Shown here: positions 1 to 64,000 of the stretch, piece after piece
Layout of the letters: each line of letters opens with the position of its first letter
Position numbering within the stretch: the first letter of the stretch is position 1
NCBI GenBank assembly: GCA_000320545.1
Contig: ADNK01001382.1
Location: forward strand, 18,706-82,705
Direction: 5' to 3'
Source of the DNA: Bigelowiella natans CCMP2755
Taxonomy: Eukaryota > Protista > Cercozoa
DNA: 64,000 bases
The notes under the pieces: generated by a model
Database searches by the model: none
Told to the model about the DNA's origin: nothing
What the model saw: the letters and a program-made list of their open reading frames with translations, nothing else
Made by a program: the position numbers and the translations under genes

Positions 1-2555
1 GAAGGGCGATTGCTCCTACCGCTAGTCCTATACATCGCAGCCATGGTCGCGTCCTGCGTCGAGAAGCCTTCGAGGCGGTACTCGTGGATTCGGACGAGGA
101 GAAAGAGGTCGTAGTCGAGGGTGAGGCCTACGAGCACGGGAACGATCATAATGGGCACGATGAAGTTTATTCCGTCCCCCTGCGCCCCCGGGATTCGGAT
201 GTCCTGCAGCAGCACCACCATGATGCCGAACACCCACGCCAGCGAGAAGGCCACAGTCACGAGCAGCCTTATCCCCATGGTGAGGGACTGGAACGAGACC
301 GCCGTGAGCGCGAGCACCACGCTCACGACGGCCCCGAGCATGTAGTAGGGGGCGGATTCGTACATCGACTCCTTGAGGTCGGTGAGGATGGGCGCCATGC
401 CCTCGAAGTAGAGCTGCCACTCCACGCCGTGTCGCCTGCCCACCTCGGCCTCGTGGTCCATGAGGTTTCTCACCTCGTCCACCCACTGGCTCGAGTAGCC
501 CCCGACGCTGTTGAAGCTCGGTTCCAGCACGATGATGGCGGCGGACCCCAGCATGCTTTTCGTCTTCCTCATCTGGTACCGATACGCTCTTGCCTTCCCG
601 CTCGGCCCGGCCCCGCCTGGGTTATAAAGGCCGTCGGGCCGCGTCTGGTTGAGGAGGCCGACTGCCTCGTCAAACGTGACGGCCTCGCCGTCCATCCAGC
701 CGATGCTCTTGATGCCGGTTGCCCCGGCGCTCACCGGCAGGTCGAGGATCTTGCGCGACAGAGCTGTTATGTTCGCGACAACGTGCCTGTCGAAGATCCG
801 CTGCTTGAAAGGGCACATGTCGCACGTCCCCGCGCAGAGGTGGCCCCAGGTGAGGAACTTCCGGGCCGCCTCATGATATTTCTTCTGCCCCCCCGCGCCG
901 ACCTCGGTGCCCAGCTTCCTCGAGGAGCACTCCTTCCCGAGGAGGGCGGAGGCCAGCTGGCAGTTGACCGACGCAGGGCGCTGGCAGAAGTACGATTTCC
1001 CGTCCGGCCCAATGTAGCAAGGGGTTATTTTGTTGATCCATCCTCCGGTGTCGTCGCCGCACTCGAAGAGCCTAGCGAACTCCTCCTCCTCCCCCACCTT
1101 CACGTCTGCCGCCGCTGGCGGAGGGGTGGTCGTCGGCGAGGCCGTGGGTACGGCGAGGGATGACGTGGGCGGTGCTGTGGAATTGCAGCTCACGCTGCAG
1201 GTCTGAGGGCAGAAGAAGGAGGGCGAGTATCCGTCCGGATAGGCTGGATTTGCCACCCCCGGGTCATAGCGACAAGCCATTCTGTGAGCTTCGGGGCCGA
1301 ATTGCTGATGAAACAGCGTCTTGTTGCCGCCTCCCAACTCCTTGTACATGCCCCTCTCGATCTCGCGTTGGAACATGCCGATGAGCTGCGGGCACGTCTT
1401 GTTGCGGCTGGCGATGAGCCCTTCGGGGTCGTCCCTGAGGCAGTCCGGAGGCTGGAAGACACAGCGCGGCTTGTCGCCGCCCAGCTCGCCGTTCAATTTG
1501 AAATTCTCTTTGAAGCAGTATTTAGCGTACTTCTTGTCCTTAAACTTGTTCGTCTCGGCCTTCTGCTCCTCGTCCCCCCCCCGCTCCTTCTCCTCCCCGC
1601 CCCCTGCCGCCGGCAATGACGTATGGTTCTTGAGCGAGACGGCATGGCCAAGGGTAATGACCAGATATTGCTTCTGCAGGGTCCCGACGTTGAAGCCGGC
1701 GTCTTTGATCATGTTCATTGTCTTTATGGGGGCGGACTGTGAGAGCTGCATCTGCTCGAAACTGGTGGATATCTTGAGCCGTGCAATTTGCCCCACGAGA
1801 GGCGCCCCCAGCAGCACCATCACCAGAATCACCGTCAGTGGTCTGTCGCGGCACAAAAGCGCGATCTTGACCCACACCGAGCTGCTGGGAATCCTCATAT
1901 CAGCTGTAGGAGTTCTCGGTTCTAGCGAGCCGTCTCCCCCCCCAGCCTCCGCGTCCTCTTCCTCCTCCTCTTCCTCAACAATCGCGTCTTCAAAGGAAAC
2001 CTCCAACCCTGTGCTAAGTGGCTGGCGCAAATCATCCTATCGTAGTCGAGTAGTAGTAGTAGTAGTAGTAGTAGTAGAAGAAGTAGAGAATCATCAAACA
2101 TGAGTAGAGTTGACGGACATGACGACGACGACGACGACGACAAGGATGACGATGAGATCCCTATCCTCCCAAGTTAGCTTGGGGCAACAGGAACATGCGG
2201 GGGGGAGGAGAGGGGGGCGGGGACACGGAGTTAAGAAGGTGTGATAGTGCTCTCACTACTACCGTCTTTCCTTCTCTCCTTCCTGCATGTATGAGGTTTC
2301 GCGATCGGCTATTTGTCCTATCGTCACTGCTGGAAAGTTTTGCTGCATTCTCCTCCATCAACTGGTCATCATCTAAGAGGAGGAGGAGGAGGAGGAGGAG
2401 GAAGAGGAGGAGGAGAGGACAAAGCAGGCGAAATGTTTAGATGCATGATAAAAACAACAGAGATAGCCATGGGAATGTGCGTGAGTGTTACCTTGTTCTT
2501 CGTCGATATCCTCATCTAAGTTGAACAACTGGTCGGATCCCACTGAATCAAGAGC

Positions 2556-2587
<32 letters not shown>

Positions 2588-4190
2588 TTACGATGGTGGA
2601 AGAGCATAGAGATGATGGCGATGACGACGATGGTGATAATGATGATGATGAGGATGATGGTCGGGAGAAGAATGGACATGAGGAGAACCGGTGGCGATGG
2701 TATCATATACACAACAAAAATGAATATATCAAATATGCAGATATATATAAAAATATATATATTTTATATATATATATATTTATTTATATGTACACGGCTT
2801 ACTATGTGATCTATTGGCACGTGTTGCCATTTTTGGAGAGGGGTGGGTGCCCTTCTTTTTCTTCCTTTTTTTCCTATTCCCCCGAGATGATGACTTCCTT
2901 TCCTTTGAGTCATCATCATGATTATCGCCGTTATCATCGTCGTGGTAATCCTTCGGCTTTCGACCCAGCTCAAGCCCATCAATTAGCCCGTCGTCCTCCT
3001 CTCCCTCCCCCTCCTCCTCTTCGCCGTCGAGAATATCATCATCTTCAGTCCCATCAATAGGTTTGAAAGATGGGCCACCTTCTCCCCCCTCGTCGTCGGG
3101 AGAACGGGCACTGTAGGAGGAGGAGGAGTCTCCTATCGTTTTCATCTCAAGGCGATCGTAAGCCTCCACCTGCTCTCCGGAGAAGGAAAGGGAGGGGGGG
3201 GAAGAAGGTTATCGAGAGTTGGCAGCTGTAAGTAGCTTGACTATCACCACCATTGATTCCTTCGAATGTTCCCGTCAGATTTCACATCGTCCCCCTCTTT
3301 CCCCCCTCCCTCCTCCCCCCTCCTCCATTATCATGTCGCGATGAAAAACACATTGAAATTCTATGCGGGGTGACAAGCGTATATTGGGAAGGAGGGGGGG
3401 GAGGGGGGGGGGGGTGACAATACATATATAAATCTTATGTGTAGGCAGCGGGGATGGTGAATGATAAATGGTGTGGGGTCATAGCACCGGGACATCTCCG
3501 CCGTCCCTGGCCAGCTCGTCGTCGACATCGCTCATGCACGTCCGTACGCACGCCACGCACCAAGGCCATCCAGAAATCCAGCTGATGACTGTCGTGGCAA
3601 TGTTCAACCGGATCCTGGAGACGAACCCATTCTTCTTATAGCAGCACTTAAAGTCTGAAGGGGGAGAGGGGGAGATGCAGGTGGAGGAAACATATTCAGC
3701 TGCACAGGAAAAAATAAAGTATACGCGATGTCGAGGAAAGAATATGGACTATCACAGTGCCAAAAAAATAGTAATGTGACAAATTCTCGTCTTCCTCCAC
3801 CTGCATTGTTATATCGCCATCATTATCATTATCATCATCACCATCATCGTTGCATGACGACCATCAATATCACCACCACCACCACCGCCACCATCATCAT
3901 TTTCAACACTGAACTACCAGGCATAAGAATCAGGAGCGCTGGGATGAGGGACATGTTGACCGTCATACAGATCAGAATCAAAATGCCGCAGCTAGCTCCC
4001 ACTTGCTGCACGAGTGCGGTGTCGATTATGAGGAGAGAGAAGAACGACATCGCCAGTATGATGCCGGACAAAAACACAGTCTTCCCTGCGGTTTGCACGG
4101 CGATGATCACGGCCGACGTCTTGGATTGTCCGGCGAGCCTTTCCTCCCTCCACCGACTCAATATGAAGAGTGCGTAGTCTGTTTGAATGT

Positions 4191-4235
<45 letters not shown>

Positions 4236-5361
4236 GAAAAAAAGAGATAGCCGAGAGGAAGAAGAAGAGGAAGAAGAGGCCAAAACACACATATAAACAC
4301 ACACACGCACACACGGACGCATATTTTCAAAGAAATAAAAGAGTACAATTTTAATGATACACGTTCGATAGACGCTCTTTGCAACGACGGCCATCAGGTC
4401 CAACAGCAGCAGCAGCAGCAGCAGCAGCAGTGATGAGCTGTCGAAGAGGAGGAAGGAGGAGTAGGAAGGGGGGAGGAGGAAGAGGAGGAGGGCTACCAAT
4501 CGACATCGCCACGAGAATGGACACCCATATCCCTGGAGAAATATGTGCCCAGCTGTACGGCCCACCGTAATGCTTTTGCAACGGCTACCACATCATACCA
4601 TATCACATCATATTTCAACAAAGCTAGCAAAGGGAGTAGTATACCGTCCATCTATCACTATCACGCCAAGTATTAAATGAAGAAGACGAAGAAGAAGAAG
4701 AAGAAGAAGAAGATCGAATCATGCCAGGAGGGGGGGCGGGTTATTATTATTATTATTATCATTGTTACTGTTATCATTACCACTAAGATGAAAATCGTGG
4801 CAAGCAATGCGACAGGCATTGTGAGCAGGACGAAGAATGCCGTTGGTCCCACGGTGCTACATGATGAAGAGGGGGCGGAAAGAGGGGGGGGGGAATAAAC
4901 AGCGGCTGAGATAATGCTTATATATTGAAATTACTACTTTCGAGTATGGGAAAGGGGGGAGTGGGGGGTGGGGGTGGGGCGCAGTGCAGCATCTAGTAGT
5001 GAGTGAGTATGTAGGTGAGTGATGCTGAGCCCACACGCCATAGAATGGCAAGTAGTAGCTCAGGCAATTATTACGCGAAGAGAATCGTGAAAGCGATGGG
5101 CAGCGTCAGGATGTGACCCCTTGATGTGTCGCTAAGCGCACCCGCGGCAGTAGCACGCATCTGAATTGCAGAGGAGGGGAGCGGGAGAGGAAGCAAGAGA
5201 GGGAGGGGGGGGGGGGAAGAGAGAAAGGGAAACGTGCGTCAGCAGATTTGTTCACCGTATCCGTGTAAAGTAGTAGTAGCGCACACATGTAGAGTAGTGA
5301 TGTGCCTATATCTGGCAGATCTCAACATCAAAGGAAGTTCTGCTCTAGGGAGGGGAGAGGG

Positions 5362-5402
<41 letters not shown>

Positions 5403-5483
5403 CCGGGGAAGAGAGTAGCATTGTGTGGCCATAGACCTGCTCTGACCAACTCGTAAGGCCGTATTCGAAGTCATGGTCCTGTT

Positions 5484-5517
<34 letters not shown>

Positions 5518-5849
5518 GGAAGATGACCAGAGGAAACACTACGTTCACCACGAGGTAAGAGAAGTTCAAAGCACACGAATTAATAGACAACCCCACCACC
5601 ACCACCACAGGACATCCTCTCCTCATACCAACTAGAAAGACGTACCGATCCAAAGACCTCGTCCATCTGTCCCCGGAGCCAGTCTGACGATAAAATAGCA
5701 ATGACAGAACAGTGAACGACAATTTGAAGGAACCTCCCCCCCCCTCCCACAGCACAGCCTTCGCATAAGACGTTCAAAGTTCGGTGACCTGAAAGGGGAT
5801 AAAACGTAGCCTTGTTGCTGCACTTTGGAATAGACCCCTGTAGTTGTAA

Positions 5850-5920
<71 letters not shown>

Positions 5921-6248
5921 CATATATACATCTTGTCAGGTTGTTACTAGCCAGGGCATGGCAAGATTGTGGTGACGTCCAAACTTAGGCTGATGATGGA
6001 AATTATGATGATGTGATGATGATTCTCAATAATACCTCCAGGATCACAATGGTGACTTTGTTGTCCGCGGAGACGTATCGCTGACATCACGAAATATGAA
6101 GAGAGAATGCATTTAACTTCTCCCCCTTATTGCCATGAAACAGAATTTTTTAATTCGACCTTCCTTGCTATCTCTTCTCCGAATTCCTCTCGGTCATGGT
6201 AATAGCTGCAACAATCAACATCTTAGGGGTGTGTGGGGAAGGGGGGGG

Positions 6249-6286
<38 letters not shown>

Positions 6287-6605
6287 ACTTATGGAATGAA
6301 CAATTGCTTACCCGTGGACTCTTTCGATTGCGTTGTACAAGTTCACCTGTCTTTGTTGAAAACCTGCCAGTAGTTCACCCCCACAGACTGCTCCAGGTAT
6401 TTTGCAGATCTCTGAGGAGGGAGGGGGGGGGGCAGGATATTGTTATATCAAGCCAAACGACGAGTTTGTCAGCACAAAGCTTCAACGAAAGGACGGGGTG
6501 TTTGCTCAACCGAGCATCGTAACTCACCATCACAGTCCACGTGTAGCCAGTTAACTTTGAAATTCTTGAAATGACAGGTCATCTCTGGTTTCACGCATCT
6601 GATGG

Positions 6606-6637
<32 letters not shown>

Positions 6638-7238
6638 CACAGGAGCACACAAAAATGATGAGAACAAATATTTTTTTTGTCGCGACATAATAGAATATCA
6701 GTCTCCTCCTCATTACGTTGAAAGGTTTCCTATCCGCCTCGCAAATTCTCTCATTTCTGCTCCGAGAACGGTTGCTCTGCTGCTCGTATCACGAATCTTA
6801 ACCACTATCATAGTCGGCATAGGGTTCAGAAACGCAGCTCGGTTCAAGAAGTTGTCATTAAAGACTTGCAGCCCGCTAAGGGAAGATGGTAAGGAGGAGA
6901 ATGAGCACAACTAACGATGACGAACACAATACAGTATATTGGACAATCTAAGATTATAGCATCTCACTCATAGGCCCTCCCGCTCTTTGTGTCGATACTG
7001 GTGTCAAGGCGAAGATCCGGCAATCGAAGAAAACTTTCGATTTAGTTTCAAAACAGAAAAATCGTCACACTAATTGCATCGAAGACGCGCATGTCAAACT
7101 CTTGAACACTCTATACAGATTTTGTCTCACCCGAAACGCGCTGTGCTGAACCAGAAAGCGACGACTATGAGAGCACATAGCGTGCTGACGTTGATATGAG
7201 AATATTCGTGTCAAACGATGAATAAATTTACTATCCAT
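1..7238 (-). CDS. MMPL/RND-superfamily membrane transporter, multi-exon; 3' end lies beyond the window start
   Basis: Minus-strand exons encode two MMPL-type TM blocks: DYALFILSRWREERLAGQSKTSAVIIAVQTAGKTVFLSGIILAMSFFSLL (~3900-4180) and GINFIVPIMIVPVLVGLTLDYDLFLLVRIHEYRLEGFSTQDATMAAMYRTSG (~20-175, end of a ~2-kb exon). The N-terminal TM ...ALIVVAFWFSTARFGFLRLPDL...DTKSGRAYEVFNDNF is at ~6850-7180. The start at 7238 is tentative and needs a 1-nt frameshift near 7175. Confidence 0.8.
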
Positions 7239-8679
7239 GAAGACATTATGGGAAAACACAATAAGTTCTAGAAGAGATGGTAAACAATCTCTTACACATC
7301 GACTAAAATTAAATATAAATTTCTAATACAAATCAAATAAACATGAGGAACTTGTGCTTTTGTGTGTCGGTCGCACAAAATCCCATTTTCCCTTCACAAA
7401 ACTCTTAAATCCTCCCTATGAAATTTCGGAAACGTTTTCTATGGCTCTAAAAACCAATGTTGTATTCTTTTGCTTCCTCATCCTCAACATTTCTCTTCCT
7501 TTCTTCCGAAAGCACGAAAAGGGTACGGGTAACACTGGGTTGCCACTGTGCACAACCTTATAGTCTGTGTCGCTGGACAGAGCATGCCGGAGGGCTAGCG
7601 AAAACAATTCCAGTCTATTCTTATCAAATTTTGGCGAGTTAAACGGAAAGGGATGGTGTGAAGAGAAAGGGAGAGGAAGGTACTGTGGGAGGGGGGGGCA
7701 GCGAAAAATCACAGCTGTTTATCGAAGAGACAGCGTGGGGAAAGGGGGAGAAAATAGGTAGACGACAACACCGAAACTCCCGTTTCGTTATAAATTCGCT
7801 TAATTTCTCGGAAAGAAGAAGCGATATGTTTGCCTTCTATTTTGTCATAATCTGGAATGTATTCATTATGTGCGTCGAGGCTGAATAATTGTCGCAGCGA
7901 ATACTCGTAGATGTTCCTTTTTGAGGCTGATGCTTCACAGGCGAGTTCGATATGACTACCGTGAAGAACGAAGATCGAGATATCTGAAGTGGGCAATTCG
8001 AATTTGATAAATGCCATGAAACAGCACATTTATCTCTAGACAACCTAATCGTATACAGCATTTTGGCAGAGAATGACGGTAAATAGAGACGAATTCCTCT
8101 CAGTGACCTTCGTTCAAATATATTTTTATCTGAAGTTTTCATAAAAGATCTTAAATTGCGTCAACGGCTATGAAAATAATTTGGCCTAGATTGCATCAGA
8201 CCCTTCAAAGAATATTTAATAATGATGCGTAAGATCATAAGGCGGCATAGGAAATCCATTGTCTTCTGTCCAAAATTCCCTACATTTGAAGGGGAAAAAC
8301 TCAGACGGCGGTTTCTGATGGGCTGAGACTCGTAAAAAGGTGCTCGGCATCGGGTCATGTGCCCGTTACTTGTATGCGACAATAATATTTTGTTCATACA
8401 TCAATGAATGCAGGCGGATGATAAAAAATGACTGAGATGATCTTCGGTTAAGTCTTGATCCCTGTGAAAACAAAATGCTGCAGACGGTCGCCCCAGCCCC
8501 CTACCCACCCCTCAGGACACTGCCCACTTACATGATTGATTTTTAAAAATAGGAAAAATATTCCGGTGTAGTGTACAAAAATGTTACCTTTAGGGCCTGG
8601 CCATTCAGGGGCTTGGGGTAAGCAGCGTGAAATTTGACCGCTAGAATCACTCTAATAGTTGAGTTATATTTCTCAGTTC

Positions 8680-10223
8680 ATGGAAGAAAAAATGTACCCT
8701 GGAGCTTGAAGGCTTGATTTTGTCATATGGCAAGAATAAAATTAGCTTGGATGAAACGTCATGCACCATGTTGGAGAGGAAAGAGATGAAGAACCAGACT
8801 CAACACTTTTTCCAGATTGTAGACAGGTTAGCTATTCTTCATCGTATGCGGCTGCAATGTATTAACACATTTAAAATGTTTCGTATTAGCAAAGGGAAAG
8901 AACACAAATTTTGGACCCCACGGCAACAAGATGCAGAGGTATCCACTTACACGAACTAAGACGGACGCTTTTGAACAACCTGTTTTGCCTCGTCACCCCA
9001 ACTTGTAGGAGTGGGTTGACCGTATCCAAAGACGCATCAGAATGGCGGAGCATTCTGCCACACCTTCCACTGCGGAAGAGAAAAGAAATTATAGGTAAAA
9101 CATGTAAGTCTGTTCGCCCCTCGAATGTTTATCTAGACATTTCCCTCCCTGGTTGGCTTATCCGTTATCATCATTCTTTACACAGTACATCGACAAATAG
9201 ACACTCTGCGACAAGGACCTCATATTCGGTGTCAGATGCCTCCTCTAGTGGTATCTACGTCCACATTCTTTCCCTGGTCAATATCTTCTAATATTCTCAT
9301 TTTGCTGCTACAGGGGATAGCGACTACAAAGCTGATACCGATAAGAATTGGAACCTGAAGCTCCAACGCGCAATAGACCTTCAGTACTCCGCCGCATTCC
9401 TATCAAGGATGAATCACTTAGAAGGAAATCTTGTTCTAGAGGTTGCCAATGTGACACGTAAGCTCGTACAAGGCCTTATGCTTCCAGATAGGTACTGCGT
9501 GATTGATGAAAAATGAACTCACACAAATCCGTTAACAATGGTGTGTCAATACGTCTTCATTTTATCTTCATCTAGACTGCGCGAAATTCGCTGCAATAGC
9601 CACCAGAAAGGCGCTTTAACATTCACCCATAGAGGATTAGAGTATCAGGTTTACAAAGACTGATATATGTTGAGCATCATATACTCATCATATCATCATC
9701 ATCATCATCATCATCATCCTCATGACTCACGCGGGAAACATACTCTCTAGATCATGCTAAATCCGAGCGCGGCCTACTGCAAGCGCATCACAAGGGAGGT
9801 CCAGGGAAGAAGGTTGGGATGTTCTTGCATCATGTTTAAATGATTATCTTTTTTTTATCCATGGTCATCCTCCTCCTCCCCCTCCTCCTCCCCATCTCTG
9901 ATAACCACAACAACCAGCGCCTACATTTCTACATCGACGGGAACCATCAGCACGCTTCCTTACTTATCCATCAACTACCTGGGATTCCGTGTCTTAGCGA
10001 GGATTCCAAAGCCAGCGGATGCGAAGATCGTCTATGGTTGGGGGGCGGGGGGGGGGGGGGGGGGAAACAGCAAGAAATTCATCCAAACGCCTCTTGCAGA
10101 GAAGAAACTTCGTGAATGTGCTGCGAAGCTAAATCTTCTACCTAGGACACTCAAGGTCAGAGAAATAATTCCCTACTCATCCAGGCATCAAACAGATGTG
10201 ATGTGTGAATCGCCCACTCTCAA

Positions 10224-10261
<38 letters not shown>

Positions 10262-10460
10262 TCTGTGTCTTTCTATCGCTTAAATAGACGAATGGAAAAG
10301 ACATCCATATTCATGCATCGATGTCATTGCGGTTGCTCCAAACGGACAATGATAGGGTGTACCTCAACAACGGTAAAGAACAAAAAAAAAATTGTGATGT
10401 GTGTAATGTGGTGCGTGCGTGCGTGTGTGTGTGTGTGTGTGAGAGAGAAGAGAGAGCGTG

Positions 10461-10497
<37 letters not shown>

Positions 10498-10763
10498 CCT
10501 TTGCAGCTAGCAACCCTACCATAGTCGGCAAAGATTAAGATGAGGTTGTTTGTTATATATACTGAGTCACTCCGCCCCCCCCTCCTTCCACAGGAAAGTA
10601 TGTATTCCCTCCTGAGTTGATGTATGAGCCGGAGGAGAGCTCTCTCTCTTGGGACGTGTTCCGCTTGAGGCCCGAGCTTCTGAATCAGCTCGAAAACCCG
10701 ATATCTCCGGATGGGGGAATGATATACGATGATGAGCACCTTAGCGACGAGCTCAACTCACAG

Positions 10764-10807
<44 letters not shown>

Positions 10808-10912
10808 AAGCGTGTAATTTCCATTCATTCGCGGTGCCAACGAGAGATGTTTTGGTGCGGTCGCTGTCTTCCTTGTGTGAGCACACCAACAGTATCTTTT
10901 CTTCTTGTTCTT

Positions 10913-10943
<31 letters not shown>

Positions 10944-12175
10944 TTCTTCTTTTTAACGTATGTCGCATGCATAATGCTGCAGGTCGTCAATGCATGTATC
11001 GAGTTGCACCAGGAAGTGATCCCTCGTTTCGTGAAGCATCTGGACGCGAGCCTGGTGAAGAAGCTGCCCCTGGGGGGGGATGCACTGTGTAACAGCATGC
11101 ACGAGGCCGGGATCAATCTCCGCCACCTCTCAAGAGTAGCTGAGCTCAGCAAGAAACGATACATCAAGGAAATGGCCATTTCAGAAATGGTAATTGGGAG
11201 TGGGGTTTGAGCAGTTTTGGCATAATGAACGCACTCATCCTCCCTGTTCCGTCTTTCCTCCTCCACAATCTGCATATGCTCGCCCATACATATTCGAAAA
11301 TTATTTGCTTCCGCGCCCCTCCCGCTCCTCCTCCCTATCTCAGATTGGGCGGTCGTGCAACCGATTCTTAGAGAAAGAGTTCAGGAAGCATGTTCTCAAG
11401 CTCTTCGCCAAGATCCACCCAGAAGAGAAGGGGAAGGCCACAGAGCAGGGCGACAGCGACATGAAGGAAATGACGGCGGCGATGATGATGATGAAGCAGG
11501 ACTTCGAGTGTATCCTCGCCAAATTTCAAAATGATACCAAGGTGGGGAGCGAGGGGGTGGGGAGAGTGAGGAGGCAATTACTCGTGCGAGCGATTTCTTT
11601 TTCTTATTCTTCGCCGAAACTATATGACGGTAACAACTTGAAACATAAGGTGCAAGCCGACAATACCCAACTTTATACCTGCATCAATCATATTGCTTAA
11701 TAGCCTTGTGTTTAACGCGGAACGATTGCAATTTTGCAGGAGCTTGTGGCGAAGACCTTCAACCTGATGCTGGGCGACGACGAGGAGTCAAAGCTGTTCT
11801 ACGACCGGGAAATACGGCCTCAGATGAGGTCGGCGTTCAGCTTCGAGCTTCGAGAATGGCCGATTCAGTGCGCGAAGAGGAGTCTGCTCAGCACACTTCA
11901 GATTCGCTGCCGTGTGCTCCTATTCGAGACTGAGGCGTTGAAGATGAGCCTGAAAAAGAAGCAGCAGCAGCAACAACAACAACAACAGCCGCAGCAGCAG
12001 CAGCAGGGGTTCGTGCGACCTGACGACTCTACGGGAACAGGCCGCTGCGTTTTAGAAAGTAGTAGTAGTAGTAGTAGTAGTAGTTGTTGTTGTTAGATGA
12101 TGAAGAAGAAGGATGACGATGATGATGATGATGATGGTTGTGCAGTTTTCGATTCCTGGGTTATATATGTATATA

Positions 12176-12217
<42 letters not shown>

Positions 12218-12227
12218 GCGTGCGCGC

Positions 12228-12263
<36 letters not shown>

Positions 12264-12603
12264 ATTATGCAGAGGATATCCAAGCCATCTTGCCAAAAGT
12301 GAAAGTCCCGCAGTATCTGCCACAAAAGATGCAGCATTTGAAGCATGTCGCAACAGAAGCCATTCAAAATGGGCGTTTTGCAGAGGCTGAGGCCAAATTC
12401 AAGGTTGGTCGGGAAGAGTGGGGGGAACAGCATAGAGAGGGGGGAGGGAAGAAAGAGCAATACGCTTGGCACACTGCAATGAATCAAGAATACAAATTGC
12501 TTTGAACAAACAACGAACTCCTATTTACTTTGCTTTATAGATAATTCGATATGTTTGTGCTCGCTATCGTTCAGAATTGAGCAGTTGTTGATGATGATGT
12601 TCT

Positions 12604-12641
<38 letters not shown>

Positions 12642-13750
12642 CTCTCCTGATGCTTGTTCTTCAGGAGTTGTTGTCGCGTATTCCGGCTGTAAAGTGTCGA
12701 GAGCCTCAGAGGCTTTCGCCCCTGAAGTCAATGGTTTCCCCAGCTATAGAGTAAGATCCAACGATAAACACAATTTTCCAACAACAACAACAACAACAAC
12801 CAAAAAACAGTTTTTCTTTCCCAGACTGTCATGTATACGTTGTGCTTCGCCTTATTTAAATTGTTCGGAATCCCGATTGGAAAGGCCACATCGCCATTTC
12901 ATTGTTGCATCAAATGGGGGGTTCTTTGGGTCTAACGCCGCCGCCGCTGTTTGCTGCTGCTACTGCTGCTACTACTGCTTGTGGAATGTGTACAGATCTC
13001 CCCGCTCCAATGCCAAAGAGGAGGAGGAAGAAGAAGAAGAAAAAGAAGAAGAGAAACACACCCATATCAGCGGCCATGCTGAGCGCAAAAATGCAGGGGG
13101 TGAGGGGAAAGCTCGGCGCAAAGGACGGCGGCGCATGCTAACCCAAATCATCGACAAAAAGACGACTAGTGGCAGCCTTTCTCTCGCTCCTGGGGAGGTG
13201 TCCCGCAGCTTCGTGGTGATGATGAAGGCGTGCTTTAAGCACCTGAAGATGCACGCTGCTACGGAGGAGGGCATCTTCCGGAAGTCGGGGGATAAGCGGA
13301 GAGTGGACGACCTCCTTCGACAGCTCACCGACCTCACCACCTCGCAAACGATGAACAGCGTGGATCTGGAGAAGCTTATCCACGAGACGCTCGAGACCTT
13401 CCAGCCCGCGGTCCCGCCTAAATACAGCGTGCACGATGTTGCCGTCGCCGTGAAGAAGAAGCTGGATGCGACAACGGAGTCGCTCCTCACAGACGCCCGA
13501 GCAACCCAGTTCGCCGCCGTGAAGGACCTCGCGGGGGCGAGGAAGATTATACAAGAGCTGCCGCACAACAACGTCAGCGTGCTGCTGGAGGTGCTCGAGA
13601 CCTTCCGGCTTATCTGCAGCAATGAGCCCGACACACGGATGACAGTCAAGGCGTGTGCGATCGTGATGTGGCCGAACCTCATGCCGAAGAATGCAGATCC
13701 CGCTGCGCTCGTTGCGTGCGCCACGATGAACACCGAAACCGCTTTCAAGG

Positions 13751-13781
<31 letters not shown>

Positions 13782-16700
13782 AGGGGTTGTGGTGGTGGTA
13801 GTAGTTATATTGTTCTGCGAGCTGCTTGGGGCGTTCATCATGTGCGTGTCGTGCGCAGTCAATTAGTCACAAGAGGAGCCACGGTGCAATTCAATTGTCC
13901 ATCGGAATATGAGTTCATATCGTAGCGCTCTCTCTCTCTCTCTCTCTCTCTTTCTATGTGTGTGTGTGTGTGTGTGTGTTTGTGTGTGTGGTCAAATGTA
14001 GCGGAGGGTGTCTGAATCATTTCTCTGCTGCTGCTACCATACATTATTAGGTGATGATGGACAATCTGGCCCTTCTCACTTCTGAGTTTCAGCAAAAGCT
14101 CAGCCATCACGATAGTAGCAATGATGTGGATCAGAAGACAGGGGAGGAGCAAGGAGAAGAAGAAGAAGAATATAGTCATCGAGGAACGCTTGCGGCAACA
14201 GCGACAGATTTAGACACCGTTGTGACAACACGCAGGAGCCTCCTCCTTTCACACACTTCCAGCTCATTCGACACAACAACAAGGACTACAGGGTCCAACT
14301 CCTCCTCCCCATCCTCCTCCTCCTCCTCCTCGAGTAACAGCAGCAGCAGGAGGAGGAGGAGGAGCGACAGCAAGAAGCACTACCTCGACCTCCAATCGTG
14401 GCTGCGGCAGCTGCGGCTGATCAACACGATCGCGCACTGCCAGCTGAAACAGGGGAGCTACGACCGGTGCATCGTCACGCTGGAGAAAGCTGTGGAAACC
14501 GCGCCTCTAGCCTACCACCTCGAGGTGTGCCGTTCCTGCGTCATCCTCACCCAGGCCTATTTCCGGCTGGGGTCTGAGAGCTGCGGCACCGCGGAGGAGG
14601 AGAGCAAGGTCATCGGCGTCGGCCACCAGATGTACAGGAAGGCTCTTGAGATCGCGCAGGCGTGTTTCCCCCAGTCGCAGCTCGGCCACCCGTACCTCAT
14701 CGAGTTCTACTCTGTCATGGGGGACGTGTACTCGTACAACGACGACCACTGCCAGGCCAAGGACTGGTTCGGGCAGGCCGCCAACTTCGCCTCGTCAAAC
14801 TGCGGCGAGGATCACCCGGAGACGGCGCGGCAGAAGAAGCTGCTGGCGGAGTCCCTCGGGAAGCAGGCGTTCGAGCTCAACGAGGGGAATGCCTTCGATG
14901 TGGACGACCCCCACGCGCACCAGCGGCTCGTGCGGGTCCACAAGCTGAGGGAGAAGGCGGTCCGGATCTTCGACGCGGTGCTGGAGACCAACAGCCGCAT
15001 CTTCGGGGCGAGCTCCCTCTCCGTGGCCGACGTGCTCTACAGAAAGGCCGAGGTGCTGATCAACATGAACTGGGGCAAGGAGGCGGCGCGGTGTGCGCAC
15101 ATGTGCCTGTCTATCCGGAAGGCGCACGTGGGCGTAAACGCCGGCCATAAGACGGTGCTCGAGAGCCTCGACCAGCTCGCACGGTGCGCAGTGCTAACGG
15201 GTGATTGGAAGTTCGCGGTCAAGTACGAAAGGGAGGCGCTGCGCCTCTACGACACGGCCCGCCCGCAGCTCGACGCCTCGTGGTTTCGAAACGCCTTGGT
15301 GCGAGCGGGGATGTGCTTCCTCGCCACCGTCAGATATCGGAAGGAGCTCGCCCTCCTGGTCCGTAGTTTCCCAATCGACGCCAAGTCGGAGGAGCACGTG
15401 ACGCTGGCAGTGAGGATACTCCTGGAGCAGCGTGGGAGCCCGTCGAAGCTGTTGGAGAAGCTCGTGAGCGACTCTGGCATTCTGGACGACGCCCCTCCTC
15501 CTTCTTCGCCCGGCGGCCCTGCCGTTAGCAGCTTGACGCAGCTGACGGCCGTTCAGAGGAAGGCACGGAAGGAATTGGTTGCGATCTTGAACGTGCTCAA
15601 GTTCCGGGACGCGGATGTCGTCTCCGTGCCGCAGCTTCCCGAGGCAATGTGCAAGAACTCCAGATTTACCATCGTCGAGGCGGCGGGAGGGCGGCCGGCC
15701 CTCGTCTCCTCGTCTCTCTGCGAAGAAGATGATGATGATAAGAGGCCAGAGGAGCAAGAGAAGGTAGGCGAGAACGCTGAGGCAAGCTGCGAGGAGCACC
15801 TTCCAGGGTCTCCTATTGATGAGGAGAAGATGCTGAACAGCCCGGCAAATCCCGTCATCGCTGATCGCAGTAACACCCTCGATAAGGAGGAGAAGGAGGA
15901 GGGGAGAGGAGAAGAAGAAGAAGAAGAAGAAGAAGAAGAAGAAGAAGGAAAGGAGCAGCCAGCTACTCTTGAGAATGCGAGGGAGGCTACTCCTGTCTCT
16001 CCAGTGAAAAATCTCAAATCTGATGAGAAAATCGCCTCATTACAAGCGCGCGACCTTGAATTTACGCCGGACGACGAGGAGCTTTTAAGTCAGGGGGGGG
16101 ACGGAGAGGCAGCGGTAAGTACTGCTGATTCGATAGCGTCTACTACTCCAAAAGGAAGGCTTGAAGAGCAGAGGGAGGAAGTGAAGGAAACACCGTCGTC
16201 ATCTGAAAGAAAGGTAGAGGGCGTTGAAGCTAACGCTCCTTCGGAAGAAGAGAAAGACGACGGAATTGCTGTTCCTGCGAATGAACAGCAGCTAAAAGCT
16301 CCAGGCGATGGCAGCGTATCTCCTCATCTCTTGGATACAACAGCTGCTGCGGACAATGCAGAGAAGCACACGTCTACAGCAGCTATCGATGAAAACAAAG
16401 AGAATGCCACGCCTTCTCCTCCTCCATCTTCGTCCTTCAACGTAGAAGCAGGAGCAGCCGCAAGAGGAGGAGGAGAAGGAGGAGGAGGAGGGCTGCCGAG
16501 CATCTCTCTGAGGCCAAAGGTCGCAGGTAGAAAGAGGAGGAGGGGGAAACCAGCAGCCTTGCTCAAGAAGTTCTCTCCCATCACTACTTGGGAGTCACTG
16601 GCTACAGCAGCGGCAGCAACGGGGTGTTCCTCCTCAAAGGCAGAAGATGAAATCGAAGGAAAAGCGGCCGAGAACTCTTCAGAGAGGAAGGAGCCGAACG

Positions 16701-18361
16701 GGGGCGAGTCCTCTGAGCAGCCTGATAAAAAAACCGACGCCACACTAGCCGCTCTGTCGTCGTCGTCGTCGTCGCTGCCGCCGCCATCGGCTGCTGCGAT
16801 GAAGAAGAACAAGAAAACGAAGCCTCACGCTGCTCAGGCGACCCCAAGAAAGAAGCGGCACACGTTTGCCAGGCCGATGGTAAAGACTAGGGCGAGCCTA
16901 CTGCGAACGCCAACCAAAACTCCAGTCAAGAGGTATAGCGGCGGTGGCAAGAAGAAGCGCGTACACCCCATTATCCCGTCATCCCCGGTGCCGACGAAGA
17001 TTCCTTCAGTCGCGGCAAGGACGGGGGCACCGCCACCAGCAGCGGCAGCGGCGTCGCATCAATCCAGCCGGAAAAATGCTCAGAAATGGGCAAATCCCAG
17101 GGCTACCACCACCACCAGCAGCAGCAGCAGCAGCACTAGAAGAAGCAGCAGCAGCAGCAATAACAGCAAGAGGAAGTCGTCGTCGCTGCTAAGGCACAGA
17201 AAGCAAACTCCAAGGAGGAGCGGTACTGCTGGCGGTGGTTTCACAAGGAGTAGGAAGGCTGTAGTGGCGACTGCTTCCTCCTCCTCGAGGAAGATGAAGA
17301 TGAAGAAGAATAGCGTAGTGGGGAAGGGGGGGGGGGAGGAGGAGAAGAAGAAGAAGAGCATCCTCGTTGGAAGAGGGAGCAACAAGAATAAGAATAGGGT
17401 GCCTGGCAAGAAGAAAAATACGGTAATCAAGCGCAAGTTGACCTTCTCTAAGATAGGAAAGGGCGGTGCTAAGGGGGAGGAAAAGGAGGAGACGGCATTG
17501 GCCAGCACCACCACCACCACCACCACCACCACCGCCACAACCAATGCTGATCTGGATTGGAATACTACGGATGCTGCTGGCACCGCAGCATCAGCCGACA
17601 AAGAGAATAATTCGCAAAAGAGGAGCCCCGTCCCTCGTCCTACCCCTGTCAGTGGGACGGAGAAGCAGAGCTTGGTCCATCGGCTGTTCCGAAGCGTCCT
17701 CAACAGCAGCAGCAATAACAACAACAACAACAACCAAAACAGTGGCAGAAGCAGAAACAGAAGCAAGCGAGGTCTCTTTTCGTCGTCATCAGCAGCGCCA
17801 GCAAAAGGAAAAGGAGGGGCCCTCCCCTCGTGGAGATCCTCTCCCGTCGCGTCCCCCGAGCGTTTCCCCGTCGCGGCCAAGGCGCGCTTCGCCCCGTTGC
17901 AAATAGGGTCGTCCACAGAGAGAATCGTCCAGAAGCCGCGAGCTCTGCAGGTGCGACGGGGCGCGGCGGCGAAAGTGAAGCTGGGTATACTCCCGTCGTC
18001 CAACGGAAAATACAAGGAGAACTTGCTCGGAACGCTCAAGACGCTAATTCCCGGATGGACACCGCCGGGCAGGGTGGTGGAGAACGCAGGAGACGAAAAT
18101 GCGAACGAGGTCGAAGCCCCTCTGGACATCGCCCAGCTCCACAGGCTAGAGGATTGCCTGGTGGTGCACTGGGAGAGGGAGGCCGAGGAGGATGACGCCG
18201 AAGACGATGAGAAGGAATCGTTGAGTAGTTGGGGCGGTGATGACGAGGACGATGATCATGATGATGCCTGGAGAAGACAATCTCGCCAGCTGGGTGTTGA
18301 AGACGACGCATTTTGGGCCAACACGGCGGTCACTATTGATGCTGATGGAAAAGCAACATGA
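8680..18361 (+). CDS. CLU (clustered-mitochondria-like) domain + RhoGAP + TPR protein with long low-complexity C-terminal tail, multi-exon
   Basis: CLU-like motifs VFRLRPELLNQLENPISPDG (~10660) and SMHEAGINLRHLSRVAE...AISEM|IGRSC (~11100-11360). RhoGAP exon 12996-13749. TPR-like helices (LINTIAHCQLKQGSYDRCIVTLEKAVE, GEDHPETA, SVADVLYRKAEVL) in the 4.3-kb last exon 14051-18361. Splice phases around the RhoGAP exon join in frame. The start codon is tentative. Confidence 0.8.
13200..13749 (+). other. RhoGAP domain
   Basis: EEGIFRKSG with the arginine finger, SVHDVAVAVKKKL...ESLLT, IQELPHNN, RMTVKACAIVMWPNLM: all canonical RhoGAP boxes. Confidence 0.9.
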
Positions 18362-18549
18362 TGTTGTTCTGTCGAGTGGCGTCGGCGCTTGCACACGAAT
18401 AGAGAGCTGTACGCGATCTCGCGGAGAGATGGGCATGTCGTAGCTTAACCTAGATTTGTCTCGCTTTGCCACAGGAAGCGATTCATCGCCGTGTTTAGAT
18501 GTTGCAACCACTGCTCTATAAGCAATATGTATACACACACACACACACA

Positions 18550-18595
<46 letters not shown>

Positions 18596-18619
18596 TATAT
18601 ACATCTAGATATCCTTGCA

Positions 18620-19100
18620 TCATGATGCTTGCAGTAGTAGGAATTTTCACACGTACAGTACAGATTGGATTCAATGACTAGTCGCGACCTTCATGCAGAT
18701 CATGTTGCTGTTTGTTGGTGTTAGATGGCGCACGCAAGCTAGCAAGCGTTGTTACGATATCTAGTCAAATTCTAATATGTGAGCTCGCGGCCCTTTCGCT
18801 GGTTCGCTCTCGCTGCTAGTAGCTCGTGCGACAACACCGTGCTAGCTAGCTGGCATGATGAACCTAGCGAACTAGCTAGCCTATCTAGCTATCTAGCTAT
18901 TGTCATTCTTGTCGGCCATCTAGCTATCACTAACTAGATCACGTCGAGACATTCTAGCTAGCTAGCGTTGCAGATCGTATTAGTTATTGCGAAGCAAAAT
19001 GTGTAGTTCGATTCTAGAGTTGCGGATTGCTAGATTGCCGCGCAACAAGCGGCACATTTTCGCGCCGTTCTCCCTTCTCACATACTAACATATTTTCAAG
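18620..19100. other. Convergent intergenic spacer rich in CTAG/GCTAGC/CATG motifs
   Basis: gctagctagc, actagctagcctatctagctatctagctat, tctagctagctagcg between the 3' ends of two convergent genes. Confidence 0.6.
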
Positions 19101-19109
19101 AATGCACAG

Positions 19110-19558
19110 CACTTGAGTCCATGTTTTGTGCAGGCTAAGGTCTTGGATGACGCTTGGGCTGGAGCAAACCCGCTAGATACGATGTAATACGGGAGAATCG
19201 AAAGCCCTTCACGACCTCCTCCGTCACTGCCGCTCCTCCTAAAATCCCACGACGTTCGAGAATCATGACATCCAAACCAGCACGGGCTAGATATGCGGCC
19301 GATACTGTCGATATGTTATTTAGGACACATGTATCTCATGCTCGGAAGGAAGAAGAAGGAAGAGCATTCGAATCTGTCACTACCCATTCCGTTGTGCCCA
19401 CCCCCAACAATTATCACGTCACATTCGTGACGGGTTCGTATTATCGGATGGGAAGAGGTAGCAGCAGCTGCAGCGGCCACGGACGATGAGCGAATGCGGG
19501 CGACGCCATGCCGGAACCCCGGCCGTGCGGCAGCCATCCTGAGGGCAATACTGAGCAT
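19110..19558 (-). pseudogene. 5' fragment of a PYROXD2 / phytoene-dehydrogenase-like FAD oxidoreductase, frameshifted and truncated
   Basis: Transit-peptide-like N-terminus, then DVIIVGGGHNGM|[50 protein letters not shown] with one intron. The expected continuation ([14 protein letters not shown]) needs two +1 frameshifts, there is an in-frame TAG at ~19135, and no further homology before the CTAG-rich spacer. Confidence 0.8.
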
Positions 19559-19767
19559 ACTCGACTCCGCAGTTGGTCATTAATAAATCCATGGAAAATG
19601 CATGTCGCAGCTCCAAAACCTCCAGCATTTGTTCCAAAATGCCCGGATGACGCCCTGACGACGCCCTGGTGATTAAGTTGCGTCAGTTATCGCAATGTTA
19701 CATGTGGTGAGATTTCTCGAGATTTGCATTGGGGTTACATTCCAACTATTCGGCAACTGGAAGAAGA

Positions 19768-22700
19768 ATGGGAGGCGGACTGAGCAAGGAGGTCTGGGAA
19801 GCTGTGGAGAAGAATGACCTAACTGCGCTGAAACTGCTGATCAAGAAAAATGCAGATATCGAACAGAAGGATAGAAAAGGTTAGCTTGGTTGGGAACGGA
19901 GAGAGGCAGGGTTAGCGAGACTCTGGGCGAAGAATATTCGAAGGGTTGATGAGAAAAAAATGAATGGGAAAAGAGCACGGAGCAGTCATGAAACAAGCAA
20001 AGTTCGTGATGGGGGACGACGGAGTTGACATTTTTCATGAAGCACAATGAGCTTGAGTTCGAATGATGATGTCACTTCATGCAGAGGCTAAAGTTTAGTG
20101 GATTTGTAGGAAACAGCAGCAACCTTCATTGATGTTGACCATGAGGATGCAAATAAAACTCATGTTAAGAATAACTGATGTGTACTTAAGTGTGTATTTG
20201 GGCAGTTGTGTAGTGTTTGGTGTTAGCCTCTTTGATGAGGCTGGTAACTTAGCAGATTCTTTTGTTTGTTGTTTGATGTACTGTCATTTCCGAATGATGA
20301 TTTGTTGGGTGCTTTGTTTTGCCAGGTGAAACCCCTCTGTTCTATGCGTCGAGAAAGGGACACGAAAGGATCGTGACGTATCTGGTTGAGTCGAAGGCGA
20401 ACATCGAGGCGAAGGATAATGGCGGTGAGTAAGAACATTCGAGTTAGTGCGGCAGGATTTTTTCATGCACATTGAGGGATAGAATGACACCAATGAAGAG
20501 CATGAATCATCACATTGAATGAGCATGAAGATTCCATCTGAAAATGAAAGTATAAACGATAAATACCAATCTTGATGCCAATCATGAGGATGCCAACACT
20601 GCTCATGTTATGAAGAGCCGATGTGCATTTAACAGTATGCATTTGTGGAGTTATATAGCATTTGGTGTTAGCCTTTTTGATGAGGCTGGTAACTTAGCAG
20701 ATTCTTTTGTTTGTTGTTTGATGTACTGTCATTTCCGAATGATGATTTGTTGGGTGCTTTGTTTTGCCAGGTAGGACCCCTCTGAGTTTTGCGTCGAGAA
20801 AGGGACACGAAAGGATCGTGACGTATCTGGTTGAGTCGAAGGCGAACATCGAGGCGAAGGATAATGACGGTGAGTAAGAACATTCGAGTTAGTGCGGCAG
20901 GATTTTTTCATGCACATTGAGGGATAGAATGACACCAATGAAGAGCATGAATCATCACATTGAATGAGCATGAAGATTCCATCTGAAAATGAGAGTACAA
21001 GTAGTAATAAAGGAAGAAAGAGGAGGAGGAGGAGGAGGAGGAGGAGGAGGAAAATGAAAGCATCAAACTGTCCCATCATCAACAAACGACAAATACCGAT
21101 CTTGATACCAATCATGAGGATGCCAACACTGCTCATGTTATGAAGAGCCGATGTGCATTTAACAGTATGCATTTGTGGAGTTATATAGCATTTGGTGTTA
21201 GCCTTTTTGATGAGGCTGGTAACTTAGCAGATTCTTTTGTTTGTTGTTTGATGTACTGTCATTTCCGAATGATGATTTGTTGGGTGCTTTGTTTTGCCAG
21301 GTAGGACCCCTCTGAGTTTTGCGTCGAGAAAGGGACACGAAAGGATCGTGACGTATCTGGTTGAGTCGAAGGCGAACATCGAGGCGAAGGATAATGACGG
21401 TGAGTAAGAACATTCGAGTTAGTGCGGCAGGATTTTTTCATGCACATTGAGGGATAGAATGACACCAATGAAGAGCATGAATCATCACATTGAATGAGCA
21501 TGAAGATTCCATCTGAAAATGAGAGTACAAGTAGTAATAAAGGAAGAAAGAGGAGGAGGAGGAGGAGGAGGAGGAGGAGGAAAATGAAACCATCAAACTG
21601 TCCCATCATCAACAAACGACAAATACCGATCTTGATACCAATCATGAGGATGCCAACACTGCTCATGTTATGAAGAGCCGATGTGCATTTAACAGTATGC
21701 ATTTGTGGAGTTATATAGCATTTGGTGTTAGCCTTTTTGATGAGGCTGGTAACTTAGCAGATTCTTTTGTTTGTTGTTTGATGTACTGTTATTTCCGAAT
21801 GATGATTTGCTTTTGGTGCTTTGTTTTGCCAGGTTGGACCCCTCTGATCTATGCGTCGGAAGAAGGACACGAAAGGATCGTGACGTATCTGGTTGAGTCG
21901 AAGGCGAACATCGAGGCGAAGGATAAATGGGGTGAGTAATAATATTCGAGTTAGTGCGGCAGGATTCTTTCATGTACATTGAGGGATAGAATGACACCAA
22001 AGAAGAGCAGGAATCATTACACCAAATGAGCATGAAGATGCCATGTGAAAATGAGAGTACTAGTTGTAGCAAAGGAAGAAAGAGGAGAAGGAGGAGGAGG
22101 AAAATGAAACCATCAAACTGTCCCATCATCAACAAACGACAAATACCAATCTTGATACCAATCATGAGGATGCAAGTAATGATGATGTAAAAAACAAGAG
22201 GGATTTGAGAGTGTTAGAGAGAGTGTTTAATTATTTGAGTGCATATGTTTGTATGTTTATATTCGTGTGTGCTTGTATGTGCTTATGGGTGATTGCGGTG
22301 TTTGGTGCTAGTTGTCGAAGAATGTTGGTTAATTAGTTGACCGCTTGTTCGCTCGTTGTTTTTCTGTTTCGTTCGAATTATCATCATTTGCTGCGCGCAC
22401 CTGAATTTGCCAGGTTGGACTGCGTCGGATTTAGCAAATGAGCGTATCGACAGAATCCTTAGGACGGCGAACCAAAACAACAATGTATGATTTAGTACAT
22501 GCCCAATGCGATGTATTTTTGGTACATGCCTAATGCGATTAAATATTCCGTATGTTCAAAACGACAGGGATTGTCTTAAAATTCTCAGATACGAAATACG
22601 AAATATAAACAATGTTTGATGTTTGAATAAGGCGTTTGGCTATCCATTATATCCCGACAACAAGAATTGATTAACTGTTGTCCCTTTTCTCTCGTTTCCT

Positions 22701-23738
22701 ATCCTTTTGTTGCGCCCTCCTACATCATTCGGCTTTTTGTGCGCTCAGGATGCAGACAACTCCCTCTCTGTGGAGGCTATTAGTAGGCTATTTGCTAACA
22801 CGGTACCGTGGCGACGATCTCGCGTGATGATAGTTGGTAAAGAACATACTGGTAAAACGACGTTATACAAGGCTTTGAAGGGCGAAGAGTTTTGCGACGT
22901 CGAATCAACGGTTATGATGTCATAGATACAAAAAATAATCGTTTTTTGAAAAGGAAATATTTATGTATTCATGCAGTTTCCCTTGTACGCTATCATATGC
23001 AGGTGCTGGCAGATGTCACCGTCCATGACGTAACCGTGGAGAAAACAGATGAGGATGTTAAGGGAGACGACAATAGAGAAACTATATTTAAGACTATCGA
23101 ACATGGTAATTACGATATGTTCGTAAAGTTCCATTTATTTTGTAAAGTAGTTGTCCTGTGGATAATTGTCAAAATGTCGTTTGCATAGGAGGTAATCATG
23201 AGAGAGCATTGGGATTGGCCTATTTAAAGAGTCAGAGGCCACAGGAGGAGAAGAATGATACTTCGAAGGTAGATAGATCAAAATATTTCGGAATGAAGTC
23301 GTCAATGTGATTAAGATATACTGCATGCATGCCAATACCATTGTGCGGTGTATGATTTTATCCCAGATTCCTTGCAGATATGACAAAAAAGGGAAGCCTC
23401 CCAGCGATGTGAAGAATGCGAAAACGGATACGGAGACAGCAGCAGCAGTAGTAGCTGTGGAAGGGAAAGAGCATACCAAAGGTTCTTCAACAAAGAAAAG
23501 TATAGTCGATGAAGATGCCACGGAATCAAAGAAACTGCACAAACTAAGTGGAGAAGTCGAGGAGACGCTTCTCAAGGTGCCGAATGAGTCTTGATGAGAA
23601 TGTAGTGAAGTTGCAACTGATTACGTTCATGTTACATCCCAAGCACGATTTGCTGATTATCCTTGAAACACCATTAGGAACTAAAACCCGGGCTTCTACA
23701 GGAATCCCTTAAGAATCCGGAAGCTATCCGGGTATGTG

Positions 23739-23775
<37 letters not shown>

Positions 23776-24355
23776 CTACGAATGTTTTGCGTGATCGCTC
23801 GACCAATTATCTCCTCCTAATGAATGTAGGTGTCGGTCTGGGATTTTGCAGGGCAGGAGGTGTTCTACACATCGCATGTAATGTTTCTGAACCGCAATTG
23901 CCTCTATATGGTGGTGTTTTCCCTTGAGGAGTTCCTTGGGAGAGAGAATGATGCCAAAGGTATCATTTGTTTTAACCTATCTGATCCAAAGGCTACAATA
24001 GCTGGGTGCACCTTTGCATATTTCATGAACTTATACAGATAGATAAAGAGGGAGAAAGAGAGAAAGAGAGAGAAAGAGAGAAAGAGGGAGAAAGAGAGAA
24101 AGAGGGAGAGAGAAAGAGAGAAAGAAGGTACGACAAAAACGTTTTAAGAGATTACATACTGTCTAACGTAAACTAATAGGTAACGAGGCAGCGAAGCAGA
24201 AAGAGAAGGCAGAAGAATACCTGAGATTCTGGCTTCAAAACATTCGCACGTTTGCTCCCGGGGCGCCAATAATACTTGTGGGAACGAAGATCGATAAACT
24301 CGAAGAATATAATGACCCAGAGGTAAGAAATGCTCTCAAACACACATGCTACACA

Positions 24356-24395
<40 letters not shown>

Positions 24396-24602
24396 GTTTT
24401 AAGTATCGTACTCCTATGTATTGTATACACGTGTTAGTAAGTATCGTACAGTTATGTATCGTTGTTAACGTTTGCATACCATCCACTAAAAAGGCGCTCT
24501 TGGAGGTCCTCGACTCAATCGACCAGCAAATCACAGAAATGGCGAGAAAGGTATATTAGTAGGCCACAATGTAATTACATATGACATCTCTCTTACTCTA
24601 AC

Positions 24603-24668
<66 letters not shown>

Positions 24669-27547
24669 ATCTGTGTGTATGCGTGTGCGTCAGGTTTTTG
24701 AGGGCTTTAAACGCTTTCCGTGGTCTCGATGTAAACGCTGGCGCCCAGAAAAGTCTTATGAACCTGCGGATTTGGTGTTCTTCCCTGCTGACAGCAAGTA
24801 CAGAGAATTTAATGCTATCCAGTCAATCATCGTCGTTCGTGCTGATTTGCTCTGTCTTGACCCTTTAGCCGATTTCTTCATCTCATGTATTGTTATCATC
24901 GCCTTTAGGTTCCGATCGAGTGATAAGAAAGTGCACAGTACGATTATGGAACTGCGTAACAAGGTGATGGAAACTCTGAAGAACAATCCAAAGGTAAAGG
25001 AGATGAATATTCATTTATATTTGGTAAACTACGCCACAATTATACTGATACGTGATGGTTCATTTTCGCACTTCCAACTCATCTGTGGGATGACACACTA
25101 GGCAAATGAGGAAGTACCATCCCAATGGACAAAAGTATGCGACGATCTGATTGCCACAGAACAGGCGATATTTACTTTGGAATCGATTGAAGAGATATGT
25201 TTTAAGCGTGGGATCGTTGATAAGGGAGAAGTGCGCTTGATGTTGCAAAAGTAAGTTGCGAAATGAAGAATAATAATTTCTCACTTTCCTCATAGCATCC
25301 GTGAAATCTCAAATTTCAGATTTCATGATCAAGGAGTAGCGATATATTTCGACGAAGATGGCCTGCGAGACGTGAGTATCAGTCCTATCGAATCTTCTCT
25401 GAAACTTACGTAAAAATCGCATGATGAATATGCTAATCGACAGCACATCGTAATGCGACCGCAACACCTCGTTGATCTGGTGAAGAAGCTGATATTTGAT
25501 CGGCGCTTGCACAAGAAATTATACAAGAATCAAGAGCTGTAATACATACATTATAAAATTCATATTTATTCGTTTTATTGCTCTGTGTCCAATGAGATTT
25601 CATCAGACAGTCTCCTCCAACATATTTAGGTTTGCTCAGCACGGAAAGCTTGTGGATGAGTAAGTGAAGCAATATCATGTTCAGCACATTTCATGGATTT
25701 AGAGCCCAAACATTGGGGAAGATACATATTCTGAAGTGCTAATTAAAATTGTTAGTCAAACTTGAATTGAGATGTGTGATATTCCTATAATGTAGATTTC
25801 TCGATATTGGAGTCATACACGATGTGGTGTTAAAACACCTAATGCTCACTGATGATGGTCCAAGAGTAGCCGAAAATAAGAGGCTATATGAGTTCAGCCG
25901 GAAGATATTACAGAAGTAGTGCATTGATTTATTTTCCAAATGTGAACGTGGAAAAAGAACTTGGATTGGGAATCACCAATGCTTATGTCATGTACGACGC
26001 TTGGTAAACAATATGGATTGACACTGTTATTTCTCTGTTCTTGGTGAAGAAAAACGAAAATATCGGTGTAGTTTCCATCAATCGCGAAGTATATGGTTCT
26101 CCCTTAATTGTTCGGCTATCTTCGTCTCCTTTGCATCTCCAAATAGGTTCATGATATTATGCAAGATCGGTGGAACGGAAAAGTATTTGGTGCCTTCGAT
26201 GATGCAAGCCAAGGGAGAAAGCATGGATCGAAAGGAGCACACAGTTGTTGGAAAGTTTTCCTTACTCTTCAAACGCCTTCGGCCGCGGTCTTATTTTGAG
26301 ACATTTTCCGGGAACATAGGTATTGGTGAATTATTATGCCAATTACCATAGTTTAAAATCAATCTCTAGCAGAGAAGAGTGTTCTTCATAATTTTCGGGT
26401 CACATATTAAATTTCTATATCTTCAATGTCCAGTAATGTTTACAATTCTCTCTCTCTCCCTCCCCATCTGTATATTTGTTTATGCGGTATGTGCTCGACT
26501 CAGTCACGGAGCTCTCGTCTGAAAGCAAACGCACAAAAGAACTTCGGGGAGGTAATCAAAAGTGTGTGGAGGAGAGTGAAAAGTAGTAATCACAAGCTTC
26601 TCACATTCCCAATTTCTCGTACGATTGTTTTTTATGTTTAGGAGCTACAAGCCCAATGATCTTAGAGGAACAGGTAGAATTCGGCAGTTTCTACTCTCGA
26701 CATGTTTTACATATGCAAGGATTTTGTGGTCACTCTGAACTTATCTCTCTCCTTTGTTTACATCAGATTTTTGGCAAAGGAAAAGCGGAAATATATCTTG
26801 AACCCTTGCGTTTCCGGATTAGTACCTCAATGCTAGAAAGAAACAAAAGGTCTTGAAATAGCCTAACACTTCCACAATCGCAACCTCACGAGAATATAAT
26901 GTACGACATATGTTATTAGTGGGAGGAAAAGGCATATAATGGCAATAAATGTCGAAGTTCTGTCGGAAATTGGACACTGCGCAAGGTACTCACTGACGTC
27001 ATATTTGTGCTATATGCGAGTGCGAAACCAAGCTTGTAAGGTGGAACAATGAATGTCACAGCAAATGTTTTTTGAGCAGGATATTACAGTTCATTCTGAA
27101 GATCGCCAGAAATGTCCTGAAGTGGCCTTACAAAAACAATGAAGCTTTGGATTTCAGCGTTCTTCTTTTCGATCGGTATGTATGTTTATAGCGACTTGAT
27201 AAATAATAGCACCCTCTGTGGCGATAGTAGTAACGGTACTTACTATTGTAATAAGGTCACAGATGCCTACTATATCATCATTCGTTTTGTCTACTTTGAC
27301 AAAGAGGTTGATTTCTATGCATACGCAGTGAGATGACGTATCCTGTGAAGTACTACAAATGGGAAAGTGCTTGTATGAGCCAGGAAACAAAACTCGTCTC
27401 CGAGAGATCCTCCGAAACAGCCTCAGAAATGGTCGAAATAGCCCGTTTCCGACATTGGGAGCAATTCTACGACCTCTTCTTAGAAAACTCAACGCTTCGG
27501 TCAACTTTTAATGAATGAAGTAGATTATATATGCATGTAAATCATGA

Positions 27548-27589
<42 letters not shown>

Positions 27590-27879
27590 AAGATCGAACA
27601 ACAGAGAGATTGCAACGATTCTACGTTGAATAACACAGTTCCTTTGCCGCCACCATGACGAGTTCCTTGTTTTCGGTTGCAGTTATGTATTCACCTTGTT
27701 TTGTGAATCCTCATCGCGAGACTCTGGTAACAACAATCACAAGAATTTCATCAAGTTGACGATCGTAATAGAGATCTTCAAGGTGCACGAACACATGATG
27801 CACATTATGTGCATCAAGGGAGAGTTTACAAGCATGTGCAAGTAGCGTGTGAGAGAAAAAGTGATAACACGTTCATACC

Positions 27880-27950
<71 letters not shown>

Positions 27951-28508
27951 GGGGGGGGGGGTTAAGGAAGAGAAGGAAAGAAGACAGGAGAGGACGAGAA
28001 ATATAGATTCTGCATTTTGCAGCGATTATATCCTATGGAAAGCGCTCGGTGCACAGGCAATCGTATGAAGAGTCTAAATCCTTCACTTATTACGAAGGGA
28101 GGAATCAATTTTGAAGAGTAAGTACAAATTTTCATTTAAGCTCTATCATATATGTTGTATGCGCACACATTCTCTACCAATATTCAAGTTGATCAAGTCA
28201 TATGTTCACCTTACTTAATCGGTTATTCTGTTATTTTTCCGTCCCCCCCAAACCCCAACACACAGATTCATTGAGTTAATGTGGGTTGAGCGGGAACCTC
28301 GTCTCCGAAACGCTGTAAACGCTGATGATTTTGATGACAAATTAGAAGCTTGGGTGAAACCGCTCACAAACATTAAGGTGTTGTGTGCTTGAATGGAGCA
28401 TGCATAGTACTTTCAGTGTAGGCAAAATAAATGACACACACACACACACACACAAGCCCGCACGCTCATAGAGAGGGGGGGAAGAGTGGCCGGCCAGTAA
28501 ACCACTTT

Positions 28509-28552
<44 letters not shown>

Positions 28553-30565
28553 TGTCTTTTCCATGTTTGACCTAGTAACGACTCCAAATTCATCTCTAAA
28601 CTTCGTTAGGACAATAATGTTGAAGTACCTGCCCACCTGGCATTTGTATTTTCTCTCCCTTTGGACAAGCCAAGTTCTATCTTGGATCTAGAGAAAGATG
28701 ATTTAATGTTGCATGATATGATCAAAGACAATGATTGTAAAGCTGGTGCTGTCATCGATCACTGTAAGCTTCACAAATCCAGATGGAGAGCTACTAAAGA
28801 AAATCTCTCTAGAGCTTTGCGGTCAAACTGTTTTGCATTGCTGGTGGGTTGCCATTGCACCAGGGAACACGGACTCGAGTTTGAACACGATAATCCCGGA
28901 GGAAAGGCAGTTTATGTAAGTCCTGATGAGTTTTCCCAATTGGTAATGGAGACGAAAGAAACGCCGAAGATGTGCTCTTTGAAAATATTGATGCTGGCTG
29001 CATGCCAGAGTAGAGATGTAGCTAAATCATTTGTTGATTCAAAAGCAGTCGATCATGTAATAGCATGCAGAATAAATGATTTATTGGGCAACAAAGTTGT
29101 GCGGATATTCCAGACGGTCTTTTTTGAGAAGTTGTTATGCGGGGCTACGGTCTCAACCGCATTTCAAGCTGCCAAGAATAAGCTAAAACATATGGCCGAT
29201 ACGTATAAAAAAGAGGCTGAGAGACTTGAGAAACTCATCAAGAATCCCAAAACATTTGACAATAAGCATGATGAATACGCAAGTCGTGCAAAGAGATTGA
29301 CTAGAAAGGAAAAAATGCTTAACGAGGAGGTCCAAAAGTACCTCTTGCTGCCTGCAGACGGGAACCATGACGTTTCATTCTCATTTAGACCATATTTCCC
29401 TCCCACCACAACACTCAAGACGTGGATCCCTGCTCACCCAAACAAATTCTATCTAGCTCCGTTCTGCAAGCAACTGAAATGGGCGAATGATCACTATTTG
29501 CAGCTTCGGAGGAACCTATACGCAGCTATGCAACATGACCATGAAACTTCAATGCGTCACCGCTGGGTGCAAATCACAGGGCCAAAAAGGATAGGAAAGA
29601 CCTCGGTAGCAAGGTACATTGCCTGGCGTCTAAGTCTCTACGACAAGGAAGGACCTGACGGCATCTTTTGGGTAGAGTCATCATATTCTCTTTCATTCTC
29701 TTTCATGAACAGAATTGGTAATAATCATAATAACTATTTTTCCTGTATGGATCAAAAATTCAGGTTGCGGGGGGAAAGAGTCATGACGAAGTGATGCTAA
29801 ATTTCATCAAGCGTTTTCCCAAAACCGTATTGTCGCGCACGGAAAAGAGTGAAAAACATGATCCTTGTGGATTGATGAAGGAGTTCTTCGCGGAAAGAGA
29901 AAATCCTCCCACGCTACTGGTTTACCATTTTGCTTCTACTTCCCAGATTTGAGTCATTCTAAATTTAAACCAATTTTTTCACCCAGATAATCGATGATGC
30001 AGATGATATAAAAGCAGAGGATCGCGTGAAGCTCTTTGAGAATCTCATGAACCTGAACCCAAGACTGCACATCCTCACGACATCATTGAGTCCAATCCAA
30101 GTCAGGGGCTTCGACTCCAATGTATGGATTCATTGCTTTCCGTGCATATGCATGTGGTTCGCCCTCAATTTTTGTTTAGAAATCAATTTGCTTTTGAACA
30201 GAAAGCAGATCTGAAGTTGGAAGTGCCTAGGATCATGTTCCGGAAATTTTTCCAAAAGCGAGCTGATGAGTTTCAAGATTACAAATTTCAGACCCTAGTC
30301 AAAAATAAAATGAAGCCGTATCATTTTTCTACACTGTGGGGTAGGTGCCTGACCGATGCATCGTGTAACATTTTCTTTATTTCCCATCATTTTTGTTAAT
30401 TGGTAATTTGGTGTATTAGATTCAGAGGTGTTTAAGGATGTTCATCGGAATCCCCGAACTGCAATCCTTCTCGTAGAGAAAATCCACGAAATGGGGGTAA
30501 AAGAGATCAAGAAGTCCTTTCTAGTCGATGCCTTTAACAAGTTGGTTGAAGAGAAAGCTCTTTGA
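19768..30565 (+). CDS. Ankyrin-repeat ROCO (Roc-COR) protein fused to an EF-hand-like motif, a CHAT caspase-like protease and a STAND (NB-ARC-like) NTPase; NLR-like receptor, multi-exon
   Basis: Exon 1 (19768-19879) MGGGLSKEVWEAVEKNDL (MGxxxS myristoylation motif). Ankyrin exons 20326-20424, 20771-20869, 21301-21399, 21833-21931 and cap 22414-22483. Roc G1 VMIVGKEHTGKTT (22836), G3 VWDFAGQEVFYTSHVMFL, G4 IILVGTKID. COR VPSQW...MLQKFHDQGVAIYF...IVMRPQHLVD...YLVPSMM. GGINFEEFIELM. CHAT 28610-29180. Walker A GPKRIGKT (29579), Walker B LLIIDDAD. Stop at 30563-30565. Could be two genes split at ~27518/27655. Confidence 0.8.
20130..22175 (+). repeat. Tandem array of ~530-bp exon+intron cassettes, each carrying one 99-nt ankyrin exon
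   Basis: Exon starts at 20326, 20771, 21301 and 21833 (spacings 445, 530, 532). Introns are near-identical between units; the first lacks ~85 bp including the (gag)n tract. Confidence 0.95.
24047..24128. repeat. Intronic polypurine (GAGAGAAA)n-type tract, one example of the many intronic microsatellites (GA, CA, TA, TAG, GAT, GAG, CAG)
   Basis: agagggagaaagagagaaagagagagaaagagagaaagag... inside a ROCO-gene intron. Confidence 0.8.
28610..29180 (+). other. CHAT (caspase/separase-clan CD) domain
   Basis: AFVFSLPL..ILDLEKD...RATKENLSRAL...LLVGCHC (His 28853)...GLEFE...LKILMLAACQS (Cys 29003)...VDHVIAC...FQTVFFEKLLCGATVSTAFQAAK, followed by KYLLLPADGNH. Confidence 0.8.
29560..30565 (+). other. 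STAND / NB-ARC-like P-loop NTPase domain with no C-terminal repeats
   Basis: WVQITGPKRIGKTSVARYIA...DGIFWV, PTLLIIDDAD, LHILTTS (sensor 1), HRNPRTAILL (GxP-equivalent); the protein ends shortly after. Confidence 0.8.
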
Positions 30566-31100
30566 AACTGTTAGTCACATTGCCGCAAGTTCATTTCCCA
30601 GAAATTATTCAACATTTATACTTGACGTTTGAAACAGCACATCCATTGCATTTTTTTTGTCTTCCACATGTGGCTAGATGGCTCGACTTGTCCAGCATGG
30701 CAGGGACACAACATGAAAACATTGCGCGTGCAAAACAAAAAACGCGTGTAGGATACGCGCATGAGCATGCAAAATGTGAAAGGTTCAATTGCGAGATTTT
30801 GTGCAGTAAGCAAATTGACGATGCCAACATCATGTCTGATCTCCACACGTAATCGTCCTAGCGTGCTAGCTAGCTAGCGTGGTGCAGTGCGGCGTACACT
30901 ATTTTTGTACACCACCACATCCAGACATATGCATACTTGACTATACATGTTCTGCGATAACAAACTGCACACAAAATCATTTTCACGCACATCTAGATAA
31001 TAGACACAGTGACACTGTACATCTGGATACATACACAGCAAATATTGCTAGATAGATATAATAGTGTATTGCATGTCTATCATAGATAGATGGGTGGGTA

Positions 31101-31142
<42 letters not shown>

Positions 31143-31616
31143 GGCAGCAATATGTAATGTTCTGATGGTAATTCATGGCAATAAGCTAGATGGCGATTAC
31201 TCATATTGTTTACATGGGTTTAATGCTACATGAGAAGTCGCGTCAATAGCAGCCTTACTGGCATCAAAGAAGTGGCAGTAACGGTCGAAAGGGGGGGCAT
31301 TATTCATCTGTTCGTGTCTACGACGAGAAGATAAATCTTAAATCTTTGAAAGAAAAAAACAACGAACGTTGACAGATGGTGCTGCTGCGGAATGTAGATC
31401 TTCGCACCATTTTGTGGAGCTCCACCGCATAGTATAGCGATACATGCGAGAAGGAAATTAGCGTGCAGATCAACGCCATCTGTACTGCTACATCTGCTAT
31501 TACGATTCCTGTTTGGATCATCGTAGGCATGCAGAAACAAATAACGCACTCACCTCCTTTTTGGGACTATAATTGCCTTTATAATTCTTCGACTCATCAA
31601 TTGATTGATGCGCGCG

Positions 31617-31655
<39 letters not shown>

Positions 31656-31713
31656 ACACATTGTATATAACATTTTGTGTGATCCTCTCTGTTGTTGTAG
31701 AACATTTGCTCTT

Positions 31714-32690
31714 CTACTGGTCGACGCAATTCGTCTTACATTTGCGGCAACCTTGGTACCTGATGGATGTTGATTTATTGGTAGGATACATCATGCTGAA
31801 AACGGGTATTTGGCCATTAAAAACTGAGCCACGAGCTAATCACACGTTCACGCTACAAGCAAAGGGGGTATTCTACGCATAGACTTCCTCTACTTACTCA
31901 GAACTCGCTTTAAAATCGTCCATAATCTGCGCCTTCGTCTTCGCTCCGCTTGTGCAGCGACCCGTATGAGCAGCAATCCCCGCGCTGTCCCCAGTTCTAC
32001 AAAGAACTGTGCGGTATAGAAACCGAACATACCTGGTGGCAGACAATAATTTGAAAAATGGTGGAGGCGAGAGCAGAGATTTGTATTCGTAAAAGAATTG
32101 GATGATCAATGTTCTTCTTCCATCAATATTAGAAACGTTGATGGCTACTATGGGCTTGATTCCTATATTTTTAAAGGTGCTGCGGCGGCCAAAAACCGGA
32201 AACAGAAAAATATAAACAGCCCCGTTGTCCACTGCAATACCCCCACAACGTGAACGCATCCTCTCCCCACCTACCCCTCGCATGTCTGAGGCTCCGCCAT
32301 CTTGGGATTGAAGTGCGTTTTCGGGTGCACTGGGCCGCTGATGCTGTCTAGGAATACGCGGTGCGAGCCGCCGGTTTGGACATACTTGCGCATGCCCCCT
32401 GGCGTGATTGAATTCACTGTTGGGGTGGAGGTGTCAGAGTACCACGCGGCGTCCTCAAAGTCCTTTTGCCACACCCTGCCCGCGCTCTCGATTCGGTAGG
32501 TGTGGACGAACGAGGAGCGAAGAACGATGGTGATACGGTGGAAACGGTCTGTCTCAGGGACCCAGCCCATGTCTTGGTTATTGAAATGCGGCGGCAGCCT
32601 TGGCGCGCCCCTGCTGGCGGTGTTTGTGACTCCAGGATGGAAGACCACAGACAAAGTCTTCCCATTGGACCGAACACTGAGTAACAGCAC

Positions 32691-32729
<39 letters not shown>

Positions 32730-35700
32730 TAAGCCTTGCGTGCGAGCATGCTACAGGCTCTCTCAATTTGGTACTGTCGGCGTCATCATGAAAGAGAACA
32801 GGGAATACAGGAGGTTCGGCGAAGAACAACAAAGCAACGATCTGCGCAGAAATCATCGTTCAAGCGCCAGATGATCGAAGGACTACTGACGCGAAGTTTG
32901 TCGAGCTAGATCCCGGACTTGGAATATGCCATACCCCAGCCCTGACCGAGATGATGTAGTAGTTTCGCTGGCGTGTGTAGTCGGTCTTGTACATGCTCGA
33001 ATGTGGCCAGTATGCGAGATTGTGGTCGTTTTGGCACCAGAGACAACGGTAGATACAGTTCTTATTGCCTGCGGCGGTAGGGGGTTGATTGGGTGTCAGC
33101 ATGGGTGTGTGCGTACATTCCTAAAGATGACTACGATTCACATCATCCAAGCTTGTGAGATCGGGCAATCATCATAATCATCCATCTGGATCATCAACTC
33201 TGTCTCTCGCACTCACATAAATGCAGTCGGGCGGAGCTGGCGCAGGCTCTTCCACAAAACTCCATGTACCTACACATAGCCAGCAGCAATCGGTCCAAGT
33301 GAGTATGAGCATATGCGCACCCACATATGGCATTTATGTCTACATTTCACACGTTATTTTGACTGAATGTTTAAACTAGGAAGTGGTTGTGTAGTTGTCG
33401 TCATCGTTGCGTTCTTACTCGGCTCCACAGTCAGGTTGAGGGGAAACGCATTGCATGATATTGGACGGGCCGTGCGTAAAACCAACCGCCGACGGCGTCG
33501 GAAAGGGGGTGGGGGCGGCCGTCATCTTCTCGTACTTCAAGTTTCGCACCTGCACGAGTGCGGCTTCGTTGGTAGTACGCCTAGATGTGAAACAGGAATG
33601 TGAAGCGAATTCTACTACAATCGAAATAGCATCCGCGGCCACTTTCACCAGCGGCGGGCGTAGACATTGTCTTCTTTCCCCTCCTTTAGGCTCCCTCCTC
33701 TCCTTCCCCTTCCTCTTCGGAGACCCATCCCGCTACATGCTACTACCCGAACATGACGCGGGCTCCTTGCTTTCCGGGATAGGGGCTCGTGCTGAATTTT
33801 CCAGTTTGGCATGCAACTGCACCATTGTAGAACACGGTCTGCCCGTCCATCTCGGTAACGCGGATCTGTACGCTCTGCCAACTGTTTAGCGCAAGGTTCT
33901 GCGGAGGGTCGCATCCAGCGCTTTAGGCGGGGGTGGGGAAGGAGAAACCGCAGTTAAGATAACGACGAGAAGACTAGAAAGGTGGTGAGCTAGGGGACAT
34001 AATGAAACATAAGGAGCACGGGGAGTGGATGCAGATGCATGTACTATCTAGATTTATGTGTCGGCGCGGCACCACGTTGGCTCCATATTGCTATAACTAA
34101 CTATAAAAATACTGCAATTATTATTATTATTCAGAACACTTCCAACCGCTACAGCAGATGCACGCCGTAGGGAAAAAAGGCTTCCGCCATCACCACCACC
34201 TCCCCCACCATCCTCATCTCCCTCCCGCTAATATCTACTCCGGCTGCTTCGAACTACTTATAATCGCTGAGTGATCCAGTGCGAATGTGCAATTTTCTCG
34301 TGCCGGAGACGACGGTCACCAGCGGCAACCGCGCTCCGATCAAGCCCGTCCTCAGCGGGTCCTCGATGTTGATGATATCACGGTAGCCGCTGCCTGTTCC
34401 TGAGAACTTGACGTCGAAGCTGAGCTGGTAATCTCGGAAGGTGTTGAGGTAGCCGAGCACCTTCCCTTTCGCTGGGGAGGCAACTTGGCCGCCGAGCATG
34501 TCAGCCGGGTTCATCCAACCTACGGAGATGTGAAGGAGGGGGGGGGGCGAAGCTGAGGGGTGAAGGAGAAGTAGAAAGAGGGGGTGGAGTGACAGGAAGC
34601 TTCCATGCGTTTTCTCTGACGCCGACCCGAGATATGACGGCATTTCATCCTCCCCCTCCCCCCCTCCCCCTTTCCCTTCATATACTGACCGGCATCGACC
34701 CTGACGACGGCTACACGGTCGACATGTACGACTTTGGTGCTGCCAGAAGTGGCGGCGTTGATAAAACAGAGCTCGGTCGTGGGGGCTGAGGCCGAGAACT
34801 GCTTGGACATCGACGTCCAAAAGTCACGGTTTGGGACTGTCGCAGGGATGAGCCAGCCTCCATCGATCTTCACGCCGATCTTCTCGACGGCCGACGGATC
34901 TTGGCGCCGCGACATGAAGCTTACGTTGTATCTCGCCCCCCTCTGAGTTGAGACCGACTGGCAAACCGTCTTTTGTGCACCCTCAATCACAAGAGCTTGC
35001 TTCCCCGATCTGGACTCCTTCTGCTGGCCCGGATACTTAGAATTCGGCATCACGTACCTTCATATCAGCATTGGGGAAGAAGGACAAGAGAGAGTGGGCG
35101 TTGGACGACGACGACGACGATGACGATGTAGTGAACGATCATAGGTAATGCTTCATCTTAACAATCACTATACGCGCGCGCGCACGCGCGAAAACTCTCA
35201 CGTACTCAGACAAGTGTACACATGTTCCATATGATATGGTCATCATCCCTCTCGTTTGTGTGTTGATTCAGATAGACTGCACGATGTTCCTCCCTCTGTT
35301 GTTAGAAATAGAGGGGGAAATCCGAAAGACCCCCGACGGATTTTGTCCATTGGTATGGCACACAGCGGAGGGCAGATACTCGCATGCAAAAGAGGATGGA
35401 AACATTCGACCCCTCTCTTCTCTTCCTCCCCACCCCTTCCCATATCCCATTCCTCCATACACAATCGCTCCTCCTGAAGCTGAGGTCCATCCAGTCGGCG
35501 TCTTATAGCCCCATTGGCCTGTCTCTTGCGTCATATCGTTGTACTCGAAGTCGCCGTTGACAACCAAATTACCCTTTATTTTCATCGCTGGGGTGGCGAC
35601 AGGGTATGCTGTCTGAGGCCGGTGAGAGGGGTAGGGAGACGGGTATGGGGAGGGATATCGAGACGGAGCGGCGCTTGGATACCTGAAAGGAGGGGGAGGA

Positions 35701-36677
35701 GGAGGAGGAGGAGGAGGAGGAGGAGGAGGAGGGGGGGGACAAAATAATATACCACACAAGGACAGAATGAGAGGAGAAGCACTGCAGAATCCTTTCACGC
35801 ATTCCCCCTGCCTCTCCCACCCCCTATCTATCTCTGAACATCCCTTAAAAATATAACTCAGTAGCAAACAACCAGTATCATTATCCTCATCATCCACATC
35901 ATCATCATTATCATCATCATCATCATTATCTCCCACTTCGTGGGTGCCGGCGACGGAAACTTGGTTGGGTAGCCCGTGGGGTATCTCGTGGGCGCATCCG
36001 TAGGCTTGGGGGTGGGGAACTTGGAGGGTTGGTTCGTTGGGAATTTCGTCGGAATGGGGGTGGGGAACTTCGACGGCTGCGGTGTCGGATACTTGGTTGG
36101 GATTGGCGTTGGAAACCTACACGAAGGATGTCACGATAGCAGCAGCAGCAGTAGTCAGTCAGTCAGTCAGTCAGTCAGTCAGTCAGGCACAGCTTCAGTA
36201 CAGAATCATCACTTGCAGAGACATTGAAGAAGGAGTTGTTAGCTAGAAACGATGGGAGTCGTCGATGTGTGCAGCAGTAGAGTAGTAGTAGTTGTTGTAG
36301 TAGTTGTAGTAATAGTGGTGGTGCTAAAACTAGTAGCTTATAACGCAAATCGCCGTGTGCACGCATACACGACTACACACGGCCACCGCAAACGATTGCC
36401 ACGCAGAGCATCATTACTTCGTGGGCTGGCACGTTGGGAAAGGCGTTGGATATTTGGTGGGGTATCCGGTGGGGATGGGTGTAGGGAACTTGGTGGGAAC
36501 AGGAGTGGGGAATTTCGTCGGGACGTGTGTTGGAAACTTTGTTGGATATTTTGTCGGCAACGGGGTGGGGTAGCCAGATGGGTATCTGATGATGAGGGGT
36601 GACACACAAGAAGTCGATGATGACAGCAGCAGGGGAGATAAATACATTCCCTCGCCACCACAAGCACATTCAGCATT

Positions 36678-36712
<35 letters not shown>

Positions 36713-36838
36713 ATACACAGAGCGAGCTCTCAGAGGCAGGCGCAACAATATGATTTCGATACAACTACGCGTACACGTCAAATTTCAACCATTTCCAATC
36801 CAAAAAATAGCAACGCTGTGGTAGTTAGTGGTGAGAGG

Positions 36839-36870
<32 letters not shown>

Positions 36871-37166
36871 AGCATACCTTGTAGGGACTTTCGTAGGAGA
36901 TGGCGTGGGACATTCAAACGCCTCGTAGTACTGGTGAATCTGTGCCCACGTGACGACGACGAAGATAATGAGAATTATGTAGAAATTGATTCATATGATC
37001 GATCATTGGTTCATTTTTCAGCTGAAATAATGGGTGGCTTTCAATACTAACTCCATTATAACCCCCCCCCCCCCCCCCTCTCTCTCTCTCTCTATTCATA
37101 TATGAATGCAAAACGATAGCACAAATATCCGACGCAACGCATAGTCGGTAGATTTGTAACAGTATA

Positions 37167-37219
<53 letters not shown>

Positions 37220-37797
37220 TAATTTATTTATTTATATTGATGGTACACGCGAAAGATCCCCCCCGCCTCCCCCCCCAAATTTTGCTTAGAGTCTTGGTAA
37301 GTGTGAAGCTCTGCCGTCTATTATCATGACGATGCTTTACCCCTTCATCGCCGATGTACTTGCTCCAGACAACCGATTCGCTCATCCATCCGTTTATATT
37401 CCCTGCGATCATGGTCATTTAGCAACATCGTCGTCGCCACTACCACCACCGCCGCCGCCCCATCGGCGCAGCTTCGTATGTATGTCGATGTGCATGTTTG
37501 TGCGGAGGAGGGTGGAGGAAGAAGAAGGGTGCACGAGATGTGGATGTGTCTTATTTTGTTGCGGGTATAGTGTAGAGAGATCATGGAGAACGAAGTACAC
37601 GCACAAACACACGCACGCACACGCACGCACACACCGTGATTGCAACACTCCCGTTGTCCTGAGAGAAACAATCAACGACGAACAGGGAATAAATTAGAAG
37701 AAGAGGAGTCGCTAGCACACTTAACAAAGACGTACCGAATGAGAATCGATCGCTATCACTCGACATTGGGTAGCCTCTGCGGTGTAATATAAATATT

Positions 37798-37836
<39 letters not shown>

Positions 37837-38730
37837 TGTAATATCTCAACCCATAAAGTACACGTGCGCTCGCACGTGTTCATATGCACACGGAGAGTGT
37901 GAAAAATCGCTTCCCCCTCGACGGTGGTAATCATGGCACAAACAGCGGCCCTCTTCACATCCACAATGCCCACCACGAACGCAGCATGCTTATTCTTTAC
38001 ATTCAGCGATGTGCAGATCTTACCGATTGTCAGTCACGGTGTTCATCCTTCTCCCGTTGATATACAGCATTGACGACTAAGAAGGTTAGCAGTAGCACAA
38101 CAGGTTGGCAAACGAGGAGTCGGCCTTTTCTACTTCCAAAATCTCTCCTCGCGCGAGCCCGCATGCGCCACATCGACCTCATCATCACACGTTCAGCCTG
38201 AAATGCTACTCTATTTAATTGCCCTTTAATCTCCCACCTTCCCCCCCCCCCCCCTTTGTTGCACACCCCAGAGCTAGTCGAGTAAGCGCCGCAGAGGTGG
38301 TTCCTGAGGACAAAGTATCATCATTCTCGCTGCCGGGGAAGCAGACAGGTTTGCACGATACGATTTCCATCTTCCCTACCAATGAGCCTGTTTCGTGATT
38401 AAGCGAAACTCATGCTCGCTCACTACTGCCAGTAGGAACGAGATGTGGAGAGAGAGTGTGTGTGTGTTGGGAGTTGTTTGTTGCTGTTTTCTCCTAACCA
38501 TTTGTTCGGGTATTGGACAGCGGCGCAGGAGCCATACTGCCAGCCCTTCGAAATACGATGGGGAATGAAGCACATCTGAGGCATAGAAGGGGGGGAGGAG
38601 AATTAGACAGAGCTGCATAGTATAGTACCCTATCTTCTGTGATAGGTGACGATACTACTAAATAGAATGTCACCACGTCTGCGTGAGAATATAGTTGTCT
38701 TCGTCTCTTCTACCTCCCCCCCCCCCTCCC

Positions 38731-38762
<32 letters not shown>

Positions 38763-39123
38763 GCACATACCGTCGCATGATCCCAGCTTGTCGTTCCTAG
38801 AATCCATTGAGAATATCTGGCGACACATCAGGAGTCACAAAGCGGACGACACTACATGCACGCGAGACGGAAAGCTTCATTAGGTTTGCTCGCTAGAGGA
38901 AAGAATTTTCTTTTGAGTCTTCCAAAGCTTGGTCTACTAGAATTGAGGTGCTGTTCCAACTACTCCCTACCACCCAGCCCTGTTACCACGGAGAAGACGA
39001 TGACGACAACGACACGTAACATCGAAAGGAGAGAAAAGTAATTTAGAGTTTCTTCCCTACTTGCTCATGACTTGCCACACCCCGCCATAATCTGCAGGGA
39101 GGGAAAACAGAAGTAGATAGATA

Positions 39124-39159
<36 letters not shown>

Positions 39160-39356
39160 ATATATTTATATATATTTTGCGAAACGCATGGCCAAAGGTT
39201 CTCGAAATCTCAAGATATTCTCCCCCTGTGCCGCCCTATTTAGGAAGCCAAACTTACATGATATGTGGTCAGTCTTGATCCACGTGCACACCTAAGGGAA
39301 GGAGGCCATAAAGGGGATTTCGTCTTATTTTTACTTCTATTTAACTAGTAGTAATG

Positions 39357-39387
<31 letters not shown>

Positions 39388-39944
39388 GAATGCTGATAGT
39401 ACCGTGACTTCTTCTCTTGTATTGATGCCGTAGACATCTACCCAGCCCCTCTGAAATCACATATATGCGCGATGTGGTCGATGAGGGAGGGGTAACACGC
39501 ATTCATCCCCGCACACAGACAGACTCACTCGCTCCCACTTTCTCCCACACATATGGGCACATTTCAATGAAGAAGATGGTGATATGAAAGTCCCTTTCGG
39601 ACGTATATTTCACCCCCTCGTGTTGTCATCACTAGTTTTATAGAATATATTCAACCGATCCACTGGAGCTTCCTAACCCAGTGAGACGCAACGCCCAGCT
39701 TTATAGATAGGAAACACACACACACACACGCACACACGCGCGCGCGCGCGAAATGCTGTCAATGTATAAAAATTGTGATTCATCTAATACCAAGCACAAA
39801 TATTCATCTCCGCACAAGCGCAGCAATCTCATTTTGACGACGAAATGTCACCCGTGTGGAGCTCCTGTGATTGTCTTCAAGGTTGTAGTTCCGCGCCGCT
39901 GCCCATGGCGATCTTTGCAAATTAGTATCCACACACAGACACAC

Positions 39945-39988
<44 letters not shown>

Positions 39989-39998
39989 ATATTTGTGG

Positions 39999-40030
<32 letters not shown>

Positions 40031-40350
40031 CTGCTTCATCGCTATGTAAATGTGATTGTGGGACGTACAGCATCATCATCAACGGTTCTGTTTTTTCACA
40101 CGAAGTGCAGGACCATCAAGTAATAATTTATACGTCACATCTGCGTACTTTTTCCAGAGTAGTCGTTATATGAGTTGATCCACCTCCACCATCTAAATCA
40201 ACATTCATTCTCTTATACATGCAGGCATCAGCTGGCTGGCTGCTGCGGTGTGAAGCATGATGTCAATGGGGGCCACGATTGCCTATTTTACTAGGTGTGT
40301 TACCCTTCCAAGTTCGCTGTTGATGTGACGGGATAACTGCAATGATGGAT

Positions 40351-40436
<86 letters not shown>

Positions 40437-40587
40437 AAACTATTTCAGTGGGCTTGGTGAGTCAATGTTCCCACAAGAAATGTTTGGTTTCGCATGAAGA
40501 GAAAGAAACAGAGAGAGAACGAGAGAGAACGAGAGAGAAAGAGAGGGAAGGAGAATTCCCATGATGATAAGGGCTAAAAGATGGACT

Positions 40588-40647
<60 letters not shown>

Positions 40648-41905
40648 GTGTGTGTGTGTGTGTGTGTGCGTACACGTGTTGCTGAAAAGAGAGTAGGAAC
40701 GAAAAGGAGAAGAGAGCACGGGCAAGGCCAACGCGACAATATACCTCGAAGTTGGATTGCAGTATTTGCAGCAGTAGGCATTGCTATTGGACGTTCTGAG
40801 AGGGTTGAGAAGGACGATTAGAGGCTCGGCAAAGGAATTCAACAAAGCTCATTAGAAGCGGTGCTTCCTAATCAACACGAAAATCCACCATTTATCATTC
40901 GCCAAGAGCAAATGATAAATAGTGACGAGCCCTTGCGAACGACAGACCCCCCCCATTGCACCGAGACATAAGTGTATTTAACACACAATCACCACAGTTG
41001 TCATCCTAGCTGCGCATCATGTGCTCTTGGTGGTTGAGAAGCAAAGACCTGCAGCCTGTGAATCGGTGATTTCTACCATTCCCAGCACACCCGCTCCGTC
41101 CGATAAACATGTAGTAGCTGAGCAGCGTGATTATCGGCATGTTTCAAAGTAAGAAGAATGGCTTCTTCATCACTTGAGGACAATGACAAACTCACGTTTC
41201 TTTGTTTTCACGCATCGCAAAAGTGAACGGCCGAAACTACAGGAGTCACTTACAATTGGCATCATCATCATCCTCATCATCCTCATCAATAAATATCTTC
41301 TCTCTTTCTTCTCCTGTGATCTTACTAGGAAGTCGTCGAGTCGGCGATGAACATGCAACTGCAGTACTGCGATTTACGACGACGACGACCGAACGACCGA
41401 CCGACAAGAAACAGACAATGATTAGGTGGGTTATCCATTAAAAAACAAATCGTCACAAAGCACTCATGCTAGCATGCAAGCCCGCGAGCACACGCACGCG
41501 CTCACAGCCGCAAAACTGTAGAGATAGATGTCTCGGAACCCAAGTTGGTGCGAGATGGCCCCACACGCCATTCCTCTTTCAACAACTCTATCGTCTTTTG
41601 AGACCGTTACTGGTTGTTTATCTCGGAATACCTTCTTCATCAAGAACTACCTCTTTTTGCCACATCTCTCCCAGTGTGCATAAGGTTTCTCCCTGCGCAA
41701 TCGAGTTAGAAGAGTATCACTTAATAATGCCGATGTATTGAATTCCCTCTACAAATCCTCCACCCGTAGTCCTTCTACTTTCGTGACTTTCCCGCTGTCA
41801 CTACAACAGTCAATAAATTGCTCTCTTACATAATCTTCGCAGCGGCTTTGGCCTGCATCTCTGTTGGAGCAACGATAGGATCCTGCATGTGCGCGTTCAC
41901 GTGTT

Positions 41906-41939
<34 letters not shown>

Positions 41940-42237
41940 ATGCCTCAACAATTTTGAATTTAATGCTTACAAAGTATACCGCCCCCCCCCCCCCCCCCTG
42001 TTCGAAAATATGCTACGATACTAAATTGACGTTCGTAAACACGCATTCATCCATGTCATATTATATACACATATGTGTTCGTGTGTGCGCATAGTGTACA
42101 AATAAAAGGGTATCACCTCCACTACAATGCCGCAGCGTTCCCGATTTCAGTTCTGGTGTGTCCATACACGTGTACACGGCATCTTGGAGCTGAGCAGTAT
42201 TCAACAATCCATTATATGGTGGCGTGCGCTCTCTCGC

Positions 42238-42273
<36 letters not shown>

Positions 42274-42294
42274 GTCTGTCTGTCTGTCTGTGTG

Positions 42295-42375
<81 letters not shown>

Positions 42376-42922
42376 TGAGAAAGAGAGGGAGTACACTGTG
42401 CAACCATCATCACAACCTTTGCGTTTGCCGCTCCATACCACGGGCTTCCGGTGTAAAAACTGCATGGGTGGGGGGTAAACAAACGGGATATGTCAACCTA
42501 TTGCATTCGAGGTTTGATAGAGTGTATGTATTCAAGAAACGGCCGTGATCTTGCTGTGTGGGCATTTCGCATTGGGGGAGACAAAAGGGCTGTTGGGATA
42601 AAAACAGTGATGCAGGAAACTATATATATATATATATATATATTTGCACGCAGAAAACATGATATTTCAAGAAGAATTTCACTAGGAATGAAAAAGAACC
42701 ATGGTGCTGCTATCCTCCATCTTTCCAATGACATTTATCATCATCAAAATCATCATCATCGTCATCGTCATCATCATAATCGTATTCAGTATTATGTAAT
42801 TTGTCAATATCTTCATCATACTAGGTTCCAGCGGAGTTAGGCCAGAAGCCACTTATCGTCATTGTGTTTACAAGCCCATCGTTCACGTAAATACGAAGCT
42901 GCGGACGGTGGTGCATTTATTT

Positions 42923-42970
<48 letters not shown>

Positions 42971-44509
42971 TGTTTGTGTGTGTGTGTGTGAGTGTTGTGC
43001 GAGTATTAAAAGGTACGAATGGTGTCCACATGGCATCTGTCAGTCAAACGTGATTCGGAGGGAGTGGGAGAGTTCGTGGCTGGTAAGAGACTACCCGGTT
43101 ATAGTCTGCAATGAGTTTTATTCTTGTCCACACATTTCGCGGAAGGTTACCTTGAATTGCGACAAGAATTAAACAGGAATTAAACAAGTTGTCCATTGAT
43201 TGGGATGTGTGGATTCTTACAAAAAAGACTCAGGATTTCGTATTTTTATCATCTCAACTTACTTCCTTCGGATAAATAAGCCCGTTAAAATCATTATCAT
43301 CACCATCACCACCACCATACTATCATTACGATGATTTCATCATCAACTATTCATCCTCACTTGGATATAAATAGCAGCTTGATGATGTCGCTGCGTTCGT
43401 TTGGCACACTTGGAACCGATAGGTATTCGGGTACATACTGCAACAGGAGGGTAAGACAGAGAGGGGGGACGGGCCAAAGAGCTATAGTTAGAAGCGCGTA
43501 CACGATACAACAATGCCAATGCATTCGGAGCCCACCCCAACATTTAAAACTTCCTATCGACCGAAATCACAACACACGGGGACATCAGAGAGATTATTCA
43601 TGTCGTCTCAAACTGATGATTCGATTGTGCTATATTTAACTGCTGGATCTGGTGAAATATTACAGGATACGCGGGGAATGCGCGGAGTTCTGGTTATTCG
43701 TGATATGAATGATGCCACGGTAACTGCCGTGAGTTGCTGAGAGAGTGAAGGGGGGTTACAAACAATTCAGGCCTTGTTTAAGCGTCTTCTGAATATGACG
43801 AATTTTGTGGTAACAGTATTAGTCAGGACAACCAGTAGGGTATATCTTGAACTCCAAGTGATACGCTTGGCAGTTTACGCTGAAAAGGGGGTGGTATGTG
43901 AAAGCAAAGAGTAAAGCCGGCAAAATAGAACGAACTGATTTCTTCACAAAGGAAATGGTCGATTGGGGTGAAGGCACAGGCAAGAAGAAACTTTTCCTCA
44001 ACTCCTTTGGTTCATGTCTGAATGAATCTTTGTCGAGCCGGCAAAAGGATAAGGAAACGAGACGATAAAAAATATTGAATTACCCGTATCGTATTTGCTT
44101 GTATGCGATGTTTTCCTCCCCCCCAACCAACGTCCATGCTGTGTGACCTGAATGAAGACGGACATGAGAGTGGTTGAGCAACATCAGACTGCCACCGAGG
44201 CACGCATACTTCTAGATTTATCATGTTGAATCGTGTATGGTTGCATGTTGACGTAGCCGTATCTTCGTATATATCCGTACCACGGAGGTGATCTGGAGTT
44301 GACTGAGCTCCTATTAATTAGAAGCAAAATAGTGAGATTTTGTGGAGATTAGAGGAAGGAGACAATTTGAGAGAAAGAGGGGGAAGGGGGAGAGGAAAAG
44401 CGAAGTATGGAGAGACCAATTGTTCTATGAAGACCATGGTGGATTAGTTGGCCTGACCTGCATTGTAAATACTCAACGCAATGAACAGAGCGGAGAAGAG
44501 AACCCGCAT
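31714..44509 (-). CDS. Large secreted multi-domain protein: LamG/ConA-like lectin modules, Pro/Thr mucin-like repeats, galactose-binding (CBM4_9/DUF642-like) domain, Cys-rich segments; many micro-exons
   Basis: Signal peptide MRVLFSALFIALSIYNA (ATG 44509). Lectin-like strands YHLEFKIYPT..HGSYRGIIHIT, FYTGSPWYGAANAK, YQLSFDVKFSGTGSGYRDIINI...RLPLVTV..RKLHIRTG..GCDPPQNLALNSWQSVQIRV. NLVVNGDFE...VCQSVSTQRGARYNVSF...VHVDRV. C-terminus YQGCRKCKTNCVDQ* at 31714. Not every exon was traced, so this may be more than one gene. Confidence 0.6.
35590..36915 (-). repeat. Coding PTxx tetrapeptide (Pro/Thr) mucin-like repeats
   Basis: [46 protein letters not shown] and PSRYPSPYPSPYPSH across several exons. 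Confidence 0.85.
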
Positions 44510-45326
44510 ACGTTTCAGCCACCGAGCGCGGCACCGACGAGCGTATCTAGGAGCATAATACGCATTTGTGAATTCTCTCACAAATGAAAGGATCTCTTGT
44601 TCAGATTTGCACAAGTTCAAGTTCAAGTTCGCAAACAAACTCACTATCCTCCTGATTCAATACGATTCACCGCCCCAAAAATCTTCTGACATTTCTCACC
44701 CGCCTCATCCCTCCCCTGGCCATCTTCCAACACTACCTACAACGCTTAGTGCACCCCTCTACGCGATCAAGACAACTGCCGAGTGCTGAAGGAGCGCTTT
44801 CCGCCACAGGGCCGTTGCCAGAGTTACCGCTCGGTTACAGCTCTCGTGAGCGCGTACGTTAGTTATCGGACAGCCTTTTTCTGTTGTGCACTATCCCAAA
44901 ACATGCTCCTCAAAATTGGCCAGAAAAGCGATGACCAACAACGCAAGAGTAACGGAGTGCGATATTTCTTTCGTGGTAGTACCAGGGGTGAATTTTAACT
45001 TATCGAGACGGGACCCATTCCTTACAAGACGCAACGGGGATTTATCGATTTTGTTTAGCTTTTGCAAGCGCGAACCGCGTGTCATGTCGTGAGCTACGAC
45101 AAAGGCGACCGCGGCCATCCATTCCCGAAAAAAGGTTGTCGCACCAGCGGGGGAAGAGCATGCTTCGCACGGTTGGGCAACAAACTTCCGAAGTTTCCCG
45201 GAAGCCTAGGCGAACTGTCCAAGCAGCGGAAGGGATTTAGCCCTCTTGAGAGCGATTCCTGCTATTTTTTGGCCCAGTTTTATCTGACGTCTGCCGAAGT
45301 TGTAGGCGGTTATTCGGGTACGGAGC

Positions 45327-47537
45327 GTGCTCGCACAGAATTCTTCTCTGTGTGCTCGATTCTCATACTCCACGGACATAGAAGCCAAACCCTCCGAGCA
45401 CTCTCGCATGATTGGTGCGCGGACTGGGGATGGCAGAGTAGATTGGCGAGGATGCGTCGGTAAACAGGCTTCAAAACTTCTCGCAAAGGAGAAGAAATCG
45501 AGATCAAACCTTTACACAGAACCTGACGAATTCCAGCGATTTGGGCACCCAATTGGCCGAAAATGTGCCCCCAGAGACCGAAGGAACTGGAAAAGGAAAA
45601 TTCAATGCAATGCCACACATTGCACTTGCAGGCGAGCGAAAGTAGGTTATTCAGGTCTCCCATGTTCATCCGGTACTGTTGGTTCACGCCAATGTGCAAG
45701 GTGCACGCGACGAGGGAAAAGGAAAATTCAGCCTCCGAAGGGTGGAAGGCGTCATGCAGCCAGGTCTCAGGCTATCGCTGCACTGTTATTTGACACATCT
45801 TCCAATACTCTCGACTGTACCACGGCCATGAATTCGGAACTAGAGAGAATCAAGAAGAAGCCTGAAATTGTCCTTCGACAGCTTCGGTTATTCATTGACG
45901 AATGTCCTAAGAACATACGGGGAAACATCGCCACTGAGGTGGACAAGGCATGCAGGAAGACGAGACACCTAGCGTGGATAAGTTTTCACAACCAGAACTT
46001 TACATCAAAAGAAGATGAAACCAAATTGACGAGGAAAGGCAAGCAAAAAAGAAGACTTGACCTGGCTGATATGGAGGGGAGAGGAGGGGGCTGCAAGCTC
46101 GGTCCTCAATCTCTACGTCCCATGAAGTATGGAGAGAAGTGGGCTTCTAAAGCTCACAATCTCCTCAGAAAGTTTATGCCTGGCACCCACATGAAAAGGA
46201 TATTCTCTCGCATGCTGGTAAATGAGAATATGCTGGGTGATGACTACGTCGTCATGTACCACACATACTGCAAAGTGGCCATCGTTTACGAGCTGCAGTC
46301 AGCGCTTGCAGGAGTACTTCTTGGCTGGAAGGGCTGGAGTGTGATGCCGCGTTTGGTTACGAAACCGTTCACCTCCTCCTTTGCCTCGCCATTTGAGCTT
46401 GCAAAGGCTATTTCCATGCGCAAAGGCCCTCTTTCTCTTCAGGATCACAGCCCAGCCTTCCGCGACATAGGAATATGTGCTAATACGTACTTGTTCCATG
46501 GCAATGAGGCAAATCCCGCAAATTTTGCCTACGGATACTGTAACAGTCCGGTCAATACTGTGCTGGAAAAGTTGATGAGAATGGCAAATGTCTTAGACCT
46601 TCACGACGAGATCTTCGAGCTGTCAGAGCGATTTGGCTTCTCGCAAATAGCCTTTCTGAGTAACGACAGTTATAGCCATTGTAGCCTTACCACCATTGGA
46701 AATCTGCTGCAGATTTTTGTGCACAAGGATGTCATCGACCAGTGTGCATACGGAAGCGAGCCCATGGGTGTACTCCCTAGTGAGCGGGGGAAAATCTCTC
46801 TCCGGGGAAGATGTTTTGAAATGGGAGGAGACACCATCGGCCAGTGCCGCCTGATTTGTCACCCTCAACTGTTTATGAACCCGAAGAAGATCAAAGCATT
46901 CAGCTTTAGCTCCTGTCCGAAGCGTCACCAGAACCGGAAGAAGCTTCAGAGGGCCCTGAGAGATCTTCTCTTCAATTTCTATCGCACAAATCGAGAAGCA
47001 TGGGAAGCAGCGATGATGAATCTCTTCGACCCAATGCCTGAGAAGGTGAAGATCCCCCCGCTGATGGACACGATGACGTTATGGAAGAAATGCAATTGTA
47101 AATCTGGGGAGAATCTTGCAAAGAAAGATTCAGTTGAGGATAAACCACGGGACCTCGTGTCGCATGTGATCGCAATGGAGACGACAAACACATCGAGTCC
47201 CAGTCCGCGTTCCAACGTAGAAGCAACGATAATGTCTGTCGACCCCGACGACTTCGAGCAATATGGGCGCCCTCTAAAAAGCCGAAAAGGTACCCTCAAA
47301 GGAACAGGACGTAGACGCCGGAAACAGATTCTTCGCCAATGCGAATCTTGCACCATCACACGCAATCGGCAGCGATGCTATCGAAGCAGCGAGGAAGCCA
47401 AACAACCATACAGCACTGCGGCTACGCGCCGGAGAACGCATAGGTGTAGTCTGGAAAGGCTTCAACGGCCTCCCAAGGGTGGAAGGCGTCATGCAGCGCG
47501 ATCTTGGATTTGCGCGCGCAACTATCACCTGATGTGA
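45327..47537 (+). CDS. Hypothetical protein in one long ORF (first ATG 45408); central globular domain flanked by a duplicated basic/Cys module
   Basis: 736-codon open frame with protein-like composition. The PD(E/D)F..(F/Y)G.P ... PPKGGRRHAARS module is present twice. The true 5' end is uncertain. Confidence 0.75.
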   Translation: MLAQNSSLCARFSYSTDIEAKPSEHSRMIGARTGDGRVDWRGCVGKQASKLLAKEKKSRSNLYTEPDEFQRFGHPIGRKCAPRDRRNWKRKIQCNATHCTCRRAKVGYSGLPCSSGTVGSRQCARCTRRGKRKIQPPKGGRRHAARSQAIAALLFDTSSNTLDCTTAMNSELERIKKKPEIVLRQLRLFIDECPKNIRGNIATEVDKACRKTRHLAWISFHNQNFTSKEDETKLTRKGKQKRRLDLADMEGRGGGCKLGPQSLRPMKYGEKWASKAHNLLRKFMPGTHMKRIFSRMLVNENMLGDDYVVMYHTYCKVAIVYELQSALAGVLLGWKGWSVMPRLVTKPFTSSFASPFELAKAISMRKGPLSLQDHSPAFRDIGICANTYLFHGNEANPANFAYGYCNSPVNTVLEKLMRMANVLDLHDEIFELSERFGFSQIAFLSNDSYSHCSLTTIGNLLQIFVHKDVIDQCAYGSEPMGVLPSERGKISLRGRCFEMGGDTIGQCRLICHPQLFMNPKKIKAFSFSSCPKRHQNRKKLQRALRDLLFNFYRTNREAWEAAMMNLFDPMPEKVKIPPLMDTMTLWKKCNCKSGENLAKKDSVEDKPRDLVSHVIAMETTNTSSPSPRSNVEATIMSVDPDDFEQYGRPLKSRKGTLKGTGRRRRKQILRQCESCTITRNRQRCYRSSEEAKQPYSTAATRRRTHRCSLERLQRPPKGGRRHAARSWICARNYHLM

Positions 47538-47897
47538 ATGACATGCTACCGCATGCCTGCAGTCATCTCTAATGATATGTTATGGTCTGAATTCATGTGA
47601 TGCATTAAGCATATGTTATGCGCAATGATAATGCATGGTGTACGTAGAGATACAAGTTACGACAATTACGTGTAGCACATGGACTTCGGTACATAGTACA
47701 TAAATGACAGCTGTATCCTGGCGCAGATATCATTTATGAGTATGTGCATAACAATACACAACATGCGCCAACTGTCAGAAAGCAGAGCATGCACTGCCAC
47801 CTACACCTGACGATTCATGATGAAACATAGTTCGATGCGAGCGATCGATCACTCACATATACCATCTTCCAATAGCAATACCTGCCCGCTCAACATC

Positions 47898-49572
47898 CTA
47901 TTTGTCAACAGATGTACTTCGGTATTCATGATTATGATCCCCCCCCAATCCTGTCCAGTCTCTTGACTGCATCTCGCGGCGCGCTGCCTCATACGGAGGG
48001 GCGGGCAGATCGTGGTTAGGATATACAAGAAAGCTTTCCCCTCGAATGCCTGCGGGAGAGCTATAGCGGATCTTCGTCACGCCGATTCGCGTCAGCGCCA
48101 TAATGCAAGCCGGGCAGGGATGCGCCCACCTGCGTGTTGTTTATGATAGGAAATCGAATACTTCAGGACCGGATGAACGCCAAAGTACGGCTGCAGCAGC
48201 GGCGGTCAGATGCGTATTCATTTAACATTCAATCTCCTAATCGCCAATGGGAGGTCGGAGGCACTCTCCCCAATCTCCCCACTTTCTAAATCAAGATTCC
48301 CGTCCGCCTTCTGATGCTATTCTGTTTTTATTTCCCCCGCCTGGTTTTATTTGTTTTGTTTTTTTTTAAATATTTCAGTTTTTTTGCACAACTTACTCGT
48401 AGCCAGTGCCGTCCTGAGAAGGCTCCACGATCCACAACGTCGCCCCGTGCACATGCTGGCGCACTCGGCTCAGCACAGAAGAGGAAGGGGACCGGACGTT
48501 GGGAGAAGGAGAGTGGGGCTCCTAGAATAGCATGTACATCACGTATATCAGTATCCCGCAACTCTTCTGCCAAAATCAGGCGTTAAGAGGGGAGGGTGGA
48601 GGATGGGGAAACAAAGCAACGTGCGTTCGAGATGAAACGAATGACGACACACGCATTATGAATATATGATCAATGATGACGTGTATTCCCATTTCGCTCA
48701 CATCAGAAGACTCTTACCGTCCTGTCCTTGTGTCCATTGTCCTCTTCCTTTCCCTTTTCCTCCCCCCACTCCTTTTCTTCTTCGCTAAGCGCCCTTTCCA
48801 CTTCGAGCAGGCAGTGGACTTCAGCGTGGATAACCTTGCTCGCATATCGCACACCCGCCCTCCCCCCTCTTCGTCCGCCGAAGGAAGGAGATTCCTTCTT
48901 GCTTCTTGGGTTGACACCTGCCTCTGCCTCTGTCTTTGCCTCTGCCTCTGCCCCCCTCCCCTTATTCTTCTGATTCTGGTCTTGATCATCACGTTTGTCA
49001 ACCATGTTACGCATGAGGGTTCGTTGTCTCATGCAGTGATTCCACCCCTCCGCAATAATGCGCACGGCACCGTTGCTTTCTTCTTTGGATATAACCGCGC
49101 CGTGCTTTGCGCCCCTTTGGTCGCCCTTCCAGGCTAGAGCCGAGGCCAACAGAAATGGGCTGCTTACGCTGTTATTGGGAGCGTCTACTACATCGTCAGC
49201 TGTCCCCGCCTTCATCATTGTTGGTGCTAGGACACCGAGATTGACGGCCCGACGTAGCATGGACGGTTGCATCACCTGCCAGAGCACAGAGGAAGATCCT
49301 GTTGTAATCGAAGATCAGAAAGTGGAGGAGGAGGAGGAGGAGGAGGAGGAGGAGGAGGATAAAGAAGAGTTTGAATAGAAATACGGTGGGAATGAGCAGC
49401 AGTATATACGGCGGTATTTAGAGCAGTGTATTGACATTCAAAGGTCTGTGACAACCAAACGAAATTGTCATTGCCCCTTCGCCCCCTTCAATCGTCCGCC
49501 CCCCCACCCCCTCTCTCCTCTCTCTTCTTCTTTATATTCGCTCTTTCTTCTCATATTCACAGACAGAGAGGA

Positions 49573-49614
<42 letters not shown>

Positions 49615-50021
49615 TAGTGAAGAGCAACCAGGCGAGAGAAAAGAGGTGGTAAAGGAGAGGCTAGATACAAAAGCAAGCGAAGATATTTGCTATATTTGCT
49701 CATCGTTGCCGACCTTCTCCCTCGCCGCTGTCAGTGCCATCTCTCTGATAAAACTTAACCAACATTTGGATGGTCTCACAGATTCGTCTGCACCTTGCCT
49801 TCAGAATATCCACAGGTTCGATGATTTGGGGGTGCTGCCCCCCCCCCCCCTCAGTGCTCACTCTTCCCGAAGATATTCCAGAGGGGTGTGAGGAGCCGGA
49901 AGCTCCATGTTCATCTCCTTCTTCGTAGCACGAATAAGGAGACTCCATGACTAACATCAACGCTTGGAGATACGCCAAAAGCCTCTTTGTCACCTAAGGG
50001 GAGTCCGATGAGTTTAGAGAT

Positions 50022-50064
<43 letters not shown>

Positions 50065-50115
50065 AATGAGAAAGTGAGAGAGTTATGCCTCGAAGGTTTC
50101 ATTTCTTCTTCTTCT

Positions 50116-50161
<46 letters not shown>

Positions 50162-50461
50162 GCTCTTATTCTTGCACAACTAAATGCACATGCATGCAAG
50201 GGAAAACTTCCCCGTCCTCTCTTTCTTTGTGCGTTCGGCCATCCCCTCTTCTCCTTATCATCCGATTTGGCTCGCCCTGGCACTATAGTTACATACGTCG
50301 CAGACGGAGTCATAGTGCGGGTCTTTCCCTGGCATCGTAGCAAGCCACTCGCCCCCAAGCTTTGTGCCCGACTCGTCCCATCTAATAGGCGAGAGTGGGG
50401 GAAGACACCGATCATATTAGTGAGTTTATGCATGTGTGAGGAGGGAGAGAGGGAGAGGGGG

Positions 50462-50515
<54 letters not shown>

Positions 50516-52401
50516 CAGCGCGATGTCATCGCATTTGCCTACCGGGGTTGTATTCCACTCGCGTTTATCGCCGACTCAAGGCTGCGGTGGAGGTTCTGTG
50601 CGTCAGAGAGGGTACTTTCGATGCTTATGCGGTTTGCAATGCGCATGAGCCGCTCAGAACGGAATGCCGTTAATTCAGCGCCCTTTCCTCCCTCCTTAAG
50701 AATAAGAAAGAAATTGTGTGTATGTTTGTGTATGTTTGTGTGTGTGTGTACATGTGTTCGTCAATACGAAGATAGAAATGATAGTAATCTCTTTAATGCC
50801 TGAATTACTTCGAGAAGCTCTCTCATCAGAGATCCGATGTCAGGCCCCTGAATGCAGATGGGGAAGGTGTGTTATTTAAGGGAATTATTGGCAGCAGCTG
50901 TGTGTAGGAAGTAGATTAGTAATGTTCCATAGTGACCGGTGGTCGTCGGTTCTTCGACACATTCTTTGGCGGTGTGTGATCTCCGTAGTAGGAGAACAAG
51001 GCCCGTTTGTAGTCCTTCGCCGACAGAATCTCTCCTCTCAATGCTTGAATGCATATTCTTTTAAACTCACAGATGTCGCCGGTCTGCTTTATGAATTTGA
51101 TGAGTAGGAAGTACAATTGGTGTGCAAGTATATCGAATGTCCTTCCCCACTTCATCATTTCCCCCCCTCTCTCTCTCTCTTTTTCTCTCTTTCTCCCTCT
51201 CCCTCTCCTGTGTGTATCTAAAATAGATCCTGGGCATCACTCAACAAGTTGTACTACTATTACACACACATTATTGGTGGAGGCACTAGCGAGAATAACT
51301 GGGAAAAGACCGCCCTTCTTAGCTTCAGCCACTACTGAGTGGATCACGTCCTTATCGCTCATACGAATCTAAGGGGGGGGGTAAGAGAACGATGAAGGAG
51401 AGGGTTTCGGAAAGGAGGAATACACAGATATTAGATAGCGGGATGGAATGGGATAAGGAGGAGGGACTTGCTTTAAACGCAGACCATGTAACTGAGCTGA
51501 TTTACGTCAATGCTGTTGCCGTCATCTACGTGAACAACTTGATTTTTTGGTTTCTTTTCCCTCTCTCTTCCCGCTCCTTCTCCGATTTCACTCGTAGTAT
51601 CCTTCCTTCCCGACGGAAGGGGGGCGTCGTATTTCTCACATTCATCGCCCGCTCGCCGATCTTCTTCTCCACCGCGAGCCCTAACCCACGCCCGTCGTTG
51701 CATCATCCAGGTCACCAATGACGGGCAGCAGCGGTGATGAGAACGTCGACGACACTGGGGCCAGAAAGCAGAGGAGGTGGGTGGACTAAAAGCAGCCGTC
51801 CCTACATGCCCACGATATCTGTTCTTGGCCCCCTCGTTACGACCGGAGTCGATGCCGAGACCCAGGGTGAGGCTACGACTCGCTGCCCCTTAAAGACAAT
51901 TAAACGACGACGACGACGACGACGACGAGAACGATGACGATGATGACGACGACGACAACAGGGTATGCAAGTTACAAGATAATTAGTGCGAATCAAATTG
52001 AGCCTCGCCCCGGCCCAGTTTGTGTTAATCGGGTTGATCTTCCCGGATATCTGTTCGCTATGTGTCGCTGGTGGTAGCGTCTTCGCGCTGCGTGCTCTAT
52101 TTCGGGTAAAATTCACCTTTTCTTCCATATATTATAGAGGTGCTGATACGGGCTCTAGAGTGCAGACGGAGTCTTGGACGACAGACGAATCTCATGGAAG
52201 AGTCGACCGTCGAAGGTGATGACCGCCTTCTTGCAGCCACTAGGAGAAGAACGAAGACAAAGATGTGAACCTGGGAAGACATTCGTTTAACTTCACACCC
52301 TCCTTGCAACATATCTCGCCCGCACCAGGTGTGTTCCAATGCACGAGCTGGTAGCCGTTCGACTTTGCATTCAGTTCGATCCGTTCAGCCCAGGTATCCA
52401 T
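47898..52401 (-). CDS. Hypothetical protein, multi-exon
   Basis: Protein-like minus-strand exons bounded by GT-AG (MDTWAERIELNAKSNGYQLVHWN, TKRLLAYLQALMLVMESPYSCY, AEELRDTDIRDVHAILGAPL, MALTRIGVTKIRYSSPAG...DK*). No family recognised and the start is uncertain. Confidence 0.5.
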
Positions 52402-53008
52402 CGCCCGAAGCCACCAGCTCCATTCTGCAGCAGAGGTGGGGTACTATTTCCTACTCCTAGGCAGAAGTATTACGATGTTATCCCGAGTGAAAGCTGCCAA
52501 CCTCTTTTTTAGATATCAATCATGCGGAAAATATCTGACAACAACAAAGATAACACCCACAACACCCACAACACCCACAACAACAACACACCAAGCACAC
52601 TCGAAGACTTTTCCTGGGTTGTTGATACATCGATGAAAAACACCTTAATTTGACATTGCGAAGTCGGGTCAAAAATCAAGGGAAGAACAACCAACGAACT
52701 GTATTGCTCTTGTGCCGATTGTGCTTGCTTCTTGTGCTTCCAGACACTCCTGAGATTCGCCCCCGCACTCATCGTAAGCGCGAAGGTAGATCCGCGGGTG
52801 GGTGATTGCATTGGCTTGCATCTTTGGGCTGCTGCTATACGACCTAACCTGCTGCTGTACAATCTAAGCTGCTGCTGTGTGCAGACTGCGCAACCTAAGA
52901 GTCAGCAGCAGGTTCTTTCCGCTGTGTTGCACAAATCTCAAACAAATCCTTCCCCCTTCTCTTCCTTTCTCGCAACCCTTCCCCGAAGGTTCCAAGAGCA
53001 CAAATAAC

Positions 53009-53891
53009 ATGGCGACCGTTGGCACCCTCGGATCTAAAATCCCTGACTTTACCCTTGATTCTACCGCAGGGAAGAAGTCTCTTTACGAGGTTGCCACGTT
53101 TGCCCATGTTGCTCTTCTGGGCTCCACTGAAATCACTGCCCCCCTCTTCCTGCTATCCCTCCTCTCAGGTCTTTGGCGATAACTGGGGCATTTTATTCTC
53201 GCATCCTGCTGATTTCACTCCGATTTGCACCACGGAGCTTGGCATGGCTGAGGTGCATTTCCCATGTTCGAATCTTAAACACAAATCCAAATCTCCCCGC
53301 CGCACACTTTAAGGCGAAATAGGGATTATTCTGAGCGCATGGCGTCACTTTTTGCAGGAGTACATGGAAGATTTCAAGAAACGCAACGTATCCATTGCTG
53401 GCCTGTCATGCAACGATGCCAAATCGCATGAGAAGTGGCTTGAGGACATCGCCGCCTACACGAAGCAGAAGCGTGGCAAAGAATTCAAACCGGCATACCC
53501 CATTTTTGCCGACACTGAGCGGAAAGTTGCCCATTCCCTTGGGATGATTAATCTAGATCACGTTAACGCCAAGGGAATCCCTCTCCCCGCCCGCAAAGTT
53601 TTCATCGTCGACCCAAAGAAGATCATCAAGCTAACCCTTTGTTACCCTGCTGCAACTGGTCGCAATTTCGACGAGATCCTTAGAGTGCTGGACAGCCTTC
53701 AGCTAACCTCATATAAGAAGCTTGCGACTCCTGCAAACTGGAAGGTTGGAGATGACTGCGTGCTCCTCCCGAACGTGCAGGGTAAAGAGGCAGAAACCTA
53801 CAAGCCCCAACTCGTTGAACTTCCCTCCGGTAAGGAGTATCTCCGAATTGTTAAATGTCCAGAGCAATGGCCAAAGAAGGCAATCGAGTAA
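53009..53891 (+). CDS. PRDX6: 1-Cys peroxiredoxin (Prx6 subfamily), 3 exons
   Basis: Exons 53009-53089, 53169-53252 and 53358-53891 give WGILFSHPADFTPICTTELG, PARKVFIVDP, YPAATGRNFDEILRVLDSLQL, ATPANWKVGD, ELPSGKEYLR. Confidence 0.95.
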
Positions 53892-55070
53892 AAAAACACC
53901 GATATGGAATGCACTTAATTCCACTTTGTACCCAAATCTGTCTAGAAACATCATGATATGCATTACCGGAGCAGCACCCCATACCGATTGCGGCGTATGT
54001 GGTGCTCATCTGCTGTAGCAATGTAATGCTTATCACACAAATTACATCATAGCAACTAATTGACATAATTAATGACACAAGTAAGGAATCTAATGATACA
54101 TGTAACAATATATATGTGTACATGAATGTACATTCTCATTTTGTGTACATCTGTCATCGTAAGCAAGGCGCACATGATCGAAGTGCACGACTAGGGGAGG
54201 TGCAATGCATGGGGCGCGACATCTGGACAGCAAATTATACGAATACCATGATCTGTGATTGGCTACCCGAGAAGGAGCTCATATACTCATCAGAAAATCT
54301 ATATAAATCGAATAGGTTATTATACATGAAAACCTCACATTCTAGCATTGCGTGGCACAACAAATCACATGTAACAATTATATAAAGCATGCTTCACAAA
54401 ATATGAACAAGGCCTAATGCAACAAATGTTGCGCACCATGCTCCTAGTCCATGCGCGGGCGCTGGGCCAGCAATGAAGCATGTGACATGCAGCAGATTCC
54501 CTGTGTTTATTTACTGGCTCACGTGGCGCACAGCAGACATGGATAATTTAGCTGCTACGTTGTGTAGACCATTATCTAGCTAGTATCCCAATAGGAGATC
54601 TGATCGATGAGGTGTTTGACAGGTAACACTGATTTTGATGGTTGCGTTGCACATGTCAAGCAATCTAAATTTGTGTACGCTATTTCTGTGCCTGCATGCG
54701 CCAAAAAAATCGCACAAATGAAATTGCACTCATATAAATTGTAGTTTTCGTTCCTTGGTTGTAAATTACAATGTGAACACAGGCTATATGCTCTACACTG
54801 CTATGTCATCGAATTTGCTGCCTTTATGCGAGGGGAGACCCAATTAGGAAAGAAATGGGTATATATTCTAAAGCCTGACCTCGCCAAAAGAGTGAGGCAA
54901 ATTAATGGTATCACTACAACCTAGTAGGTAAAAGCATGCCGTCAAAGAAACAAAAAAAACGATAAACACAAGTCAAATTGCTTCTTACTATGAAGAAACT
55001 GGCCAGAAATGTCTTCAGTAAACCCCACACGTTTGTCTAGAGATTGCATGAAGAGTGGGATCTTAGAAGA

Positions 55071-55864
55071 TCATGTTGAAACCAAGAAAGCGTCGACGTC
55101 AGCAAGTAAGTATACCCTGATAGACCGTTGCTCTTCGTCGCACACCTCTTTCAACATCCTATGCTTCCGATCATCAGCGTATCTATAATTGAGCAACGAG
55201 TCACGGACACAAATGATACATTCAGTAAACTGCGACCTAAGATTGGCAGCAGCGATGTTTGCAATGTCCTCACTATCGTCCAATTTCAAGAAGTACCGAG
55301 CTAGGAAGATGATAAATCAAACAATGAGTTAGCGATTTCCACATAAACAGTCACGTGAAGTGGGCAGTAAGTAAATAATATACTCTTAAGGGAGCGCTGG
55401 TAAGGATCTTTCTCGTCCATTCTTTGATTCTTAATGGTAAAAAAATAAGTTTCTTGCAGACTTAAAATCGAGAGAAAAAGACGTGGATATCAGTACTACA
55501 TTCAGCCGCCGAATTATCTTTCCGCGCTTCCCATTGAACTTGACGTCGCTACTCAGGTCCACGATCATAATCTGAAGGAAAATCGAACACAAGATCAAAA
55601 GCCGTTTTTTTTAAAGCTACATCGAAGAGTACTTCGATGGGATGCAACTATATGTCAACCAGATCAAAATTAAGTAAATGTTTTCTCCTCTTCGCTCACC
55701 TCATCGTCCGGTTTGAACTCCCAAAGATTCTTTGCTCCCAGGCACCGGTCAGCATCAACACTTGTGATGAACGATATGAAAAATAATACTACGCTTCGAA
55801 GAATGCCCCTAAGCGACGCGCAGATATTTGAGAGAGACGTGGACACGGAAGACGAGGTCGCCAT
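55071..55864 (-). CDS. Small hypothetical protein with an SH3-like 'V.I..L....NG..G....RY....NL' module, multi-exon
   Basis: Spliced FKPDDE|IMIVDLSSDVKFNGKRGKIIRRLN|...|TRYFLKLDDSEDIANIAAANLR. Hydrophobic N-terminal segment. Start tentative. Confidence 0.5.
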
Positions 55865-55997
55865 TGGGGGGTGGGCGATGCCTGCCCTCGTTGTTCCGTT
55901 CGAAATTATGTCGAAATGTTGTTCATTTTTCTTGAGAGACAAGTCAATATCCTTGTCGCAAGAAGACAAGTGGCAATTCTAACACCGGTGAGGTTTT

Positions 55998-56245
55998 GGG
56001 ATTGAGATGGAACACAAGACGCTCTTATCATAGCAAAAAGCCGAACGAGTGTGCCGTGGCTCCTAGTGGGATTGAGATTGAACACAAGAAGAGTTTATCA
56101 TAGCAAAATGCCGAACGCTTGTGCCGTGGCTCCTAGTGGGATTGAGATGGAACACAAGAAGAGTTATCATAGCAAAAAGCCGAACGTGTGTGCCGTGGCT
56201 CCTAGTGGGATTGAGATGAAACACAAGAAGAGTTATCATACCAAA
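55998..56245 (+). repeat. Tandem repeat, ~3.5 copies of 69-70 bp, overlapping a gene start
   Basis: Unit gggattgagatggaacacaagaagagttatcatagcaaaaagccgaacgtgtgtgccgtggctcctagt starting at 55998, 56068, 56138 and 56207. Confidence 0.95.
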
Positions 56246-56932
56246 AGGCAGAAGCCGGACCTGTATAGCGTGGCATCTGATGGATTTGAGATAGAGAAGC
56301 CTGGTAGTAGCTTCAACTTTTTACGGCCTCCCTCTTCGACAGATGAAAGATTAATCATTCCTCATCTCCTAAACAGCGCGGGGTTAACTACGTTTATACC
56401 AGATGAATACTGCACAATGCCAGAACAGTTGAAGAAATTAGATATCGATCCTAATCTATGGAGTAACTGGGCCACTAGTACGAAGGAACGTGCTGCTGAA
56501 CTACCCGTATACAAAATTGGTTGTGTTTTGAATGCTTTGGCTAGCTTACTTATTTGTTGTCCCTGCGTATTGTACATGTATAGCCATAATGAAGGTGTTA
56601 TCGAAAATTTTAGGGAAGAAGCGTTGACAGATTTAAACAAAAACGTGCTCGGTAGTGAAGGATTTAGAGACGCGAAATTGCAAACGGCAGAAGCTACTAT
56701 TGGTGCGGGAGAAGATACTGTTACCAAGAACATTGAATGGTTGGCTATTCCCCTGACAGACTCGGACGCTGCTATTCTTAATCAAACGAACTGGAAATAC
56801 CGATACGAAAAAAGAAGTCATCCAGATGGAGGAGGAATACTGGTGGAAATACCAGAAGGTGAAATTTGTCCTGCAGGATTTTGCATGTGTTGCTGCTGTT
56901 ACACATATCCGTGTGGATTGTATTATTACTAG
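56108..56932 (+). CDS. Cys-rich, probably palmitoylated membrane-associated protein, weakly ERF4/golgin-A7-like; intronless
   Basis: MPEQLKKLDIDPNLW...GCVLNALASLLICCPCVLY...LTDLNKNVLGSEG and C-terminal FCMCCCCYTYPC. The family call is by eye only. Confidence 0.6.
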   Translation: MPNACAVAPSGIEMEHKKSYHSKKPNVCAVAPSGIEMKHKKSYHTKRQKPDLYSVASDGFEIEKPGSSFNFLRPPSSTDERLIIPHLLNSAGLTTFIPDEYCTMPEQLKKLDIDPNLWSNWATSTKERAAELPVYKIGCVLNALASLLICCPCVLYMYSHNEGVIENFREEALTDLNKNVLGSEGFRDAKLQTAEATIGAGEDTVTKNIEWLAIPLTDSDAAILNQTNWKYRYEKRSHPDGGGILVEIPEGEICPAGFCMCCCCYTYPCGLYYY

Positions 56933-57059
56933 AAAAAGAGGAAAATATCGAGATGCTGAAAGAGATAATCAAAAGACAAGGAGAATCAAAGAATTAGAAG
57001 CACAATTGAAAAACAAAAGGAATTTGTCGAGTCGAGAAAGTGGTCAAGAACTTACCTGA

Positions 57060-58290
57060 TTTAGAAGGAAAAATGAATGAACCATGACCATTTTGACTCC
57101 AAGCATTCAAAAAAAACATGAGACACATGCGATCGCAGCCAATGAATGTGCTCACATTCATGCGAAAATAAAGGACACAAACGATCGTACATCCACAGAC
57201 AATGGAACGTGTGTGCAAATTTCACAACTTGGTGCATGTGTGGGCGGCAAGCTCATGAGCTAGAAACATGTGTGTGAAAAACTTTAGAAAACGTGTGTTG
57301 CAAGGAACGTGTGTGCGAAACTGCATATGTTCGTTGCGCGCGCATGTGGCACAGCCTCGATCAATGATGGCTCTGCCATTCGATGATGCAGTTTCAATTC
57401 TACGTACCTGCCTTGTGCGGAACACATCAACATCGCACCAGTCTAGCAGTGCGTGCCTGGATGTGTCCATTGCCATGATTGGAAACTTTTCATCCATTCG
57501 TGCACTCGCTTCCCGATGCGACTCACGTCTCACATCGTCTTGATCACGGCGTTGACCCTGCCTAGCCCACACGTGGAGGCAAAATGGTCATCGTAGCAGT
57601 GCGTTGAGTTGTGATATAGTGAGTTCGCAGACAGCTAGTGCCTGCCATGCTAGCAAGCAAGAGCATGCTAGTAGCGTGCATGTGTGTACGTGTCGTGCGC
57701 ACGCATGTCACACCGTTGCATCACGCTGCGCGCGAGGCGCGAGGCTCCCGTCACCACCACAGTGTGCGATGCAGTGTGCGATGGCCATGCCAGCAGCCCA
57801 GCTAAACCTGCCTTTTCGTCGCTGCACTGCACACATCTGACTGCTACACTGCGAACGAAATGAAGCGATGAACTCTTCAAGTCTTGCTTGCTCTTATTCT
57901 GGCTGATGCGCAATCTTCCTCAGTAGTCGCTTATAGTCGCTATAGTTGTTGATGTGTTTCATTATATCATCAATATAATCAATCGACAACACCACGCCAG
58001 CGTGGGCAGTCGTGATGATGGAGCCCGCCATGCACGCACGCAGCGCTAGCTAGCGTGTGTCGACGCCTGTGTACTATAGACACAGTATATATAGTATATA
58101 CCATATATACGTATATCTATTGTGTATGCGCATCCGGGTAAGCATGTCTAGATGTGGACATGTTTGGTAAAATGATGTAACAACAAATGCATTTCAATCC
58201 TCAATACGCACCCGAAGTTGCATCTCTTCGTGTCATATAAAATGTTACATGTTACATTTACATAGCTCATATTTCGTGCCTGAATGTTTT
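57060..58290. other. Convergent intergenic spacer rich in CATG/TGCA/GCGC/GCTAGC
   Basis: gccatgctagcaagcaagagcatgctagtagcgtgcatgtg and cagcgctagctagcgtg between two convergent stop codons. Confidence 0.55.
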
Positions 58291-58303
58291 CGGCCTTCCT
58301 AGT

Positions 58304-59893
58304 TCAAGATAAATTTACTTCTGCGCTATGATCTTGGCTAGGGATGAGGTCTTTTTCGGATAAGAAGCTGAAACATTGACAAAAGTAAGGTACTTTTTGA
58401 AACCCATTTTCTGCTTGGTGTTTGCGGGAAGAGACACCAACTCCTCAAGATCCATGGAAAGAGTTGAGTTGCTGTGAATAAAATGATAAGTTAAAATTCA
58501 GAATTATAGGAATGAGGAATGACTGGGAGAACTTACAATGCTTTAAATGTGATAGGATCTGTCGTCTTTCCTTTGAATTCGTTGAACGAAATCTTGAATT
58601 GCCCTCCTTCTCCTTTTGCCTCGACAAGTTTCTTCCCACAATACTCGACAACAACTCCAGTAGCTGGTTTTGTTGCAAGCGAAATGGCAAGGGTGCCACC
58701 GGCAAAATCTTCCATCATCTGCCGAATTCGTTCTTCCTTGGTAGCAGATTTAACCGCTTTCTTTGCCTTTCTGCTCTCATGATCAGCCAGGCTTTTTGCA
58801 GAGCTTATTTCACGAATGCGGCGAAGCTGTTCTTCCTCAGCAAGTTCAATTGCTTTCTAAATTTGAGAAATAAGAAATGAATGGATGCTGAGCGAATTTA
58901 AAGCAGAAAGCACCTGTTGAGACTTGCGCTTGTTAAATTCGTTCTGGCTCTCAATTGCCTTAGCCTCCCTTTTAGCTTCCTTCATAACCTTGTTTGACAG
59001 TTTAATTGCCATTTTGACAGCCTGGCGCCTGTTTAATGCGTTCTGACTTTCGACTTGGAACCGAATAAAGAAACAGTTTTTCAGAATGTGAGCATACACT
59101 ACATTAATTTTATGTTTTGGATGCAAAGAGCGTACCAGAGCGTTGTTCGCGCATAGCTTCCTTTCTGGCCTCATTGCTCATAGCTTTAGCAGCAGCGGCA
59201 CTTTCACGTCTATTTTTCTGGTTCAGGCTTTCCTGAGATTTTTGAGCCCTTATGGCTTCCTTTTTTGCCTTATCTGCCATCTTCTTTGCCTTTGCAGCAC
59301 TGACTCTTCGGTTTTTCCTATTTTCGCTCTCCACTGCCCGTTGCTCTCGCCTTGCTTCTTTCAGAGCCTCCTAAAGTTGTTGAATAAAAATTTAGTATCT
59401 TACTTAAAGACGATAATATGGGATTTTCTGTTGTGATCACTGACCGATGATGCCTTCTTTGCAGCAGCGATACTTTTTCGTCTGTTTTTCTTATTCTCGC
59501 TCTCCAATGATCGAGCCTCGCGTGCTGATTCTTTTTGGGCTTCGCTCGAGGCTTTCTGAAAAAAAAATAATACAACAGGGACAACATCAAACCCGAAACC
59601 TTTCTTCACCCCAATGTCTCATTGGAATCAAAAAGTGCTTGAGAGGTACGCAGAAATCTTCATCACACATAGCACATTAAATAAAGAAATTCTTGTCATC
59701 ATTTCAGTCCATAACATGAATGACGTCACTTAGGGAAGGCCCATGCTCGATCGAACAATGTTTGGAATTTTGAACAACGAAACTTGGAAACTGTGAAAGA
59801 GTTCGGCGGTACCCTCGCTGCTGCAAGCGATGTTCTCCTTGCTTTCTGCTCATTAGCAGCATTTTGAACGTCGTCTATCTTCTTTTCAGACAT
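58304..59893 (-). CDS. Helical/coiled-coil protein with 33-aa tandem repeats, multi-exon
   Basis: MSEKKIDDVQNAANEQK, then 5+ repeats such as NRRVSAAKAKKMADKAKKEAIRAQKSQESLNQK, then a small C-terminal beta-rich segment ending SAEVNLS*. Splice phases are consistent. Confidence 0.75.
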
Positions 59894-60248
59894 CTCGTTG
59901 TAAAGGTGACTGGACGGTGGAAGAAGGAAGGAATGTGGTGGTGGTTTGAACTTGCGGGGTAGTCGAAACTGTCTCTTCCTCAGAAGATATTTATAATTGT
60001 GTTTATACATTGCGACATCAAAAAGGCCTTTACTCTCTACATGAATAGGGGCAATTTGTGATCGGTATGATGAAGCCCGTGTTTGTGGTACATGTACATG
60101 TAATAAGGTAAGATGGCTTTCAATTATTTGTCGCAGTATGAAAAAGCATCTCATTATTAATATTCCCCGAGATCCTCTCTCCGGACTTCGGATCTCCAGG
60201 TCATCTCCATTCTCGTTCCGCCCCCCTGAGTATCCAGTACTTCACCAA

Positions 60249-62646
60249 ATGCTGTGCGTACCAGCTCTCTTCAAGGTTGTCGTTGGTTCATTCATCTTGG
60301 ACTGAGATTCTATTGTGAGAATGCGTTGAAATCTGTGTTTCCCACGACCTGCAGTTGTCTCGGGAGAGTGAGTATTCTAATATGACACTGTGCACGCAGA
60401 CTCTTGCACGTCGCACAGCCACGGCAAGGACGTCGTTCTCTTCCAAAGCCCTCCCGGCATTCAATTACACAGATCTATTTGCACAGCCGAGAAACACAGT
60501 CGAAACCCCGTACAGAAAGCTTACCGGAGACTATGTGTCAACATCCGAGGTCGGATTAGCGGAATTTAGTATTCCAAAAAACGGCGGTCACTGTACTGAG
60601 TTCTTTGGATTTTCTGGTGCATTCAGATCAAAGGTCGGAAGGTTCTCCATGTCGAGGCGGAAGGACTTACACTCTTGGCACAAAAGGTCCCAGCTTCTCT
60701 CACAATGTTGCCACCCCACGACGGGAAACACACATAGAAAAGAAACCACCTCCCGTGAACGAACGTTTTCGATAAAGATTGACGTTTAACTTATAATGGA
60801 CACTACGACACTACCCATTAAATAGGCGATGGAAGACATTGCACACTTGCTTCGACCAGGCCACCTCCAACAGGTTATCCGGCTGTTCGAAGGCTATTTG
60901 ATGTAGATGTTATCGTGTGTTGCTTTACGCCACAAATAGTCGTTAATGGTGTCAAATTAATATCGTACTGTCGGTCAGAGTTGTGACGCAATATACCACA
61001 TATGAAATGAAATGTGAGTGAATGAAAAGTGCTTCTTGTTTCTCTCCATATGCTACTGCAGCTTTCAAATATCCTCAAAGACCCCGAGGCTACCGAAAAC
61101 GACCGCTTCGTACGTGTGCATCCGTAGTGTGTACTTGTCTCTTCTCACTCGCACAAGAAACTCCTAGCAGCAGGCCAAAGCAATTTCTTTTTTAATAAGT
61201 GCCGAACTACCGCAGTAGTAAATCCATATTATCAGTGTGAGATCATAATTACTTTGGAGTCTTGAAGTCTTCTTTTACGTACACGTCTTCCACGATCCCC
61301 GCAATCACTGAAGGGTCCTTGGCTACTTTGCAGGTTGCTCTTCAATTGCTCAAGAATGCCAACATTGCCTCCGCCAAGATCCTTCCGGGCTGCCAGGTGG
61401 TTTGGATTGAACAGTGAACGAGCGAGGAGGGGAGGACGAGAAGGAGGAAGAGGAGGAGGAAAATCGTCGCATAACGCGCGCCAGTAGCGAGAAATAATGA
61501 GAAGTAGCACAGTAGTCGAAGTCGTGGTAGGGAAGATGCGCCTAACGCTGTTGTTACTCTCGAATTGCTCTCCTCTCTCCTCACAACAACGCGCAGGACA
61601 CCGGCACAGCAATTGTAATGGGGAAGAAGGGCCAATACGTGTGGACTGAGGTAGATAATACATGAAAAGCTGCTCCCTTTTGCTTAATAATGCATGTATA
61701 CTACCACACTTATTGTCTCCTTACATCGAACTCTTCCTCCTCCTCCTCCTCCTCCTCCTCCTCCTCCTCCTCGTTGCCATCTGTCCTTCTCAGGGGAGCG
61801 ACGAAGAGGCTCTTTCGCGGGGCGTGTACAACACCTACACAGGAACGAATCTGCGCTACTCCCAGGTAGTAGTCGAAGTCATAGCAAAGCTATCTACCTC
61901 AGGCAGGGGCAGGGGGGTGGGATAAAGACGCCAGTATTACGCACACTAACAACCTCACCATCATGCAGGTCGCTCCGCTGGACATGTACAAAGAGACAAA
62001 CACCGCCACAAACCTTCCGGTAGTTGTTGTGGTGGTGGTGGTGGTGGTGGAGACGAGTTTATGATCGCAGATGTGTCTGCTCACCACGTATATCATCTGT
62101 TACCGTGATGCAAGAGAGGGATGATACGCAATATTAAATCAAAGGAATAAAAAGCTCTTCTTTACTCTGCCATCGTCACCATCGTCATCACCCCCACCCA
62201 CCATCATCATCCGTCAGGCGCAAATCGATATCTTCGCAACCGAGGGCGATCAGTACAAGTTCCTCTTCATGGTAGATTATTTCGTTATTTGCTGCGGCAG
62301 CAAAGTAGCATGTCTCCATGTGCCCAACAAACACTGCATACATAACCGGCTTCTCCTCCCCCCCGTTGTCGTCGCTGCCCCCCCCCCATCTAACAACCCC
62401 AACATCATAATCATCACCCATGCATACTTCTCTAGGCCAAGGGAGGTGGATCGGCCAACAAAACGTACGTACACGCGCAACACTACTCACTCTATCCCTT
62501 CAACGACCGACTAGCACACAACAACCATGCACATAATTAGGACGCAGCAGCCAAATTACGATCGAAAACGTCGACGACGATGAATATGACAGATGGGATG
62601 AGAAGAGTGTGTGTGTGTGTGTGTGTATTATACATATGGGACACGT

Positions 62647-62678
<32 letters not shown>

Positions 62679-63257
62679 TTATATATATATATATGTGTGT
62701 GTGTGTGTGAGTGTGTGTGTGTGTGTGTACTATAATATCAGATTTCTCTTCCAACAAACGAAGGCAGTGTTGAACTCTCCGGAGGCCTTGAGGGGTTTGG
62801 GCTTTTGCTCCGCAAATCATGATGATGAGAAAGAAGAAGAAGAAGAAGAAGAAGAAGAAGAAGAAAATAATGATGGCGCACTGAATGATTACGATGAGAA
62901 TGGTGGTGGTATTCTTGCAGACCTTCTCATTATCTTCTTCTTCCTTTCCCTCCCCCCCCCCCTTCTCCTCCTCCTTCTGATTCTTCTCTCCCCTCCATTC
63001 GTTATTATAATTGCATAGATTTCTAGGCCCGAAAATCGACTCCATCGGCACTTCTGCCTGCCCCCCTTACCACCTGGCTGTGTGCATTGGTGATAATGTT
63101 GATCATGATGACGATGATGATGATGAGTGGTGACGAGTGCTGATGTGGATTATGAGGTTTGTTGTGTTGTTGTGTTGTTGTTCTTCTTCTTCTAAATCGG
63201 ACGGCATCCACACACTGCTACTACAGGTGGCCTTTCAGCTGAGATGAATCTCAAAAC

Positions 63258-63293
<36 letters not shown>

Positions 63294-63656
63294 CACGCTG
63301 TGTAGTAGTAGCAGCAGCAGCAGTAGCGGCAAATGGAGGAGATGTTACCACAAGTGCTGCTGCTGCAATATGTGGATCATGTCGAGGAGGAAGAGGAGGA
63401 AGGGATGGGTGATGAGCGATTAGGAGCCCATCATCTGCTGTTGTCCTCCTTTATCCTCCCACTAATCCTTCGTGCGAAACAATTGTTGTTGTTATTGTTG
63501 TTGTTGTTGTGGGGGGGGGAGGGAGGGGGACTGATTCCTCGCGCCACACGATGAAAAAATTAATGCTCATCTTTCCTCCCTCCAAAGGTAAAACTGGCCT
63601 CTGCTCGTTATCTTGACGACCTGCCGACAGAAGGCACTCCAGATGGTAGTGTAGTC

Positions 63657-63687
<31 letters not shown>

Positions 63688-64000
63688 TTGGGAACCGTGT
63701 GAAGTTGACATAATTACGACAAATGCACATGATGATTATGACGATGAATACAGCTTTACAGCTTTCACTGTAACAGAATTTATTGATTAAATAAGTTTTT
63801 AATTGATTGTGCTTCGACTCAACCCCCCCCCTCCCCCCCCCTCACTCAAACCACCATATTTCTCAGCCACGGCATTCCGTTGTTTGGACACCGAAAAGCG
63901 TATCCTCGAGCACTGTCAGCAGTCTGGTATTGGAGCTCAATGAGAGGTACTCCCTATTGACTTCTTGCTGATCTTGAGGATTAGAGCATGTTATCCTACG
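60249..64000 (+). CDS. fumA: Class I (Fe-S) fumarate hydratase, mitochondrial-type presequence, multi-exon, runs off the window end
   Basis: [120 protein letters not shown]. Confidence 0.95.

Follow-up and report, generated by a model that had tools for sequence, protein, structure and literature searches.

A hypervariable array of one-repeat ankyrin exons as the probable sensor part of a Roc-COR-CHAT-STAND-like protein in Bigelowiella natans

Vertebrate ankyrin genes, too, place one ankyrin repeat on each exon, without homogenisation or hypervariability, and in classic DARPins positions 2, 3, 5, 13, 14 and 33 of the repeat are randomised. A design of fast-evolving repeat receptors is known from brown algae and fungi, and we found it described neither for ankyrin exons nor for the lineage of Bigelowiella natans. 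In the LRR-ROCO genes of the brown alga Ectocarpus (PMC3341825, PMC11378527), one repeat is encoded per symmetric exon ahead of Roc-COR, the concave face is under positive selection, recently duplicated genes such as the pair Esi0032_0115/0138 (PMC3341825) are near-identical save for repeat number and sequence, some cassettes are inactivated, and repeat exons are used in non-ROCO genes as well. The high-internal-conservation (HIC) NLRs of fungi, studied in Podospora with ANK, TPR or WD40 repeats (PMC4986451, PMC13449251), feature ANK repeats that are near-identical apart from hypervariable residues of the inner helix and the hairpin, evolve in concert and change in number, and they have a linked NTPase and death-type effector. 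DARPin and ANK-N5C libraries (PMC4308713, PMC8683736) are built from an N-cap, internal repeats of constant framework and a C-cap, with positions 2, 3, 5, 10, 13 and 33 of ANK-N5C randomised to form one binding surface (PMC4308713), while ankyrin repeats N-terminal to Roc-COR occur in ANK-ROCO proteins of oomycetes and Gonium (PMC11378527) and in animal DAPK and LRRK.

Several of these traits recur in B. natans: in the 64-kb stretch of its DNA analysed here (the window), a four-cassette ankyrin array is the N-terminal, probably sensing part of a 36-exon gene for 1588 amino acids. An analogy to brown-algal LRR-ROCOs and fungal HIC NLRs, drawn in an earlier note on this DNA, is supported (PMC3341825, PMC11378527, PMC4986451), and the window gene and its paralog on contig C2356 mirror the Ectocarpus pair. 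In contrast to the 72-nt, phase-2 LRR exons of brown algae, whose exon-shuffling receptors use LRR or TPR repeats, the B. natans exons are 99-nt, phase-1 ankyrin cassettes; they belong to Rhizaria instead of stramenopiles, the protein carries a fused CHAT protease and STAND-like tail, and neither reverse-strand intronic cassettes nor intergenic import were seen in the part of the genome covered. Fungal HIC repeats are defined by more than 85% identity combined with hypervariable contact sites, and the window cassettes, with variable contact codons, are 88-100% identical in DNA. The fungal repeats, however, lie C-terminal to NACHT/NB-ARC, whereas those of B. natans lie N-terminal to Roc-COR, each on its own exon between homogenised introns, and strain polymorphism and cell death were shown for the fungi, whereas the likeness of B. 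natans is read from the sequence of one genome. The variation coincides with the library positions 2, 3, 5, 10, 13 and 14; unlike the libraries, the array is of natural origin, with variation at position 9 and hardly any at position 33, and there is no evidence of a within-organism library in B. natans. Hypervariable cassette arrays or a CHAT effector were not reported for ANK-ROCO proteins (PMC11378527), and the B. natans protein differs from DAPK and LRRK in having no kinase. A literature search of incomplete coverage returned no description of the cassette family or of an ANK-Roc-COR-CHAT-STAND protein.

Each of the cassettes E1 to E4 (Table 1) is 99 nt long, bounded by AG and GT, in phase 1/1, and encodes one ankyrin repeat, with its exon borders splitting the codon of the beta-turn glycine. 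The earlier note had described four such one-repeat exons; borders, phase and a Pfam Ank match (E 6e-7) agree with it, and RNA contigs show the splicing. The register of the cassettes against solved ankyrins and DARPins is unambiguous, and the variable sites were placed by register against solved DARPins and the literature. Recounting reproduced the differences given earlier (8 nt between E1 and E2, 12 between E4 and E2, none between E2 and E3) and added 11 nt for E1 and E4; E3, identical to E2, is by this identity an apparent recent in-array duplication. The claim that all differences are confined to seven codons and replace the residue also held: 15 columns vary, all within ankyrin positions 2, 3, 5, 9, 10, 13 and 14, every changed codon alters the amino acid, and none of 200,000 random placements of the variable bases reached seven or fewer codons. 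Silent divergence of the scaffold in the window is 0, as opposed to 15 variable columns among the 21 of the binding face. The flanking introns, previously called near-identical, indeed show only 3-7 mismatches per 346-431 aligned nt, with an 85-nt gap in the first, and a repeat unit of 530 bp fits the second and third start-to-start spacings and not the first, which makes the array less uniform than had been proposed.

Table 1. Features of the cassette array and of the gene that carries it (positions in the window)
Feature	Positions	Strand	Basis or remark
Exon 1: start MGGGLSK and N-capping ankyrin repeat	19768..19879	+	upstream in-frame stops; weak Pfam Ank; RNA joint to E1
Homogenised exon+intron tandem units	20130..22175	+	spacing 445, 530, 532 nt; introns 0.7-2% apart
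Ankyrin cassette E1	20326..20424	+	99 nt, phase 1/1; RNA contigs
Ankyrin cassette E2	20771..20869	+	exon borders; RNA contigs; Pfam Ank
Ankyrin cassette E3	21301..21399	+	sequence identical to E2
Ankyrin cassette E4	21833..21931	+	exon borders; RNA contigs
5' part of intron after E4, retained in minor transcript	21932..22175	+	alternative donor 22176; contig depth 17.7 in RNA run X15
C-capping ankyrin exon	22414..22484	+	RNA joints
Roc GTPase, 7 exons, with insertion	22749..24322	+	G1 GKEHTGKT, G3 WDFAG, G4 GTKID; RNA joints to 23731
COR domain	25102..26319	+	COR-A start 25102; 3' limit approximate
About 270 residues between COR and CHAT, without domain assignment	26504..28377	+	identity to paralog C2356 falls from 96-100% to 72-79% near 26,950-27,000
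CHAT (caspase-like) protease domain	28610..29350	+	His-Cys dyad; model; Foldseek
STAND-like P-loop NTPase and short helical tail	29560..30565	+	Walker A GPKRIGKT, Walker B LLIIDD; stop 30563-30565

The gene model, from 19768 to 30565, contains GT-AG introns only and a single open frame, and the nearest relatives of its product are annotated B. natans proteins. The joints between exon 1 and the Roc region are confirmed by RNA contigs and the last five exons by transcript L051. For the modelled middle exons, support comes from a paralog transcript whose alignment covers residues 137-775 and 775-1588 and is interrupted by a single retained intron, a point across which an MMETSP protein runs. Domain searches were performed exon by exon and on this paralog transcript, on which C-cap, Roc, COR, CHAT and STAND are linked, and the encoded order is ANK4-Roc-COR-X-CHAT-STAND-like. 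Pfam Roc was matched with E 2e-7 on one window exon and E 1e-17 on the paralog transcript, and Pfam COR-A weakly (E 0.049) on one window exon and above cut-off (E 1e-10) on the 62% identical paralog transcript; for the COR-CHAT linker, an atlas search returned nothing. Pfam CHAT misses the window copy and matches its relatives. The catalytic residues H81 and C131 are kept and invariant in a 23-sequence alignment, and an alignment-based model reached a pLDDT of 85 (46 for the single-sequence fold) and matched SAVED-CHAT 8TL0 in Foldseek (E 1.5e-10, TM 0.73) as well as caspases. SAVED-CHAT and protist CHAT-STAND proteins share the fold and the His-Cys dyad, and oomycete and ciliate relatives likewise place a STAND-like P-loop after CHAT, but Roc was found in 0 of the 16 relatives scanned, whereas the B. 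natans CHAT lies downstream of ANK-Roc-COR. The STAND-like domain gave only weak nSTAND3/AAA matches, its relatives carrying NACHT, NB-ARC or AAA_16, and the protein ends without repeats about 220 residues past Walker A. Because the repeats are N-terminal and there is no C-terminal sensor, the protein is a ROCO by membership and not an NLR. The Roc-COR-CHAT-STAND context of the array, which the earlier note had not mentioned, is the main clue to its function. The start of exon 1 fits a predicted N-myristoylation-type consensus, as does MGSGSSK at the start of the paralog on C3059.

Elsewhere in the window, we noted a gene read by eye as RhoGAP-like and TPR-like (12694-18361), a long intronless ORF of 736 aa (45327-47537), an ORF that by eye resembles 1-Cys peroxiredoxins (53352-53891), and a 70-nt tandem repeat of 3.7 copies (55997-56253) that overlaps the start of the ORF 56051-56932.

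Searching the genome with the Roc exon gave nine close matches, and with the CHAT exon about ten close and some twenty distant ones. On C2355, C2356, C1548, C3059 and C777, Roc is preceded by a cassette array, and the CHAT-STAND tail is present on the first four of these contigs; the regions upstream of the Roc matches on C2592, C3236/C3237 and C1834 were left out of the array census. Some 25-30 loci of the genome (G000) combine CHAT with a STAND-like domain, one member of which starts with MGCGVSK, a possible dual lipid anchor as judged from the motif. Comparison with C2356 revealed 94-100% identity from 19033 to about 26,950 of the window and 72-79% thereafter, with a sharp switch, and the tail of C2356 is closer to that of C1548 (89% in CHAT). 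Read from these identities, C2356 would have arisen when a sensor-switch half was recently copied to a different effector half. This chimera of a window-like front and a C1548-type tail (G000:C2356, about 21000-32900, L031-L033) suggests swapping of sensor and effector modules by conversion. Although only 23 of 1977 nt differ in the coding DNA from C-cap to COR (1.2%; 98.8% identical), the five cassettes of C2356 have none in common with the four of the window, and any cassette of C2356 is separated from any of the window by 6-15 of the 21 binding-face nt and by only 2-3 of the 75 scaffold nt. The last C2356 cassette contains an in-frame stop in the assembly, a two-base change adjoining codons 13-14. 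Between C-cap and COR (window 22414-26849), the two copies differ by 21 non-synonymous codons and 1 synonymous codon, which may reflect relaxed constraint, selection or chance. A 4618-nt transcript contig (L054) is a mosaic of a C3059 front, a C2356-like middle tail (98-100%) and a C1554-like end (99%), and may represent a strain recombinant or an assembly chimera.

Collecting cassettes beyond the window yielded 171 in 24 arrays of 2-29 units, all with the identical 99-nt phase-1 build and with family-specific intron lengths; this census covers part of one genome, and the roughly 50 contigs with matches are a lower bound. Since the majority of the arrays read are without Roc or CHAT, the cassette system is wider than this Roc-CHAT receptor. 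Over the 24 arrays, binding-face divergence amounts to 0.345 per base compared with 0.108 for scaffold synonymous sites and 0.117 for flanking introns, and it exceeds silent and intron divergence in 23 of them (p 2e-7). Variation in this set, of the kind that the earlier note had proposed to collect, is not spread evenly over scaffold and surface, the binding face diverging 3-4 times as much as silent and intron sites. Fitted omega was 1.94 (LRT 28.6) for the seven binding-face codons, a set chosen from the window itself, and 0.55 for the scaffold; the six DARPin positions fixed beforehand gave 1.85 (LRT 20.5, p 6e-6), and IQ-TREE 2.6-3.0 for the binding face versus 0.5 for the scaffold. Plain counting gave a lower 1.2-1.4 for the binding face because multi-base codon changes inflate the inferred silent change. 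The omega tests assume a single tree, which recombination violates, and the contrast to silent and intron sites is therefore the more reliable result; with this caveat, the statistics show diversifying selection on the binding-face codons, as had been supposed for the ligand-facing residues, with omega of 1.9-3 as against about 0.5.

Four-gamete violations between the helix and hairpin blocks, which may also stem from recurrent mutation at saturated codons, occur in 14 of the 18 arrays with at least four cassettes, and many cassette pairs share one of the two blocks exactly and not the other. Statistically, these patterns indicate that cassettes have been duplicated, lost and recombined, and together with four versus five cassettes in window and paralog and with the mosaics they favour the unequal crossover or conversion of homogenised units postulated earlier. 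Donor cassettes, which the earlier note had also considered, found no support: no orphan, inverted or intronic non-coding cassettes were present in the 64-kb window on either strand, and codon-level sharing between cassette subfamilies was not found in the part of the genome sampled. Among the other arrays, the one at 1296-7380 of C1330 (L034) comprises at least 29 standard cassettes, one of which carries a stop, and four in-frame short ones of 87 nt that lack four helix-1 residues. Single in-array cassettes with a damaged acceptor or donor, resembling the inactivated Ectocarpus exons, were seen in L035, L036, L041, L050 and L028. At 137-4860 of C1331 (L050), the array is followed by a stretch that by eye is SAM-like and caspase/metacaspase-like and was read as a second sensor-protease fusion, and in C2798 (L036, 1-5900) another gene ends C-terminally in an array of 14 cassettes that resemble those of the ROCO paralogs C1548 and C3059.

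How this variation arises was weighed against several alternatives. An assembly artefact, be it a false duplication or C2356 as an alternative haplotype, might be suspected as E2 equals E3, Logan contigs cannot count copies and no long read spans the array, yet it is very improbable: E1, E2 and E4 are distinct from one another, 3 sites separate introns 2 and 3, the flanks of C2356 are unrelated and its 3' half and tail are of another kind, which speaks against an allele, and both copies occur together in one DNA run and again in one RNA run. The several-fold raised depth over the cassette unit in the DNA run and the presence of the paralog's letters likewise argue against an artefact. Contigs of RNA run X15 contain the joints N-cap to E1, E1 to E2 and E4 to C-cap, and the joint into the start of E2/E3 has a depth of 61.8, double that of the gene-specific joints, supporting two copies; these depths, taken from assembled contigs, are rough, and the raw-read RNA run comprises 18 reads only. 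Alternative splicing by in-frame skipping of cassettes, advanced in the earlier note, is improbable as the main source of receptor diversity, even though every cassette is a symmetric exon of 3n length, splice sites are damaged in cassettes of some arrays, skipping is reported in brown-algal ROCOs (PMC11378527), and one X15 joint (21398>22413) resembles the skipping of E4. The depth of this joint (31.7) and that of E4 to C-cap (31.3) sum to the 62 of the C-cap contig shared by both, transcripts of the paralog exist, and the end of its last cassette lies one base from that of E3; the joint is therefore most probably the regular junction of the paralog. Furthermore, depth over the constant cassette core (257-270) amounts to roughly nine times 30, the value that inclusion of all 4+5 cassettes would give, and the rates of skipping in B. 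natans are under dispute and show no 3n bias (PMC6142364). Use of the alternative donor at 22176, in a contig with zero differences from the window copy where the paralog differs, leads in translation to a stop immediately past E4 and to an ANK-only or NMD isoform. Another X15 contig matches up to the start codon (19774) and continues into an unrelated MG-starting sequence, for which no third genomic copy was found. Two short unspliced pieces of a seawater metatranscriptome (run X20) match 22350-22676 with at least 99% identity and may be DNA, pre-mRNA or contamination.

A neutral by-product of tandem exon duplication, with purifying selection on the scaffold, a drifting surface and an ordinary signalling Roco, would account for variation at the positions of high entropy in any ankyrin set (PMC4308713), and the paralog's in-frame stop and its excess of non-synonymous changes in Roc-COR hint at relaxed constraint. 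Drift, however, cannot outpace the silent rate, and within the same units the divergence of the binding face is 3.6-4 times that of silent and intron sites, and in the window it varies over a silently invariant scaffold; this reading is hardly likely and already largely contradicted. Targeted or somatic diversification, in which a local mutator or regulated rearrangement acts in clonal growth in an adaptive-like manner, is unlikely as well. It could draw on the multi-base nature of half of the binding-face codon differences, on a fitted dS at these codons 2.3 times that of the scaffold, on four-fold sites within 4 nt varying more (0.123 versus 0.067, p 0.04, the sites not being independent), and on the two-base change to stop in the paralog's last cassette. 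The multi-base changes, raised dS, nearby silent excess and paralog stop are most simply explained by linkage to selected codons; at variable sites, codons for the same residue show no excess of silent change (0.099 versus 0.088-0.122), and all non-reference letters checked in DNA run X1 were the paralog's, in contigs that drop rare variants. DGR-type mutagenesis was rejected because no base was favoured (A 1.02, G 1.12, T 0.92, C 1.07); a DGR template copy appeared neither in the window nor in the genome DNA search, and templated import from other arrays was rejected as well, residues in common mostly using different codons. A regional mutation hot spot does not fit the quiet TPL codons between the variable sites, although a weak proximity signal remains. 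Searches for alleles of other strains gave one unrelated protein, and a metagenome scan two unrelated loci. The interpretation offered in the earlier note is thus supported for selection, recombination and the analogies, and not for exon skipping or orphan donors; a somatic or programmed mechanism found no support either.

We therefore favour, with a probability of roughly two in three, a non-self receptor of innate-immune type, with a sensor that evolves through heritable repeat shuffling combined with diversifying selection. Unequal crossover or gene conversion between the near-identical exon+intron units would create diversity and at the same time keep scaffold and introns alike, crossovers within introns and within the invariant 54-nt core of the exons would re-deal helix-1 and beta-turn blocks, and the symmetric exon phase would leave every product in frame, with selection favouring point mutations at contact codons. 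Such diversification would be heritable, across generations, and not a programmed somatic change. The ANK domain, presumably membrane-tethered, may bind a variable foreign ligand, for example a giant-virus, bacterial or other non-self protein, which would drive the Roc-COR/STAND switch to dimerise or oligomerise and activate the CHAT protease, with defence or cell death as the outcome. A role against viruses or other non-self is plausible given the strain-specific resistance of chlorarachniophytes to giant viruses (ChlorV), which have been cultured (PMC13196603). A far bolder reading, and a long shot, would be an adaptive-like system in a unicellular rhizarian, in which binding-face codons and cassette order are actively diversified in clonal growth by local multi-base mutagenesis and/or regulated rearrangement. 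The resulting natural DARPin repertoire would be coupled to a caspase-like protease under Roc-COR control, by which infected cells would be killed or protected.

If the favoured reading of a heritably shuffled non-self receptor is true, ankyrin would be the third repeat type, after LRR and TPR, and this the third lineage to have converged on one-repeat-per-exon receptor diversification, here with switch and protease joined to the sensor in one protein. Hardly anything has been described of non-self recognition in Rhizaria, and B. natans is unicellular, culturable and genome-sequenced, with giant viruses in culture for chlorarachniophyte strains. The questions posed for Ectocarpus since 2011, whether cassettes diversify somatically and what they recognise, would become directly testable in this organism, and the arrays would amount to a DARPin library made by natural selection, from which the positions and residues that evolution employs in binding can be read.

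What the first reader, a model, noticed from the sequence alone, without database searches (positions are those of the whole stretch)
19768..30565. Unusual NLR-like architecture: myristoyl-ANK(variable)-Roc-COR-EF-hand-like-CHAT-STAND
Seen: MGGGLS N-terminus, variable ankyrins, intact Roc G1/G3/G4 motifs, COR, a GGINFEEFIELM EF-hand-like motif, a CHAT domain, and a STAND NTPase that ends without sensor repeats. Known: ROCO proteins are GTP-regulated dimer switches, and STAND NTPases with CHAT effectors are NLR-type immune/cell-death modules in bacteria and fungi, normally with the sensor repeats C-terminal. Inference: a membrane-anchored receptor with two nucleotide switches flanking a protease and the sensor moved to the N-terminus, a candidate undescribed protist immunity or cell-death system.
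Basis: partly seen in the sequence, partly recalled or inferred. Interest (0 to 1): 0.88.

Follow-up and report, generated by a model that had tools for sequence, protein, structure and literature searches.

The report
ROCO GTPase fused to protease-NLR cassette
One expressed 36-exon gene of the alga Bigelowiella natans joins an ankyrin-repeat, LRRK2-like GTPase scaffold to a caspase-like protease and a shortened NLR-type ATPase. I found this domain combination nowhere else, and it looks like a protist immune or cell-death receptor, though its function is untested.

Summary
Window 19768-30565 (+) is a single 36-exon gene of Bigelowiella natans encoding about 1,580 aa.

- **One transcript:** spliced RNA-type contigs from three studies remove the intron that holds the TGA at 27516. 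They keep one open frame from the COR domain to the stop codon.
- **Annotation:** the public JGI model (Bigna1 135602, 600 aa) is only the C-terminal part.
- **Supported parts:** a conserved MGxxxSK start; ankyrin repeats encoded one per 99-nt exon; Roc; a full COR domain; a CHAT protease with its His/Cys dyad; an NB-ARC-like ATPase that ends after its first helical subdomain.
- **How CHAT and the ATPase were shown:** they fail Pfam thresholds on the protein itself. Family profiles, paralogues and a confident predicted structure recover them.
- **Not supported:** the "EF-hand" motif.
- **New here:**
  - At least five paralogues keep the whole architecture.
  - The nearest relatives of the scaffold are ROCO kinases, which carry a kinase where this gene carries CHAT-ATPase.
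  - The join lies at a phase-0 intron, so the output module was swapped by exon shuffling.
  - Ankyrin variation sits on the canonical binding surface.

The immune or cell-death role is inferred, not shown. I rate it a new variant of known kinds, interest about 0.68.

The parts
19768..30565 (+). Whole coding region: 36 exons, 1,580 aa, all introns GT-AG
   Evidence: Gene model. Exons from 24909 onward are fixed by spliced contigs.
19768..19788 (+). MGGGLSK, an N-myristoylation consensus (Gly2, Ser6, Lys7)
   Evidence: Paralogues start MGGGLSK (C2356) and MGSGSSK (C3059). The modification itself is not testable here.
19768..22484 (+). Ankyrin array. Exon 1 is the cap. There are four 99-nt phase-1 exons (20326-20424, 20771-20869, 21301-21399, 21833-21931), one repeat each, then a C-terminal cap exon (22414-22484). 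The exon+intron units are about 530 bp and 97-99% identical.
   Evidence: Pfam Ank E=2.4e-7. Unit identity. Variable positions.
22749..24797 (+). Roc GTPase: G1 at 22836-22862, G3 DFAGQ at 23842-23856, G4 TKID at 24281-24295. A low-complexity insert of about 130 aa lies between G2 and G3 (exons 23003-23731).
   Evidence: Pfam Roc. Motif coordinates. The insert exons are kept in paralogue C2356 and in P0113 and P0115.
24909..27782 (+). COR domain (COR-A and COR-B), about aa 553-950, spread over 14 small exons
   Evidence: Profile A3 hits the C. tepidum Roc-COR structures 3dpu and 6hlu. Pfam COR-A hits all six members. The region is 57.6% identical to P0116, whose COR-A scores 49.7 bits. The predicted fold of P0116:1-500 matches the COR domain 3dpt at E=6.7e-12.
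27500..27682 (+). It is spliced out.
   Evidence: Joint 27499 to 27683, GT..AG, in contigs of X1, X3 and X4.
27683..28377 (+). Helical linker from COR to the output module (about aa 950-1035). It includes GGINFEEFIELM (28095-28281, split by an intron), the supposed EF-hand. It also holds Met981, where JGI model 135602 begins.
   Evidence: The linker is conserved in ROCO-kinase paralogues P0116 and P0117. No EF-hand Pfam hit. P0102 equals model aa 981-1580.
28378..28609 (+). Phase-0 intron at the junction between the ROCO scaffold and the CHAT-ATPase cassette
   Evidence: Homology to ROCO kinases ends at aa 1034. Homology to CHAT-STAND family members starts at aa 1036-1040. Intron phases.
28610..29254 (+). 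CHAT caspase-like protease domain. Catalytic His1117 lies in LLVGCHCTREHG (28838-28873). Catalytic Cys1167 lies in LMLAACQS (28988-29011).
29255..29521 (+). Long helical linker plus a beta hairpin between the protease and the ATPase
   Evidence: Predicted model of P0102, helices 236-296.
29522..30565 (+). NB-ARC-like P-loop NTPase, nucleotide-binding domain plus first helical subdomain only. Walker A GPKRIGKTS at 29579-29605. Walker B LLIIDDADD at 29914-30007. ILTTS at 30065-30085. GLPL-like RNPRTA at 30443-30472. Stop at 30563-30565.
   Evidence: Profile hits Sr35 and Apaf-1 at E 1e-11 to 1e-9. Foldseek hits NRC3, NRC4 and Sr35. P0002 and P0102 confirm the spliced C-terminus.

Best explanation
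SHOWN.
- This is one expressed gene of Bigelowiella natans.
- It encodes, in order: a myristoylation motif, ankyrin repeats, Roc, COR, a helical linker, a CHAT protease and an NB-ARC-like ATPase.
- It belongs to a lineage-specific group of at least six paralogues with the same order of parts.
- The ankyrin-Roc-COR-linker scaffold is closest to ROCO kinases of the same organism. In those, a kinase follows the linker.
- Here the CHAT-ATPase cassette follows the linker instead. That cassette also occurs in at least 25 other places in the genome, joined to TPR, kinase or other modules.
- The join lies exactly at a phase-0 intron. The gene therefore arose by exon shuffling that swapped the output module of a ROCO protein.
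- Each ankyrin repeat is its own 99-nt phase-1 exon. The repeats were recently duplicated in tandem, are identical at the nucleotide level over 17 codons, and are hypervariable only at the canonical ligand-binding positions.

INFERRED MECHANISM.
- The protein is anchored to a membrane by its N-terminus.
- The ankyrin surface binds a variable ligand, possibly non-self.
- Binding is passed on through the GTP-dependent Roc-COR dimer/monomer switch.
- The ATPase module then drives oligomerisation. This brings the CHAT domains together and activates them by proximity, as in SAVED-CHAT filaments or apoptosome-type complexes.
- The active protease cleaves unknown substrates, giving defence signalling or cell death.
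For: One transcript:
- GT..AG joints across every intron from 24994 to 30419 appear in contigs of three runs from three studies. Depths over the ROCO and CHAT parts are similar.
- The spliced frame is open.
- Database proteins P0002 and P0102 match the spliced C-terminus at 99.7-100%.
- Paralogue proteins P0113 (JGI 86157; Roc, COR-A and the cassette in one 1,378-aa model) and P0112 cross the junction.
- Five other contigs are collinear from the ankyrins to the cassette.

Domains: Ank, Roc, COR; CHAT; NB-ARC-like.

Kinase swap: P0116 aa 1-489 equals model aa 553-1034 at 57.6% identity and is followed by a kinase.

Hypervariable binding surface.

Conserved MGxxxSK start.

Family expansion.

Analogy from the literature:
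- CHAT-bearing NLRs control gasdermins in fungi (PMC12881547).
- Brown-alga ROCO genes with one repeat per exon are candidate immune receptors (PMC11378527).
- Roc-COR stands in for STAND NTPases in some bacterial conflict systems (PMC7159879).
Against: - No functional data of any kind. No infection or expression-response data.
- CHAT and the ATPase fail Pfam thresholds on the protein itself.
- The ATPase lacks the winged-helix subdomain, has TTS where NB-ARC has TTR, and has no MHD region. It may bind nucleotide without switching.
- No gasdermin-like substrate was found (a weak test).
- The 5' exons (before 24909) were not seen directly in reads.
- Contigs cannot prove that a single molecule spans all 36 exons. 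In run X4 the 3' part has about twice the depth, so an extra shorter transcript is not excluded.
- The ankyrin sample is small: 9 repeats from two paralogues.
Confidence: 0.6

Rival explanations
1. Two adjacent genes, as the public annotation implies: an ankyrin-Roc-COR gene, and a separate 600-aa CHAT-ATPase gene (JGI Bigna1 135602) starting at Met981.
For: The JGI model P0102 starts at the internal Met in exon 30. In run X4 the 3' contig has about twice the depth of the 5' contig. One close paralogue (C1554) shows no ROCO part within 9 kb upstream.
Against: Contigs in three runs splice exon 29 to 30 and exon 28 to 29 in frame, and no contig starts at exon 30. The first 55 aa of P0102 are homologous to the COR-to-kinase linker of ROCO kinases, so they belong to the upstream scaffold. 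Fused paralogue proteins P0113 and P0112 exist. The order of parts is conserved in five other contigs.
Confidence: 0.06
2. One fused gene, but an ordinary intracellular signalling protein rather than an immune or cell-death receptor. Here a ROCO scaffold controls a processing protease in, for example, cytoskeletal, vesicle or stress signalling, as in other ROCO proteins.
For: ROCO proteins of Dictyostelium and animals act mainly in signalling and trafficking (PMC6337361, title and abstract only). Brown-alga ROCO genes respond to many stresses (PMC11378527). The gene is expressed without any known challenge in at least three studies. No gasdermin was found.
Against: The family is large and diversified, with a pseudogene-like copy. 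Hypervariability is confined to the ankyrin binding surface, with nucleotide-level homogenisation elsewhere. The CHAT plus NB-ARC cassette is typical of conflict systems (PMC7159879, PMC12881547).
Confidence: 0.27
3. The C-terminal ATPase is a degenerate, non-switching scaffold. The protein would then be effectively a ROCO-regulated CHAT protease with a single working nucleotide switch (Roc).
For: There is no winged-helix subdomain, no MHD, and TTS instead of TTR. The protein ends 35 aa after the GLPL-like motif. Pfam P-loop hits are below cut-off. Other agents' notes call related copies 'shortened' or 'worn-looking' (unchecked notes).
Against: Walker A (GKT/S) and Walker B (DD) are intact and conserved across paralogues and distant relatives. 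The predicted nucleotide-binding fold is confident (pLDDT about 90).
Confidence: 0.3

Closest known systems
LRRK-type ROCO kinases (ankyrin/LRR-Roc-COR-kinase), including B. natans paralogues P0116, P0117 and P0115
   Same: Ankyrin repeats, Roc with G1/G3/G4 motifs, a full COR domain and the linker after COR. Identity to P0116 is 57.6% over model aa 553-1034. The predicted COR fold matches C. tepidum Roco, LRRK1 and LRRK2.
   Different: The kinase is replaced by a CHAT protease plus an NB-ARC-like ATPase. There are no LRR or WD40 domains. Roc carries an insert of about 130 aa.
Protease-armed NLRs of fungi and bacteria (CHAT or S8 protease, then NOD, then TPR/WD40/ANK), some of which control gasdermins (PMC12881547)
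   Same: The order is CHAT immediately N-terminal to a STAND-type P-loop. The His/Cys dyad is present. There are repeat arrays, the family is expanded, and the repeats are hypervariable yet internally conserved.
   Different: No C-terminal repeats and no winged-helix subdomain. The repeats are N-terminal and are separated from the cassette by a whole Roc-COR unit. No gasdermin was found in this genome.
SAVED-CHAT of type III CRISPR systems (PDB 8tl0)
   Same: It is the best sequence-profile hit (E=1.7e-18) and the best fold hit for the protease domain. It is a CHAT protease activated by oligomerisation; the entry title reads 'activated SAVED-CHAT filament'.
   Different: Its sensor is a cyclic-oligonucleotide-binding SAVED domain. 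It has no NTPase and is prokaryotic.
Brown-alga LRR-ROCO and NB-ARC-TPR genes with one repeat per exon (PMC11378527)
   Same: One repeat per symmetric exon, with tandem exon duplication and shuffling. They are proposed as candidate immune receptors and also come from the SAR supergroup.
   Different: The repeats there are LRR (72-nt phase-2 exons), not ankyrin (99-nt phase-1 exons). That paper reports LRR-Roc-COR as the only ROCO architecture, with no protease or ATPase.
Apaf-1 and plant NLR NB-ARC modules
   Same: Walker A, Walker B and a GLPL-like motif. The family profile hits Sr35, Apaf-1, Roq1 and ZAR1.
   Different: Only the nucleotide-binding and first helical subdomains are present. 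There is no winged helix or second helical subdomain, no MHD, and the sensor-1 Arg is replaced by Ser.
Bacterial Roc-COR ('AP-GTPase') modules in conflict systems (PMC7159879)
   Same: A Roc-COR unit used in immunity-like multidomain systems where a STAND NTPase would otherwise stand.
   Different: There Roc-COR replaces STAND. Here both sit in one polypeptide.

Membership tests
ROCO proteins | Roc GTPase domain with G1, G3 and G4 motifs | tested here: met
   Pfam Roc scores 29.9 bits (cut-off 27) on exon 12, and E=9e-4 and 0.017 on exons 13 and 7. Motifs GKEHTGKT, DFAGQ and TKID are present.
ROCO proteins | COR domain directly C-terminal of Roc | tested here: met
   Exon 17 hits COR-A at E=0.049. 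Profile A3 hits 3dpu and 6hlu at E=3.5e-4. The region is 57.6% identical to P0116, whose COR-A scores 49.7 bits. The predicted fold of P0116:1-500 matches the COR domain 3dpt at E=6.7e-12, TM 0.67. The fold was computed on a paralogue, not on the target.
CHAT / caspase-like cysteine proteases (PF12770) | Pfam gathering threshold on the protein itself | tested here: not met
   No CHAT hit on exon 32 or on P0102 at E<=0.1.
CHAT / caspase-like cysteine proteases (PF12770) | Homology to bona fide CHAT domains | tested here: met
   82 of 94 outside relatives of exon 32 carry Pfam CHAT. Eight own-genome paralogue places pass the CHAT cut-off. Family profile A2 hits 8tl0 at E=1.7e-18.
CHAT / caspase-like cysteine proteases (PF12770) | Caspase-like fold with a His-Cys catalytic dyad | tested here: met
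   The predicted model has pLDDT 84. The Foldseek top hits are 8tl0 chains. The Cys column is invariant and the His column nearly invariant; the target has His1117 and Cys1167.
STAND NTPases (NB-ARC / NACHT) | P-loop core with Walker A and Walker B, closer to NB-ARC than to classical AAA+ | tested here: met
   GPKRIGKTS and LLIIDDADD are present. The profile hits Sr35 at 1e-11 and Apaf-1 at 9e-10, against Hsp104 at 6e-6. On the target alone only sub-threshold AAA_16 and AAA_22 hits appear.
STAND NTPases (NB-ARC / NACHT) | Winged-helix (ARC2) subdomain with an MHD-type nucleotide contact | tested here: not met
   The protein ends 35 aa after the GLPL-like motif. The model shows only a helical bundle after the core.
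NLR-type receptors (effector-NOD-repeat) | Sensor repeats C-terminal to the NOD | tested here: not met
   The stop codon at 30563-30565 is confirmed by contigs and by P0002 and P0102. The only repeats are the N-terminal ankyrins.
EF-hand | Profile match and Asp/Asn/Ser calcium ligands at loop positions 1, 3 and 5 | tested here: not met
   No Pfam hit on P0102:1-60 at E<=1. The loop positions hold S, I and K (read from the sequence).
N-myristoylated proteins | MGxxxS/T start; the modification itself | tested here: inconclusive
   The motif is present and conserved in two paralogues. The lipid modification cannot be tested with these tools.

The most novel reading that the evidence does not exclude
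Bigelowiella natans holds a repertoire of membrane-anchored receptors armed with a protease. An ankyrin surface, diversified one exon at a time, senses non-self. Two different nucleotide modules, a GTP-driven Roc-COR dimer switch and an ATP-driven NB-ARC-like oligomeriser, gate a caspase-like executioner in series. The output cassettes (kinase or CHAT-ATPase) can be exchanged on one ROCO scaffold by exon shuffling. That would be an independently evolved protist innate-immune or cell-death system, and the first natural link between LRRK2-type and NLR-type signalling logic.
Probability: 0.3. Interest if true: 0.85.

Novelty: new variant of a known kind. Interest (0 to 1): 0.68.

Why it matters
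- ROCO proteins (the LRRK2 family) and NLR/STAND proteins are two major classes of large nucleotide-gated signalling machines, so far described as separate. A natural fusion shows that the two kinds of module can be wired in series onto a protease.
- The fusion gives a testable case of output-module swapping, kinase against protease-ATPase, on a single scaffold.
- It adds evidence that unicellular members of the SAR supergroup carry expanded, fast-evolving receptor repertoires. The one-repeat-per-exon design parallels brown algae and fungal NLRs.
- It corrects a public gene model: JGI Bigna1 135602 is truncated at its N-terminus.

Tried and rejected
- **EF-hand:** no Pfam hit and no calcium ligands. 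Foldseek on the linker gave only a calmodulin-sensor match at probability 0.35. Rejected.
- **Pfam on single exons:** exons of the COR-B, linker and ATPase regions gave nothing.
- **COR-A over the whole genome, exon by exon:** this missed the target locus. COR had to be shown through paralogue profiles instead.
- **The look-up of encoding contigs for P0102:** not on record.
- **Earlier findings of this scan:** none near the locus, and the word search was blank.
- **Gasdermin Pfam search of the genome:** no match. This is weak evidence, because the search works exon by exon.
- **Paper searches:** none for Bigelowiella plus NB-ARC/CHAT, or for ROCO plus CHAT, described this architecture.
- **3' loose end of X1/X4 contigs after 30567:** the sequence is absent from the window but resembles the local 3' UTR. 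I read it as a switch to a paralogue or allele during contig assembly, not as an extra exon.
- **The joined 36-exon protein:** it has no reference, so I sent it to no search or folding tool. I built and compared it only in local scripts. All searches used single exons by reference, or database proteins that cover spliced parts (P0002, P0102, P0113, P0116).
- **Complex prediction:** not used, because oligomerisation is stated only as an inference.

Full report
**1. Gene structure**

The region has no long open frames, only many short stop-free pieces on the + strand. That is typical of an intron-rich eukaryote.

Twenty public runs hold about 40-48% of the sampled words of 24900-30800. That share fits exon-only (RNA-derived) contigs. 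I laid three of these runs (X1, X3, X4; three studies) and one raw RNA run (X21) on 24900-30800. The result was a full set of GT..AG joints.

After correcting for the stated cut offsets, the exons from 24909 to the stop at 30563-30565 form one open frame.

One X4 contig of 2,287 nt runs from exon 26 to the last exon. The upstream contig overlaps it across the 26849|26920 splice junction. Contig depths over the ROCO part and the CHAT part are similar: 62/87/50 in X1 and 75/137/116 in X3.

Exons upstream of 24909 were built by hand from GT-AG sites and reading frame. Two things support them:
- Collinear, exon-by-exon matches in paralogues.
- The length of the X1 contig. It extends 1,112 nt upstream of exon 16, while my exons 6-15 sum to 1,090 nt. 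The contig therefore ends about 22 nt into the last repeated ankyrin exon, where an assembly graph should break (my arithmetic).

The model has 36 exons and 1,580 aa.

The joined protein has no reference. I built and compared it only in local scripts and sent it to no search or folding tool. Searches used single exons by reference, or database proteins that cover spliced parts.

**2. Organism and existing annotation**

Exact look-up shows the organism is Bigelowiella natans. JGI model Bigna1 135602 (P0102, 600 aa) equals my model aa 981-1580 at 100% identity, and it starts at an internal Met in exon 30. A transcript-derived protein, P0002, equals aa 1194-1580. The public model is therefore the C-terminal part only.

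**3. Domains**

- **Ankyrin:** Pfam Ank E=2.4e-7.
- **Roc:** 29.9 bits on the G3 exon, above the cut-off. The G1 and G4 exons give weaker hits. Motifs GKEHTGKT, DFAGQ and TKID are present. An insert of about 130 aa lies between G2 and G3, and paralogues have it too.
- **COR:**
  - One exon alone gives COR-A at E=0.049.
  - A profile of that exon plus paralogue exons hits the C. tepidum Roc-COR structures at E=3.5e-4. All six members hit COR-A.
  - Model aa 553-1034 is 57.6% identical to P0116, whose COR-A scores 49.7 bits.
  - A predicted structure of P0116:1-500 (pLDDT 79, pTM 0.73) matches the whole COR domain of C. tepidum Roco (3dpt, E=6.7e-12, TM 0.67), LRRK1 and LRRK2.
- **CHAT:**
  - Pfam fails on the target itself.
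  - A full HMMER scan of 1.84 billion representatives with exon 32 gave 101 hits. Of 94 scanned, 82 carry Pfam CHAT, and many also carry NACHT, NB-ARC or AAA_16.
  - Eight paralogous places in the same genome pass the CHAT cut-off.
  - The family profile hits the SAVED-CHAT structure 8tl0 at E=1.7e-18.
  - The predicted model of P0102 (pLDDT 84.4, pTM 0.81) has 8tl0 as its top fold match.
  - The catalytic Cys column is invariant and the His column nearly invariant. The target has His1117 and Cys1167.
- **ATPase:**
  - Walker A and Walker B are intact.
  - The profile hits Sr35, AfsR, Apaf-1, MLA13, Roq1 and ZAR1 at E 1e-11 to 1e-7, ahead of classical AAA+ proteins.
  - Fold hits include the NRC3, NRC4 and Sr35 resistosomes.
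  - The protein stops 35 aa after a GLPL-like RNPRTA motif. It has no winged-helix subdomain and no repeats, and it has TTS where NB-ARC has TTR.
- **EF-hand: not supported.** There is no Pfam hit, and the calcium-ligand positions hold S, I and K. The stretch is a helix-loop-helix in the linker after COR, and ROCO-kinase paralogues share it.

**4. Family and origin**

Exon 32 finds 48 matches in the 91-Mb genome.

Five other contigs (C2356, C3059, C1834, C3236, C1548) are collinear with the target from the ankyrins through Roc, COR and the linker to the cassette. JGI model 86157 (P0113, 1,378 aa) is one such paralogue, annotated as a single protein with Roc, COR-A and the cassette. P0112 crosses the junction in another paralogue.

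Other family members join the cassette to different modules:
- TPR arrays at the N-terminus (L013, L014).
- A second cassette in the same reading frame, downstream of a kinase ORF (L015).
- In outside relatives: SH2, SAM, PB1, FHA, LRR and SPRY domains.

None of the 94 outside relatives has Roc or COR.

The nearest relatives of the scaffold are ROCO kinases of the same organism (P0115, P0116, P0117). Homology to them runs to aa 1034, after which they carry a kinase. Homology to cassette-only proteins starts at aa 1036-1040. The boundary is the phase-0 intron 28378-28609. The simplest reading is exon shuffling that exchanged a kinase output for a CHAT-ATPase output.

**5. Ankyrin exons**

Each full repeat is a 99-nt phase-1 exon. 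Exon+intron units are 97-99% identical, which points to recent tandem duplication.

I compared nine repeats from the target and its closest paralogue:
- 17 consecutive codons are identical at the nucleotide level.
- Ten of the 12 variable codons change the amino acid.
- The five positions with four or more residue types correspond to positions 2, 3, 5, 13 and 14 of the ankyrin consensus. From my own knowledge, these are five of the six positions randomised in designed ankyrin binders.
- By my hypergeometric estimate the chance of that overlap is about 2.5e-5. The sample is small.

Because all the exons are symmetric, skipping or duplicating any of them keeps the reading frame. The paralogue on C2356 has an in-frame TAA in one repeat.

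**6. N-terminus**

MGGGLSK fits the N-myristoylation consensus. Paralogues start MGGGLSK and MGSGSSK. The modification itself is an inference.

**7. Interpretation**

Shown: the architecture, its expression as spliced RNA, its conservation in paralogues, and the module swap.

Inferred:
- Ligand sensing by the ankyrins.
- GTP-dependent control by Roc-COR.
- ATPase-driven oligomerisation with proximity activation of CHAT.
- A defence or cell-death role.

The inference rests on three analogies:
- CHAT-bearing NLRs that control gasdermins in fungi (PMC12881547).
- SAVED-CHAT filaments (8tl0).
- Candidate immune ROCO genes of brown algae with one repeat per exon (PMC11378527).

Roc-COR units are also known to stand in for STAND NTPases in bacterial conflict systems (PMC7159879). 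I found no paper describing both in one protein.

Notes by other agents of this scan report CHAT-STAND fusions with SH2, SAM and TPR in the same genome. I saw the same partners myself. Those notes are not independent evidence.

**8. Verdict**

- This is a new variant of known kinds: a ROCO scaffold with an NLR-type protease cassette.
- Function is untested.

Noticed in passing
window 14051-18361 (+): An uninterrupted 1,436-aa open frame sits just upstream of the gene. It is GC-rich (0.56-0.60) with strong A-over-T skew (0.14-0.33), and its only Pfam hit is TPR_12 (E=8.6e-11). An ORF this long without introns is unusual in this intron-rich genome.
   Followed up: partly
window 12694-13866 (+): A 390-aa open frame with a RhoGAP domain (E=2.4e-20).
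   Followed up: partly
L020 7436-9633 (-) = G000:C2356: The closest paralogue (exons up to 98% identical) lies on the next-numbered contig. It has five ankyrin exons in units of 518-530 bp. One exon has TAA in place of the conserved GGA (Gly), so it is either a skipped pseudo-exon or the copy is a pseudogene.
   Followed up: partly
window 28023-28117: Public gene model JGI Bigna1 135602 starts at an internal Met in exon 30. It is therefore truncated at its N-terminus by 980 aa relative to the RNA-supported reading frame.
   Followed up: yes
L015 4229-9492 (+) = G000:C3401: A 480-aa protein-kinase ORF is followed by a 1,104-aa ORF that holds two CHAT-NACHT cassettes in tandem. The second cassette is 73% identical to the target's exon 32.
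   Followed up: partly
window 30567 onward: Contigs of X1 and X4 leave the window sequence just after the stop codon and continue for at least 255 nt. The new sequence is similar but not identical to the local 3' UTR. The X3 contig follows the window to 30626 and then runs into adapter. This is probably a switch to a paralogue or allele during assembly, with the mRNA 3' end near 30626.
   Followed up: partly
window 20326-21832: Four of the eight intronic substitutions among the three near-identical ankyrin exon+intron units are TA versus CA/TG differences. Another agent's note reports TA-to-TG/CA hypermutation of duplicated exons in this genome. The numbers here are too small to judge.
   Followed up: partly
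L029/L022 = G000:C1554:1-12499: A close cassette paralogue (59-66% identical) shows no ROCO exons within about 9 kb upstream. Not all close relatives of the cassette are fused to a ROCO scaffold.
   Followed up: partly
window 21020-21051, 21550-21581, 23741-23774, 24351-24393, 24616-24687, 27552-27587, 27879-27951, 28509-28550: The introns of this gene are rich in microsatellites: (GAG)n, (TG)n, (AC)n, (TA)n, (AT)n, (CA)n(AG)n and (TC)n.
   Followed up: no
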